Positions 1 to 59,794 of a DNA stretch of 59,794 nt are shown in pieces. Made by a program: the position numbers and the translations under genes. The DNA comes from a virus (lineage: Duplodnaviria > Caudoviricetes): positions 1 through 59,794 of IMG/VR virus record IMGVR_UViG_3300013131_004046, one strand, 5' to 3'. How positions within the stretch are numbered: the stretch's first letter is position 1; every line of letters begins with the position of its first letter. A model generated the notes under the pieces. It saw only the letters and a list, made by a program, of their open reading frames with translations. It did not search any database and was not told where the DNA came from.

Positions 1-18
1 AGCCACCGGTAAAATATT

Positions 19-41
19 AGGGACAATTAGTCCCTTTTTTT
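19..41 (+). terminator. Intrinsic terminator-like hairpin (AGGGAC-AATTA-GTCCCT followed by a T-run)
   Basis: Inverted repeat followed by T7, probably ending a + strand gene upstream of the window. Confidence 0.55.
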
Positions 42-88
42 GTGCTTAAAAAAAAATCACAACTAAACACTAAATAAATTTAACGCAT

Positions 89-120
89 AAAAAAATCCCA
101 CCATAATTAAATGATGGGAT
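89..120 (-). terminator. Probable terminator downstream of the tmRNA
   Basis: ATCCCA(C)CAT...ATG(A)TGGGAT imperfect hairpin with an A-run on the + strand (U-run on the - strand), a few nt past the tmRNA CCA end. Confidence 0.55.
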
Positions 121-124
121 CAAT

Positions 125-543
125 TGGTGGACCTAGAGGGCTCCGACTCCCTCGTCCGGATCGTTTTGTCAAAAAGACAACTACATGTTTAGGTTAAGAT
201 TTTTCATATCTTCCAAAATATTTGGTTCCTATTTTGACATTGTTACCAAAAACTGTGTCGAGTTCACTTTTGTTACGGTAGCCCTCTGAACGAGACCGTT
301 GTTTTCTTTTAGAGTGAAAACCAACTCATCTACGACTTCTGTTACTAGGTATCTGTCTGATCGACCCTCCGTTTCCGTAAACCTATTAGGCTACAGTAAC
401 TTCAGAACCTCTTAGTAAACCAAGAGTTTCCATTTTGTTTAGCACATTGCCAATTGTTGTTCGAATCAGTTTTTAACGAGTTTAATTCAGACCCGACATG
501 CTCCTTTAATCCAACCAACGCCCGTCAAATCCAATATAGGCCC
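125..543 (-). ncRNA. ssrA: tmRNA (SsrA), about 419 nt
   Basis: The minus strand starts GGGCCTATATTGGATTTGAC and ends TAGGTCCACCA. The acceptor stem GGGCCUA/UAGGUCC has a G3.U wobble, an A discriminator and an encoded CCA. T-stem GAGGG/CCCUC. Internal tag ORF ends in TAA TAG. Confidence 0.93.
383..451 (-). other. tmRNA tag reading frame, (A)GNVLNKMETLGLLRGSEVTVA**
   Basis: Resume codon GGC follows ACAATT after the first pseudoknot region; 21 codons, then tandem stops. The resume position is inferred. Confidence 0.75.
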
Positions 544-577
544 ATATATCTTAAATGACTATTTTCAAAGAACTTAA

Positions 578-604
578 TATAAATACAAATATAAAAATAT
601 TTAT
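578..604. promoter_or_regulatory. Divergent promoter region: minus-strand TATATTTG (Bacteroidota -7-like) and TATTTAT for the tmRNA; plus-strand TATTTAT for ORF 610
   Basis: CAAATATA at 586-593, ATAAATA at 579-585, TATTTAT at 598-604. Confidence 0.5.
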
Positions 605-609
605 TTGAT

Positions 610-1632
610 ATGCCAAGTGAAACTTTTGAATATCTTAAGGATTTTTATAAAAATGATGCACATTTTTCACTCATCAATAACCCTGATCCCAATATTGATT
701 ATATAAGAAAAAAAGGGAAAAATGTACTCCAATCTGAGGTCTATTTGGTTTTTGATAATACCGAGTTTTTAAATATTTTGGGTGTTACTGATGAAGAAGA
801 TCAATGGTATTATTCAAGATTTATGGATAATTATTCTTATTATGATATTGATTATTATAGATATGAAGAAGATTTTCGAGAAGGTTATATAATTGATGGG
901 TCAAATGATGAGAATAAAAGAATTTTTGACAAAATTAAAAAATACATCCAAACCGATCAAAATGTGTATCAATTTTTAGAAATGAAATATAGTAGGGAAG
1001 TTGATAATATTATTGAATCGTATGCAAGAGAATCCACCGAATGTATTCATAGAGAAGTTCGACGAATTATGGAATCGGAAACAAAAAATCCATTCAGAAA
1101 TTTTGGAATTATTGAGGTCTATCATGGTTATAAATTTAAAACAACTTTGGGTCACTTGTTCAGATTATATAAAACTGTTGGTGATTATGACTTTGGTATA
1201 TATGGTTTGATGGTATCTTTGGTGGAAAAATTTATGTCAAACTTTGACGTAGGTAATTGGTCAGAATTAGAATATAATGTTTGGTGTGGTGATTATAATC
1301 ATGATGGTGTAAATTCTGAAATTAAAGAAAACCTTGAAAAGATTTTGGAAGATCTAACAGAAAACGTATCACCTGAATATGATGATTTATTAAATTATGT
1401 CTTAGGTCATGGTGGGTTTGGAAGAACTATACAAACTTCAGTTCCAAACCGAAATGTTATTTTTGATAAAATGATAAATGATGAAAACCCAAGATTAGTT
1501 CTTAGAGTTCTTAAAAATAATGGACTATCAAGTGAAAGAAGAAGTGTTAAAAATTTAGAAGAATTATATTTAATTCTAAATCAACCTGAATTATTCGAGA
1601 GTATAAAAAAAACATTGAGAAAACTTTTGTAA
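610..1632 (+). CDS. Hypothetical protein (340 aa, acidic), C-terminal LFESIKKTLRKLL motif
   Basis: Long ORF with a TATTTAT motif 5 nt upstream; no recognisable domain. Confidence 0.75.
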   Translation: MPSETFEYLKDFYKNDAHFSLINNPDPNIDYIRKKGKNVLQSEVYLVFDNTEFLNILGVTDEEDQWYYSRFMDNYSYYDIDYYRYEEDFREGYIIDGSNDENKRIFDKIKKYIQTDQNVYQFLEMKYSREVDNIIESYARESTECIHREVRRIMESETKNPFRNFGIIEVYHGYKFKTTLGHLFRLYKTVGDYDFGIYGLMVSLVEKFMSNFDVGNWSELEYNVWCGDYNHDGVNSEIKENLEKILEDLTENVSPEYDDLLNYVLGHGGFGRTIQTSVPNRNVIFDKMINDENPRLVLRVLKNNGLSSERRSVKNLEELYLILNQPELFESIKKTLRKLL

Positions 1633-1656
1633 ATTAGTAAAAGTTTATTATCTTTG
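1626..1656 (+). promoter_or_regulatory. Bacteroidota-type housekeeping promoter (-33 TTTG, 19-nt spacer, -7 TATCTTTG)
   Basis: TTTG at 1626-1629 and TATCTTTG at 1649-1656 match the TTTG-N19-21-TAnnTTTG consensus; ATG follows 5 nt later. Confidence 0.6.
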
Positions 1657-1661
1657 TTAAT

Positions 1662-2447
1662 ATGGAAAGAAATCTAAATTTTTTAAAAGAAGTATTATCA
1701 ATCCCTTCTAAAACTTATAAAGAAGAAATTTTAGTACAATTTATTGTTGATTGGTTAACTGAAAATAAAATTCCTTTTTTTGTTGATGACATGTATAATG
1801 TTTATGCAACAAAAAAAACTGATGAATCTGTTTCTTATTTTCCTTGTGTCATAAGTCACACAGATACAGTTCACGAAATTGATACAATAAACGTTGTGGA
1901 GGAAACTTTACCAAATGCTCAGGGTGAACTAAAATTAGCCCTTAAAGCATATAATAACGATGGTAACCCAACAGGTATTGGGGGTGACGATAAATGTGGG
2001 GTTTTTGCTTGTTTGGAATTACTCAAGGAATTACCAAATTTAAAGGCCGCATTTTTTGTATCTGAAGAAGTAGGTTGTATTGGGTCGTTTCAAGCGGACC
2101 ATAAATTTTTCTCGAATGTCGGTTATTGCATTCAATTCGATTGTCCCGAAAACAACATGATTTCAGAGTATCTGATGGGGTTGCCAATGTTCACCAGAGA
2201 TTCAGAGTTTTTCGAAGTGGGTTCTAAACTTATAACAGAAAGTTTTCCAAAAGATTTGAAGTATCAAAAACACCCGTACACAGACATTTTTCCTTTGAGA
2301 AAAAATTTCAATTTATCTTGTTATAATGTTTCTATTGGTTATTATCAATATCACACAAAAAACGAGTATGTTGTTGTTGAAGACACTTTTAACGGAATAG
2401 AATTGGGAAAAAAATTAATCAATCAGTTGGGATATAAAAAGTATTAA
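1662..2447 (+). CDS. M20/M28/M42-family zinc metallopeptidase-like protein
   Basis: SHTDTV, GGDDKCG, SEEVGCIGS and a C-terminal YH metal-ligand motif. Confidence 0.8.
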   Translation: MERNLNFLKEVLSIPSKTYKEEILVQFIVDWLTENKIPFFVDDMYNVYATKKTDESVSYFPCVISHTDTVHEIDTINVVEETLPNAQGELKLALKAYNNDGNPTGIGGDDKCGVFACLELLKELPNLKAAFFVSEEVGCIGSFQADHKFFSNVGYCIQFDCPENNMISEYLMGLPMFTRDSEFFEVGSKLITESFPKDLKYQKHPYTDIFPLRKNFNLSCYNVSIGYYQYHTKNEYVVVEDTFNGIELGKKLINQLGYKKY

Positions 2448-2472
2448 AAAAGGGGTTTTAAACCCCTTTTTT
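2446..2472. terminator. Bidirectional intrinsic terminator between the convergent peptidase and clpC genes
   Basis: AAAAAAGGGGTTT-TA-AACCCCTTTTTT, with A- and T-runs on both sides. Confidence 0.7.
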
Positions 2473-4485
2473 TCTTTTTTTTTCTTTTTTTTCTTTGATC
2501 TTGATTTGATCTTCTTCAACGTATAAATTATAACCAACATTTTCGATAACCTCATCAGTTAAAATTTTCTCAGAAATTAAATCTTCAATTTTATCTTGGA
2601 TCGCTCTTTTAATTGGTCTGGCTCCAAAAGTTTCATCAAAGCCAACTTTAGAAATCAAATTAACAACTGAGTCATCATAAGTAAAATTATAATTTTTTTG
2701 TTTAACTCTTTGAAGTAGAATGTCAATTTCTAATTTAGTAATTTTATCAATGTGTTCTTTTTGTAAACTGTTAAAAAACACAACGTCATCAATACGGTTC
2801 AAGAATTCAGGAGCAAAAAACTTATTCAGCTCTTTTTTCAAAACATCTCGTCTGTATTCCTCTTTAACGGCATCACTTGAATTACTTTTAAAACCAACGC
2901 CAGTCCCAAAATCCTGTAATTTTTTAACCCCAATATTAGAAGTCATAATTATCAAACAATTTTTAAAATTAATTTTTCTCCCCAATGAGTCAGTTATATG
3001 ACCATCATCCAACATTTGAAGTAGCGTTGAAAAGATATCTTTATTTGCCTTTTCAATCTCATCAAATAACACAACGGAATATGGTTTATTTTTTACTTGT
3101 TCTGTTAATTGACCTCCTTCGTCATGACCAACATAACCTGGAGGAGATCCGATTAATCGAGAAATTGTGTGTTTTTCTTGGTATTCACTCATATCAACTC
3201 TAATCAAACTATCCTCACTACCAAATATTTCTTTTGCCAACTGTTTTGCCAAAAAGGTTTTTCCAACACCAGTCGAACCCAAAAATATAAAAGATCCAAT
3301 TGGTTTGTTTGGGTCTTTAATTCCTATACGATTTCTTCTAATTGCTTTTGCAATTTTTAAAACCGCATTTTCTTGTCCAATTACTTTATTATTCAAGTTA
3401 TCTGATAAGTTAATTAAAGAATTTTTTTCGTCTAAGTTTATCTTTGAGACAGGTATCTTTGTCATATTTGATACCACTTCATATACTAATTCTTCAGGAA
3501 TTTCTCGTTTACTTGTTTTTAGGAATTCCTCAAACTTTTTCTTTTCATCTTCCAATTTTGACAAAACCCCACGCTCGCGGTCTCTGAGTTCTGCGGCTTG
3601 TTCATAATTTTGTCTTTTAATAACTTCCATTTTTTCTTTTTTAATTTCTTGGGCCTCAAGTTTCAAATTCTCAATTACTTCAGGTAATTTAATGTCAATT
3701 TGCATTCTTGACCCAACCTCATCTAAGATATCAAATGCTTTATCAGGAAATTCTCTGTCAGTTATATACCTGTCTGCTAACTCCACAAACAATTTTAAAG
3801 TGTTTTCATCGTAAAAAACCTTGTGATGGTTTTCATATTTTTCTTTACTTTGTTTCAATATTTCTAAAGTTTCTTCTTTTGATGAAGGATCTACAATAAT
3901 TTTTTGAAACCTCCTTTCTAAAGCCCCGTCTTTTTCAAAACTCTTTCTATATTCATCCAAGGTTGTTGCCCCAATACATTGTATCTCTCCTCTTGAAAGT
4001 GCTGGTTTGAAAATGTTTGAAGCGTCCAATGAACCTGAAGTATTTCCCGCCCCTACCATGTTATGAATTTCATCTATAAAAATAATAATGTTAGGGGATG
4101 CGGTAATCTCCTCAATTATTACTTTCATACGCTCTTCAAACTGACCTCTGTATTTAGTACCTGCAACCAAAGAATTGATATCTAAAGAAACAATCCTTTT
4201 ATCTAATAAATTTTTTGGACAATCACCATTGTTAATCATTATTGCTAAACCCTCAACAATAGCCGTTTTACCGGCACCTGGCTCACCAATTATTATAGGG
4301 TTGTTTTTTTTTCTTCTAGATAAAATTTGAGCTATCCTATAAATTTCTTTTTTTCTTCCAATTACAGAATCCAATTTACCTTGTTCTGCAAGTTTATTTA
4401 AATCTTTACTAAAATTGTCTAAGACAGGTGTTCCACTGTCAGTTTTCTTTTTATTTTTTTCGCTATCGTCTAAGGATTCTATCAT
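2458..4485 (-). CDS. clpC: ClpC/ClpA-type AAA+ unfoldase lacking the N-terminal domain
   Basis: Two AAA modules (GEPGAGKT, KYRGQFEER, IFIDEIH; GSTGVGKT, GYVG, LFDEIEK), a UVR-like M-domain (YEQAAELRD) and a ClpP-docking loop VGF. Confidence 0.92.
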   Translation of the reverse strand: MIESLDDSEKNKKKTDSGTPVLDNFSKDLNKLAEQGKLDSVIGRKKEIYRIAQILSRRKKNNPIIIGEPGAGKTAIVEGLAIMINNGDCPKNLLDKRIVSLDINSLVAGTKYRGQFEERMKVIIEEITASPNIIIFIDEIHNMVGAGNTSGSLDASNIFKPALSRGEIQCIGATTLDEYRKSFEKDGALERRFQKIIVDPSSKEETLEILKQSKEKYENHHKVFYDENTLKLFVELADRYITDREFPDKAFDILDEVGSRMQIDIKLPEVIENLKLEAQEIKKEKMEVIKRQNYEQAAELRDRERGVLSKLEDEKKKFEEFLKTSKREIPEELVYEVVSNMTKIPVSKINLDEKNSLINLSDNLNNKVIGQENAVLKIAKAIRRNRIGIKDPNKPIGSFIFLGSTGVGKTFLAKQLAKEIFGSEDSLIRVDMSEYQEKHTISRLIGSPPGYVGHDEGGQLTEQVKNKPYSVVLFDEIEKANKDIFSTLLQMLDDGHITDSLGRKINFKNCLIIMTSNIGVKKLQDFGTGVGFKSNSSDAVKEEYRRDVLKKELNKFFAPEFLNRIDDVVFFNSLQKEHIDKITKLEIDILLQRVKQKNYNFTYDDSVVNLISKVGFDETFGARPIKRAIQDKIEDLISEKILTDEVIENVGYNLYVEEDQIKIKEKKEKKRKKGV

Positions 4486-4532
4486 TTGTTTTTTTTATTA
4501 ATGGTAAAAAAAGATTTCAAAAAAGTCCATAA

Positions 4533-4616
4533 TTGACATTATGTCAAAACTTAAAGTTTACAAACTGACAAAATGTCAGTATTTTTCATTTGGCATATTT
4601 TTCGGGTAATTTGGCA
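4533..4616. promoter_or_regulatory. Operator-like palindromes TGACA-N3-TGTCA (x2) and TTGGCA (x2) in the divergent clpC/dnaK intergenic region
   Basis: TTGACATTATGTCAA at 4533-4547, ACTGACAAAATGTCAGT at 4564-4580, TTGGCA at 4590 and 4611. Confidence 0.6.
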
Positions 4617-4751
4617 CAAAATAAACTTTATTAAATTAATTAAATATGTTAAATTAAATCGAATTAATAGTTTTTAATAGAATAGATAACAAAACTATGA
4701 TTCAAAATAATCAAAAATTAATAATAAACTAAACAAAAATAAAAAACAAAA

Positions 4752-6608
4752 ATGGGAAAAATAATTGGAATTGATTTAGGAACTACTAACTCGTGTGTTG
4801 CGGTAATGGAAGGTAAGGAACCTGTGGTAATTGCTAACAGTGAAGGTAAAAGAACTACACCTTCTATAGTTGGTTTTATAAAAGATGGTGAAAGAAAAAT
4901 TGGCGATCCCGCAAAAAGACAAGCGGTAACCAATCCAGATAAAACTGTATATTCGATCAAAAGATTTATGGGTAGTTCATTCGATGAAATTAAAAATGAA
5001 ACGGGAAAAGTCCCTTATAAAGTAGTCAAAGAAAAAAATTCACCAAGAGTGAAAATTGATGAAAGAACATACTCTCCACAAGAAATTTCTGCGGCAATTC
5101 TCCAAAAAATGAAACAAACGGCTGAGGACTATTTAGGTCAGTCAGTTACTGAAGCGGTGATCACAGTACCTGCTTACTTCAACGACGCCCAAAGACAGGC
5201 AACTAAAGAGGCGGGTGAAATTGCTGGTCTATCAGTTAAAAGAATTATCAATGAACCAACTGCCGCGGCATTGGCATATGGTTTAGATAAAATGTCAAAA
5301 GATATGAAAATTGTTGTGTTTGACTGTGGTGGTGGTACTCATGATGTTTCTGTCTTAGAACTTGGTGATGGTGTATTTGAAGTTTTATCTACCGATGGAG
5401 ATACTCATTTAGGGGGTGATGATTTTGACCAAGCTTTGATCGACTACTTAATATCGGAGTTCAAAAGAGAAAATGGTATGGATATATCTAAAGACCCAAT
5501 GGCACTTCAGAGATTACGTGAAGCGGCAGAAAAGGCTAAAATTGAGTTGTCATCTTCACCTCAAACAGAAATTAACTTACCTTATGTGACTGCGGATGCC
5601 ACAGGCCCTAAACACCTTGTAATGACAATTACTAAATCTAAATTTGATCAGTTGACACAATCTTTGGTTGATAGGACAATTAAACCATGTGAATCGGCAC
5701 TTAAAAATGCAGGATTAAAACCAAGTGATATCGATGAAATTATTTTAGTTGGTGGATCTACACGCATCCCCTCTATTCAAGAAGCTGTTAAAAAGTTCTT
5801 CGGTAAAGAACCATCAAAAGGTGTAAACCCTGATGAGGTTGTTGCTTTGGGTGCCGCAATACAAGGTGGTGTTTTAGCTGGTGATGTGACTGATGTTTTA
5901 TTATTAGATGTAACACCACTTTCATTGGGTATTGAAACTATGGGTGGTGTATTCACTAAACTTATAGACGCAAACACAACAATACCAACAAAAAAATCAG
6001 AAACATTTTCTACAGCGTCTGATAACCAACCATCAGTAGAGATTCATGTCTTACAGGGTGAAAGACCAATGTCAAAAGACAATAGAACTATTGGTAGATT
6101 TCATTTGGAAGGTTTACCTCCCGCTCGAAGAGGAGTTCCTCAAATTGAGGTAATTTTTGATATTGATGCAAATGGAATAATAAATGTGTCTGCGGTTGAT
6201 AAAGCTACAAATAAACAACAATCAATAAGAATTGAATCTTCTTCAGGTTTATCAAAAGAAGAAGTTGAGAGAATGAGACAAGAAGCTGAAATGAATGCAG
6301 AAACCGATAAAAAATTGAGGGAGGATGCCGACACTTTAAATTCTGCAGATTCTTTAATTTTCCAAGTCGAAAAAAGTTTGGTAGATTTAGAAGGAAAAAT
6401 AAGCGATTCTGAAAAATCAGACATTGTGTCAAAAGTAGAAAATTTAAAATCTAACTACCAAAAAAGAGACATCTCAGAAGTCAAAAAAAGTATTGATGAA
6501 GTTAATGCCAAATTCCAAGAGATCAGTCAAAAACTATACGAATCAACTATGAATCAAGAAGTGAGTGATGAAGATTTCTCAAATGTTGATTTTGAAGAAG
6601 TAAAATAA
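4752..6608 (+). CDS. dnaK: Chaperone DnaK (Hsp70)
   Basis: [35 protein letters not shown]-like, VGGSTRIP and linker [16 protein letters not shown]. Confidence 0.98.
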
Positions 6609-6628
6609 AATACACTTAAGTTATTTTG

Positions 6629-6659
6629 AAAAATCCACCACTTGGTGGATTTTTTTTTT
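6629..6659 (+). terminator. Intrinsic terminator after dnaK
   Basis: AAAAATCCACC-ACTT-GGTGGATTTTTTTTTT. Confidence 0.8.
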
Positions 6660-6687
6660 ACAATATTTATTATTAAAATAAAAAAAT

Positions 6688-6930
6688 ATGTCAATTACAA
6701 GAGAAGAAATTTTAGGTACCAAAATTCTAAATGAAATAGAATCGTCTAACTTAGTAAGAACAGAATATGATACTCTATCGAAAAAAATGATTGCGGAGTT
6801 TAAAAACGGAACAAGATACGAATATGAAAATGTTCCTCACGAAAAATATACCCAATTTAGATTATCAGAATCTCAAGGTAACTTTTTTAATAAAAACATT
6901 TCAAAAAGTTATAAATACAAGAAACTTTAA
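6688..6930 (+). CDS. KTSC domain protein
   Basis: SSNL...YD......EFKNG..YEYENVP...Y..F..SESQGNFFNKNI matches the KTSC signature. Confidence 0.88.
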   Translation: MSITREEILGTKILNEIESSNLVRTEYDTLSKKMIAEFKNGTRYEYENVPHEKYTQFRLSESQGNFFNKNISKSYKYKKL

Positions 6931-6950
6931 TTATTTAAGTATTTATTATT

Positions 6951-7715
6951 ATGAGTACTGAAAAAGTTTTAAAGAGTTTTGAAAGCCAAGAAGACCTCAA
7001 CCCTAAAATTTGGTTTCTACCAAAAGAAGAGTATATGGGCGATACAAATGGTCAGGAATATAAAATGAGGCCTGAAGTTAGAGAAAGATTACTCACAATT
7101 GCTGAAATGTTTTTTGATTTTTTGAATATTGATGTAATCGTTTCTGATATTATCATGATAGGATCTTTAACTAATTATAATTGGTCGGAATATTCAGACG
7201 TTGATTTACATTTAGTCGTCGATTATTCTCAGTTTGATAAAAAATCAAAAGAATTATTTATAGAATTTTTTGATCTAAAAAAAATTATTTTTAACATGAG
7301 ACACAACATAACTTTATTTGGTTTTGATGTTGAGTGTTTTGTTCAGGATGAGAAAGAAACCACATTCAGTAGCGGCATTTATTCGGTAATAAATGATGAA
7401 TGGATAAATGTCCCCAAAAAAGAAAAAAATGAAAAATTGGACATCTCTTTAATTAAAGAAAAATCAAAACAATGGATGAGAATTATAGATGGTGTTGTTG
7501 AAAACATAAAAGACGAGGATCCTGAAACTATTAAAAAAATCATTAAAAAATATAAAGAAAAATTAAAAAAGTTTAGGAACTGTGGATTACAGAAAGGTGG
7601 CGAAATGTCCACAGAAAATTTAGTTTTCAAACTACTTAGAAGAAACGGATATATAGAAAAACTATTTGAATTACCAACAGAACTCATAGACAAAAAATTG
7701 TCTATGACACAATAA
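6951..7715 (+). CDS. Pol-beta superfamily nucleotidyltransferase
   Basis: IGS...NYNW...SDVDLH (GS + DxD) and a downstream VE acidic residue; C-terminal GGEMSTENLVFKLLRR. Confidence 0.75.
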   Translation: MSTEKVLKSFESQEDLNPKIWFLPKEEYMGDTNGQEYKMRPEVRERLLTIAEMFFDFLNIDVIVSDIIMIGSLTNYNWSEYSDVDLHLVVDYSQFDKKSKELFIEFFDLKKIIFNMRHNITLFGFDVECFVQDEKETTFSSGIYSVINDEWINVPKKEKNEKLDISLIKEKSKQWMRIIDGVVENIKDEDPETIKKIIKKYKEKLKKFRNCGLQKGGEMSTENLVFKLLRRNGYIEKLFELPTELIDKKLSMTQ

Positions 7716-7788
7716 ACACATATTTTAAAAATATTCTAACAAATAGATATATTTATAGAATAAAAATAATTTATTTAAAAATAAAAAA

Positions 7789-9111
7789 ATGGGAGGATTA
7801 AAACCTATAGGAAGCGAAAAACTTCACGGAAACGAAAAGTTACAACGAATTATGGAAATTGCTAACTACAAATTTGCAACTTCAGTAAAGTCAGACGATA
7901 ATACATCGACAGAATACAGATTAAAATTGGCTGATGGAAATTCTTACGAAATTGTTAGAGAAAAACAAGGATATATAATTAAAAAAAATATCACAGAAAA
8001 TGTTTCTGACTATATCGAACCAATGAAAAATCGTAGATATTTCAATTCATATTCACAGGCTTTGAAAAAAATAAATTTAATGTCAAAAGAAATGAATGAA
8101 CTTTACGGTAATTCAAACGGACTTGAGTTATTTGGTGAGGCAAAGTCATTTAAATTGAAAGTTCCTAAACCTAAAGCGGATTTAGAAACCCCTCCCGCAG
8201 CACCTACTTTACCTCCGCCATCACAAACCACACCTGCACCAGCACCATCAGAACCAATGCCATCTCCAGCACCAAGTGCTGACGCATCATCGACTCCTCC
8301 TCCGAGCCCAACAGGAGATTCACCTATGGGGGGATCTATGGGTACAGAAAATACTGGAGGATCTTCAGATTCAGAAGAACCTATGGACGACGTTCCAATG
8401 GACGATGAAGAAAATGATGATATAGAAGAACCTACAGATGATGAAGAAACAGATGGGAAGGACCCATTCAGAATGATTCAGAAATTAGTAGGTAAGTTGA
8501 CACAAAAAATACGTAAATTTCCTAAGGATGAGGAAATGACTGCAGAAAATGTTAAATATATTATTAATTCTATTCTTTCGGCATTGGATTTAACATTATT
8601 AGATGAAGATGATGTCGAGGAAATCATGACAAAATTTGAAAATGAAGAAGAAGGTGATGAAGAAGATTTACCTGATCAAGAAGGTAATATAGAAGATGAG
8701 GGACCTGTAGAAGATGAAGACATGAAAGAACCTGAAGGTGAAATGACAGAATACAGTTACAGAAATAGATTTAGAAAACGAATTGGAGGAGGTTTAGATA
8801 ATACAGAAAATGAAATGTTTGGAGAATCTTTAGTGGACGCAATAATTTCTAGTTATTTTAACCCTGAAAACGAGAAAATAATGAATGAAGAAAAAAGGTT
8901 TGAAAGAAAAAAAATAATCAGAGAAAATTACAAGGTTAATAAATTAGAAGTTGAAAGGTTGTCTGAAAGCACTTCACAAATGAGAAAAGCTTTGGAATTT
9001 ATAAAATCATATCCACAAGCAGAAGTATTGGGAACGACCAACAAAAAAAATATGGTAATAAAATTAGGTAATGACCAGTATAAAATAACACCTAACGGTA
9101 AATTTTTATAG
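7789..9111 (+). CDS. Hypothetical protein with Pro-rich and acidic low-complexity regions (putative head/internal protein)
   Basis: 440-aa ORF upstream of the terminase, preceded by TATTTAT. Confidence 0.75.
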   Translation: MGGLKPIGSEKLHGNEKLQRIMEIANYKFATSVKSDDNTSTEYRLKLADGNSYEIVREKQGYIIKKNITENVSDYIEPMKNRRYFNSYSQALKKINLMSKEMNELYGNSNGLELFGEAKSFKLKVPKPKADLETPPAAPTLPPPSQTTPAPAPSEPMPSPAPSADASSTPPPSPTGDSPMGGSMGTENTGGSSDSEEPMDDVPMDDEENDDIEEPTDDEETDGKDPFRMIQKLVGKLTQKIRKFPKDEEMTAENVKYIINSILSALDLTLLDEDDVEEIMTKFENEEEGDEEDLPDQEGNIEDEGPVEDEDMKEPEGEMTEYSYRNRFRKRIGGGLDNTENEMFGESLVDAIISSYFNPENEKIMNEEKRFERKKIIRENYKVNKLEVERLSESTSQMRKALEFIKSYPQAEVLGTTNKKNMVIKLGNDQYKITPNGKFL

Positions 9112-9515
9112 TGAATTATTTAATTTACATAAATGAATTAGGCCCAAATTATAGGGGGGAAAACATTTATGAATTTATATTTTCTGACGTTTTGGACGTT
9201 TGGGGGGAAAATTGGGATTCAAAACCTGCAAATGGATATCCCGAACCTCCCGAATTGGAAAATGTAAAAAAAGTTGGGGTTTTGACAACTTCAGAAATGA
9301 AATTATCCTTGATTCAAAATTCGGATATTTTCTCAGTTTTGGATTCAATGCAAGGGGTCATATGTTTGGGATGGGAAAATGATGAAGAACAAGATTTTGA
9401 TAATAAAAAACGGTTAGTTTTTTCTTTTGGTGAAAGTGAAAAATTAATCAAAGATAAACTATATGAAAGAGACATAGTTTTAGAATTTGAAAAAAAAGTA
9501 GTATATGAAAACTAA
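9111..9515 (+). CDS. Hypothetical protein
   Basis: ORF coupled to both neighbours (GTG start overlapping a TAG). Confidence 0.7.
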   Translation: MNYLIYINELGPNYRGENIYEFIFSDVLDVWGENWDSKPANGYPEPPELENVKKVGVLTTSEMKLSLIQNSDIFSVLDSMQGVICLGWENDEEQDFDNKKRLVFSFGESEKLIKDKLYERDIVLEFEKKVVYEN

Positions 9516-10554
9516 ATCAAACATTGCAAAACTTTTAGAACACGGATATCATTTTGGTACAATCTCTCAATTGAACAACCAACAAATTAATTTTTTAATT
9601 GAGAGAATGAAAAAAGAAGAGGAAAAAGAAGCATTTCAAAAATCAACAATACCTTCACAAACTGTTTTGAAAGGAACCTTAACTGATTTGGCTGCAACCG
9701 GTGTTGATGTTAAAGACGGTAATGTTAAGTATGACCAAGCAACAGGAGAAGTTACTGTAATGACCAAAGAAGGTGAAGTCACGGAGGATATGGGTATAGA
9801 TTATGCAACGGGGTATAACCCAAACGAAGATGGTGATAATGATGGTATACCAACAACAGAAGGAGAAATTACAGAAAAATTTAAATCAAAAGCTCAACAA
9901 GGGTTATTTTTTGCAAGATGTAAAAAATGCAGTAATGAAAATTGTAAATGGTGTAAAATGGCCAAAGAATTTGCCGATTCAACAACAAAAAAAGAGTATA
10001 AAAAAATGCCAAAGAAATTAAATCCCGAAAAAAAAGTTTCTAAAAATACAAATGAAAGTTATGAATTAGAAATGGAAAAAGAACTTCTTAGAATTTTAGA
10101 AAATCATATAAACCCTTCTATGACAAAAACTCAATTTGTTAATACATTAATGGAAAAAAAAGAATCCATGATGTTAAAATCGCCAATCAAAAACAATCTT
10201 TTTAGTAAAAACTCAGGCATGGAAATGAAAAAATCATTGGGTAGTGAGATGGAAGAAAATACTAAAGAAAAAGAAAGAACAAAAACAAAACCAGGTACCA
10301 AACCAAAAACAAGACCTAATGATAATCCATTTGATGACCCAAATCCTGGTGTAGAAGAAAAACCAAAAGCTAACACTAAAGAAAAAGAAAGAACAAAAAC
10401 AAAACCACGTACAAAACCAAAAACAAAACCTGGAGACAATCCATTCGATGACCCAAATCCTGATGTAGAAGAAAAACCAAAAGCTTCAGATGAAAAAACA
10501 AAAAACGAATTTTTATCCCTAATAAACAAAGCTTTAAATATGAAAAATGAATAA
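9505..10554 (+). CDS. Hypothetical protein with a basic Cys-containing module and a 38-aa duplication (putative internal head protein)
   Basis: ITE-KFKSKAQQGLFFARC..KWCKMAKEFA module; the repeat is visible in both DNA and protein. Confidence 0.75.
   Translation: MKTKSNIAKLLEHGYHFGTISQLNNQQINFLIERMKKEEEKEAFQKSTIPSQTVLKGTLTDLAATGVDVKDGNVKYDQATGEVTVMTKEGEVTEDMGIDYATGYNPNEDGDNDGIPTTEGEITEKFKSKAQQGLFFARCKKCSNENCKWCKMAKEFADSTTKKEYKKMPKKLNPEKKVSKNTNESYELEMEKELLRILENHINPSMTKTQFVNTLMEKKESMMLKSPIKNNLFSKNSGMEMKKSLGSEMEENTKEKERTKTKPGTKPKTRPNDNPFDDPNPGVEEKPKANTKEKERTKTKPRTKPKTKPGDNPFDDPNPDVEEKPKASDEKTKNEFLSLINKALNMKNE
10258..10485 (+). repeat. Tandem duplication, 2 x 114 bp (NTKEKERTKTKP.TKPKT.P.DNPFDDPNP.VEEKPKA)
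   Basis: Units start at 10258 and 10372. Confidence 0.9.
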
Positions 10555-11956
10555 TAGTTTGTTAAAAAGAATAATCAAAAAAATAATCAATGAAGACGCG
10601 GTTGACTACGGAGATTATGAAGAAAGAATGGATCCAATAGTCCAACAGAAAATAGAAGATCCCGAGGGAATTTATGCAAAAAATAGGGCTTTTAGAGGTG
10701 GATCTCGGGATGTTGAAAGATTAGCGGGATCTAGATTTAAAGAAATTGTAGATTATGTTAAAGATTATTTTGGAGAAAGAAGAAATTTGACAAATCCCAC
10801 TGTTAAAAGTGAGATACAAATGCAACAAATGATGGCGGTTAGAGAAGTTATGTCAATCGAGCCGTCTCACAGAGAAAGATTGAGGGACTTAGCGTTTGAG
10901 ATTGCCGCCAAAGAAGAAGGGTGGATGAACCCAAATATTACCCTACAAGATTTAATGGACAATGGTGTGTTAAGAAAAAGAAAAAAAACGGACGGGGGGG
11001 TAGTATATGAAATGAAATTTATTAACCTAATTACTTATCTTGGTGAAAAGAAAATTGACCCAAAAATTTTTCAAATGAAACCACCAAAATTAGACAAACT
11101 ACCTATACCACCTAATTTTTCATTTGATGTTGATGAACTCACACCCGAAGAAGAGTTTCAGTTGGAGGTTGAAAAAAGAAATGTAATTAATGCACTTATA
11201 CAGGGTACTGGAAAAAAAATGCAGTACGCATTCCAATTGTATAAAAATCGATTAGATCAGATAGACCCAAGATTGTATCCATTATATAACAAAATTATGG
11301 GGGCTAACGATCTTATGTACTTTACAGATCAACAATTAATTGAAATGTTGGGTGGTAATGCCGCTGGATCTATGGGTAAAGATGAAGACGAAGAACAAAC
11401 ATGTAATTTATGTGGTGGAGAAGGTGCTGATGAGGATGGAGATGATTGTCAAATGTGCAACGGTGAGGGTGAAGTAAAAAGACCCACATGGTTTGCAAAC
11501 GGATTAATTTTTCCAATATTACTTCATGAGTTAGGTAAAGTTTTTGACGCAATTCCAGCAAGAGGTCAGTGGACAGGTATGGACCCTGAATTGGCAAATA
11601 GAGTCATTTCACAAACAGATACTATGGCAAATGAACCTATGAATTTTAGAGTTGGTACAGAATTACTTAAAAAATTAAGATTTTTACTTCCTGATGAACT
11701 TTTATTAGACCCTGAATCAAGAGTATATTTACCATACTTTAAAAGAATTTTATATAGAGTTCCATCTCAAGAATTTTTGAGAGAAATAATATCCAATGTA
11801 ATTTCTGAAGATCCAAAAGACCAAAAGAAAGTTAGAAAAAGATTTGAAGAGATTTTGTCTCAGGCAAAAATTGATTATAAGAAATATGAGTCAAAAAAAG
11901 ACGAAAATGAAGATGATTACGACGAGGATTATGACGATGACTATTCAAATATATAA
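10547..11956 (+). CDS. Hypothetical protein with a DnaJ-type CxxCxGxG pair and an LLHELGK motif
   Basis: CNLCGGEG...CQMCNGEG; N-terminal KRIIKKIINE motif. Confidence 0.8.
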   Translation: MNNSLLKRIIKKIINEDAVDYGDYEERMDPIVQQKIEDPEGIYAKNRAFRGGSRDVERLAGSRFKEIVDYVKDYFGERRNLTNPTVKSEIQMQQMMAVREVMSIEPSHRERLRDLAFEIAAKEEGWMNPNITLQDLMDNGVLRKRKKTDGGVVYEMKFINLITYLGEKKIDPKIFQMKPPKLDKLPIPPNFSFDVDELTPEEEFQLEVEKRNVINALIQGTGKKMQYAFQLYKNRLDQIDPRLYPLYNKIMGANDLMYFTDQQLIEMLGGNAAGSMGKDEDEEQTCNLCGGEGADEDGDDCQMCNGEGEVKRPTWFANGLIFPILLHELGKVFDAIPARGQWTGMDPELANRVISQTDTMANEPMNFRVGTELLKKLRFLLPDELLLDPESRVYLPYFKRILYRVPSQEFLREIISNVISEDPKDQKKVRKRFEEILSQAKIDYKKYESKKDENEDDYDEDYDDDYSNI

Positions 11957-11978
11957 TTTATAAAATTAAAAAACAATT

Positions 11979-12011
11979 AAAACCCCCTTTTACAAAATAA
12001 TTGGGGGTTTT
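11979..12011 (+). terminator. Hairpin/terminator before the terminase gene
   Basis: AAAACCCCC-N15-GGGGGTTTT, immediately followed by TATTTAT at 12013. Confidence 0.5.
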
Positions 12012-12024
12012 ATATTTATAGTAT

Positions 12025-13797
12025 ATGGGTATGACTAAAGAACAAGTGATGATCGAATATGTGAAGTGTCTTCAAGACACTCCTTATGCATTAAAAACTT
12101 ATTTACAAACATATGATAATACGGTTTCCAAATTTGTTCCTTTAGAACTTTTTCCTGATCAAGTGTCATTATTGGGTGATTATGAAAATTTCGAAGAAAA
12201 TATTGCTTTGAAATACCGACAAGCGGGTGTATCTACTGTAACTGCAGCATGGATATCAAAGAGATTGGTTTTTGCAAAAAAAACACAACCAGAAAAAATT
12301 CTTATAATTGCAAACAAACTTGACACTTCTCAAGAAATGGCAAATAAAATACGGGCATTTATAGATCAATGGCCTTCTTGGGTTGGAGCCGGATTTGCAC
12401 CTGAAAAAAATTCACAAAGACATTATAAATTAAATAATGGGTCTGAAGTAAAGGCGGTTGCAACTTCTAAAGATGCATTACGTGGATTTACACCCACAAT
12501 TCTTGTTTTTGACGAGGCGGCATTTATTGAGGCGGATAATGATTTTTGGGCTGCTTGTATGGCGTCATTGTCTACGGGTGGTAAGGTGATAGTAGTGTCT
12601 ACTCCAAACGGATATGACCCAATTTATTATGAAATTTATGATCAGTCCTTGAAAGGAATGAATAACTTTAAGATTTCTGAAATGTATTGGTATAGAGATC
12701 CGAGATATGCTAAAGATCTTTTTTTAGTACCTACTGATGATCTTATTCATTATTTACTCAACAGAGAAGAATACGACGACTCAAAAAATATTTCTTTTGC
12801 TCATGTTGATCCATACGAAAGGGATTACGTTGAGTTACAACATTTTTTTGACAAAGGATACAAACCATGCTCAACTTGGTACGAAAAAATGGTCAAAAAA
12901 CTTAAGTACGATAAACGAAAAATTAACCAAGAGTTAAATTGTGAATTTTTAGGATCTGGTGATAATGTATTTGACAATAAAATTTTGGAAGACATTAAAA
13001 CTAAATTTTTACAAGATCCGACAACAAAATTAATGGGTAATTCTTTATGGATTTGGAAGGAACCTGTAGAGGGTCATAAGTATATTATGGGGGTCGATGT
13101 CTCAAGAGGAGATAGTGAAGATTTTTCATCAATTCAAATAATTGATTTTGATTCTAGAGAACAAGTTTTAGAATATGTAGGTAAAATTCCTCCTGACACT
13201 TTAGCAGAAATTGCATACAAATGGGGAATTATGTATTCATCATTTATTGTAGTTGATATCACTGGTGGTATGGGTATTACAACAGTTAGAAAATTACAAG
13301 AACTTGGTTACAAAAATTTATATGTTGATGGAATAGATTTGATGAATATTTGGGCGGTAAACAAAAGTACAACTGAAAAAATACCGGGAATCAATTTTAA
13401 CAATAAAAGAGTTCAAATTATTGCATCGTTTGAAGAAGCTGTACGTCACAAATTTGCAATCAAAAGTGTTCGACTTTATAATGAAATGAATACATTCATT
13501 TATTTGAATGGAAGACCTGACCATCAAAAAGGTCAACATGATGATTTGATCATGGGTATTTCTATGGCTCTTTATGTTGGGGAATCTTCTTTTTCTAAAT
13601 TAGAAAAAGCTGTTGAGCAAACTAAAGTAATGATTGAATCGTGGGCAATAGTATCTAATGAAAGTGTTGGTAAACAAATTTATTTTGATCCTATGTTACC
13701 TAACACTAACGTACCAAATGAAAGATTTAATAAAAATATAGGACCTGTAAAAGATGATTATATAAAATATGGTTGGTTATTTGGTAAACCAAGATAA
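12025..13797 (+). CDS. Terminase large subunit (T4 gp17-like)
   Basis: LFPDQ adenine-binding motif, KYRQAGVST Walker A, LVFDEAAF Walker B, STPNG coupling motif, nuclease GVDVSRG..D and HDDLIM. Confidence 0.93.
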   Translation: MGMTKEQVMIEYVKCLQDTPYALKTYLQTYDNTVSKFVPLELFPDQVSLLGDYENFEENIALKYRQAGVSTVTAAWISKRLVFAKKTQPEKILIIANKLDTSQEMANKIRAFIDQWPSWVGAGFAPEKNSQRHYKLNNGSEVKAVATSKDALRGFTPTILVFDEAAFIEADNDFWAACMASLSTGGKVIVVSTPNGYDPIYYEIYDQSLKGMNNFKISEMYWYRDPRYAKDLFLVPTDDLIHYLLNREEYDDSKNISFAHVDPYERDYVELQHFFDKGYKPCSTWYEKMVKKLKYDKRKINQELNCEFLGSGDNVFDNKILEDIKTKFLQDPTTKLMGNSLWIWKEPVEGHKYIMGVDVSRGDSEDFSSIQIIDFDSREQVLEYVGKIPPDTLAEIAYKWGIMYSSFIVVDITGGMGITTVRKLQELGYKNLYVDGIDLMNIWAVNKSTTEKIPGINFNNKRVQIIASFEEAVRHKFAIKSVRLYNEMNTFIYLNGRPDHQKGQHDDLIMGISMALYVGESSFSKLEKAVEQTKVMIESWAIVSNESVGKQIYFDPMLPNTNVPNERFNKNIGPVKDDYIKYGWLFGKPR

Positions 13798-13840
13798 ACC
13801 TTAATATTTATAATTCAACAATTATAGTTAAAATTATACT

Positions 13841-15664
13841 ATGGAAAATAACAAAAAACTGACAGTTTGGCAAAGGTTGTCCAAAACTTTTGGTCCTGAC
13901 TCCACGTTGGGGATGGACGCACCAACTTATTCTTTTGATAAAAAGGAATTATTAAAAACTACTAATAAGAGTGATTACGAAAATCAAAAGTTACAAGCTC
14001 AACAAACTTTATATCTAAATGATACTTGGAAAAAAATTGAAAATAATCTTTATGCTCAAGCCGTCTATTATGAACCGAATAGAATTTCGGCATTTTATGA
14101 TTATGAGTCGATGGAATACACTCCTGAAATCTCAACGGCATTGGATATTTACGCAGAAGAATCAACAACCCCAAACCAAGATGGATTTATAATTCAAGTA
14201 TATTCTGAATCAAAAAGAATCAAAAACATATTAAGTGATTTATTCAATAACAATTTAGATTTGAATACTAACTTACAAATGTGGGTAAGAAACATGTGTA
14301 AATACGGTGATAATTTCATTTATTTGAAATTGGACCCCGAGAAAGGAGTAGTGGGTTGTATGCAGTTACCGAACATTGAAATCGAAAGATTAGAAAGAGG
14401 TATGGAGACAAGAAGTGTAAATTCAACTGCAGATCCAAAAGAAAAAAGTTTAAGATTTACATGGAAAAACAAAGATTTGGAATTCCAAACTTGGGAAGTG
14501 GCTCACTTTAGATTGTTGGGTGATGACAGAAAGTTACCATATGGAACTTCTATGTTAGAAAAAGCTCGTCGTATTTGGAAACAACTTGTTTTGGCAGAAG
14601 ACGCTATGTTAATTTATAGAACATCAAGAGCACCTGAAAGAAGAGTTTTCAAGGTTTATGTTGGTAACATGGATGATAAAGATGTTGAAGCATACGTACA
14701 AAGAGTTGCAAACAAATTCAAAAGGGATCAAGTTGTTGATAGTAAAACAGGAAATGTCGATTTAAGATTTAATCAAATGGCGGTAGACCAAGATTACTTC
14801 ATTCCTGTTAGAGATACCGCTCAAACAATGCCAATTGAGACATTACAAGGTGCCGCAAACCTTTCAGAAATTGCCGATATTGAATATATCCAAAAGAAAC
14901 TTTTAACTGCATTAAGAATACCTAAAGCATATTTAGGATTTGAAGAACCTGTTGGTGATGGTAAAAATTTGTCATTACTTGATATCAGATTTGCAAGAAC
15001 AATCAATAAAATTCAAAAGTCAGTAATTGCGGAATTAAATAAAATTGCAATTATTCATTTATTTTTATTGGGGTTCGATGACGAGTTAAACAACTTTGTT
15101 TTAGGATTAACAAACCCATCCAAACAAGCAGATCTATTGATGATAGAAGTTTGGAAAGAAAGGGTTGCTCTATATAAAGAATTAGTTACCGAAATTCAAA
15201 ATAGTTTAGCGCCAACTTCAGCGACTTGGGCCAAAAAACATATATTCCAATTCTCTGATGAAGAAATAAAATTGGATATACAACAACAAAGATTAGAAAG
15301 AGCAGTTGCCGCTGAATTAACAAATACGGCCACAATTATAACTCACACAGGTTTATTTGACAAAGTAGACGAACTTTATAAAACAAAATCAGGATCAACT
15401 CAAACTGCGGGAGCCGCAGGTGCACCCAGTGGAGGGCCTAGCGGACCACCGCCACCTCCAGGAGGAGGACCTCCTCCACCTCCACCGCCGGGTGGACCTG
15501 AAGGTGGGGGACCCCCAACATTACCTGAAAATGAAAAGAAAAATAATCTAAATATTCTTTTAGAAAACGATGGTTTTTTAAATGAACAATACTTGGATTT
15601 GTCAAAGGCATCAAATTCTTTAGGAGATATTGAGGATGAACTTTTTAAAATACTCAACCATTAG
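13841..15664 (+). CDS. Portal protein (T4 gp20-like) with a Gly/Pro-rich C-terminal tail
   Basis: EDAMLIYRTSRAPERRVF, DYFIPVR, IETLQGA.NL..I.DIEY. Confidence 0.93.
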   Translation: MENNKKLTVWQRLSKTFGPDSTLGMDAPTYSFDKKELLKTTNKSDYENQKLQAQQTLYLNDTWKKIENNLYAQAVYYEPNRISAFYDYESMEYTPEISTALDIYAEESTTPNQDGFIIQVYSESKRIKNILSDLFNNNLDLNTNLQMWVRNMCKYGDNFIYLKLDPEKGVVGCMQLPNIEIERLERGMETRSVNSTADPKEKSLRFTWKNKDLEFQTWEVAHFRLLGDDRKLPYGTSMLEKARRIWKQLVLAEDAMLIYRTSRAPERRVFKVYVGNMDDKDVEAYVQRVANKFKRDQVVDSKTGNVDLRFNQMAVDQDYFIPVRDTAQTMPIETLQGAANLSEIADIEYIQKKLLTALRIPKAYLGFEEPVGDGKNLSLLDIRFARTINKIQKSVIAELNKIAIIHLFLLGFDDELNNFVLGLTNPSKQADLLMIEVWKERVALYKELVTEIQNSLAPTSATWAKKHIFQFSDEEIKLDIQQQRLERAVAAELTNTATIITHTGLFDKVDELYKTKSGSTQTAGAAGAPSGGPSGPPPPPGGGPPPPPPPGGPEGGGPPTLPENEKKNNLNILLENDGFLNEQYLDLSKASNSLGDIEDELFKILNH

Positions 15665-15685
15665 TATATTTATAAATAAAAAACT

Positions 15686-16402
15686 ATGAAATTTGGAATT
15701 TTAAAATCTAAGATTGAACAAGTGTTGTTCGAATCATACGTCGATAAAACTTTAAAAAAAGATATTTTTGTTTTTGAGGAGTTGATTTTGAAAAATAAAA
15801 ACATGTCAAAATTGTTTTACCTATATGATGAACTTTCTTCCAATTTAGGTTTGAACGAATCTTTAGCAAATGAATTAATTGATAAATCAATTGTAATTTA
15901 TGAAAATACAATTAATAAAATTTCTCCAAATTCAATCAACGAAATAAATTTGTGGGTGGGGCATATATCAACACAAAACAATTATGAAAATTTAGACAAA
16001 CTTTTTTCAAATAATGTAACCAATTTGGTGGAAAAAATTTCAGCAAAGAAAACAATCTTAGAAAATTTGAAAATTTCTAATCAAAACTTATATGAGTCAA
16101 AAAGTGGTTCATTAAAAAGTTTGATTAAAGAAACAAATTCTGAAATAAACTCTGTTTTGAGTAATTTATCAGAATCTGAAATAAATGAAGTTAAGAAAAT
16201 AATTAATACGGATGAGTCGACTTTGAAAAATCAATTTGATATACTCAAAGAAATGTCTATTAAAAAATTAAATAAAATTCTCAAGGATGAATCTGACTCA
16301 GAAGTAAAAAAAACAATTCAAGAGACAATACAAAAAGTAGAATCTGACGAATATTCAAAAATGAATTTCGTAAAACTTAAAACACTTAATGAGAATTTAT
16401 AG
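15686..16402 (+). CDS. Hypothetical protein (head module)
   Basis: 238-aa ORF after the portal gene, preceded by TATTTATAAATA. Confidence 0.75.
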   Translation: MKFGILKSKIEQVLFESYVDKTLKKDIFVFEELILKNKNMSKLFYLYDELSSNLGLNESLANELIDKSIVIYENTINKISPNSINEINLWVGHISTQNNYENLDKLFSNNVTNLVEKISAKKTILENLKISNQNLYESKSGSLKSLIKETNSEINSVLSNLSESEINEVKKIINTDESTLKNQFDILKEMSIKKLNKILKDESDSEVKKTIQETIQKVESDEYSKMNFVKLKTLNENL

Positions 16403-16577
16403 TTTTTACTTTTTGTATATAACTGGCTTTTTTTCTTTCTTGTCTTTTTTTTACAGATTTTTTTTCAAACTCTTTTCTTGACGAAAGTTCTGTCATCATT
16501 CTCGTTTTGATAACCTTATTTTTGAGTTGTTTCAAAGACCTTTCAATATTTTTATTGTTTACTTGGACAATTAACAT
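16386..16577 (-). CDS. rpsU: Ribosomal protein bS21 (63 aa from the second ATG)
   Basis: MLIVQV...NIERSLKQLKNKV.KT....EL..RKEFEKKSVKKR matches the bS21 pattern (IE.ALK.FK.K...R..FEKPS.KRR); A-rich leader. Confidence 0.85.
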   Translation of the reverse strand: MLIVQVNNKNIERSLKQLKNKVIKTRMMTELSSRKEFEKKSVKKRQERKKASYIQKVKTINSH

Positions 16578-16657
16578 AATTTTTTTTTTGTTGATATAAA
16601 TATATGGTTTCATTATATTTTACTCAACACATAAACCAAAGAATATGAAAAAAATTT

Positions 16658-17125
16658 ATGAAAAAAGGAAAATCTGTAAAGATAGGTGGTTTTAGAAACA
16701 TGAAAGTAAGTTTCGGTACTGTTGATTGTAAAAATCTAAAGTCAATTTATTTGAACTTACAAACATGGGTTGAACCCAAAAAAGACCATGAAAATTGGGT
16801 TAGAATTGTTTCAAACTTGAGGAGATCTTTTAAACACTCAATACTACAATATCTTGACAAAAGTTTATTTCAAACAATTTATATTGTTGATTTAGATCTT
16901 AGAACAAGCGGTCTACAACCCAAAAAAAAATCATTTATGAATTTAGAAATTAATATGTATTTAAATCAAGAGATAGATTTTAAATCACCAAAATTAAAAA
17001 AAACAATTAAAAATTTATCAAAAAATATTTATGACGACGTTCTTTTTAAAAATGAATATTTCAAATGTTTTTTAACCAAAAACGGAAATACGATTACAAA
17101 AAAACCAAAAACAGAAATTGTTTAA
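16658..17125 (+). CDS. Hypothetical basic protein
   Basis: 155-aa ORF between bS21 and the prohead protease. Confidence 0.75.
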   Translation: MKKGKSVKIGGFRNMKVSFGTVDCKNLKSIYLNLQTWVEPKKDHENWVRIVSNLRRSFKHSILQYLDKSLFQTIYIVDLDLRTSGLQPKKKSFMNLEINMYLNQEIDFKSPKLKKTIKNLSKNIYDDVLFKNEYFKCFLTKNGNTITKKPKTEIV

Positions 17126-17144
17126 TATTTATAAATAAAAAAAT

Positions 17145-17882
17145 ATGAATGATTTCAAAATTTTATCTCCAAATGAAACGGGTAAAGGTATTTTAATAGA
17201 ATACGACGCGGGTTATGTTAATCCCAATGAAACTAGAAATTTCGCAGTTTTAAAAGAATCAAAAAACATGATGGACCACTCAAAACCATTTGAGTTTTAT
17301 GCGGTATTACAAAAATATAACACCCCAAACAGAAACGGAAGAATATATCCCGAAAAAATTCTTAAAAGAGAAGCGGATAATTACAAAAAAATGATAGAAA
17401 AAGGAATATCGCTTTCTGAATTAAATCACCCTGAATCTTCTTTGATTGATTTGGATAGAGTATCTCACATAATAACTGATGTTTGGTGGGACGGACCAAT
17501 TCTTATGGGTAAACTTAAGTTGTTAACAAGTCCTGGTTTTCACGAAAGAGGAGTTGTTTCGACTAAAGGAGATTTAGCGGCAAATTATTTGAGACAAGGA
17601 GTAACTTTAGGAATCTCGTCTCGAGGTGTAGGGTCCTTAAAAAAAGTTGGAGACCAAAACGAAGTTCAGGAAGATTTCGAATTAATTTGTTTTGACTTAG
17701 TTTCATCCCCGTCAACGCCAGGAGCTTATTTATTTTTAAACAAAGAAGATAAAAATAATTTTGAAGAAAATTTAGAGGAAGAAAAAAATGTTAAAAATGC
17801 AAGAACACTTAACACTACAAGTGATTCATTTTATAAAACAAAAGATTTAATGAATAAATTAAACTCTTTTCTTGAAAAGTAA
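17145..17882 (+). CDS. Prohead core protease (T4 gp21-like)
   Basis: NRNGRIYP, ELNHP, VSH, GISSRGVGS, FDLVSSPSTPGAY. Confidence 0.93.
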   Translation: MNDFKILSPNETGKGILIEYDAGYVNPNETRNFAVLKESKNMMDHSKPFEFYAVLQKYNTPNRNGRIYPEKILKREADNYKKMIEKGISLSELNHPESSLIDLDRVSHIITDVWWDGPILMGKLKLLTSPGFHERGVVSTKGDLAANYLRQGVTLGISSRGVGSLKKVGDQNEVQEDFELICFDLVSSPSTPGAYLFLNKEDKNNFEENLEEEKNVKNARTLNTTSDSFYKTKDLMNKLNSFLEK

Positions 17883-17915
17883 TTTTTTTATTTTATATTT
17901 TACAAAAAAAGAATT

Positions 17916-18125
17916 ATGAACGAAAAATATTTTGTATCAAAAATCACCACAGATATGGTTGATAACGAAACTGGTAAAGTAAAAAAAATAAGAGAGGAAA
18001 AATTAGTTAGAGGATACTCACCTACTGATGTTGAGGCAAAAGTAACTAAGGTTTACGAGAATTACTCAATGGATTGGAGAATTACTGCAATTGTTGAAAG
18101 TAAAATTGATGAAGTAATAGAATAA
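17916..18125 (+). CDS. Small protein resembling DUF4494 (Bacteroidota-associated)
   Basis: YF..KI......GKVKKIREE.LV...S.TDVEAKV pattern, recalled rather than searched. Confidence 0.6.
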   Translation: MNEKYFVSKITTDMVDNETGKVKKIREEKLVRGYSPTDVEAKVTKVYENYSMDWRITAIVESKIDEVIE

Positions 18126-18147
18126 TTTAAATTTTTTTAATTTATTT

Positions 18148-18183
18148 AAAAGGGGATTGTTTACAAATAATTCCCTTTTTTTT
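18148..18183 (+). terminator. Intrinsic terminator
   Basis: AAAAGGGGATTGTTT-AC-AAATAATTCCCTTTTTTTT. Confidence 0.65.
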
Positions 18184-18236
18184 ATTGATTCAAGTTTTTT
18201 TTTAAAAACCGTGTATTTATATATAAAAATATTTAC

Positions 18237-19769
18237 ATGAGTAAAGAAATAAATGATGCACTTATCCAAATTACTAATTTGGAAGAATCAATTAAAAAAA
18301 ATGCACAAGGAATACTTGCTTCTACTATGAAGGAAGAAATCAAATCATTAGTAAAGGAATCTCTTCTTGAACAAGATGAGGTTGAAGTAGAGGATGAAGA
18401 AGAGGTAACCACACCTGAAGGAGGACAAGATGGATCCGAGGATGACTCTGATGAAGTTGAAGTTTATTCTGATGAAGAAGAAGATGACGACGAAATGTCA
18501 GGGATTCCACCAGCAAATGACGACACAATGGATGATGTAACTATGAGTGATGACGCTGGAGATGAAGATGTAATGGACGCAAGAAATTTAGACAATGCTG
18601 CGGTTGTTGACATATTTAAAAAAATGGGACCTAATGATCAAATTGAAGTTGTTAAAGACGACGATGAGGTTTATTTCAAAGATGGTGAAAACGAATACAT
18701 CATAAAACTTAATGAAAGTTCAGACATGAATGAAGAAATGTATAAAATGGATTTTCCTGGATCTACAGAAGTTTATGAAGATATGAACTTAGATGAGGAT
18801 GATCTGAATGACGGAGTGGTGTATGAGTTAGAATTGGATGAAGAGTTAGACGAAATGGACAATTTAGAAATGGACGAAAGCTTTGGAGACAAAATTTTAG
18901 ATTTTGAATTTGAGGATGATTTTGAAAAACCCAAAAGAATTCCAAAAAGAATTTCAAGATTGGATCGAGAAATGTTTGAAATGGACCATATGTCAATGGA
19001 CGAGATGGAAAATTTCGATGATTTACCAAAAATGAAAATGGGTGGATTGAGAGAATCTAAAAATAAAATTCATAAAACTAAGGGAACAGGAAGTGCGTCT
19101 AAATTCAAATATGGTAAAAAACCAAACCAAGACAAAGGGTTCGATACAAAAATGAAACAAGGAACTCGCGGAGTTGGTATGGGCAAAGCTTCAAAATTCA
19201 AATATGAAGACACCATGGATGGAGAGTACAAACCTGTTAAAAAGAAAATGGAGACCAAAGAAGCAACTCGAAGTAATAACTATGTAAAATCTGGAAAAGT
19301 TGGAAATAGAAAAGGATCTAACATGAACAGAAATAGAACAGAAGTTAGACAAAGACCAAACAATGTAAATGAAGAAGTTTCTTTATTGAGACAAAAAAAT
19401 GAAGAATACAAAAATGCGTTGGATGTCTTTAGAACAAAAATTAACGAAGTTGCAGTTTTCAATTCCAATTTAGCTTATGCTACAAGGTTGTTTACAGAAC
19501 ATTCAACAACTAAACAGGAAAAAATAAATATACTAAGAAGATTTGACAACATCGAAAGTTTGAAGGAGTCAAAAAATCTTTATAAACAAATCAAAGAGGA
19601 ATTGGGTACTTCTGTAGTAAATGAATCAACAAACTTGAATGAATCTAGAGTTGAAAGAAAAGTTATGAACAATATCAACACTGGATCATCAACAAACTTG
19701 ATCGAATCTACAACTTACGAAAATCCTCAATTTATGAGAATGAAAGATCTCATGAACAAAATAAAATAA
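18237..19769 (+). CDS. Prohead scaffold/core protein (gp22-like position)
   Basis: Highly acidic with a coiled-coil C-terminus and many (L/I)xE sites; lies between protease and capsid genes. Confidence 0.75.
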   Translation: MSKEINDALIQITNLEESIKKNAQGILASTMKEEIKSLVKESLLEQDEVEVEDEEEVTTPEGGQDGSEDDSDEVEVYSDEEEDDDEMSGIPPANDDTMDDVTMSDDAGDEDVMDARNLDNAAVVDIFKKMGPNDQIEVVKDDDEVYFKDGENEYIIKLNESSDMNEEMYKMDFPGSTEVYEDMNLDEDDLNDGVVYELELDEELDEMDNLEMDESFGDKILDFEFEDDFEKPKRIPKRISRLDREMFEMDHMSMDEMENFDDLPKMKMGGLRESKNKIHKTKGTGSASKFKYGKKPNQDKGFDTKMKQGTRGVGMGKASKFKYEDTMDGEYKPVKKKMETKEATRSNNYVKSGKVGNRKGSNMNRNRTEVRQRPNNVNEEVSLLRQKNEEYKNALDVFRTKINEVAVFNSNLAYATRLFTEHSTTKQEKINILRRFDNIESLKESKNLYKQIKEELGTSVVNESTNLNESRVERKVMNNINTGSSTNLIESTTYENPQFMRMKDLMNKIK

Positions 19770-19794
19770 ATAAACTAAAAAAATAAAACTAAAA

Positions 19795-21669
19795 ATGGGA
19801 GCATTATTAGAATCAGGTCTTGTTGGTAACATCGGTCTTAAGCACCTTAAAGTTATCAAAGAAGATACAATTAACAAATGGGACAGATTAGGGTTCCTTG
19901 AAGGTCTTAGAGGCCACCTAAAAGAAAACGTAGCACAGTTGTATGAAAACCAAGCTTCTTTCTTGATCAACGAAGCAACAGGAGAAGGTTCAAACGGAGC
20001 ATTCGAAACAGTTGTTTTCCCAATCGTAAGAAGAGTTTTCTCTAAATTGTTAGCAAACGACATCGTATCAGTACAAGCAATGAACTTACCTATTGGTAAA
20101 TTGTTCTACTTTGTACCTAAAATCCAAGGATATTCAGGAGGAACTGCTGAAACTATTGCTGGTGGTAACTCAGGTGACCACTACGCACCTGTAGGTTCAC
20201 CAGGTAATTACCCTGGAGATCCTCAAGCAGGTTACAACACAATTCCTGCAGGAGCTGCTGGTGCAAATGACAAATACACTAAAAACCTTTATGATTTATT
20301 TTATGAAGGCGCTGAAGCAGGTTTAGATCCTCCAGGATTATTTGATTATTCAAAAGGAAGATGGTCTGCTGTAACTGCAAACGCGGATATTCAAAAATGG
20401 GATGGAAGTAATTTAGTTGATTACGCAATTACCGCTTCAGGTATTTACAGAAAAATTATCGTTAAACTTTGTGGATGGACAAATCTACCAGGTTACGGTA
20501 AATTAATTGGACCTGATGGTAACGAGGTTGACTCTGAAACATTCCTTTCTGATTTGAGAGTTTATGCTGACACAGCAAATATTGTTCAAGGTGATGATAG
20601 TGCTTGTAGTCCTTTTGAAAATGATAATGGAGACGCTATTCCGCTTTTGTTTAGAGTTGTTACTCAACAATATGGTAAAGGAATCGTTAAATACGGAAAC
20701 ACAACACAAACAACTTGGGCATCTGACGGTAACGGAGGTTCTTTCTATGACATTTGTGATGGAAATGGATGTATCTATTTAGAAGTTGATTTATCTTGTC
20801 CTGTATGTGCTGATTGTGACGCATCTTCATTAGATGGTTACACTGGTACTACTATCGATTCTGCAAGCTCGGGTGATTCATTTGTGTGTGTTTGGAGACG
20901 TTACGAAGAGTTAGAATTCGAAGACAAAATTGGTGAAGTTTCTTTTGACCTTGAGTCAGTAACTGTATCTGTAACAGAAAGAAAACTAAGAGCACAATGG
21001 TCTCCTGAATTAGCTCAAGACGTTGCGGCATTCCACAACATCGATGCTGAAGCTGAATTGACAGCATTATTGTCAGAACAAATTGCGGCTGAAATCGACC
21101 GTGAAATTTTACGTGACTTGAGAAAAGGAGCAGCTTGGAACTTACGTTGGGATTACAATGGATGGAGAAGAATCCAAGGACAAACTTCTTACACTCAAAA
21201 AGATTGGAACCAAACTTTGATCACAGCAATCAACCAATTGTCAGCACAAATCCACAAATCTACTTTAAGAGGTGGTGCTAACTGGATCGTTGTATCTTCT
21301 GAAGTTTCAGCTATTTTTGATGATTTAGAATACTTCCACGTATCTAACGCTTCACCTGAGCAAGATCAATACAACATGGGTATTGAAAGAGTAGGTACGT
21401 TGTCAGGACGTTACCAAGTTTACCGTGATCCTTACTTTCCGCCTAACCAAGTGTTAATCGGTCACAAAGGAACATCATTGTTAGACACAGGTTACATCTA
21501 CGCACCGTATGTACCTCTACAATTAACACCTACAATGTACAACCCATTCAACTTTACACCTATTAAAGGTATTATGACACGTTACGCTAAGAAAATGGTT
21601 AACAACCGTTTCTACGGACGTATCACAGTTGATGGAGTTAGAACATTCGACTTGAGAGAATTGAGATAA
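19795..21669 (+). CDS. Major capsid protein (T4 gp23-like) with a large insertion
   Basis: FPIVRRVF...LANDIVSVQAM..P.G, RKLRAQWSPELAQD..AFH.IDAEAEL, GYIYAPYVPL, GIMTRY. Confidence 0.95.
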   Translation: MGALLESGLVGNIGLKHLKVIKEDTINKWDRLGFLEGLRGHLKENVAQLYENQASFLINEATGEGSNGAFETVVFPIVRRVFSKLLANDIVSVQAMNLPIGKLFYFVPKIQGYSGGTAETIAGGNSGDHYAPVGSPGNYPGDPQAGYNTIPAGAAGANDKYTKNLYDLFYEGAEAGLDPPGLFDYSKGRWSAVTANADIQKWDGSNLVDYAITASGIYRKIIVKLCGWTNLPGYGKLIGPDGNEVDSETFLSDLRVYADTANIVQGDDSACSPFENDNGDAIPLLFRVVTQQYGKGIVKYGNTTQTTWASDGNGGSFYDICDGNGCIYLEVDLSCPVCADCDASSLDGYTGTTIDSASSGDSFVCVWRRYEELEFEDKIGEVSFDLESVTVSVTERKLRAQWSPELAQDVAAFHNIDAEAELTALLSEQIAAEIDREILRDLRKGAAWNLRWDYNGWRRIQGQTSYTQKDWNQTLITAINQLSAQIHKSTLRGGANWIVVSSEVSAIFDDLEYFHVSNASPEQDQYNMGIERVGTLSGRYQVYRDPYFPPNQVLIGHKGTSLLDTGYIYAPYVPLQLTPTMYNPFNFTPIKGIMTRYAKKMVNNRFYGRITVDGVRTFDLRELR

Positions 21670-21687
21670 TCAATTTGAGGTTAATAT

Positions 21688-21719
21688 AAAAAAAGGTCAG
21701 AGAAATCTGACCTTTTTTT
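21688..21719. terminator. Bidirectional intrinsic terminator after the major capsid gene
   Basis: AAAAAAAGGTCAGA-GAAA-TCTGACCTTTTTTT, perfect stem with a GNRA loop. Confidence 0.85.
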
Positions 21720-21942
21720 ATTTTACAACATCTTCTTTTAATAAAACCCTTATAGATTTGGAAATCACTTCAGTTTCACCCATAGTATAACATCCTTTAC
21801 TGTACGCGAACTTTATAGATTCTATCAAATAAAACAAAGACAGATCTTTATCCATTGTTGCCAAAATTAATTCTAAATGTTCTTCAGTTTCTAAATTTAT
21901 AGAATTGAATAATGTACCATATATTTTTTTTTGATTGTCCAT
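21718..21942 (-). CDS. Hypothetical protein
   Basis: 74-aa ORF filling the gap. Confidence 0.65.
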   Translation of the reverse strand: MDNQKKIYGTLFNSINLETEEHLELILATMDKDLSLFYLIESIKFAYSKGCYTMGETEVISKSIRVLLKEDVVK

Positions 21943-21997
21943 ATTTGAAAGTTTAGATATTTATAATAATAATAGGAATTATTATTGAAAAAGTGAA

Positions 21998-22906
21998 ATG
22001 AAAAAAATAATACAAAAAATTCTAAGAGAGGCAACGGCAGACAAATCAGGGAGTGCAGGTGGTTACGTCCCACCTTTACAACCCGGTGAAAGACAATTTA
22101 ATAAATCTCAATTAGAACCATTTAACATACCTGTTTCGAATTATAAAAGCCCATTAGTACAATATGATAGTTATGATCACAAATGGGACTTAAGTAAAGA
22201 TCAAATTAAAAAATTAGAAAAAGTCGCTAGAAAAGTTACTGATTATATAAAACATCATCCTTATGCAACTTTTTCAGATGACGATGGAAATATTGTCAAC
22301 AAAAACCCAAGTGGACGAGGAAAAAAGAAACCATTTGATTTAGAAATTGTACCAATAGAAAGAAAAACAAAAAAAATTAATGAAGCAGATACATCTATAA
22401 GTGCTGGGGCATATAACGGACCTATTGAGATTGGGTTAAAAAAATGGGAAAATCATTCTTTAAATCCTTTCAATATTGAAATTAATCACTCGCATAATGT
22501 CCATGCAAAAAAAACTAGTTTAAAAGATAATATACGAAAAGTGGTTGGTATGTGGGAAAAATCAAAAAATGGAAGTTACAAAAAAGAAGAACATCCAGTA
22601 CACACAATAAATGAAGATTTGGCCGTGTGGTTTGGTAAAAAGAAAAAACCAAAAGGATCTTCTCAACCTAAAGGACCTTGGGTTGATATATGTAGAAAAG
22701 TAGATGGAAAACATCCTCCTTGTGGAAGAAGTGATACAAGTAAAGGATCCTACCCTAAATGTAGAGCCGCAGGAGTTGCCGGTAAAATGACTGATTCTCA
22801 AAAAAGATCCGCTTGCCAACAAAAAAGAAGGGCGGAAAAAAAAGATACTCAAACAGGAAAAGGTCAAAAACCAATTATGACAAGTTATAAACCAAATAAA
22901 AAATAG
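21998..22906 (+). CDS. Modular basic protein (putative internal head protein) with an internal repeat and a C-terminal WF..WVD..CGR..YPKC module
   Basis: N-terminal KIIQKILRE; two SAG.Y..P...G...L.PFNI repeats. Confidence 0.75.
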   Translation: MKKIIQKILREATADKSGSAGGYVPPLQPGERQFNKSQLEPFNIPVSNYKSPLVQYDSYDHKWDLSKDQIKKLEKVARKVTDYIKHHPYATFSDDDGNIVNKNPSGRGKKKPFDLEIVPIERKTKKINEADTSISAGAYNGPIEIGLKKWENHSLNPFNIEINHSHNVHAKKTSLKDNIRKVVGMWEKSKNGSYKKEEHPVHTINEDLAVWFGKKKKPKGSSQPKGPWVDICRKVDGKHPPCGRSDTSKGSYPKCRAAGVAGKMTDSQKRSACQQKRRAEKKDTQTGKGQKPIMTSYKPNKK

Positions 22907-22907
22907 A

Positions 22908-23399
22908 ATGGACAAATTAAGATTTAATCAATTATTAGAGTCAAGTATCGGTAATGTTAGGCCATTACTTGTAGAACAACTTACAAAGGAAAGCGAGTTA
23001 GGGGCAATAGATTGTTACAGATTTTCAGACATAAGATCGTACATTCAATCACAATTATCAGGTACCGATTCGCAGGTACCGGCAATAGAAATAGGACCAT
23101 CAAGAGTTACTGGTGTATACAAAGAAGAATCTGATACTCCTGATAGAATTGGGGGTCTATGGAGTGTCACGGTTAAAGTAAAGAATCCCTCACAAGTTTC
23201 TGATGGAGTACTAGAGGTCCAAGATACATTTGAATTGGATTTAGTCCCTGTTAGTAGATTAAATAACCCAAACCTACCCGATTCTAAAGATATAATTATT
23301 TTACATTATGGACCGGGGGGAGTTGAACATTACTGTAAGGCACAAAATGACACAGATCAAGATAATTTAGTTGCAACCAACCCTAAGAGTAAGGGGTAA
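22908..23399 (+). CDS. Hypothetical protein
   Basis: N-terminal RFNQLLES..PLLVEQ motif. Confidence 0.7.
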   Translation: MDKLRFNQLLESSIGNVRPLLVEQLTKESELGAIDCYRFSDIRSYIQSQLSGTDSQVPAIEIGPSRVTGVYKEESDTPDRIGGLWSVTVKVKNPSQVSDGVLEVQDTFELDLVPVSRLNNPNLPDSKDIIILHYGPGGVEHYCKAQNDTDQDNLVATNPKSKG

Positions 23400-23660
23400 T
23401 TATTTTAATTTTATTCCAACTTTTTCTTCCAACTCTTTGTAAGAAAAAACAAAATGTTCGTAAAAATAAGCTCTTTCTTCTTCGGTCCAAGTATCAACAA
23501 CCAATAAATCTTCATTAACAGATTGAATTATTTTTTCGCTACGAGTTAGGGTGTCGTAGGAAACTTGTTGGTTTAGAGAATAAGCATCACAAGAAGATTT
23601 AGTGGATTTACAACTTACAACGGTTAATCCTAATAAGATTGATATTACAATTTTTTTCAT
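23400..23660 (-). CDS. Putative lipoprotein
   Basis: MKK + hydrophobic stretch + lipobox-like VVSC. Confidence 0.65.
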   Translation of the reverse strand: MKKIVISILLGLTVVSCKSTKSSCDAYSLNQQVSYDTLTRSEKIIQSVNEDLLVVDTWTEEERAYFYEHFVFSYKELEEKVGIKLK

Positions 23661-24094
23661 TTTAAATTTTCGTTTTTAGTTCGTTCAACAATAGAGAGAT
23701 ATACTTTATCTAAAGTGTTTTTAATATTTGATTTAACCATCACTTCAGTTTTATTACGTCGTTTTTCAGTTTCCATATCATATAAATATGTTATTCTTTC
23801 ATTATCACGAGTTGATAATTTCACGTCATAATGAAATACATGATTTGTAATCTCAACACGACCCCAATCTAACAAAACAAATAGATTCAATTTTTCATTA
23901 ATGATGTATCTTTTTTGTGACATCGGTGCAATCATAAAATCCGAATCCTTATCAGATATCAACTTTACACAAATTTTGAAAGCTGTTTTTTCATGGGGCT
24001 CTAATTCTTCATATGTTTTCAATGTTGAAGATCTTCCGGCTTTACTGAAACGAACTTTCATTCGTTTATACAATCTTATAATAAATTTTTTCAT
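23657..24094 (-). CDS. Hypothetical protein
   Basis: 145-aa ORF with an upstream TAnnTTTG-like element on the - strand near 24119. Confidence 0.7.
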   Translation of the reverse strand: MKKFIIRLYKRMKVRFSKAGRSSTLKTYEELEPHEKTAFKICVKLISDKDSDFMIAPMSQKRYIINEKLNLFVLLDWGRVEITNHVFHYDVKLSTRDNERITYLYDMETEKRRNKTEVMVKSNIKNTLDKVYLSIVERTKNENLK

Positions 24095-24164
24095 AGTTAG
24101 TTGTTTTGTTTCTAACTACAAATATAATAAATAAATTGATTAAAAAAAAAGAAAGTAAAAAAAA

Positions 24165-24614
24165 TTAACAAAATGCCCCTGAACACCTTCTTTTCCCATC
24201 AAGCCCTTTTACTTTTCCTTTACAAACTTGGACAGCGTGACCATTTGAATATGCACTGGGGTAGACGTCATATTTTGCCTTTGCAGAGGCAATGCCTCTA
24301 GCACAAAGTTTAGTTCCTGTTTTTTTTCTACCTTCCATCATGACATCATCACTCATTTCAGCATCAAACTCAGAATTGGTTTCATTCATTAAAAAATCAA
24401 AAACTTGATCAATGTTATTTTTTGCTTCGGCAATGTGATCCTGAGCCCAATCATGACCGTTTTCTAAAATTTCCTCAATCATGTCTTGATCCAAATCTAA
24501 TAATAAATCACATTGTCTTCTCATTTGTTCTAAATTAGAAAAGAACATATATCTTGAAGAGTGTTTTTCCTCTTCATTGATAAGTTTATAAATAATTCTA
24601 CTTATTCTATCCAT
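24165..24614 (-). CDS. Hypothetical protein with a C-terminal PSAY module
   Basis: RIIYKLINE N-terminus; LCARG..SAKAKYDVYPSAYSNG.AVQVCKG. Confidence 0.75.
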   Translation of the reverse strand: MDRISRIIYKLINEEEKHSSRYMFFSNLEQMRRQCDLLLDLDQDMIEEILENGHDWAQDHIAEAKNNIDQVFDFLMNETNSEFDAEMSDDVMMEGRKKTGTKLCARGIASAKAKYDVYPSAYSNGHAVQVCKGKVKGLDGKRRCSGAFC

Positions 24615-24617
24615 GAT

Positions 24618-24785
24618 CTATGAATTAACTCCATTTTCCCCTCCTAACACAACCATGTTAAGTTGTACGACTGGATTTCCTTGATTATCTGTCCAAACAG
24701 GATGTGGGGTCTCAACTGTAAAAGTAGATCCACTACATTCAACACAAACTGTGTAATCGGTATTTGCACTATATTCTGGTAACAT
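24618..24785 (-). CDS. Small 55-aa protein absent from the ORF track (MLPEYSANTDYTVCVECSGSTFTVETPHPVWTDNQGNPVVQLNMVVLGGENGVNS)
   Basis: Translated by hand; A-rich leader and its own TATTTAT motif (ATAAATA at 24799-24805); fills the gap between neighbours. Confidence 0.75.
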   Translation of the reverse strand: MLPEYSANTDYTVCVECSGSTFTVETPHPVWTDNQGNPVVQLNMVVLGGENGVNS

Positions 24786-24809
24786 AATTTTTTTTATTAT
24801 AAATATCTG

Positions 24810-26279
24810 TTAAGAATACTTTTTATTTACTATTTGGAATTTTATTTGTTTTTTGTATGTGTTGATTTCACCTGTGGAAATAACTTTCATATCAATATAA
24901 TAATCATTTGGAATTTTATCTCTAGTGTCAAACATAAAATAATACTCATCGGGTGTTCTGTTAAGTTTTGTCCATCCTTGGACTTCTACTTCTGTCTGAC
25001 CTTCTCTAACATAAACTCTGTATGACGCGTCAACGTTAGGTAATTGAACGTTAGTAGTATATGCTTTTTTGATCATAACAGTAACTTTCCTCATGTCCGT
25101 ATTCCAAATTTTTTCATCTTGTTTAATTCCTGAATAATCGAATCCATAAATAGAAGGTTGATTTGTTGATGTACCAATCTGAATAGATTTTTGAATTGGG
25201 TATACAACAAATTCGTTTGTTACATTTGGTAGATTGAAGTTATTTAATTTTATATTTGACCATACGTCTGTAAAACTACAAGGTGTTTTATACCCGAGTA
25301 ATGGTGGTATTGTTACTTCGTACACACCTTGTGTTCGTAAACAACTCGGAATGTTTGTTAGTCCGACTATTGGTTCACCTGACACATCATTTATAGTAAC
25401 CAAAGGATTCTGATCAAGATTTATAGGATTACCATCTTCATATAGATACAGATAAAGTTTATTGGTTTTTCCTAAACTGAAATAATTTCTATCGTCTTGT
25501 ATTAAATCATCATAATTTGTTTCTAAAAATGGCTCATAAAAAGTTTGAGTATGTCTTGAAAAAAATCCAACTGAATAACTTCCCGTGGTTCCTGTTAAGT
25601 TTTCTACCTGAGGTAGAAATGCAATACCCCAACCAACAGGGTTTATTAAACTACCTGTAATTATTGAGTTTATTTCACTTGTCATATCAAATGAAATATT
25701 TTCATCCCCAAACTCAAAATGTTGTCTGTCTAAAATAGTTATGCCAGAAAAAGGAACAGGACCAAGATCTCGATTGTTATAAATACCCGGTGTTTCCCAA
25801 AAATCAATTGTGGTTGTTTGATACCAATTTGATGGTCTATCTGAAAAATTTTTATCTGTAGGTACCGTTGTTATTATATCAGCATAATCATAACCAACAC
25901 CTTCATCCCAATTTTGTGGATAGTTTGGATTATTATCATAATAAGGGATTCTAAAAAGTATTAAATCAAATGATGTCGCTCTTAATCTTCCTGATGATGT
26001 TGTTGTATTAATTAAAAAATCTTTATCAAAAAAAGAAGTGTTCGTCATTTTCAAAGTATGTGTGATCGTATTCAAACAATCCGTACTTATGATCCCATTA
26101 TCATACTTTTCTTTAAGTAAATCTAAATTCAAATTGAAAATAAATCTACTGAACCCTGTTGGGTCGGAAACATTCCCATTACCATAAAATAGTTCCACAA
26201 CAGGATTTCTACCTGTGTTTGTAAAGCTATTTGAAATTAAAGTGTTGTTTCGATTGAAGTATGAGTTATTAATTGACAT
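24810..26279 (-). CDS. Putative virion structural protein (start at MSINNSYF)
   Basis: Beta-rich, N/T/G-rich ORF next to the spike-like gene; TATTTAT upstream of the second ATG. Confidence 0.7.
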   Translation of the reverse strand: MSINNSYFNRNNTLISNSFTNTGRNPVVELFYGNGNVSDPTGFSRFIFNLNLDLLKEKYDNGIISTDCLNTITHTLKMTNTSFFDKDFLINTTTSSGRLRATSFDLILFRIPYYDNNPNYPQNWDEGVGYDYADIITTVPTDKNFSDRPSNWYQTTTIDFWETPGIYNNRDLGPVPFSGITILDRQHFEFGDENISFDMTSEINSIITGSLINPVGWGIAFLPQVENLTGTTGSYSVGFFSRHTQTFYEPFLETNYDDLIQDDRNYFSLGKTNKLYLYLYEDGNPINLDQNPLVTINDVSGEPIVGLTNIPSCLRTQGVYEVTIPPLLGYKTPCSFTDVWSNIKLNNFNLPNVTNEFVVYPIQKSIQIGTSTNQPSIYGFDYSGIKQDEKIWNTDMRKVTVMIKKAYTTNVQLPNVDASYRVYVREGQTEVEVQGWTKLNRTPDEYYFMFDTRDKIPNDYYIDMKVISTGEINTYKKQIKFQIVNKKYS

Positions 26280-26299
26280 CAAGTTTTTTATTATAAATA

Positions 26300-27844
26300 T
26301 CAATTAATTCGAATATTTTGATTGAGAATAGTGTCGGGGGCATTTAATAGTTGTTGTAATATTTCATCAGATCTTGTGCCATCCCTACCAACGGGAACTG
26401 GTGATAACCCGTGAAACGGATGTACGTGTGATAACAAATATTTTACAATTAAATTTATAAGTTTCATTAATTCATCTCCTCTAACCATAGGATCAGTGTT
26501 TGGTGTTAAATTTTCAGTAAAATTTATTTCTGGAATTCCATATAAAGTATTTGTTAGATCTACTTTATTTTTTGAGGGTATTTGTGAATTATGAGATAAC
26601 AAAAACATTTTATCAGAACCAATCGTGGTATATGTTGTTGGTGTTTGAGAAAAATTTAATGGTTTATAATTTGTGACATTTACTTTGATAGGTTTATTGG
26701 TGTTATTGTAGTCCCATACCATATTACTTCCTGCAACAGGATCAGAGGATAATAATTTTATTTTATTATAAATAAAACCAATATTTTGTATTTCTATTGG
26801 TGTAGATCCGGTTAATGCCGCCATTTTTGAATAAGTGTTTGTAGTTGGCCTGAAATAAAACGGAAATTGATTTTGTAAATTATATATAGGGTAACCAGAT
26901 ATATTAATCACACCGTCATTCACTCCCTTGATAAAACTATTAATCAGTGCAACAGTTTCTTCAGATGTTTTCCCTATAAATTGTAAATAATATTCAGGAG
27001 CTCCTGCAATACCTGAGATATTAGTAGACAATCCAAAATCTTTGGACTCTAAAGAAATAGGATTACCCGTGAAAGGAAATGGGACATAAGATGGAACGTT
27101 TGGTAAATTATACAAATATATTGTACCTGTAAAAGAGTTTTGTTGATTATCTGGATTTATAATGTCCCAATCAATTACTTTTCTGATAGGTTTAGTGTCA
27201 ATAGTAATGAATTCATCCGTAACTTCAGAACCTAATTCAGTAGATTGTCTAAAATTTGATAATTGAATAAACGCTCTTTTTTCATTTCCAATAGGGAAAA
27301 TATTTGGGTTGAATGGGCTATTTGTTTTTCCACTTCTCAATAATATTTCATCTTCCTTTAATATGATATCCGTACTACCTCTACTTAATATTGCATTATC
27401 TTTTGGTTCAGGAAAAATACCATAAGAAGGAGGATTTCTATATATATTTTCTTTATTTTTTAAAGATTGATTTTGTTGGATTTGAGTACCAACGGTTGTG
27501 AATTTTTTAGATGCTTCAAAATATTCATAGTTTGTTGCCAACGGAGATGAAAACGGACCGTTAATATAGTATTGATTTTGATTATCATAACTTTTGTCTT
27601 GATAGATAATATTGACTAATTCATTTTCTTGAGGGACATTCCAAAAATAAAAAGGGAGTAGTGGAAAAAATATTAATGGATCTTCGTCTGACCAAGCTTT
27701 GGATTCATCCCAATTTGGAATCGCATTTACAATTGCCTCATATTTTTTTATTTCAGGTCTAACCCTTAATCGACCCAAAACCATTGGGTCTTTATTGTCA
27801 ATTACAACACCAGGAAATATTATTTGATTTTCATTTGTTGCCAT
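26300..27844 (-). CDS. Baseplate hub/central spike-like protein (gp5/gpV OB-fold N-terminus, HxH tip)
   Basis: GVVIDNKDPMVLGRLRVR...P..NELV (Gp5-OB-like); C-terminal LLSHVHPFHG. Confidence 0.65.
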   Translation of the reverse strand: MATNENQIIFPGVVIDNKDPMVLGRLRVRPEIKKYEAIVNAIPNWDESKAWSDEDPLIFFPLLPFYFWNVPQENELVNIIYQDKSYDNQNQYYINGPFSSPLATNYEYFEASKKFTTVGTQIQQNQSLKNKENIYRNPPSYGIFPEPKDNAILSRGSTDIILKEDEILLRSGKTNSPFNPNIFPIGNEKRAFIQLSNFRQSTELGSEVTDEFITIDTKPIRKVIDWDIINPDNQQNSFTGTIYLYNLPNVPSYVPFPFTGNPISLESKDFGLSTNISGIAGAPEYYLQFIGKTSEETVALINSFIKGVNDGVINISGYPIYNLQNQFPFYFRPTTNTYSKMAALTGSTPIEIQNIGFIYNKIKLLSSDPVAGSNMVWDYNNTNKPIKVNVTNYKPLNFSQTPTTYTTIGSDKMFLLSHNSQIPSKNKVDLTNTLYGIPEINFTENLTPNTDPMVRGDELMKLINLIVKYLLSHVHPFHGLSPVPVGRDGTRSDEILQQLLNAPDTILNQNIRIN

Positions 27845-28043
27845 TTCTTGTCGTATGTTCTTTTAAAATTGCGTTGTATGTGGACTCCAATTTGTCCAAA
27901 TGATGAGTTAATACAATTACTTTTTGTTTTGTTGATTCAAATTCATTAGAAATAAAATCCATTGCTTTTTCCAAATCTTTATTTGATTGGTTTTTATAAT
28001 CTTCAATTATTTCAGTTATTTTTTTTACTTCTTCTTGATTCAT
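27831..28043 (-). CDS. Small coiled-coil hypothetical protein
   Basis: ORF coupled within the operon. Confidence 0.65.
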   Translation of the reverse strand: MNQEEVKKITEIIEDYKNQSNKDLEKAMDFISNEFESTKQKVIVLTHHLDKLESTYNAILKEHTTRNGNK

Positions 28044-28044
28044 T

Positions 28045-29937
28045 TTAAAGTTTTTTTCCCGTTGATGTCATTGGTAAAACTTGACCGTTTGGTAAGTAAA
28101 CGCCAAAATCAGTCAAAGCTTCAACCTTTCCATTTTCATCATCTTCTTTTTTTGCACCTTTTAATTGACCAAAAACAGAAACTAACCCCAAGTTGGCACT
28201 TCCATCAGGCATAGCCCCAGTAGGTAATCCTAATTTTTGATATTCTTCAATTACATTAACAAATGCTCTTGACGCAGAAAATCCACCCAATAATTTTGTT
28301 GCGATTAATAGAGGTTTTGGTATTGTATTTCCAAAAAATCCACCAACTATTTTTAATAATGCTAATATTTCATCAACAACACTTTTACACTGTCTATAAT
28401 CTTTGATTAATCTTGCAACAGTTGTTAGTAACTCAATTAATCTCAAAATGACCCTAGTTCTCGTTTCATTTTTTTCATTTGTAACATCTAAAATAAGTGC
28501 TTGAATTAAAGATTGAATGTCTGCTTTAATAATTTTAAAAAGTTCCTTAACAAAGATTGCACCTATTTCAGAAATTATATTAGAAACTAAAGTAGCCATT
28601 TTAATTGCAAATGACATAAGTGAATCAATAATGTCAAAAACTGAATTACCCAATGCTTTCAGAAAGATTGCAATTGGTAAAATAACTTTGGGTGAAAACA
28701 AAGCGTAGAAAATGGCTTTTGGAATTGTTTTTAAAAGGTCTTTGTCGAAACTTATTTTGATACCAAAACCATTCTCGTTGTTTTGAGGTATAACAGCAGA
28801 TACTGCGTTATTAATAGTTTCATCAACCGTTTGGTCAGGCACAAAAACAAATTGATTTATTGCCTCAGTAACCAAACTAGGAACCACCGGTAAAGTAACG
28901 TTATCACAATCAACAAAATTAATAATCCCTTGATGTATGTTTGATATTGTTTCTTCAATTTCACTGATATCTATACTTGTAAATTGAAAGAAAGAATCAT
29001 CAAAATTATCGAGTTCAGATGTTTTTGATGCTCCCATAACATCTATTTCTTGATTTTCATCGAAACATAAACCTAACATTCTTTGAAGTATAATTTCAAA
29101 TTTTTTCATGTCCCCTATTTGTAAATCTCCAGAACCTATCTGTATTTGTAAAAATCCTGTAAGAATATCCATCAAACGGGCAACAACATTATTGAAATCA
29201 AGAATATCTAAACTAGCATAATAATCTTGTAATGCTTCTTGGATGTTATTTATACCTTGTCTTGGAATTAATTTAACTTTGAAAAAATCTCCCGCATTTC
29301 CGTTACCATCAAAGTTTGTGTACTCAATGTCAAACAAATCTTGTTTTGATGCTCCTTGATAAAATACACCGTATTCAGTAGAGAAAGGAACATTTGGTTG
29401 TTGTAATCTATTCCACAACTCTTTGTTCATTGCAAAAGGAACGGACCCAACGTTGATGCCGTACTTTTCGTATAATATTTTATTTTCGTCGGTTGAAGGA
29501 TTTAATTTCAACATATTAAAAAGATCTACCGATCTTACTTTTATGTATAATATTTGGTTAGATTGATAAGTTTGATCTTGTCCGCATCCTATGGCATTTA
29601 CCGCCTCTTTTGTTAAAATCTCAAACAGTTTTGGTTTACAATTTGAAATTGTTCTAGCAAAAACTTTTTTCAAATATTCAATAGTGTTTCTTGGCTTACT
29701 GTTTGACGCGGTAGAAATGTCAACCAATTCATCAATTTGTGTTTTTTGATTTCTTTGTGATCTATTTTTGTTTTTTTTTGCTTCCGAAAGAGATCTAGTG
29801 TTTTTTTTAGAATTTTCTTCTTCGTTATCTCCTTTTTTGTCCGATAACTTTCTGATGTCTTTTTTAATTTGGTTATAAGTTTTTGCCGCATTAATTTTGG
29901 TTTTAACTTCACTATAACTAAATTTTAAATCTGCCAT
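28045..29937 (-). CDS. Hypothetical protein (possibly baseplate-associated)
   Basis: 630-aa ORF upstream of the spike-like gene. Confidence 0.75.
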   Translation of the reverse strand: MADLKFSYSEVKTKINAAKTYNQIKKDIRKLSDKKGDNEEENSKKNTRSLSEAKKNKNRSQRNQKTQIDELVDISTASNSKPRNTIEYLKKVFARTISNCKPKLFEILTKEAVNAIGCGQDQTYQSNQILYIKVRSVDLFNMLKLNPSTDENKILYEKYGINVGSVPFAMNKELWNRLQQPNVPFSTEYGVFYQGASKQDLFDIEYTNFDGNGNAGDFFKVKLIPRQGINNIQEALQDYYASLDILDFNNVVARLMDILTGFLQIQIGSGDLQIGDMKKFEIILQRMLGLCFDENQEIDVMGASKTSELDNFDDSFFQFTSIDISEIEETISNIHQGIINFVDCDNVTLPVVPSLVTEAINQFVFVPDQTVDETINNAVSAVIPQNNENGFGIKISFDKDLLKTIPKAIFYALFSPKVILPIAIFLKALGNSVFDIIDSLMSFAIKMATLVSNIISEIGAIFVKELFKIIKADIQSLIQALILDVTNEKNETRTRVILRLIELLTTVARLIKDYRQCKSVVDEILALLKIVGGFFGNTIPKPLLIATKLLGGFSASRAFVNVIEEYQKLGLPTGAMPDGSANLGLVSVFGQLKGAKKEDDENGKVEALTDFGVYLPNGQVLPMTSTGKKL

Positions 29938-29938
29938 C

Positions 29939-30310
29939 TTACTTATTTATTTTGTATGTTGAGCTGTTGTGGATGTCTTTTTGTAAAAGAGTTTTGAACG
30001 CATCGTCGTCTATATCCAAATCAGAAATAGAAAAATCTTCTTCTTTTTCTGAAGTTTTCTGCCACATTTGTGATTGTAATTTTGAAAGGGTTAATTTTTT
30101 TTCAACACAATCATTTATAATTTTTTGTTGTTTTTCAATGACAGGTCCAATCAAAGTCATGTCTTCCGGTTCTTTCATCATTGTCAACATTTTGTTTTGG
30201 ATCCTAATTGCGGTATTTCTTTGCTCTACAAGTTCATTATAGATTTCTTGCATCAAAGATAACATAGATTCTTTACTTAAATTGATTTGTTTTTTCTGTG
30301 GTCTAGGCAT
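29939..30310 (-). CDS. Hypothetical coiled-coil protein
   Basis: 123-aa ORF. Confidence 0.7.
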   Translation of the reverse strand: MPRPQKKQINLSKESMLSLMQEIYNELVEQRNTAIRIQNKMLTMMKEPEDMTLIGPVIEKQQKIINDCVEKKLTLSKLQSQMWQKTSEKEEDFSISDLDIDDDAFKTLLQKDIHNSSTYKINK

Positions 30311-30324
30311 AATAAAGGTCTTTA

Positions 30325-31074
30325 TTATTTATATATTTCAGAAATTATTTCTTGGTAAAGTTTCTTATATTTTTTAAGAGAAACTCGTATTTCTTTGGTA
30401 GACAAATTAGTCATTTCTCTTATTTCAAAAAGTATAACATTTTTGTTAAATTTGTTATTACTACTTGCATCTATAAAAATGGAATTATAATTTTCAAATA
30501 TGTCTACTAAAGCTTCTCCCAATCTATATTCTTGTTCTGTCACATTAGTTTCCTCAATCATTTCACTTAGCTTACTCAAAAACTTTTTAATAACTTCTTC
30601 AGTAGACACAACATCATTATCGATGTGGTATATCATATCTGGAGTATTTAATAAATCCGAGGAAATATCTTCATAGGATATTTTCCGATTCATTTCTTTT
30701 TGATCTTTAAGAATTTGACCCATAAGATAGTTTTTACAAATGGTACCAAAGTAAGAATATGCCTTCTTTTCTTTGGCCGGTTTGAACTTGTCAATTTTGG
30801 TCATTAAAAACGAATGTGTGTCGATATGAATTTCATCAAAATTCATATCCTTTCTGTATAACTTATATCGTCGTATAATTGACGATATCATTTTATCTAA
30901 AGGGTCTTTTAGAAATTCATTATAGATCTTATTTTTTTCATCGAAAGTAGTTGCCGATAGATATAATCTTACGGCAACTTCCTCTCGTTCATCAAAATAT
31001 TTGTTTTCTTTAGCTTTTCTCCCTTTCTTTTTCTTTTCACTCGGTTGATCTTGTATGTTAGTTTCTAAAATCAT
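30325..31074 (-). CDS. Sigma-factor-like protein (possible gp55-like late sigma)
   Basis: Region-2-like KIDKFKP...KAYSYFGTICKNYL and a C-terminal helix-turn-helix-like REMTNLSTKEIR. Confidence 0.55.
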   Translation of the reverse strand: MILETNIQDQPSEKKKKGRKAKENKYFDEREEVAVRLYLSATTFDEKNKIYNEFLKDPLDKMISSIIRRYKLYRKDMNFDEIHIDTHSFLMTKIDKFKPAKEKKAYSYFGTICKNYLMGQILKDQKEMNRKISYEDISSDLLNTPDMIYHIDNDVVSTEEVIKKFLSKLSEMIEETNVTEQEYRLGEALVDIFENYNSIFIDASSNNKFNKNVILFEIREMTNLSTKEIRVSLKKYKKLYQEIISEIYK

Positions 31075-31877
31075 TAAACCTCTTGAGGTTCATAATTTAT
31101 TTCTCTAAGATTTGTGTAGAAATATTCTTTCTTTGCAGATTCAACCCAGAATTTAACTTCATCTGGAGTTAACTTATTTTCCCCATTTTTGTAATTCCAA
31201 AAAATAGATCCTTCTCTCATGTTTGTGTGTTTGTATCCAATTTTAGGTATAGTTAATACTTTATGACCGTTTGTCAACCTCAATAAGAATTCATAACCAA
31301 AAGTAAGTTTAATATTTCCTTTTAACCCACCTATATTTTCAAAAACATCTTTTTTAATTACCATTCCCGAAATTTGGAAATTTTGATAATTTAAAAGAGT
31401 TTCTGTTGATAGATACCCCATTTCTTGCGAAATGTTGGATGCAAATGTTGCCTCATTTGTGAAACCAACAAAAACACCCATGTCGTTAGTATCAACAACA
31501 ATTGGTAAGAATGCGCTTATATCATTATAAATATCTGAATACTTATGAACATTCCTAAACCAAATATTGGAATACTCATCATCAAATTCATAAAAAGAAA
31601 CAAAATCAGAAGTCGCAATTTTTACTCCTTGATTAATTTGGTTGCAGAAATTTGGTTCTTTGGTCCACAATTCTTTAACCACATTTATATTTCCAAAATC
31701 GTAAGAATTTAAAAAATTAACTAATTCGGTTTCATCTGTGTGAACTATAACTAATTCATTGTATTGATCTGTCTGTGCTGATAATGACACAATACATTTG
31801 TCAAAATACTCTTTAAATGTTGTTGGTTTACCAGACCTAATTGGTAAAATAACTGATATTGATTTTTTTTGTTCCAT
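31074..31877 (-). CDS. GT-A fold (GT2-like) glycosyltransferase
   Basis: ISVILP N-terminus, N.G, EFDDEY (DxD-like), F..IGG. Confidence 0.75.
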   Translation of the reverse strand: MEQKKSISVILPIRSGKPTTFKEYFDKCIVSLSAQTDQYNELVIVHTDETELVNFLNSYDFGNINVVKELWTKEPNFCNQINQGVKIATSDFVSFYEFDDEYSNIWFRNVHKYSDIYNDISAFLPIVVDTNDMGVFVGFTNEATFASNISQEMGYLSTETLLNYQNFQISGMVIKKDVFENIGGLKGNIKLTFGYEFLLRLTNGHKVLTIPKIGYKHTNMREGSIFWNYKNGENKLTPDEVKFWVESAKKEYFYTNLREINYEPQEV

Positions 31878-32941
31878 TATTCTTCTATTGTTTGAAATTT
31901 ATTTAATTGTGATTCAAAGTTTGTAGTTCTTGTTACAAAAATTTCTGTGAATAACTTTTCTACCTCTTCTACAAAATTTTCTTTTGTTTGTTGTTCTTTA
32001 ATTGTCTTTTCCATTTCAGAATATAAATCAGGACTAATGTTGTCTTCTAACCAATTCTGAATGAAATCTGCTAAAACGTCAACAATCATTAGTTGGTTAT
32101 TTACCCATATACCATTGTTTTCGTTCATCCAATCAGGAACTAAATTTGGTGTCAATCCTACAACAGGAACACCCATACTAAATGACTCAAGAGGGAATGT
32201 ACCAAAACCACTAATTTCGTCTACCCATACTGAAACAAAACTATCTTTTATTCCATCAGCAAATTCTTTTTCTGAAAGACCTCTTAGGTCTCTGAAAGTA
32301 ATCCATCGATATTGCGGGTATTTTGAATAAAAAGTTTTAACTAAATTAGTTGTATCTCTTTGATCTCTAGTGTGGATTGTTACAATTGTTTTTGGAGGCA
32401 TCGTTTGTTTTTCAAAAGTTTCAGAAATGTATGGTCTAATTACATCATAAGATAAGTTTCTTACAACTGATTGGATATACTCTTTTTGTTTTTCACTTGT
32501 TGTAATACATTTGAAGAATCCTAAAAGTGGCCAACTTTGTCCTGGGTTTAAGGTTTCAAAAATGTAATCATAGGACTGACAAAGTACTATTTTTCCACAT
32601 GGTAAATTCATTATTTGATCCATAACAAAACCATAAATTTCAGGCACAATAATTAAATCATCAGGAGATACTTCTAAGTTAGTACCCTCAATAGCTGAAT
32701 GAGGTAATTCGTCCATGTAACTTTGACCTAACCAATTTGAAACCCCGAAATAATCAGGTTTTTCGTGTAACATTGTAGGATTATATCCTTTGTCTTTTAA
32801 CGCCATAGCCATTTGATAAATGTAACGTAAGGATGCTTTTGCATTTCCTTTTGTGTCTTGCACAATGAAATAAATTCTTGATTGTTTATTTTTCATTCTC
32901 AAGATTGAATCTTCTAATTTTTTGATTTGATTGTTATCCAT
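31877..32941 (-). CDS. GT-B fold (GT4-like) glycosyltransferase
   Basis: DLIIVPE and SGFGTFPLESFSMGVPVVG (E-x7-E-like region). Confidence 0.7.
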   Translation of the reverse strand: MDNNQIKKLEDSILRMKNKQSRIYFIVQDTKGNAKASLRYIYQMAMALKDKGYNPTMLHEKPDYFGVSNWLGQSYMDELPHSAIEGTNLEVSPDDLIIVPEIYGFVMDQIMNLPCGKIVLCQSYDYIFETLNPGQSWPLLGFFKCITTSEKQKEYIQSVVRNLSYDVIRPYISETFEKQTMPPKTIVTIHTRDQRDTTNLVKTFYSKYPQYRWITFRDLRGLSEKEFADGIKDSFVSVWVDEISGFGTFPLESFSMGVPVVGLTPNLVPDWMNENNGIWVNNQLMIVDVLADFIQNWLEDNISPDLYSEMEKTIKEQQTKENFVEEVEKLFTEIFVTRTTNFESQLNKFQTIEE

Positions 32942-32946
32942 AAAAT

Positions 32947-33201
32947 TTAATATTTATTTATTATTTTTTTATTTAGTAATGTATTAAACGCAAGTTTAAA
33001 AGACGGTGTTAATGCGGATGATTTTAAACCTAGAGTGTCATCTATGTTTTCCGCTTCAGTTAAAATTGTTTCTAACATAAATTTAACTGTTTCATATTTA
33101 ATTAAATGAATTTGAGTTTCCCCTGTTGTTTCCTTTAATTCGCATTCATCAACTATTTTATCTAAGTCGATGTAGTAGTTTTCATTAAAAATTGTAAACA
33201 T
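32947..33201 (-). CDS. Hypothetical protein (start probably MFTIFNENYY)
   Basis: Short ORF within the operon. Confidence 0.65.
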   Translation of the reverse strand: MFTIFNENYYIDLDKIVDECELKETTGETQIHLIKYETVKFMLETILTEAENIDDTLGLKSSALTPSFKLAFNTLLNKKIINKY

Positions 33202-33847
33202 TAGTAATTTCTTCAATTGTTTTTTCTAAATCTGATAAACTTTCAATCTCAAATTCAGAACTCACATGTTTATTGTAATCAGTTTTGAATTTTATCAAAA
33301 CTTTTCCGTTTGGTTTGTTTAATAATAAATCAGGATTAGCCGTAAGTAAAATGTCAATTTTGTCCCACATCAATTTTTTTGTTACTTGACTATAAAAAAA
33401 TACTTCCTCAACAAGACAACCAAACTTGGAAAGAAAAAATAAAGAAGATGGTTTAGATTTACCGATCTCATCTGATACTATTTTAATTTCAAAATTATCT
33501 CTATGTTTATAATAAAATTCATTTAAAATCAAAAAAGTGTTCATTTCCGTAGATTGGGCATGCCCAAATAATTCCATGGTATATTCCTCATACATAAAAG
33601 AGTACAAATCCTCTTTAGTTGGAAAAGTAAAATGATCGAGTAAATCTAAAGAAGTTACTTCACTTTTTATTTCATATTTGAAATTTGTTGTTAATATCGC
33701 TTCATTTAAATTACCATCATCATCAATGTTGTAAATTTGATTTTGTGAGTCAACATCTTGGGACTCAATCAAATTTTTTTCATAGAGTTGTTTAAACTTT
33801 GAAATAGTATCCCTCAAAACCCCATTAATTTCTATACCAAGTTTCAT
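33185..33847 (-). CDS. HAD-like 5'(3')-deoxyribonucleotidase homologue with a degenerate motif I
   Basis: LGIEINGVLRD (cf. IGIDIDGVL), DILL.., F..DYNK. Confidence 0.6.
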   Translation of the reverse strand: MKLGIEINGVLRDTISKFKQLYEKNLIESQDVDSQNQIYNIDDDGNLNEAILTTNFKYEIKSEVTSLDLLDHFTFPTKEDLYSFMYEEYTMELFGHAQSTEMNTFLILNEFYYKHRDNFEIKIVSDEIGKSKPSSLFFLSKFGCLVEEVFFYSQVTKKLMWDKIDILLTANPDLLLNKPNGKVLIKFKTDYNKHVSSEFEIESLSDLEKTIEEITNVYNF

Positions 33848-33850
33848 ATC

Positions 33851-34570
33851 TTACTCGTCGTATTTTTTCAGAATTTTAGTTATCAAAGGATTTCTAACCA
33901 CATCATTTTGATTAAATTCAAAAGTTGAAATGTCATTCATAAAATTAAATCTTGTTATTGCATCGTATAAACCAGATTGTTTTATATCTTTATATCTGTC
34001 AGTTTGTTCTAAATCTCCTGAGATAAAGAACTTACTGTTGAACCCAATTCTTGTTAGTAATAACTTCATTTGATTCGGAGTTGAGTTTTGAGCTTCCTCA
34101 AAAATTAAAATTGAATTATCAATATTCATACCTCTCATATACGCCAATGCAAACACCTCAACCACTTCAATATCTTTTAATTTTTCTCTTGCTTCCTTAC
34201 CAATAATTTTGTTTAGAAGATAATATGAAGGGAAGATATACGGGTCTAATTTTTCTTCCAAGTTTCCTGGTAATGCTCCTAATTTTTCTTCCGCCTCTAC
34301 GGCTGGTCTAACAATAATTATTTTTTCATAACCATTTGATGTATCTGTCAATAAATCAACAGCGGCTTTCATTGCAATATAACTTTTACCAACACCAGCA
34401 GGACCTGAACATATAGTAATTTGATTACTAATTAATTTTTGATAGTACTCTCTTTGATTGTCCGTAAGAAATTTATTTTTTTGTTTCTTTTTGATTATGG
34501 AATTTATGAGGTCTTTTTTTGTTTGATGACTAATTTGATTTTCCTCATGGGCAACTTTTTTTCTATTCAT
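33851..34570 (-). CDS. phoH: PhoH-like ATPase
   Basis: GPAGVGKS, RPAVEAEEKLGALPG, LAYMRG, EEAQN, LLTRIG, GDLEQTD, VVRNPLI. Confidence 0.95.
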   Translation of the reverse strand: MNRKKVAHEENQISHQTKKDLINSIIKKKQKNKFLTDNQREYYQKLISNQITICSGPAGVGKSYIAMKAAVDLLTDTSNGYEKIIIVRPAVEAEEKLGALPGNLEEKLDPYIFPSYYLLNKIIGKEAREKLKDIEVVEVFALAYMRGMNIDNSILIFEEAQNSTPNQMKLLLTRIGFNSKFFISGDLEQTDRYKDIKQSGLYDAITRFNFMNDISTFEFNQNDVVRNPLITKILKKYDE

Positions 34571-34638
34571 TTAATAAATGTTAAGTTTTATTTTTTATAA
34601 CTTAAAATAAAAATTTAAAAAGAAAATCTTTTTGTCCT

Positions 34639-35268
34639 TTATACATTACCTCCACCGGATTGTGGGACGTAAATTAAAATTTCATTTATGTATTTTTTTT
34701 TGGGTATTGTATCCCATAATTTTTTTACCACTCGAAAATCCGAGCATTTCCATGAGTCCCAATTAGCAAAACTTTTGTACTTATTGTGAAATGTAAAACA
34801 AGGAGATCCTATAAAATTTTTTACAGGACCATTTCTTATGTCGTTTTTCTTTGGTACTACAAATCCATTGGAAAATTTCATAGCCCAAATTATTAAAGTG
34901 TCTTCATCTGAATTTTGTATTTCATTAGAAATTATTTGAAGGGAATTTTCAGAAATAAATTTGTCGTCATCGTCAAGATACATTATCCATCCGTCATTAA
35001 CTTTTTCTTGTAGAAAATTCATATATAAATTATATGGTGCAAAAGGACCGGTTTTTGGATCTTTACTAATTGGTTCAGCTAATAATTTTTCTTTATCGAT
35101 TAGATAAGAATTTTTTATTTTTAGTTCCTCGACATATTTGAGCGTCTCATTGTTATCAGAGCAAACCAAGTGGTTAAAATCTGAACATGATTGTGATTTT
35201 AAATTTTGAATTAACTCTGTAAAAGATTTTTCTCTATTTGAGGTTCTTGTCAAAATATTTATCATCAA
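34639..35268 (-). CDS. GT2-like glycosyltransferase
   Basis: INILTRTSNR, WIMYLDDDD. Confidence 0.75.
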   Translation of the reverse strand: MMINILTRTSNREKSFTELIQNLKSQSCSDFNHLVCSDNNETLKYVEELKIKNSYLIDKEKLLAEPISKDPKTGPFAPYNLYMNFLQEKVNDGWIMYLDDDDKFISENSLQIISNEIQNSDEDTLIIWAMKFSNGFVVPKKNDIRNGPVKNFIGSPCFTFHNKYKSFANWDSWKCSDFRVVKKLWDTIPKKKYINEILIYVPQSGGGNV

Positions 35269-36779
35269 GCTAACGGAATTAATCTATCTTTTATTTTTTC
35301 AAAATTTTTAATGGCAAAAGGTACTAAATTGTTTACGTAATCAAAATGTAATTTTTTTAATTTTGTATCTTCTAAATCTCTTGTTTTAGATTCATAATGA
35401 TATGCAACACAATTACTACACGTAAAATTTTTAAAACCATTCATCAAAACAGTTGCATTCAATTCAACATCCTCAAAACAAGAGGTATAATTTTGATTGA
35501 ACATTCCTAAATTTATAAAAACATTTTTTCGAATCATAAGTAATGCTGCGGTGTTTCCAAAACTTTCTTTTGTTGACAAACTGTAATTATAATAAGACCT
35601 AATACTATGATGACCCACACCTAACTGGTTAGTGTTTTTATGAACTCCCATAAAGATTCCATCATGTTGAACAGTGTTGTCTTCAAAATGTAAACGAGCA
35701 CCAACAGTTCCGGCTTTCACATTATTTTCAAATACAGATAACATTCCTGTGATAACATCATTCAAAACTACGACATCATTATTACAAAAAAGTAAAAATG
35801 TGTAATCATCATTAACGTGTCTTTTAACCACATGATTGTTTATTTTTGAAAAATTATAATAATCGTACTCAATGAACTTTACGTTTATTTTGTTTGTCAA
35901 ATAATCTCTTATTTCTTTTTTTTCTTTTTCTGTTGATCCAGTATCGGCAACAAAAATATCAAAAACAGCACTGTCACAATTTTTGTAAAAAGAATCAATA
36001 CAATTTTTTAAAAGATCTACGTTACCTTTAGTTGGTATAATAATAGCAACTTTACCAAATTTTTTAAACTTTTTAGTTTTTATTTCAGGTACATATATGG
36101 TTTCAGGTTTTAAATCCAATGGTAAAAATTTACCAAACTTATTCAGAAACTCTTCTTTAGTTTCATAAAATTCTTTGTTGGGCTCGCCTATAGAGTTATG
36201 TGTAATCTCAAATGAAAAAGTAACACCAATTTTAACACCTTCCAAATAATTTGACAAAGAAAAACAATGGTCGTAAAAATGGAATCTACCTATTGTTTCA
36301 TCAAATAAATGTTTTATTTTATTTTTATTAAATGATATAAATAACCCATCCACGGTAACAACAGGAACAACAAAAGGGAATTTTGCCGAATATTTATTTA
36401 ACCATTTTTTATTTTTTTCAGGATTGTGATAAACATGACCAACCATTGTCTCTGACATTTTTTCCCAATAGATCCCTGAAGATGATAAATAAGAAGACCC
36501 CGCTTTTCCAATTACACCAAATTCGGGGTAATTAGAAAAATCATTCAAAAGTTTTTTACCCCAGTTTTTTTCTAACTTTATATCGTTGTGACAACAAACA
36601 ACTATTTCGTATTTAGATTCTGTTATCCCACTATTATAAACCTCTGCAAGCGAAAATTCATTGTTATTGAGATACTCCAAAATCTGTACATCTTTTATTC
36701 CTACGGTAGACAAAAGATGTGACCTAAAATTTTTATTGTATTCTTGATCTCTATGTGTTGAGTAAATTATTGTAATCAT
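35265..36779 (-). CDS. Two-domain glycosyltransferase (Glyco_transf_2_5-like + GT2)
   Basis: CHNDI, VDGLF, FHFYD; second domain IIIPT, DTGS, NNDV, FEDVELN, HYES. Confidence 0.8.
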   Translation of the reverse strand: MITIIYSTHRDQEYNKNFRSHLLSTVGIKDVQILEYLNNNEFSLAEVYNSGITESKYEIVVCCHNDIKLEKNWGKKLLNDFSNYPEFGVIGKAGSSYLSSSGIYWEKMSETMVGHVYHNPEKNKKWLNKYSAKFPFVVPVVTVDGLFISFNKNKIKHLFDETIGRFHFYDHCFSLSNYLEGVKIGVTFSFEITHNSIGEPNKEFYETKEEFLNKFGKFLPLDLKPETIYVPEIKTKKFKKFGKVAIIIPTKGNVDLLKNCIDSFYKNCDSAVFDIFVADTGSTEKEKKEIRDYLTNKINVKFIEYDYYNFSKINNHVVKRHVNDDYTFLLFCNNDVVVLNDVITGMLSVFENNVKAGTVGARLHFEDNTVQHDGIFMGVHKNTNQLGVGHHSIRSYYNYSLSTKESFGNTAALLMIRKNVFINLGMFNQNYTSCFEDVELNATVLMNGFKNFTCSNCVAYHYESKTRDLEDTKLKKLHFDYVNNLVPFAIKNFEKIKDRLIPLA

Positions 36780-37471
36780 TTTAATTTATCTAAAAACCCT
36801 TCATTGTTATCGTATAATCTATTGATTTCTTGTTCGTCAGTATAGTAATGCCAACTTAATTTCATTTTTATATTTTCTTCAGATAATCTTTCTGCAAATT
36901 TTTTATACCTATCAATTGTATATCTTTTTCCCAAAAATTTATAGTGAAACATATCATAATTTTTGCAAAATTTTAAGACACCAACTGGATTAGATTTGTG
37001 ACAACCATAATTGTAGTTTATTTCTTCAATTTTTTTTCTATTAAAAAGTAAAATTTTATCATAGTTTTCATCATGCCATCCATAAGATATATTTTCTAAA
37101 TCATCATCATTAAAATTCATTAAATTATATCCATTGAATTTAAAAATAGTACATTCATTTTTTTCTTCTTTTTTCAATTGTTCTTCGTTAATTTGAATTA
37201 ACTCATCACAATCACATACAACTACCCATTCAGTTTCAGAATCTTTCCAACAACTATTTTTTATCTCAATCAGTTTTATATCTGAAAATTTATTATTAGT
37301 ATCATAAAATATAACTGTACACCCAAATGATTTTGCAATCTCTACAGTTTTATCTGTTGAATAATTATCAAATATTACAATTTTACAGTTTGGGAAATTT
37401 TTTCTATAATGATTTATAAAAAATTCAATGAATAATTCTTCGTTATATGTAATTGTATAAACTGTAACCAT
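36776..37471 (-). CDS. GT2-like glycosyltransferase
   Basis: YNEE, DNYSTDKT, WVVVCDCDE. Confidence 0.8.
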   Translation of the reverse strand: MVTVYTITYNEELFIEFFINHYRKNFPNCKIVIFDNYSTDKTVEIAKSFGCTVIFYDTNNKFSDIKLIEIKNSCWKDSETEWVVVCDCDELIQINEEQLKKEEKNECTIFKFNGYNLMNFNDDDLENISYGWHDENYDKILLFNRKKIEEINYNYGCHKSNPVGVLKFCKNYDMFHYKFLGKRYTIDRYKKFAERLSEENIKMKLSWHYYTDEQEINRLYDNNEGFLDKLK

Positions 37472-37477
37472 TTGATT

Positions 37478-38056
37478 TTAAATTAAACCTGTACTACCAA
37501 ATCCATTTTCGTTTCTGTCTTTATTCTGTATAGCACCAACCTCAACCAAATTTATCCATTTACCACAAACAACAGGACAAAGTATTGCTTGGGCAATTTT
37601 TTGACCCTTTTTTATTGTGATTGGTAACTCTGAAGTATTAAACAATATTACACGTAGTTCGCCTGTGTATCCTTGATCAACCGTACCAGGTGAGTTCAAA
37701 ACCATTATACCATCTTTAAGGGCTAAACCACTTTTGGACCTTATTTGAATTTCGTAATGCTCTGGTATATTAAGTTTAATTCCTGTTGAAAATATATCTC
37801 TACCAAAAGGTTTTAATTTTTTTTCTTCCACACTATATAAATCAAATCCTGAATCAGTGTCGTATGCGTAATTTAAACTCTTCACCTCATCTTCCATTTT
37901 GACATATGAAACTTCTAATTTTTGGACTTCGCCGTTCAAAACCTCATTTAACATACTCATATCTAATCCAAAATTTTCCATGATAAGATCGTAGTCAATC
38001 TCATCTTCTTCGTTAAAAATTTCATTTAACATTTTTTCATTTTCGTTTTGCTCCAT
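37478..38056 (-). CDS. dut: Trimeric dUTPase with an acidic N-terminal extension
   Basis: SGFDL, RSKSGLA, NSPGTVDQGYTGE, IAQ, R.ENGFGSTG. Confidence 0.93.
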   Translation of the reverse strand: MEQNENEKMLNEIFNEEDEIDYDLIMENFGLDMSMLNEVLNGEVQKLEVSYVKMEDEVKSLNYAYDTDSGFDLYSVEEKKLKPFGRDIFSTGIKLNIPEHYEIQIRSKSGLALKDGIMVLNSPGTVDQGYTGELRVILFNTSELPITIKKGQKIAQAILCPVVCGKWINLVEVGAIQNKDRNENGFGSTGLI

Positions 38057-38062
38057 AATTTT

Positions 38063-38788
38063 TTATTTTAAACTTTTTAATTTCATTATTGCCTCAATTA
38101 AAACCTCAACATCTTTTTCACAATATTCTGAAATTTCTTTTAATTTATTATGAGACCAATATGAATCATGGACCATACTACCATTAACCTCACCGTCTTT
38201 TGGTGTGGGTATGTCTAAACAAGCACACATCAAATCCAAAGAACCGATTGCGGTATATGCACCATATTGCCATATTTCTTTTGTATCAATTGCCTTAACC
38301 TCCCATGGTTTAGTATCATAAGACGGAAGTATTTTTGAGGGCATGATTCCATTAATGATCATTCGTTTTGCTAACATTGGAATGTCAAAATTTTTTAGGT
38401 TGTGTCCACACAAATAAAAATCTAACTTCTGACAACGATTTAATAAATCTCTAACTTCAGTAAGAAGTTTATACTCATCGTCACTTGAAAAAGTTTGTTT
38501 TTTTGTTTCGCCATTCTCCAAAACAAATGCCATAGAAACACAAACAATTTTTGCAAATTCAGGAACAAGTGCCGCTCGTTTTTTGAAAACAAGATCCATA
38601 TGTTCTTCAGTTGTTTTATCAATCCCCAACTCTTTGTCCTCGGGAAATCTTTTTAAAAACCAATCAAAATATTTGTCAAATTGTTCGGCAACTCGTGGGT
38701 TTGAATTTATACAAGTTTGATAGTCGGCACAACCACCAACCGTTTCAATGTCAATAAATAAAATTTTTTGTAGTGGGATATTAATCAT
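38063..38788 (-). CDS. Stand-alone DEDDy 3'-5' exonuclease (PolB-exo-like)
   Basis: FIDIETV, GHNLKNFDIP, YCEKDV. Confidence 0.88.
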   Translation of the reverse strand: MINIPLQKILFIDIETVGGCADYQTCINSNPRVAEQFDKYFDWFLKRFPEDKELGIDKTTEEHMDLVFKKRAALVPEFAKIVCVSMAFVLENGETKKQTFSSDDEYKLLTEVRDLLNRCQKLDFYLCGHNLKNFDIPMLAKRMIINGIMPSKILPSYDTKPWEVKAIDTKEIWQYGAYTAIGSLDLMCACLDIPTPKDGEVNGSMVHDSYWSHNKLKEISEYCEKDVEVLIEAIMKLKSLK

Positions 38789-39236
38789 TTTTTATATTTT
38801 TTAATATATCAGGGTTTTGTTTTACTGTTTGTATTGTGATTAGATCTTTAATTTTTGTTGTTGACCAATTATGAGATCTTGTTGTGTAAACAACATCAAT
38901 TGGTAAATGATCTCCAGTAAAACGTTTACCGATATAATCATCACCTAATATTCTAACATCAGGTCTATAAAATTCTATCAATCTTAATAAATCTGTTTCG
39001 TCATCATAACAAACAACTTCATCAATATATTTTATTGACATTAATGTTTTGTATCTTTCATAAAGAGGAACAACTGGTTTATACTTTGTGTTTCTTGTTT
39101 CAGAAGGATCTCTTTGTAAAAAAACCATAAAGTAATCACAATTTTCTTTTGCGGCTTCAAAGGTATAAATGTAACCCGGATGTAATAAGTCAAAGTTACC
39201 CGCAGTAAATCCTATTTTTCCTTTTTTTAAGTCCAT
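38781..39236 (-). CDS. Cytidylyl/adenylyltransferase (TagD/RfaE-like)
   Basis: G.FDLLHPGY, KPVVPLYER, GDDY, WSTT. Confidence 0.85.
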   Translation of the reverse strand: MDLKKGKIGFTAGNFDLLHPGYIYTFEAAKENCDYFMVFLQRDPSETRNTKYKPVVPLYERYKTLMSIKYIDEVVCYDDETDLLRLIEFYRPDVRILGDDYIGKRFTGDHLPIDVVYTTRSHNWSTTKIKDLITIQTVKQNPDILKNIKND

Positions 39237-39238
39237 AT

Positions 39239-40453
39239 TTAATTTATTAATGATTTATAAAACTCAGATCTGAGTTTTGATACGTTATTTAAATTGTATT
39301 TATCTTTTACGGTTTCGTATAGTTTTTGACCCAAATCATAAACTAATGATCTATTTTCATTTAATTTCTTTACAAATTTGGACCAATCACTGTGATTTCT
39401 TGCTTCATCAACTAACAATGCATTACCATCAACAAATTTACCATTTTCTAATGAATGTTTTAAATCAATGGTATATGGACCAATTTTTGATGCAATTAAT
39501 GCTTTTTTATAGAAGCCCGCCTCAATAACTTTAAGTTGTGATTTCATCCTATTAAAAATATGATTTTTTATAGGTGCTAAAGAAACGTCAAATTTGGAAT
39601 AGTTTCTTGCATATTCATTGACAGGTCTTGTCCAAACCCTAACGTAGTTTTCTTTTTCTAAATCTAAAAAATTACCATCCTCAAACTTACCAAGAAACTT
39701 TTTGTAATCGTCTGAAACAATTTTATAATTGTCAGTGAAAATTTTTTCGTAATTGACCCAAACCGTTTCTTCAGGTTTTATTGGTCTTTGTTTTTTTTCA
39801 CCTGTATTTGGATTAATTTCAGTAACAACTCCTCTTGTGTCAAAGCCACAAATATAATATTGTAGGTCCTTTTGAATTGGTAACAATTTTGGAACCATAG
39901 AATCTAACAACTTCAAATCATGTAAGTGTGACGATCCACCAAGCCAACCGACTCTTAATTTTTCGGACTGAGTTGTTGGTTCGTTGAATTGAGGGTCGTT
40001 CGGATCTATTGCATTTGGAAGAACCAAAACATTTTTGTTTAGTTTTCTGATTTCTGTTGCAAATATTTCAGTAGTTGTAGTAACGTAACTTGCCTCCCTA
40101 AGATTATTTTTTATTCCTTCATGTACTTTTCCTTGGACTATCAAATTATGTATAGGATGTTCTTTAGTTGGTAGCCAATAATCATCAATATCAAAAATAA
40201 CTATCAAACCCATGTTTTTGAGTTTTTTAGTAATTTCAACAGATTTTTGGTAATCTTGACCAATAGTCCTGTGTACATGAACTATTTGATATTTTTTCCA
40301 ATAGTTATCATCATCCAATCTTGGTTGATAATCAATATCTACATGAAAGTCGTTTGGATAATTTATTTGTAAATTTACGTGAGGATCTACTGATCTAAAT
40401 TTACCTACACCAGATTGGTCGGATGGTAATACTAATACATTTATTTTTGACAT
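39239..40453 (-). CDS. GT-B glycosyltransferase-like protein
   Basis: FDIDDYW, LPNAID, GWLGGSSHLHDL, LAP....FN..KS.LKVIEAG. Confidence 0.8.
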   Translation of the reverse strand: MSKINVLVLPSDQSGVGKFRSVDPHVNLQINYPNDFHVDIDYQPRLDDDNYWKKYQIVHVHRTIGQDYQKSVEITKKLKNMGLIVIFDIDDYWLPTKEHPIHNLIVQGKVHEGIKNNLREASYVTTTTEIFATEIRKLNKNVLVLPNAIDPNDPQFNEPTTQSEKLRVGWLGGSSHLHDLKLLDSMVPKLLPIQKDLQYYICGFDTRGVVTEINPNTGEKKQRPIKPEETVWVNYEKIFTDNYKIVSDDYKKFLGKFEDGNFLDLEKENYVRVWTRPVNEYARNYSKFDVSLAPIKNHIFNRMKSQLKVIEAGFYKKALIASKIGPYTIDLKHSLENGKFVDGNALLVDEARNHSDWSKFVKKLNENRSLVYDLGQKLYETVKDKYNLNNVSKLRSEFYKSLIN

Positions 40454-40504
40454 ATATTTCTGTGTAATTACAGAAATGATAAACTTATATTCTTAATAAG
40501 TCAA

Positions 40505-41098
40505 TTAACTTATTTTTTTAATTTTTGTAAGTTTACCTTCAAAAATGTGTTGACCCACTCTGAATTTAAAAACCTCATTTGATTTTTTTTCGGACTCAGT
40601 AAGTAATCCATTTTCAGACAAAACTTCTGTAACAACTTCCTTTAACATTTTTCTCAATTGGGTTGAGTTGGTTGAATTTACATTTGTAGTTGATTCATTA
40701 ACAATAGGTCTTTTTATGTTAGTACTTGTACTTTTTCCGCTAGCGTCAACATTCATCAGTCGAGAAGCTTTTTCTATCAAATCTTCAGACAAAACTGAAG
40801 ACCCATTCATACTATTGGGTTGTTGTATAGGGTATTCCAACATTAATCTTTTTATTTCTTCAGGTAATTTTGAATTAATAATTCTATCTTCAGTTGGTGC
40901 TTCAGATACAATTGGCCTTTGAACAGGGGATTCTGACATAAAATCATCAGGAAGATTATATTTTGCATTCACGGGTTGAAAGTCCTCAACTAATGGTGCT
41001 CCCGACATTTGGTTTGTATTTCTTGACATACCATTATGTTTGTCCATGATTTTTTTTGAAATCATTAATTTTTGCATTAAATCATTTTCTACTGACAT
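40505..41098 (-). CDS. Hypothetical protein
   Basis: 197-aa ORF. Confidence 0.7.
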   Translation of the reverse strand: MSVENDLMQKLMISKKIMDKHNGMSRNTNQMSGAPLVEDFQPVNAKYNLPDDFMSESPVQRPIVSEAPTEDRIINSKLPEEIKRLMLEYPIQQPNSMNGSSVLSEDLIEKASRLMNVDASGKSTSTNIKRPIVNESTTNVNSTNSTQLRKMLKEVVTEVLSENGLLTESEKKSNEVFKFRVGQHIFEGKLTKIKKIS

Positions 41099-41108
41099 AA
41101 TATTTAAT

Positions 41109-41492
41109 TTAATCGTATTTTGCGTTTATAATAACTCTTGTCATACTTTTATCACCCAAAGGATTGTAGTTTGGTCTGGGGGTGTCAAATGTCTCAAGTG
41201 TTGATTTGAAAGATAATATTTTATCAATTCTAAACAACCGCCAACTAGGAAGAGGTTTTTTACCCAAATAACCTCTATGTGATGACCCTTCATAATCCCA
41301 CGCCCTCAAAACAGGATTTCCTTTTTTACTGTACCCAAAACACACAGGTTCAATCATTCTCAATCCTTTACCACCTGGCTCATCACCATCGTAATAAATG
41401 ATGACTTTTTTTCTTTTCTTTATAGCATCCACCACTGTTGAGATAGCAGCTACCTCAACAATAAGATTCTTAAAAGAATTGTAAAGTTTCAT
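41109..41492 (-). CDS. Stand-alone WYL-domain protein
   Basis: AI..RK.V.IYY.....R.IEP..G......LRAW......WRLFRIDKI. Confidence 0.8.
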   Translation of the reverse strand: MKLYNSFKNLIVEVAAISTVVDAIKKRKKVIIYYDGDEPGGKGLRMIEPVCFGYSKKGNPVLRAWDYEGSSHRGYLGKKPLPSWRLFRIDKILSFKSTLETFDTPRPNYNPLGDKSMTRVIINAKYD

Positions 41493-41776
41493 TAAACAGG
41501 TGTAGTATATGGGTTTTGAGGTTGATATTTGTTAATTTTTACTTCTGACACTCTTTCGGCAATATCTGTTGAGGATCCCCCTTTTGAGCTATCTAAAAAT
41601 ATTCCCGTACCTTTACCATAAACATCCCCATCACTTATTGCGTCAGGGTTAACAGACGAATATCTATTTGTTTCTTTATAGTCATTTTTAGGGATTAATT
41701 TTTTTCTCTCTATGTCCGCATACAGAGACATTCTGTTTTCTGGTTGCGAAAAATCTAATGGTTCTAAACTTGGCAT
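41492..41776 (-). CDS. Hypothetical protein
   Basis: 94-aa coupled ORF. Confidence 0.7.
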   Translation of the reverse strand: MPSLEPLDFSQPENRMSLYADIERKKLIPKNDYKETNRYSSVNPDAISDGDVYGKGTGIFLDSSKGGSSTDIAERVSEVKINKYQPQNPYTTPV

Positions 41777-41777
41777 T

Positions 41778-42260
41778 TTAATTTAATTTTTTAATTAATT
41801 TGTTTATTCTTACGACTGATTCTGTGATTTTTAATTGATCAATAGACCCATAATGGTTTTGAGATGGGATATCAAAATCAACTAACCAACCAAGATCCTT
41901 CAAAGTGTTTGCATTTACATTATCATCATACAATGGTTCTTTATATTCATGATCTATTTTTTTTTGTGAACTATCCCCGTTTCTCATAGAGTTCAAGGTT
42001 TGATCTACCCAAGTTCTCATGTAATCACCACCATTTAATATAAATGGGTTGTCTTTTTTATCCCCCCCATAGTTGTCAAAAAAATTTTTTATTCTACCTA
42101 ATTGTTGATAGGTGACATATCCATTTTTTCTTAACTCTTCATTCCTTCTATGACCCTCAGTGTTTTGATCTGAGTTTGGAACATTTTGGAAGCAAACGGT
42201 TAGATTATCTAATATTTCTTTGGGTAAATAAATTACTTCACCATATAAATCTTTATTCAC
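41778..42260 (-). CDS. Hypothetical protein
   Basis: 160 aa; QLGRIKNFF..GG...W; C-terminal ITESVVRINKLI. Confidence 0.7.
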   Translation of the reverse strand: MNKDLYGEVIYLPKEILDNLTVCFQNVPNSDQNTEGHRRNEELRKNGYVTYQQLGRIKNFFDNYGGDKKDNPFILNGGDYMRTWVDQTLNSMRNGDSSQKKIDHEYKEPLYDDNVNANTLKDLGWLVDFDIPSQNHYGSIDQLKITESVVRINKLIKKLN

Positions 42261-43131
42261 TTTTTTTTAATATGTTAATTAATTTATTTTTATCAATACC
42301 TTCTTTATCTGCAATTTTTGAAATGCTTTTTAAATTTTTTTCTAATATTTTAAAAATTGTTGATGAGTCGTCATCGTTTGTTTTTTTTGAAACCTCTTTG
42401 GTTTGTGTTTTTTTTGATAACAATATTTCATCAATCATCTTTTCCATTTTTCCACTACCAAACTCTGTTAATCTTTTTTTAACAAAACAATTTTTACATT
42501 TACCTCGTCGTTTTAAATTTTTTAAACTATTATCTAAATTTCTATCAAATCCTAATTGATTCAATCGTCCTTTTCTTTCGTCAGGTTCTTTAACACCTAA
42601 TTTTTTTAAAATTTTATTTGCTTGACTATAGTTTTTTGCGTTTTTAGTTTCTTGTCCGCCGAACCAATCTGTTTGATCTATTTCATCAATGACATTTTCT
42701 TTTTCTTCTTCTGATTCTCCATAATAAACACGGATAAAAGGAAATTGACTTGCTCTTGCCATTTTTACTGTTTGATCTTGAGTTTTTCTCGGATGCAAAT
42801 CTAATTTCAAAATTGGAATATTGGACCCTAAAAGATTTCCAGTATCGTCAACTAACTCATCAAGTTCACCATCTACTTTTTCTTTTTTTACAGGTCCTTT
42901 TATATTTGACTTAAATTCATCAAAAAAATCAAATCTTAAATTTTTACCAGGTATTACCTTTGTCAACATTTTAGGAATAGAAGAAACCATATCTTTTGAT
43001 AAACCTTTTAAAAATGTTATTTCTTCTTTGGACAAATCAATTTCTTTATCTTTCAAGTATTGTTTTGAAGATTTCATAATTAATTTTACCAATTTGTTTT
43101 TGGTTATCATAGAATTATTGTCTTTTACCAT
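42253..43131 (-). CDS. Hypothetical protein
   Basis: 292-aa ORF preceded by TATTTAT on the - strand. Confidence 0.7.
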   Translation of the reverse strand: MVKDNNSMITKNKLVKLIMKSSKQYLKDKEIDLSKEEITFLKGLSKDMVSSIPKMLTKVIPGKNLRFDFFDEFKSNIKGPVKKEKVDGELDELVDDTGNLLGSNIPILKLDLHPRKTQDQTVKMARASQFPFIRVYYGESEEEKENVIDEIDQTDWFGGQETKNAKNYSQANKILKKLGVKEPDERKGRLNQLGFDRNLDNSLKNLKRRGKCKNCFVKKRLTEFGSGKMEKMIDEILLSKKTQTKEVSKKTNDDDSSTIFKILEKNLKSISKIADKEGIDKNKLINILKKSE

Positions 43132-43185
43132 CGGTGCATTTTTTCTATAAATACTTCGGTATGCCGTATTTATTATTAAAAAGGA

Positions 43186-45363
43186 ATGTCATATCAAAAT
43201 ATAAATCAATACGTTTATCAAAAATATAGATTAAATCTCATCTATGATGGACAAGATATGTCGTTAGCATCAGATGAAAAAGATTTTAATGAAGAAGTGG
43301 TTTTTTCCCCTTATTTGATTGCACAAACTTATGGAAAAAAATTACCAATAAGTTTTGACACCAATAATGACAATTCTGCACAAAATATACCTTTATATTA
43401 TAAAGAGTATAACTATAACAATATTGTTGTGTCAGAAAATTTTTATGAAATTGACAAACCATGCTTTAGTGCTGATTCTGTTTGTGACATTGGGTTAACA
43501 TCGATTGATAATGGATTGGTCAATCAAATGACAGGAGAAACTATTTTTTTTACAAACGGTTTATTTGCTGATTCGGTAAAATTTAATAGGTTGTATTATG
43601 ATAGAAGATTAAAATTATTTCAAGTTACTGGGTACACTTTACAAAATCATGTTTTTTCAGGAAGACCAAACAATACTTTATATGAAATGGTCTCAAAGGA
43701 AAATCCTTTGTTTGGCCGATACGTTGAGCTTTATGGTGGTTTTTATCAAGGATTTTACAAGTTGTTTGGGTATGACTACGAAATATTACCTGAGAGGATG
43801 AATAAAGGTTGGTCGGTAGAAATGATAATCAAACCAAGATTGGTGAATGAATTTTTACCAAACTCTGAAGAAACTACTTTGAACTCTATTTACCCAAACA
43901 ACAAAAATACCTTTTTCTATTTTGGTTCGAGAGCTGAAAATAAATTTTATCACCATGCTGACGGATCTCCAAAATGTTTAACAGGATACACAAGAGTTAC
44001 AACTCCTTTAGCAAATTGCGTCCAAACATGTGCTTGTTGTGATTACAACATAACAAATAGTAGATGTGTTTATGTTTACCCACCGAGATCGAAAAATAAT
44101 CAACATGACTCACATGTTGATTATGGTTGTAATATTTGTAACGGTAGTAAAGATATAAATTTAACTTGTGGATGTAGTTGTGGTCAAGAACCTTGCAAAA
44201 CTTGTGGTTGGGAATGCCAATATCATACTTGTGCATCAATTATATACCCAACTCCAACTCCAACACCCACACCGACCCCAACTCCAAATTGCGAACATCC
44301 AAAACCAACATGTACTCCTTCTTGTACAAAATGTAACGAATGTAATGATTGTTATCCTGCATGTACTCCAACAGGATTCACATCAATAGAGGATACCTGT
44401 GAGAAAGACCCTAAGATGGACATTTTATCTAATAACATTTCGTTTAGATTATGCGGAGACCCAAAAAATCCAAGTATTGGTGTAAGAGTTTTAAAAATTA
44501 CCGGGTCTTGTGAAACAACTGGTACTTGTCCAACTGGATTGACTTTTGTGACAGGTTATACAATACAGGACATTTGTACCGATCCAATATACCCAAGATG
44601 TGAAATAGAATGTCCTGAGTGGTTAGATTTGGAGCATTGGATACAATTAGATTTTGTATGGGAACGATATACTTATTTTGACTTATGTGATTTATTTTAT
44701 TTTGGAGGTTTGGGGGATATAACAAAAGTAGAGTATTTAGATTCCTTGGCAAATAGTGCTGTAAATTTAATAGAACCCCCAATTACAACTGGAAAAGAAA
44801 TTGCAAAAACTGTTGAGATAGTTAAATTAAACGATAGGTGGTTAGAAGATGAAAAATATAGAAGAGGTAGATTAAAAATTTATGTTAATGGAAAAATATT
44901 TTATGTAATAAATGATTTTGAAGAGGTAATACCAAGAGCTTTAAATACCGATAAAGAAAAACAAATTGGGGTCCCTTTCAATATTTCGTGGGGTGGAGGA
45001 ACACAGGGACTACATGAAAATTTAACATTTTCGTCTTGTACAGGATTAACTTCCAATTACATACAAGATCCAGAATGTTTCCCAAATAATATATTAAGCG
45101 GGACCTCATTTTCTGCATTAACAACAAACATACTTTTAGAAAAATATTTTGCAGGAACTTTTGAAGGTGGAATAAGTCAATTCAGAATGTATGTTGAGCC
45201 ATTGTCTTCTGACGAAGTGAAACATAATTTTAAAATTTTAAAAAATAAATTTAGATTATTCGATCCAGATTGTCCAAATTGCGATCCAAAAGAATGTCTA
45301 CCAAATGATCTTACATATGTCATTAACAATTCGGTCACAACAACAACAACAATTTTATTATGA
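43186..45363 (+). CDS. Putative virion structural protein: LamG/ConA-like beta-sandwich interrupted by a Cys-rich and PT-repeat insert
   Basis: [30 protein letters not shown] (LamG-like); more than 30 Cys; (PT)n. Confidence 0.65.
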
Positions 45364-45794
45364 GTTTAAGTGTTACAATAGAAAGTTTAAATTATGATGG
45401 AGAAGAAGCCCAAGTTCTTTTTAAACCAGATAATAGTAATGATGTTATTAATTTGGGAAATGTAATTTTACCTTTTATTTTTTATCCGAGTTTATTGATA
45501 CCACCAAGAGAAATTTATGGTTCATATACTGTTGTAGTAGATTCCACAAATTGCAGACCAAACTGCGTTAATATGTTAAATATACCAAGACCCACCCCAA
45601 CACCAACTCCGAATGTTACTCCAACAAAAACCACAACACCAACTCTGACCCCAACAATCACACCAACACCATCTATCGATCCTTGTAAAATACCCAGTCC
45701 TACCCCAACATCGACATTAACTCCGACACCTACACCAACCAAAACCACAACTCCAACACCAACACCAAGTTGGAATCCGTGTATTACACTATAA
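45360..45794 (+). CDS. Pro/Thr-repeat (mucin-like) protein
   Basis: Two (PT)n tracts. Confidence 0.75.
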
Positions 45795-45906
45795 TTTTTT
45801 GAGTTAGAGATTGAGTTTAAATTCAGATAGTTCGAAATCCATAATAATTAGATGATTTTTTCTAAATATTTTTTATTATTCTATAAAAAAACAAAACTAT
45901 CTATTG

Positions 45907-48768
45907 ATGAAAATTAATATATTATACGTTGTTCCTCACTTATCAACAGGAGGGATGCCTCAATTTGTTTTAAAAAGAATTCAATCTTTACCAAATAACT
46001 TTAACGTAAAACTTGTTGAGTATTCGTTTTTTGGAGATCAGTATGTTGTTCAAAGAAATAAAATAATAGATCTGATAGGTAAAAATAATTTTCATTCATT
46101 GGGAACATCAGACCAAATTGAAAAAAAATATAAGTTAATTGATATTATAAAAGAAAATCAAATTGATGTCGTTCATATTGAAGAAATTTCTGAAGGATTT
46201 GAAAGTTTTAATCAAATTCCAATTAGTATTCTAAATGAGTTATATGATAACAAAAGAACTTGGAAGATTGTTGAGACGTGTCATAACATTTGGTTTGATT
46301 CAAAAAACAGAAAATTTCATCCTGACTCATATTTGTTTGTAACTCCATATCATATCAAAACCTTTGAATTGGAAAAAGTTTATAAAGAAGTTCTTCAATA
46401 CCCAATTGAAAATAAAAAACCATCAATACTTAAAAAAATCCAAACCAAAGAAAAATTAAACTTTGACTTAAAAAAAATTCATGTTTTGAATGTTGGTTTA
46501 TGGACACAAGGAAAAAATCAAAAAGAAGGAATTGAAGTTGCAAGGTTTTTAGAAAAAACTCACCTTTATTTACATTTTCATTTTGTTGGAAATCAAGCGA
46601 AAAATTTCAAATCATATTGGGAACCAACTATGAATGATTTACCAACTAACGTTACAATATGGAAAGAAAGAAATGATGTTGAATTGTTTATGATCGCGTC
46701 AGACTTTTTTATGTTTAACTCAACTTGGGAATGTAATCCGTTGGTATTAAAAGAGTCTATATCGTATGGTTTAAAAATATTAGCAAGAGACCTACCACAA
46801 TATTGTGATATGTATAAAAATTACATTAAACTAATCGAGTCTGATAAAATTTCAGATATATCAAACAATCTACTTGATCTAATAAATTCTAATTTTAATT
46901 ACGATGTTTGTTACGATTATGAATTTTCAAATCAATTATCTGATTTCTATTTTAAAGTTATGGGATTGGATTTTACCAAAAACAATAAAGTAATTAAAGA
47001 CATAAAAATAAATAGACATTTTGTTTTGAATCCATTTATAGAAATACTCTCTAAAGATAGTAGTTTATATGAAGTGAATTTTTATGATCAGAATGATAAT
47101 CTTACATATTTTAACAAAATAAAAAACAATTCTTGGGTTAAATTATATCGACAATATTACACAAAGTGGAAAACAGAAATAAAAGAAAACGGTCAGGTTA
47201 TTTTTTTTGATGATTTAAATTTAGAAAACAAACGAGTTTATATTTCTTTTGAATCAAAATCTTTGGGTGATACATTGGCTTGGATTCCATACTGTGAAGA
47301 GTTTAGAAAAAAACATAATTGCAAACTTATTGTTTCGACTTTTTTAAATGATTTATTTGTCGATCACTATTCTGAAATAGAATTTGTTAAACCAGGGAGT
47401 TCTGTATCTGACGTTTTTTGTCGATATCAATTAGGTTGGTTCTATAATCAAAATAATGAATTTGATTTAAATAAACACCCACACGATTTTAAACTACAAC
47501 CATTACAAAAAACCGCAACAGATATATTAGGTTTAGAGTATGAAGAAATAAAACCAAGACTTAATTTACCGATTATACCAAAAAAGAAAAAAGTAGGTAT
47601 TGGATTTCATTCAACGGCTCAAGCTAAATATTGGAACAATCCAAATGGTTGGCAAGGTGTTGTTGATTATTTAACATCACAAGGATATGAATGTATGATT
47701 TACTCTAAAGAAGGTAATGGATACATGGGAAATAATTATCCAAAAGGAGTTACACTATTTAGTGGTGGTAACTTAGAACAAGTAATAAATGATTTATTAA
47801 GTTGTGAATTTTTTATAGGTTTAGGTTCAGGACTTTCATGGTTAGCTTGGGCTTGTAAGTTACCGGTAGTTCTCATTTCGGGATTTAGTGAAAAATTCGT
47901 TGAAACAAAATTAGATACGTATCGAGTTATTAACGAAAATGTATGTCATGGATGTTTTAATAAAGAAAGATTAAATGCTGGTGATTGGAATTGGTGCCCA
48001 TTACATAAAGGAACTGAAAAAATGTTCGAATGTTCCAAACAAATAACATCAGAAATGGTAATAAAAGAAATAAATAAAATTATGAACAAAGAAAAAAATA
48101 CATTTCGAGTGGATGAGGTTTTGTTTGATTGGGGTAAAAAAAGCGAATGGTATGTTAGTCAAGCGACTAAAGAAATATTCGAATATAACATATATGAAAG
48201 ATTATTTGAAGTAGAAGAAGGGGATATTGTGGTTGATTTAGGAGCATCATTAGGACCATTTACATATTCAATACTTTCTAAAAATCCAAAAGAATGTTTC
48301 GTTGTGGAACCTTTAACCTACCATGTTGATATTTTGAAAAAAAATCTAAATCGAAATAATGTAAAAATTATACAAGGGGCCATTTCGGATAAGAAAAAAT
48401 TAGAAATTACCTGGGATGGAATTACAGAAATTTCACCAACATTTACTTTTGAAGAATTTGTCTTTGAAAATAATATTAAAAAAATAGATTTTTTGAAATG
48501 TGATTGTGAAGGAGGTGAGTATGATGTTTTCTCAAAAGGAAATATTGAGTTTCTGAAAACGATCCCAAAAATTGTTGTTGAATTTCATTTAAGAGATAAC
48601 GAAGATTACCACCAATGTAAGTTCAGATGGTTTAGAGATAATATATTAAATAATTTTGAAAATTTTGAGGTTTATTCTTTGGATGGTGTTGATATAAAAT
48701 GGAATTTATGGAATGAACACTTCATTGAATATTATAACGAAGTAATAATTTACATAGATAATAAATAG
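45907..48768 (+). CDS. Tri-domain fusion: GT4-like glycosyltransferase + Aah/TibC-type protein O-heptosyltransferase + FkbM-type methyltransferase
   Basis: PHLSTGGMP/E..PLVLKE; SLGDTLAW, QPLQKTATDILG, GLGSGLSWLAW, CHGCFN...WCP.H.....FEC; VVDLGASLG, LKCDCEGGE. Confidence 0.85.
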   Translation: MKINILYVVPHLSTGGMPQFVLKRIQSLPNNFNVKLVEYSFFGDQYVVQRNKIIDLIGKNNFHSLGTSDQIEKKYKLIDIIKENQIDVVHIEEISEGFESFNQIPISILNELYDNKRTWKIVETCHNIWFDSKNRKFHPDSYLFVTPYHIKTFELEKVYKEVLQYPIENKKPSILKKIQTKEKLNFDLKKIHVLNVGLWTQGKNQKEGIEVARFLEKTHLYLHFHFVGNQAKNFKSYWEPTMNDLPTNVTIWKERNDVELFMIASDFFMFNSTWECNPLVLKESISYGLKILARDLPQYCDMYKNYIKLIESDKISDISNNLLDLINSNFNYDVCYDYEFSNQLSDFYFKVMGLDFTKNNKVIKDIKINRHFVLNPFIEILSKDSSLYEVNFYDQNDNLTYFNKIKNNSWVKLYRQYYTKWKTEIKENGQVIFFDDLNLENKRVYISFESKSLGDTLAWIPYCEEFRKKHNCKLIVSTFLNDLFVDHYSEIEFVKPGSSVSDVFCRYQLGWFYNQNNEFDLNKHPHDFKLQPLQKTATDILGLEYEEIKPRLNLPIIPKKKKVGIGFHSTAQAKYWNNPNGWQGVVDYLTSQGYECMIYSKEGNGYMGNNYPKGVTLFSGGNLEQVINDLLSCEFFIGLGSGLSWLAWACKLPVVLISGFSEKFVETKLDTYRVINENVCHGCFNKERLNAGDWNWCPLHKGTEKMFECSKQITSEMVIKEINKIMNKEKNTFRVDEVLFDWGKKSEWYVSQATKEIFEYNIYERLFEVEEGDIVVDLGASLGPFTYSILSKNPKECFVVEPLTYHVDILKKNLNRNNVKIIQGAISDKKKLEITWDGITEISPTFTFEEFVFENNIKKIDFLKCDCEGGEYDVFSKGNIEFLKTIPKIVVEFHLRDNEDYHQCKFRWFRDNILNNFENFEVYSLDGVDIKWNLWNEHFIEYYNEVIIYIDNK

Positions 48769-49335
48769 TTAACCACAAGGACCAATAGTTTCCCAAACTA
48801 AATCTCTACCAACGGTATGCCACCAATATATCGACACACCATCAGAATAAAAACCTTCAGGTGCATAATCACCACCACAACCACCGAATGTGTAAAGAAG
48901 ACTGTTTGTAGAGTCAAAACTATAAAATGAAGCACCGGCAGAACATGCAATGCCAGGAGCTTCACCAAATGAAAAAGACATATCGTCACAAGTAGGTGTT
49001 GGGCAATTACCTGCTGGGGTTAAAACTCCATTAGATACTAAATGAATTCGTCTACCATCAGAATAAAATCCATTAGGTGCCACATTCAAACCATCACCGC
49101 AAAAACCATTCAGATATAATATTCCATTACTACCCACCAAATACTGTATTAGTGATGCACTACAAGCTGCGGTAATTGGAGTTGTTGTACCATCACTAAA
49201 ACCATATTCGACAGTCTTGCAAACTACAGATGGCGGTACAACAACACCTCCGATTTTAGTTATAGATGCTTTAGGTATCCCTCCGATTTTTACAATGTTT
49301 TCCCAAGGAACCCCAATTACTTTAGTTATCGACAT
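48769..49335 (-). CDS. Cys/Gly-rich protein with two repeated AP.GFYSDG modules (start MSITKVIG)
   Basis: I.K(V/I).G repeats at the N-terminus; duplicated AC...LY..G.CG...AP.GFYSDG. Confidence 0.7.
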   Translation of the reverse strand: MSITKVIGVPWENIVKIGGIPKASITKIGGVVVPPSVVCKTVEYGFSDGTTTPITAACSASLIQYLVGSNGILYLNGFCGDGLNVAPNGFYSDGRRIHLVSNGVLTPAGNCPTPTCDDMSFSFGEAPGIACSAGASFYSFDSTNSLLYTFGGCGGDYAPEGFYSDGVSIYWWHTVGRDLVWETIGPCG

Positions 49336-49336
49336 A

Positions 49337-52123
49337 TTAGAGTTGTACCCAGAAATTATCAGGGTCAAATCTTATTACAACCACATCTGTATTATTATAA
49401 AGGTTATGTCCAATAAGTCTAACATATTGTCCTGAAGCTGTCGGTGCAGTTTCAGTAACATTACCCGTTGTTGGTGAAATGTATAGTGGTAATCCAGGAA
49501 TTGATGTTCCTAATTGGTCATGTTTTATTGTCGATATTTGACCTTCTAAAAGAACCGGTAATACTGTTTGCTCTGCTCCCGTATTATTTAAACATATACC
49601 AAGTAGATTTGTCGAATTAGCGGCAAAGTCAGCGTCCGCTTGTTCCCAAGCCCCATTTCTCATGACTAATAATTCACCAGCATTGACGTTATTACCCCCA
49701 ACTTGTTGATTTGTAAGTATCGTACCATTGTAATATCCTGTCGTCCAATTAGTATCCAATTGAATTCCATTATTTACTGAAGTTACTCCTTCATCATTTA
49801 CATGTCCCCACCCTGATAAACTTCCATCTCCTCCACCATAAAAAGTATTACCCCCTCTCCATGAAAGTTGTGCAGAATTTCCGTTAATCGAAGTAGCTCC
49901 AACTAATGTCAAACCAAAACCATTAAAAGTTAAATTAGTTTCGGATGTAATTCCCCCCGAACCATCAGAAGTCAAAACCTCATTGTCCAACCCACCAACT
50001 GTTGGTGAAACACCGCTAGTCCCATCAGTACCTGATGTTCCTGCCTGTGACATTAACGCCCAATTACTACTAAAAGGAGGTGTTGGTATTCCAGTATTTC
50101 CATTTATCAATGAAACATAAGAACTACCATTAAATTCAACAACATCATTTATGTTGTAAGTTGACATTAGATTCCAAGAACCACTCCAATTGAACGAAAT
50201 ACCACTACTACCTGATGTACCATCCGTTCCACTAGTCCCTGAAGAACCATCTGTACCACTTGTGCCTGAACTACCACTTGTGCCTGACGTTCCGCTAGTT
50301 CCTGAAGTTCCATCTGTTCCACTTGTTCCTGAAGTCCCCGAACTACCACTTGTACCATTTGTTCCTGAGGTTCCGCTTGTTCCCGATGAGCCACTAGTTC
50401 CTGAAGTACCACTGAACCCTGAAGATCCACTTGATCCTGATGTTCCATCGGTACCGCTAGTACCTGAAGTTCCGCTTGAACCTGAACTTCCCGATGTACC
50501 ACTTGATCCTGATGTTCCGTCTGTACCTGAAGTACCACTTGTCCCGTCAGTACCCGATGTTCCCGAAGATCCTGAAGTACCGCTCGACCCTGAACTACCA
50601 CTAGTTCCATCTGTTCCGCTAGTTCCTGAAGATCCACTAGTACCATCTGTACCGCTAGTCCCTGAAGAACCACTAGTACCATCTGTTCCTGATGTACCAC
50701 TTGTACCTGATGTACCATCGGTACCTGAAGTACCGCTAGATCCTGATGTTCCACTTGATCCTGAAGAACCACTAGTACCATCTGTTCCGCTTGTTCCTGA
50801 ACTTCCACTTGATCCTGATGTTCCACTTGTTCCTGAAGTTCCATCTGTTCCGCTAGTTCCTGAACTACCACTTGTGCCTGACGTTCCGCTAGTTCCTGAT
50901 GTTCCTGAACTTCCGCTTGTACCGCTTGATCCTGAAGTTCCATCTGTACCTGAAGTACCGCTTGATCCTGATGAACCGCTCGATCCCGAAGTCCCGTCTG
51001 TTCCGCTAGTTCCTGAACTACCACTTGTGCCTGACGTTCCACTTGTTCCTGATGTTCCTGAACTTCCGCTTGTACCGCTTGATCCTGATGAACCGCTCGA
51101 TCCCGAAGTCCCGTCTGTTCCGCTAGTTCCTGAACTACCACTTGTGCCTGACGTTCCGCTAGTTCCTGATGTTCCTGAACTTCCGCTTGTACCTGAACTT
51201 CCACTTGAGCCAGATGTTCCTGAAGTACCCGAACTTCCACTAGTTCCATCAGTACCTGATGTTCCGCTAGTCCCTGAAGAACCTGAAGTTCCACTCGACC
51301 CTGATGTCCCGTCAGTACCACTTGTCCCTGAGCTACCGCTAGTACCACTTGTGCCTGACGTTCCACTTGTTCCTGATGTTCCTGAACTTCCGCTTGTACC
51401 GCTTGATCCTGAAGAACCTGAAGTTCCATCTGTTCCGCTAGTTCCTGAACTACCACTTGTGCCTGACGTTCCGCTAGTTCCTGAAGTTCCATCTGTACCT
51501 GAAGTACCGCTTGATCCTGATGAACCGCTTGTTCCACTAGTCCCGCTCGATCCCGAAGTCCCGTCTGTTCCACTTGTTCCTGATGAACCACTAGTCCCAT
51601 CCGTTCCACTAGTACCTGAAGAACCTGATGTTCCATCAGTCCCCGAAGTACCATCTATACCACTTGTTCCGTCTGTTCCTGAACTACCATTTGTACCACT
51701 AGTCCCATTGGTACCTGAAGATCCACTCGACCCACTAGTACCCGAAGTTCCGCTTGTTCCCGATGTTCCATTCGTTCCGTTAGTTCCTGATGTTCCATCC
51801 GTCCCGTCTGTTCCTGAAGTCCCACTTGTTCCCGATGTTCCTGTAGAACCGCTCGATCCACTAAAACTTATTTGAGTCCAATCAGTTATTGTGAGTGTCC
51901 ATGGAGGAGCATTTAATTTATAGTAGTCAGTCCCACCACTCACACCAACTAACATTCCTGATCGTCTTCGTAAAGTGGGGATCGAATCCAAATCTGTAAG
52001 AGTATCAACGTTTCTTAACCCATCGATTCCATAGAGAGGGTCAATTACTGGATATTGATCTGTAATTTCCGTTGGTGATATAAAACCAATAACCTCAACT
52101 CCACCTGATAAACTAAAACTCAT
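49337..52123 (-). CDS. Fibre-like protein with about 550 aa of Gly-(Thr/Ser)-(Ser/Asp/Asn) triplet repeat
   Basis: Unique N- and C-terminal domains flank an uninterrupted G-X-Y register; a W....Y..NDVV..NGSSY module follows the repeat. Confidence 0.85.
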   Translation of the reverse strand: MSFSLSGGVEVIGFISPTEITDQYPVIDPLYGIDGLRNVDTLTDLDSIPTLRRRSGMLVGVSGGTDYYKLNAPPWTLTITDWTQISFSGSSGSTGTSGTSGTSGTDGTDGTSGTNGTNGTSGTSGTSGTSGSSGSSGTNGTSGTNGSSGTDGTSGIDGTSGTDGTSGSSGTSGTDGTSGSSGTSGTDGTSGSSGTSGTSGSSGSSGTSGTDGTSGTSGTSGTSGSSGTSGTDGTSGSSGSSGTSGSSGTSGTSGTSGTSGTSGSSGTSGTDGTSGSSGTSGSSGTSGTSGTDGTSGSSGTSGTSGSSGSSGTSGSSGTSGTSGTSGTSGSSGTSGTDGTSGSSGSSGSSGTSGSSGTSGTSGTSGTSGSSGTSGTDGTSGSSGSSGSSGTSGTDGTSGSSGTSGSSGTSGTSGTSGTSGSSGTSGTDGTSGTSGTSGSSGSSGTSGTDGTSGSSGSSGTSGSSGTSGTDGTSGTSGTSGTDGTSGSSGTSGTDGTSGSSGTSGTDGTSGSSGSSGTSGSSGTSGTDGTSGTSGTDGTSGSSGTSGSSGSSGTSGTSGTDGTSGSSGSSGFSGTSGTSGSSGTSGTSGTNGTSGSSGTSGTSGTDGTSGTSGTSGTSGSSGTSGTDGSSGTSGTDGTSGSSGISFNWSGSWNLMSTYNINDVVEFNGSSYVSLINGNTGIPTPPFSSNWALMSQAGTSGTDGTSGVSPTVGGLDNEVLTSDGSGGITSETNLTFNGFGLTLVGATSINGNSAQLSWRGGNTFYGGGDGSLSGWGHVNDEGVTSVNNGIQLDTNWTTGYYNGTILTNQQVGGNNVNAGELLVMRNGAWEQADADFAANSTNLLGICLNNTGAEQTVLPVLLEGQISTIKHDQLGTSIPGLPLYISPTTGNVTETAPTASGQYVRLIGHNLYNNTDVVVIRFDPDNFWVQL
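50201..51862 (-). repeat. 9-bp-period coding repeat (about 184 Gly-X-Y triplets) with higher-order duplications
   Basis: CC every 9 nt on the + strand; 117-bp near-identical unit at 50961 and 51078. Confidence 0.95.
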
Positions 52124-52132
52124 ATTTTATTT

Positions 52133-52987
52133 TTAATTACATAACCAACAGTCAACACTACCTCCAAAACTAAAGAATGTTCGATAAATGTTGTATGTTA
52201 TTGGAAATCCGTTTATATCTATAATTATTAAAGTCCCAATATTATTTGTTGGTATATTTGGACCAGAACAACTCGAATTGCTTTCTTGAAACCCTGTAGG
52301 TTGAGATAAAGATACCGGTATCAAAATATAACCATATCCATTTCCTAAAGGATATGTTACAAAACTATTTGTTGGGTTATTAGTTAATAAAAAGGTCAAA
52401 TTAGAAATTACTTCGCCACTTGTAATTGTTGTTCCTGAAAACTTACTATAATAAATCCCCGAAGGCGCTGGAACGGGTGATGGTGTCGGTGTAATTGTAG
52501 GCGTAACGGTTGGTGTTGGCGTAATTGTAGGTGTGACAGTTGGTGTAACACTTGGTGTGTTTGTATTTGTTGGTGTAACACTTGGTGTGTTTGTATTTGT
52601 TGGTGTAACAGTTGGTGTGTTTGTATTTGTTTGTGTAACAGTTGGTGTGTTTGTATTTGTTTGTGTTGGTGTTATAGAAGGTGTTGGAGTCATCGTAGGG
52701 GTAAGACCTGGAGTTACTGTCATCGTTGGTGTTGGTGTTGGTGTTGGTGTCTGAGTTGGTGTTGGAGAACAAAAAAAAGTAATTAGTTTACTACATCTTA
52801 AATTATCGACCACTTTAATTACAATATCATTTGTATTATCTAAAGGCGGCGGAATAGACAACGTTAATGTTGGAGGAACAGAAATAAAATTGGTAATCAA
52901 ATAACAATAGGTAACCGTTATGTCACAAGCATAAACCTCAAAAGGAGAATTTCCTGATACATAGTTTACAATTATTTGTTTTGACAT
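52133..52987 (-). CDS. Pro/Thr-repeat (mucin-like) protein
   Basis: About 100-aa TP/TNTNTP tract between two globular domains. Confidence 0.8.
52541..52660. repeat. Tandem repeat, 4 x 30 bp (encodes T(P/Q)TNTNTP(S/T)V)
   Basis: T(G/T)GTGTAACA(C/G)TTGGTGTGTTTGTATTTGT at 52541, 52571, 52601, 52631. Confidence 0.9.
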
Positions 52988-53046
52988 GTCTTTTTTTATA
53001 AATACTTTATTTTACATAACGTTATGATATTTTTTTTTAAAAAATT

Positions 53047-54294
53047 ATGAAAATATTTGTACAAATCGCTTCGTACAGGGACCCCCAACTAATACCCACA
53101 ATTGAAAACATGTTGGAAAATGCGAAAAAACCAAAAAATCTTAGATTTGGTATTGCAAGACAATTCCATCCTGAAGATGGTTTCGATGATTTATCAAAAT
53201 ACTCTAAAGACAAAAGATTCAAAATATTAGATATACTATACTCTGAATCCAAAGGAGTTTGTTGGGCAAGAAATCTTACACAACAACTTTATAACGGGGA
53301 AGAGTATACATTACAAATAGATTCTCACATGAGATTTGAAAAAAATTGGGATGAAGAGATGATTAAAATGATTAAACAACTCCAAAAGAAAGGACATAAA
53401 AAACCATTACTTACTGGATATGTATCATCATTTGATCCTGATAACGATCCCCCCGCTCGTATCAGGGAGCCGTGGAGAATGGTATTCGATAGATTTACAC
53501 CTGAGGGATGTGTATTTTTTTTACCTGAGTCAATACCTGATTGGCAAGAATTAACTGAACCAGTTCCTGCAAGATTTTATTCGGCACATTTTTGTTTTAC
53601 TACTGGAGATTTTTCAAAAGAAGTACAACACGATCCTGAATATTATTTTCATGGAGAAGAGATTTCTATTACCGTAAGGGCATATACTCATGGATATGAT
53701 TTATTTCATCCCCACAAAGTTTTAGTTTGGCATGAATACACTAGAAAAGGAAGAACTAAACAATGGGATGATGATAAAAAATGGTTTATAAAAAATAATA
53801 ACTCACATTCTAAAAACAGAAAACTTTTGGGTATTGATGGCGAATCTTTTGAAATTGAATTAGATAAGTATGGATTTGGGTCTGAAAGAACAAAAAGGGA
53901 TTATGAAAAATATGCGGGAATTTTATTTTCAAATAGATCGGTTCAAAAACATACTTTAGACAAAAACTACCCTCCAAACCCGTATAACTTTAAAAATGAA
54001 GAAGAATGGGAAAATAGTTTTTCAAGAATATTCAAACACTGTATTGATGTTTCTTTCAATGATGTTCCTGAGACAGATTATGATTTTTGGGTTGTGGCAT
54101 TTCATGATGAAAAAGATGAAACAATTTACAGACAAGATGCGGACGTTCATGAAATTTTAAGAATGAAAAATGATCCTGATGGTTATTGTAAAGTATGGAG
54201 GGAGTTCAACATAACAACAAAACCAAAATATTGGGTTGTTTGGCCACATAGTATCTCTAAAGGATGGGGAGATAGATTAACAGGAAACTTATAA
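53047..54294 (+). CDS. Gnt1-type (Skp1-hydroxyproline/polypeptide) GlcNAc transferase homologue (GT60-like)
   Basis: IFVQIASYRDP, GVCWAR, LQIDSHMRF..NWD, F.GEEI....RAYTHGYD. Confidence 0.8.
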   Translation: MKIFVQIASYRDPQLIPTIENMLENAKKPKNLRFGIARQFHPEDGFDDLSKYSKDKRFKILDILYSESKGVCWARNLTQQLYNGEEYTLQIDSHMRFEKNWDEEMIKMIKQLQKKGHKKPLLTGYVSSFDPDNDPPARIREPWRMVFDRFTPEGCVFFLPESIPDWQELTEPVPARFYSAHFCFTTGDFSKEVQHDPEYYFHGEEISITVRAYTHGYDLFHPHKVLVWHEYTRKGRTKQWDDDKKWFIKNNNSHSKNRKLLGIDGESFEIELDKYGFGSERTKRDYEKYAGILFSNRSVQKHTLDKNYPPNPYNFKNEEEWENSFSRIFKHCIDVSFNDVPETDYDFWVVAFHDEKDETIYRQDADVHEILRMKNDPDGYCKVWREFNITTKPKYWVVWPHSISKGWGDRLTGNL

Positions 54295-54299
54295 CTAAA

Positions 54300-55136
54300 A
54301 TGAAAATTGTAACTTCTATTTATGAACTGAAGTATGTGAATGAAAGATCAGGACAAACATACAAATCACTTCCACTTCTTACTAAAACAATTAATAATAT
54401 TATTTTTGATGAGTTTGAGTATGTCATTTACACCGATGAAAAAACCTATTCAAAGTATAATCTAGGTGAAATATACAATAGACCAAATATCAAAATAAAA
54501 AAAGAAGAATTAAATTCTGAGTTTTACACGAAAAGTATAGACCCAATTAGAAAAAACATGTTACTCAATAATGAACTTTATGATAGGATATACACTGTTC
54601 ACAATTACATGGAAGTAATTTTCAACAAATTGAAATTTTTGATTAACGAATCGGAACCTAATAAAAATGTCGTGTGGATTGATTCGGGATTGTTTGGTAC
54701 AAGTTGTCATGATAATTGGAGGGACTATATGTGTAATATTTGCCATACACCTGTTTTTTTAGAAAAAATAAATGAAAAAATTAACTCGAACGGATTTATA
54801 TGTTTAAAGGGAAATGAAATTCAAATAAATTACATGTTGAAAGAAAGGATTAAAATTTTGTTTGGTAAAGAAATCAAAATTGTACCTGGTGGCATCTTTG
54901 GTGGTAACTACGAAATGATAAATAAAATTTTGAAGGATTATAAAAATGTATTAGATTTATTTACACAAAACTATAATGACATCATCAGCGAACAAGAAGT
55001 TTTATCAATTTTAACATCAAATCATTCTGTTAAATTCTTTGAATTCGATGATTGGTTGGATTTACAAAAGGGAATTTTAGAAATTATGGATTTAATAAAC
55101 ATAAACTACAGAACAGATATATGTTATGGAAAATAA
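54300..55136 (+). CDS. HtrL/YibB (WlaTC)-like glycosyltransferase
   Basis: KIVT, K..FL, WIDSG, GGIFGG, SEQ. Confidence 0.65.
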   Translation: MKIVTSIYELKYVNERSGQTYKSLPLLTKTINNIIFDEFEYVIYTDEKTYSKYNLGEIYNRPNIKIKKEELNSEFYTKSIDPIRKNMLLNNELYDRIYTVHNYMEVIFNKLKFLINESEPNKNVVWIDSGLFGTSCHDNWRDYMCNICHTPVFLEKINEKINSNGFICLKGNEIQINYMLKERIKILFGKEIKIVPGGIFGGNYEMINKILKDYKNVLDLFTQNYNDIISEQEVLSILTSNHSVKFFEFDDWLDLQKGILEIMDLININYRTDICYGK

Positions 55137-55839
55137 TTTTGCGTTTGCAACATTCTGTTTTGGTGATCGATATACATCTCAAACTAACCGTTTAATAGAT
55201 AGCTTATCCTTTGTTGACAATAAACATTTATTATTTGTTATTACTGATGACGTTAATAAAATAAAAAAATTACCTTGGGTCAAAGTTAAAAATATAAAAG
55301 AATTTAACGAAAAATATTCTTCGTATGAAAAAAATTATTATGATTTTGATTTTTCAGTAAAAAGATATTCTTTGAGGTTTGCATTAGAAAATGGTTACAC
55401 AAAAGTTGTTCTAATGGACACTGATGTAGTTGCTGGTACAAGGTTCACCGATAAAAATGTTGAGGATTCTTTTTTAAACAATACAATTGTTGGTCCTGTA
55501 ATTTATAATTTTGAAAATGAATTAAGTTTTGGATCAGAGTTAGGAAAACGTTTTTTATATTACGAGAAAAAATTTAATGTATCTTTTGAAAAAAGTGGTC
55601 TTTGGATGCCTGAAGATTGCATCCAATACATCAATATTGATAAAAAAACTTTTGAAAATTTTTTAAATGTGTGGGACAAGTGTATAGAAATAAAATATGA
55701 AGATGGTTTGTTAAACGTTCCTGCAGGAAACATTGATGAAATGTCATTTTCAGCCCTTTTAAATGGAGTATCTCTGAGTAACAATTTTGATAAAAGTTTA
55801 AATGTTTTTACACCTCAACACGAAATTTGGTACAGATGA
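55126..55839 (+). CDS. GT-A-like protein
   Basis: VITD, F..KR, LMDTDV (DxD). Confidence 0.6.
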   Translation: MENNFAFATFCFGDRYTSQTNRLIDSLSFVDNKHLLFVITDDVNKIKKLPWVKVKNIKEFNEKYSSYEKNYYDFDFSVKRYSLRFALENGYTKVVLMDTDVVAGTRFTDKNVEDSFLNNTIVGPVIYNFENELSFGSELGKRFLYYEKKFNVSFEKSGLWMPEDCIQYINIDKKTFENFLNVWDKCIEIKYEDGLLNVPAGNIDEMSFSALLNGVSLSNNFDKSLNVFTPQHEIWYR

Positions 55840-57479
55840 GTTTAACTTTAGTTACTGGTTTATGGGACATTGGTCGAGAAAATTTAAAAGAAGGTTGGTC
55901 AAGATCATTCAATCATTACTTAGAAAAATTTGACCAATTACTTCAAGTTGATTGTAACATGATAATTTTTGGTGATGAAAACTTAAGTAAGTATGTTTTT
56001 GAGAGACGTAACGAATCAAACACCCAATTTATTTTAAGGGATTTAACTTGGTTCAAAGAAAACGAATTTTATGATAAAATACAACAAATAAGAAAAGATC
56101 CTAAATGGTATAACCTTTCTGGTTGGTTGAAGGATTCCACTCAAGCAACCTTGGAGATGTATAATCCTTTAGTGATGTCAAAAATGTTTCTACTTCATGA
56201 CGCTAAAATATTAGACAAATTTAATTCAGAAAAAATTTTTTGGATAGATGCTGGAATCACTAACACTGTACATCCTGGATATTTTACTCATGACAAAATA
56301 TTAGATAAAATAAATTCTTTCTACAATAAATTTTTATTTGTGTGTTTTCCTTATGATGCTGAAACTGAAATACATGGATTCGATTACCCAAAACTTAATG
56401 GTTATGCAAAAACTATTGTTAAAATGGTCGCTAGAGGTGGTTTTTTTGGTGGGGCCAAAGAAACAATATCAACGGTAAATTCTTTATATTATGATTTAAT
56501 GTCAAATACATTAAAAAATGGTTTGATGGGAACCGAAGAAAGTTTGTTTTCAATATTATTGTATAAACACCCGTCTCTATTTGATATTGAGATGATAGAA
56601 CAAAACGGTTTAATGTATAAATTTTTTGAAGATTTAAAAAATAAAAAAAAGAAAGAGGTAAATCATTCAGAAGGAGTTGGTTTATATGTAATAACATATA
56701 ATAGCCCAAACCAATTTGAGACCTTGATTAAAAGTATATTAGAGTATGATAGTAGTTTGATCACCTCAACAAGAAAATATTTATTAAACAATTCCACAGA
56801 TCACACAACTACTCAAAAATATTTAGAATTGTGTGACAAATATGGGTTCGAACACATCAAAAAAGATAATATAGGAATTATGGGGGGTCGAATATTTGTT
56901 GCAGAACATTTTGATCAAACTGATTTAGGTTACTATTACTTTTTTGAGGACGATATGTTTTTTGTAGGTAAAAAAGACGAAGATATTTGTAGAAGCGGGT
57001 TTAAAAGGACCGTTCAAAATTTGAACAACAAATTACAATCTTTAATAAAAAAAGAAAAATTTGATTTTATTAAATTAAACTTCACTGAATTTTATGGTAC
57101 ACACGAGAAACAATGGGCTTGGTATAACGTTCCTCAAAGTTTTAGAGAATCTCATTGGCCAAACAATAAAAATTTACCACATGATGGCATTGACCCGAAC
57201 TCCCCAAATTTGAAATTTGAAAATATAAAAATCCACATGGGACTTCCGTATGCATCGGGAGAGATATACCTTTCAAATTGGCCAATATTGATGTCTAAAG
57301 AGGGTAATTACAAATGTTACTTAAAAACAAAATTTGCCCACCCTTTTGAGCAAACATTAATGAGTCAATGTTATCAAGAAACGATAAAGGGACACATAAG
57401 ACCTGCAGTATTATTAATTTCACCAACCGAACACAACAGATTTGATTTTTATCCTGATCAAGATAGAAAAGAATGTTAA
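55836..57479 (+). CDS. HtrL/YibB-like glycosyltransferase fused to a GT-A domain (start MSLTLVT)
   Basis: TLVTGLWDIGR, YNPLVMSK, FWIDAG, GGFFGG, GTEE; second domain ITYNSP, FFEDD. Confidence 0.75.
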   Translation: MSLTLVTGLWDIGRENLKEGWSRSFNHYLEKFDQLLQVDCNMIIFGDENLSKYVFERRNESNTQFILRDLTWFKENEFYDKIQQIRKDPKWYNLSGWLKDSTQATLEMYNPLVMSKMFLLHDAKILDKFNSEKIFWIDAGITNTVHPGYFTHDKILDKINSFYNKFLFVCFPYDAETEIHGFDYPKLNGYAKTIVKMVARGGFFGGAKETISTVNSLYYDLMSNTLKNGLMGTEESLFSILLYKHPSLFDIEMIEQNGLMYKFFEDLKNKKKKEVNHSEGVGLYVITYNSPNQFETLIKSILEYDSSLITSTRKYLLNNSTDHTTTQKYLELCDKYGFEHIKKDNIGIMGGRIFVAEHFDQTDLGYYYFFEDDMFFVGKKDEDICRSGFKRTVQNLNNKLQSLIKKEKFDFIKLNFTEFYGTHEKQWAWYNVPQSFRESHWPNNKNLPHDGIDPNSPNLKFENIKIHMGLPYASGEIYLSNWPILMSKEGNYKCYLKTKFAHPFEQTLMSQCYQETIKGHIRPAVLLISPTEHNRFDFYPDQDRKEC

Positions 57480-57506
57480 TTGTAATATTTATTTTAAAAA
57501 CAGTTA

Positions 57507-58823
57507 ATGGAATTTTTTATTAAGAAGAATGCCACTTTGCCTCTTTTAAAAATGCAAGTTGTAAAAGACGGAAGAAGTGACTACAACAACATGATGGAAT
57601 TCATCGAAGAATCTGCGGTGTTCTTTTCGATGGTGAATGTAGATAATGGCATTCCAAAAATAACCACAAGACCAGCGGGGTTTGTAGAAAAAATTCAATT
57701 GGACCCAAATGCCAGCCCTGAATATTATGTTTACTATCAATTTAAACCACAAGACACAAATAAAGTAGGTAAGTATGAAGGACAATTTCTTTTTAGAAAT
57801 GAACAAGGTACTTTAGTTTTACCAATAAGAGATAAATTATTTATAAACGTACAGGAAAGTTTTATTGCGGATGACTTACCATATGAAAGTTGTTATGTAA
57901 TTGATTTTCCATGTTGTGTTGCTCCTCCACCGATACCGCCACCAGTTACTACAACCACAACCTTATCACCGCCATTACCTGTTGTTGATTTAAGTTTATT
58001 GGTCGATATTAATCTTGGATCTATAATAGTTAATTATTTTCTTTTTGCGTCTGAACCATTATTTGAGGACTATGATGTTTCTTTTGATACAACAATGTTC
58101 ACTTATACAGGTAGTCCAATATTTTTTAGTACGGGTATAACAATAAATGCGGGTACTATTAGTGGTGTTACAGAAGTAAATATTGACTCTGATTTTAATA
58201 ACCTAACAAGAGAATTTGAATTTTCTAATTTTACAGTAACAACAACTGGAATTACTTTTGACTTTAACATAACAACAGAAGTAATAATACCAACACCAAC
58301 ACCTACCCCTTCAGTCACGCCAACAATGACTCCTACTGTGACTCCTACTGTGACACCTACTGTGACACCTACAAATACTCAAACACCAACACCAACGGTA
58401 ACACCTACAAATACTCAAACACCAACACCATCTATTTCTCAAACACCAACACCGACCCCAACTCATACACCAACCCCAACTCCTACACCAGCGTCAGAAA
58501 TTACCCTAAGCGTTGATGCAAATGTAAAACCAGGGTCTGCAATATGTGATTTTAACATTACTTCAAATTATTCTGTTGGGTATAACTACAGTTTACCTGT
58601 AATGGTAATTGCAAACCTTATATCGGGAGGAACAACTTCTTTCGATGGTAATTTGACAATCTTGGCAGGGGAACTTACAGGATTTACACAAATAGTCAAA
58701 GAAGATATAAATTACAATGATCTTTCTTTAGAAGGTGAATTGTTTGTTGGAATGGTTGAACCTCCAATTGGGGAGTATGTAGTTTTGGGTAATGTTTCTT
58801 TTGACCCCTACCCATCACCATAA
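57507..58823 (+). CDS. Putative structural protein (BppU-N-like Ig domain + Pro/Thr tracts)
   Basis: [11 protein letters not shown]...Y.F...DT...G.YEGQF; PPPVTTTTT and a long (PT)n tract. Confidence 0.7.
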
Positions 58824-58936
58824 TTAACAAATCCTTTAATTGTTGGTATTGACACTTATTTGAACATAGGTGATGACGAATACTTACAATATAATGACCC
58901 AATATAAATTAATAAGATATTTATAAAACAAAAAAT

Positions 58937-59108
58937 ATGGCACTTACAGGAAAAACAATTGGTCTCAATTTTCTCGACTGATTTTAGTAGTGCTACACAT
59001 GTTTATGGGGATTATAATTGCACTTTATTTAAAAACTCAATACCTTCATCAAGATTGTCTTACTATGATGGAACTGACACTTTAACGATTGTTAATATTA
59101 CTTCTTAA
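58937..59108 (+). pseudogene. Gene remnant: N-terminus MALTGKTIG joined out of frame to a C-terminal fragment (DFSSATHVYGDYNCTLFKNS..SRLSYYDG...)
   Basis: Good leader and TATTTAT at 58918; the first frame stops after 14 codons and a protein-like second frame runs to TAA at 59108. Confidence 0.5.
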
Positions 59109-59164
59109 AAAAAATTAACTTACTTAGTTGATAAGAGTAATTTTTACTCCTATATTTATTTACG

Positions 59165-59190
59165 AAGGTAAATGCCGACCTTATTCGGTA
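59165..59190 (+). promoter_or_regulatory. Possible structured 5' leader (hairpin/H-type pseudoknot) of the DNA polymerase gene
   Basis: AAGGT/ACCTT and TGCCG/CGGTA complementary pairs. Confidence 0.4.
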
Positions 59191-59215
59191 GCTAATACAC
59201 CAAAAGTAAATAACT

Positions 59216-59794
59216 ATGATATCACAAGAAGAAATCGAACAATTTCTTCAGGGAAATGATCCTGAAGAATTCATCGTAGCAGTAGAATACGATTACTTAA
59301 CAGATAAAATTTTCAAAATAAAAGAAGTTCCTAGTAAAGGAAAACAGATCCAACGAGATACTTTAATATCTTTTGCTTGGGTGGGAGATTTACGAAATCT
59401 CAACTTCTATTCAAAATCCAAAGAATTACAAAAAGAAGCCATGACCAAACATGGTATTATTATTGAAAAACTAAGAACTGATGGGAACAAGCGATTAGAG
59501 AATGGATTAACCTTTATAGTTAAATCCATGAAAGGATACAGAAATCTTATTCAGTTTTTTAGAGAAGGTGGAGTTGACCCTTGGGGTGAAAATGTAAGAG
59601 ATCTTATCATGGTTCTTCCACCAGTTGAGCAATACCTCATCTCAAAAGAAAAAAGATTATTCAAAGGGTTTGAAGAATACAATGACATTACAAGGATGGT
59701 ATTTGACCTTGAGACCACATCTTTAGAACCTAAAGATGGGAGGATCTTCATGATTGGAATTAAAACAAACAAAGGATTCAAAAAAGTTATTGAG
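59216..59794 (+). CDS. Family B DNA polymerase, 5' part (runs off the window end)
   Basis: Hand translation is open to the end: MISQEEIEQFLQG...PVEQYLI.....LFKG......RMVFDLETTSLEP..GRIFMIG (Exo I motif). Confidence 0.8.
   Translation, partial: MISQEEIEQFLQGNDPEEFIVAVEYDYLTDKIFKIKEVPSKGKQIQRDTLISFAWVGDLRNLNFYSKSKELQKEAMTKHGIIIEKLRTDGNKRLENGLTFIVKSMKGYRNLIQFFREGGVDPWGENVRDLIMVLPPVEQYLISKEKRLFKGFEEYNDITRMVFDLETTSLEPKDGRIFMIGIKTNKGFKKVIE

Follow-up and report, generated by a model that had tools for sequence, protein, structure and literature searches.

A long, conserved tmRNA tag in T4-like jumbo phages, encoded near a ClpC-like unfoldase gene

The window, the whole 59.8-kb IMG/VR fragment analysed here (estimated completeness 18%), carries at 125..543 on the minus strand a one-piece tmRNA gene of 419 nt with an encoded CCA end. 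We consider it probable that this is a functional phage tmRNA which writes a phage-specific degron. The core of the preliminary description of this DNA has stood up: the phage tmRNA is complete, and its tag is long and differs from the host type. The tag peptide is, in addition, under selection.

The source phage and its tmRNA

T4-type terminase, portal, prohead protease and a gp23-like capsid protein are all encoded in the window. CheckV puts five relatives, of 272-304 kb, at 93-100% completeness, hence the source is a T4-like jumbo phage of about 300 kb. Its host is likely a freshwater member of the Bacteroidota, as judged from (i) the DnaK encoded in the window, which is 69-77% identical to Bacteroidota DnaK, Bacteroidota being named in 79 of the 80 best record titles; (ii) the Flavobacterium phages found among the closest cultured relatives by capsid protein; and (iii) a TAnnTTTG motif upstream of the tmRNA. 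A 74-aa reverse-strand ORF located 3' of the capsid gene (21718..21942) was considered as a bS21 candidate and set aside, having neither a Pfam nor an NCBIfam match; bS21-encoding phages are known (PMC9723584), and the window phage is not assigned to that clade. Glycosyltransferase and sugar-chemistry genes are abundant at 30325-37471 (minus strand) and 45904-57479 (GT2, GT1, GT9, a GlcNAc transferase, HtrL/YibB and an FkbM methyltransferase), and a 928-aa protein with many collagen triple-helix repeats is encoded at 49337..52123 (minus strand).

The Rfam tmRNA model RF00023 aligns to 543..125 of the minus strand over its full length (model positions 1-374 of 374) with 78.3 bits and an E value of 1e-28, the gathering score being 47, which confirms that the gene is complete. 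Relatives were collected from three sources: stretches retrieved with the neighbouring ClpC-like protein as query (572 of 601 candidates confirmed, the best 80 of the 572 being used), 74 contigs containing an exact 26-mer from the tag, and more remote records searched with Rfam, of which 33 of 48 passed the cut-off. Pooled, these yielded 145 full-length tmRNAs, 86 of them distinct. Alignment of the 86 with MAFFT and RNAalifold revealed compensatory double changes in 29 of 37 predicted pairs, and the covarying helices comprise the acceptor stem, the long helix 2, the T-arm and two hairpins. Pseudoknots, which alifold cannot model, were considered in the Rfam alignment, where PK1 has high posterior probability and the PK2-PK4 region aligns poorly.

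The acceptor stem is tRNA-Ala-like. Its 5' strand, GGGCCUA (537..543, minus strand), pairs with UAGGUCC (135..129) and includes a G3-U70 pair; direct reading and covariation place this 3' strand, the discriminator A and the CCA end at 125..135 (minus strand). At the third position of this stem 84 of the 86 aligned relatives have a G-U pair, the two exceptions being due to imprecise 5' trimming of the sequences, and acceptor pairs 4-7 covary. The T-arm (136..153, minus strand) is a variant: its 5-bp stem, GAGGG/CCCUC, covaries, and its loop at 148..141 is the non-canonical 8-nt AGUCGGAG and not the usual 7-nt TTCRANN. This loop, which has no U54/A58 equivalent, occurs in 16 of the 86 distinct relatives, the remaining 70 having the canonical TTCRANN. 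It is invariant on three different complementary stems (GAGGG, CGGGG and GUGGG), which argues that it is selected and not decayed.

ARAGORN called 0 genes in the window, a result that we count as a limitation of the tool and not as absence of the gene. Among the 86 distinct family members it detects nine, all with the canonical loop (9 of 70; none of the 16 that have the 8-nt loop is detected), and the tag is wrong in two of these nine. Since most of this family is missed, ARAGORN-based censuses of phage tmRNAs (PMC7162821 and PMC9004378, according to the excerpts of them available) probably under-count such genes.

Putative long-tag tmRNAs were also seen outside this family. Among GenBank phages, the one whose capsid protein is closest (39% identity), the uncultured 484-kb LR756508.1, has a 72-bit tmRNA at 92434-92880, in which a putative tag of 36 residues ending in PAAV can be read in frame from '...auaacu/GGC' in this single sequence; ARAGORN calls a different tag of 8 residues. 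A single strict and narrow pattern for the 8-nt loop, used to look for bacteria with this loop in tmRNAs of their own, gave one match, on a 28-kb contig in a Desulfobacteraceae-labelled MAG: a 79.9-bit tmRNA with the same 8-nt T-loop and a putative tag of about 29 residues. It is a second copy, a canonical tmRNA of 184.7 bits being located on another contig of this MAG. The 28-kb contig has, in addition, genes for an M29 aminopeptidase and for an ATPase of the Clp D2 type, which is 647 aa long, carries an IGF loop and is 40% identical to the D2 module of the window protein. Most ORFs of the contig are without a family match; it may be a phage contig with an analogous trio of tmRNA, unfoldase and peptidase. 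This unrelated contig hints that such a module recurs.

The tag peptide and its reading frame

The tag frame occupies 389..451 on the minus strand, consists of 21 codons starting at the resume codon GGC (451-449), and is closed by a double stop, TAA TAG (383..388, minus strand). The full tag written is (A)GNVLNKMETLGLLRGSEVTVA, that is, alanine plus 21 residues. Translation of 451..383 reproduces exactly the peptide and the two stops first read from this DNA, including the TVA end, and the resume codon consensus of the Rfam alignment falls on the same GGC. Besides this alignment, the frame is supported by an A at -4 from the resume codon, by the Bacteroidota-like context of GGC and by selection at the codon level. 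The A at -4 (455, minus strand), found in 86 of 86 distinct relatives, is the equivalent of E. coli A86, which sets the tag frame in that organism, according to the part of the report accessible to us (PMC2481249). The resume context '...aacu/GGC AAY' is common to the phage family and the sampled Bacteroidota tmRNAs. ARAGORN gives the same tag frame in seven relatives.

Comparison across related phages, proposed in the preliminary description, showed that the frame is preserved in each of the 86 distinct relatives, the tag having 21 residues in 80 of them and 22 in six, with 37 distinct peptides and the consensus G-N-V-L-N-K-M-x-x-x-G-L-[ILV]-R-x-x-x-V-x-V-A. Among the 40 distinct 21-codon tag sequences G1, K6 and G11 are invariant, L12 and A21 are each kept in 39, and R14 in 38. 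Different synonymous codons are used for the conserved residues (Arg14: AGA 22, CGT 15, CGC 1; Leu12: TTA 30, CTT 9), and the entropies of codon positions 1, 2 and 3 (0.80, 0.46 and 1.11) make the third position the most variable. Pooled pN/pS is 0.50 in the tag frame versus 0.76 and 1.20 in the other two frames, a descriptive value without a test statistic, as it is pooled over phylogenetically non-independent pairs. This codon-level pattern shows that the tag peptide is under purifying selection. A short +1 frame, GCA AUG UGC UAA, was rejected as an alternative tag, because the other frames are not conserved among the relatives, the two of them containing stops in 38 and 35 of the 40 distinct sequences.

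A canonical ssrA degron has about 10 residues and an LAA or MAA end; the tag of the window has 21 and ends in TVA, and none of the tags among the 86 distinct relatives ends in LAA or MAA. The C-terminal residue is Ala in 39 of the 40 distinct sequences and the penultimate one is V or A in 36 of the 40. The middle of the tag had been described as amphipathic-looking, an impression that was not borne out: its helical hydrophobic moment of 0.53 lies below the shuffle mean of 0.82 and is reached by 73% of the shuffles. As the moment is under the shuffle mean at both 100 and 170 degrees, the idea of an amphipathic helix was dropped.

For comparison with cellular tags we sampled 151 genomes of the phylum to which a Flavobacteriales genome belongs, of which 144 have a tmRNA over the cut-off; 54 loci were fetched in all (4 + 30 + 20) and their tags were called by ARAGORN. 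In agreement with the background on cellular tags given in the preliminary description, the tags are 8-10 residues long in 54 of 54, end in LAA or MAA in 53 and start with G in 23, GENNYALAA occurring eight times. The T-loop is the canonical TTCRANN in all 54. The Rfam score of the phage tmRNA is 78 bits, while the 144 cellular tmRNAs that pass the cut-off in this sample score 93-198 bits. Beyond its first one or two residues, the phage tag bears no relation to the GENNYALAA-type tag, of 9 residues, that the host phylum uses. We also scanned one genome of each of 185,579 species with a degenerate motif of the main tag form and obtained a single match that is not a tmRNA; it is a chance match inside coding-like sequence, without an Rfam match. 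As far as the searched collections show, the tag is phage-specific, since the sampled host-phylum tags are all short and the species scan gave no tmRNA match.

Organization and expression of the locus

The tmRNA is preceded by TATATTTG (586..593, minus strand, 42 nt upstream of the mature 5' end), a match to TAnnTTTG, which we take to be the Bacteroidota -7 promoter motif. TAnnTTTG is present within 90 nt in 73 of 80 distinct upstream regions of the relatives versus 113 of 1328 background windows of 90 nt (8.5%). Directly 3' of the CCA lies a hairpin resembling an intrinsic terminator, with 11 pairs followed by a T run (94..121, minus strand), and the tmRNAs of the relatives are also trailed by a similar hairpin and T run. 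Between the TAnnTTTG motif and the mature 5' end, and immediately before that end, many relatives share a conserved leader element, GTTCTTTGAAAAT (544-575, minus strand, in the window), which may act in RNA processing or as an additional promoter.

Words sampled from positions 1-5000 of the window were found, at 6-9%, in 24 lake or freshwater RNA runs from 22 studies. These runs are available as Logan assembled contigs, which prove neither transcription nor RNA ends. Two contigs from different runs and studies are of tmRNA length, one of 409 nt covering 161-549 with one mismatch and the other of 390 nt covering 142-531 with two mismatches, and the depth over 669-1670 is zero in all four RNA runs whose contigs were placed on the window. 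The tmRNA-length contigs are consistent with a stable small RNA and serve as a hint of expression; beyond this hint, uncovered stretches and unequal depth among the genes carry no weight in our argument.

Divergent from the tmRNA is an ORF of 340 aa (610..1632, plus strand) that has no Pfam, NCBIfam or PHROG match; homologues with 23-41% identity exist in 43 of the 80 related loci (best 80 of 572). It is followed by a gene for an M20/PepT-like peptidase of 261 aa (1662..2447, plus strand), assigned by phrog_4191 ('peptidase', E 3.5e-35) and scoring 24.0 bits against Pfam M20, slightly under the cut-off of 24.6. An M20-like peptidase, which lies between the tmRNA and the clpC-like gene, is present in 79 of the best 80 of 572 loci.

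The clpC-like gene (2458..4485, minus strand) encodes a double-ring AAA+ unfoldase, of which residues 8-653 align in a single stretch to residues 148-791 of the 818-residue S. aureus ClpC (E 9.7e-211). The protein has the two AAA+ modules, the short middle domain and the [V/I]GF loop of ClpC-type Hsp100 proteins, with two intact Walker A/B pairs, KYRG and GYVG pore loops and a VGF ClpP-docking loop. It has no Clp_N Pfam match and no N-terminal Clp repeat, the adaptor-docking part; it lacks the N domain because it starts at the equivalent of ClpC residue 148. A docking loop of the form [V/I/M]GF is present in 41 of 41 relatives examined, these being the loci among the best 80 of 572 whose match starts at the standard offset.

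The tmRNA and the clpC-like gene are found on the same strand, 1.95-5.8 kb apart (median 2.4 kb), in 68 of the best 80 of 572 loci. The remaining 12 end less than 6 kb downstream of the clpC-like gene, so the tmRNA is linked wherever the flank suffices. The two genes are not co-transcribed, because two genes of the opposite strand lie between them. DnaK (Hsp70; 4752..6608, plus strand; NF001413, 1000 bits) is present in just 5 of the best 80 of 572 loci and is therefore a late, sporadic addition to the block. In 74 of these 80 loci the clpC-like gene also has beside it a gene for an 80-aa KTSC-domain protein (6688-6930, plus strand, in the window).

Neither ClpP nor SmpB was found in the 59.8-kb window. 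Each is encoded in one of the five near-complete relatives, the same 296-kb genome for both, in which SmpB lies about 7.5 kb from the tmRNA. The phage ClpP that the preliminary description had presumed is accordingly missing from the window and from four of the five near-complete relatives, where the host SmpB and ClpP must serve; the lineage of the 296-kb relative, having both, has gained more of the pathway.

Possible readers of the tag and relation to known systems

We propose that the tmRNA gene would constitute its own transcription unit, in which a promoter motif of the host type and a short leader precede the tmRNA and a terminator follows it. The RNA would be charged with alanine by the host AlaRS through its G3-U pair and delivered to the ribosome by SmpB, which would be the host's own in most relatives. 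It would enter the stalled ribosome, where A(-4) would set the frame, and alanine plus 21 residues would be appended. With its small hydrophobic C-terminus, mostly V-x-V-A, the tag would act as a degron that, during infection, delivers polypeptides from stalled ribosomes to an unfoldase working with ClpP. The foremost candidate for the reader would be the always-linked, N-domain-less phage ClpC-like ATPase docked on host ClpP, a role that we regard as possible though less likely than not, and the neighbouring M20-like peptidase may help to turn the fragments into amino acids. A phage-specific unfoldase as tag reader, suggested in the preliminary description, has circumstantial support from the clpC-like linkage and the intact motifs of the protein; an escape from host ClpXP or a redirection to another protease, also envisaged there, is conjectural. 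The putative ClpC and peptidase steps are drawn from linkage and precedent: ClpC1 of M. tuberculosis can unfold an SsrA-tagged protein without its N domain, and ClpA lacking this domain degrades SsrA-GFP, as stated in the consulted portion of PMC6274998. The linkage of tmRNA and clpC may, on the other hand, reflect only a general proteostasis island.

More tentatively, these elements could form a private pathway across the clade, in which the 22-residue degron of the phage tmRNA, orthogonal to the host GENNYALAA, is read by the N-less ClpC on host ClpP. The linked peptidase would finish the fragments, and the phage would control the fate of stalled products and recycle amino acids during infection. 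We regard this extended scheme as possible, though rather doubtful as a whole.

We hold it unlikely that the tag of a functional phage tmRNA is read by ordinary host proteases such as ClpXP, ClpAP, Lon or a tail-specific protease. The ClpC-like protein would then be occupied with disaggregation or remodelling, and the length of the tag would serve host adaptors or translation and release. The frequent Ala end (39 of 40) with its V or A penultimate residue (36 of 40) is similar to the small, hydrophobic C-termini that known ssrA tags have and could equally be readable by host ClpX, ClpA, Lon or periplasmic tail-specific protease; with nearly all variants ending in V-A, A-A or similar, a host ClpX-type reader might still suit them. 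The lack of ClpP in four of the five near-complete relatives and the separate transcription of the clpC-like gene point the same way, as do the long Mollicutes tags, which are read by the host protease Lon according to the available text of PMC9382460. Host readers, however, recognise a YALAA-type end, the phage tag shares nothing with the host-phylum tag past residue 2, and the tmRNA, the ClpC-like gene and the peptidase are linked in every locus long enough among the best 80 of 572. That the tag is not a degron at all seems improbable to us. It would then act in stabilisation or sequestration, be a signal to a phage protein, or be conserved mainly as the efficiently translated and terminated mini-ORF that ribosome rescue needs, and the internal K6, G11, L12 and R14, conserved like the C-terminus and not needed by a bare C-terminal degron, would be in keeping with this; yet the relatives retain the C-terminal Ala and a hydrophobic residue before it, genes for an unfoldase and a peptidase lie nearby, and every studied tmRNA tag acts as a degron, an established matter to judge from the passages at hand of PMC9382460 and PMC4131195.

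We give very little credence to a reading in which the RNA serves as a decoy, blocks host trans-translation or is a passenger in decay, and in which tRNA-like function has been lost, as the variant T-loop would signal. The 8-nt loop is unlike all 54 sampled host-phylum T-loops, and a phage RNA consisting only of a TLD (DS6A) was suggested to titrate SmpB (PMC4131195, in the section seen). The variant loop is nevertheless invariant on its three compensating stems, the same sequences retain the full tag frame, A(-4), G3-U and CCA, and 70 of the 86 relatives combine a canonical loop with the same tag. The reading that we prefer is still that of a functional tmRNA with a degron of its own.

Phage tmRNAs and long tags as such are already known. 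The published part of the record that we could consult (PMC4131195, PMC7162821, PMC9004378) describes phage tmRNAs in Bxz1-group mycobacteriophages, Bacillus phage G, huge phages and Melnitz-like marine phages, and counts a tmRNA in 402 of 18,146 phage genomes (PMC9004378). The present gene is similar to these in being a complete ssrA of a lytic large phage, the function there being only speculated on; a long tag conserved across a clade and a fixed link to a ClpC-like gene are described in none of the text available from these reports. Searches of 50,697 GenBank phage records with the tmRNA (blastn) and the tag (tblastn) gave no match, and our literature search, supplementary tables aside, found no description of this tag family.

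The phage RNA shares with the Bacteroidota one-piece tmRNA (RF00023) its architecture, a length of about 390-420 nt, the G3-U stem, the GGC resume codon with A at -4, a tag starting with G-N or G-E, and the Bacteroidota-type promoter motif. It differs in its tag, which has 21-22 instead of 8-10 residues and ends in TVA, VVA or VAA instead of YALAA, and in the 8-nt T-loop AGUCGGAG of the window, and nucleotide similarity is insignificant beyond short motifs. The tag of the Mollicutes SsrA is also two to three times as long as usual (27 residues and Lon-read in Mesoplasma florum), and there long tags go with a changed reader protease (PMC9382460, as far as the text was available). Those organisms are cells without ClpXP, whereas here the tag is phage-borne and the likely host phylum keeps short canonical tags. 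The N-less ClpA and ClpC1 (PMC6274998, in its accessible part) have the same double-ring Clp ATPase architecture, to which the phage protein adds the ClpP-docking loop; they are engineered truncations acting on ...YALAA tags, while the phage protein lacks the N domain naturally and has a putative substrate.

If an orthogonal degron is indeed read by the phage unfoldase, this would be the first virus to carry the writer of a degradation signal together with its reader, and tag and unfoldase would provide a new degron/unfoldase pair for synthetic biology in Bacteroidota.
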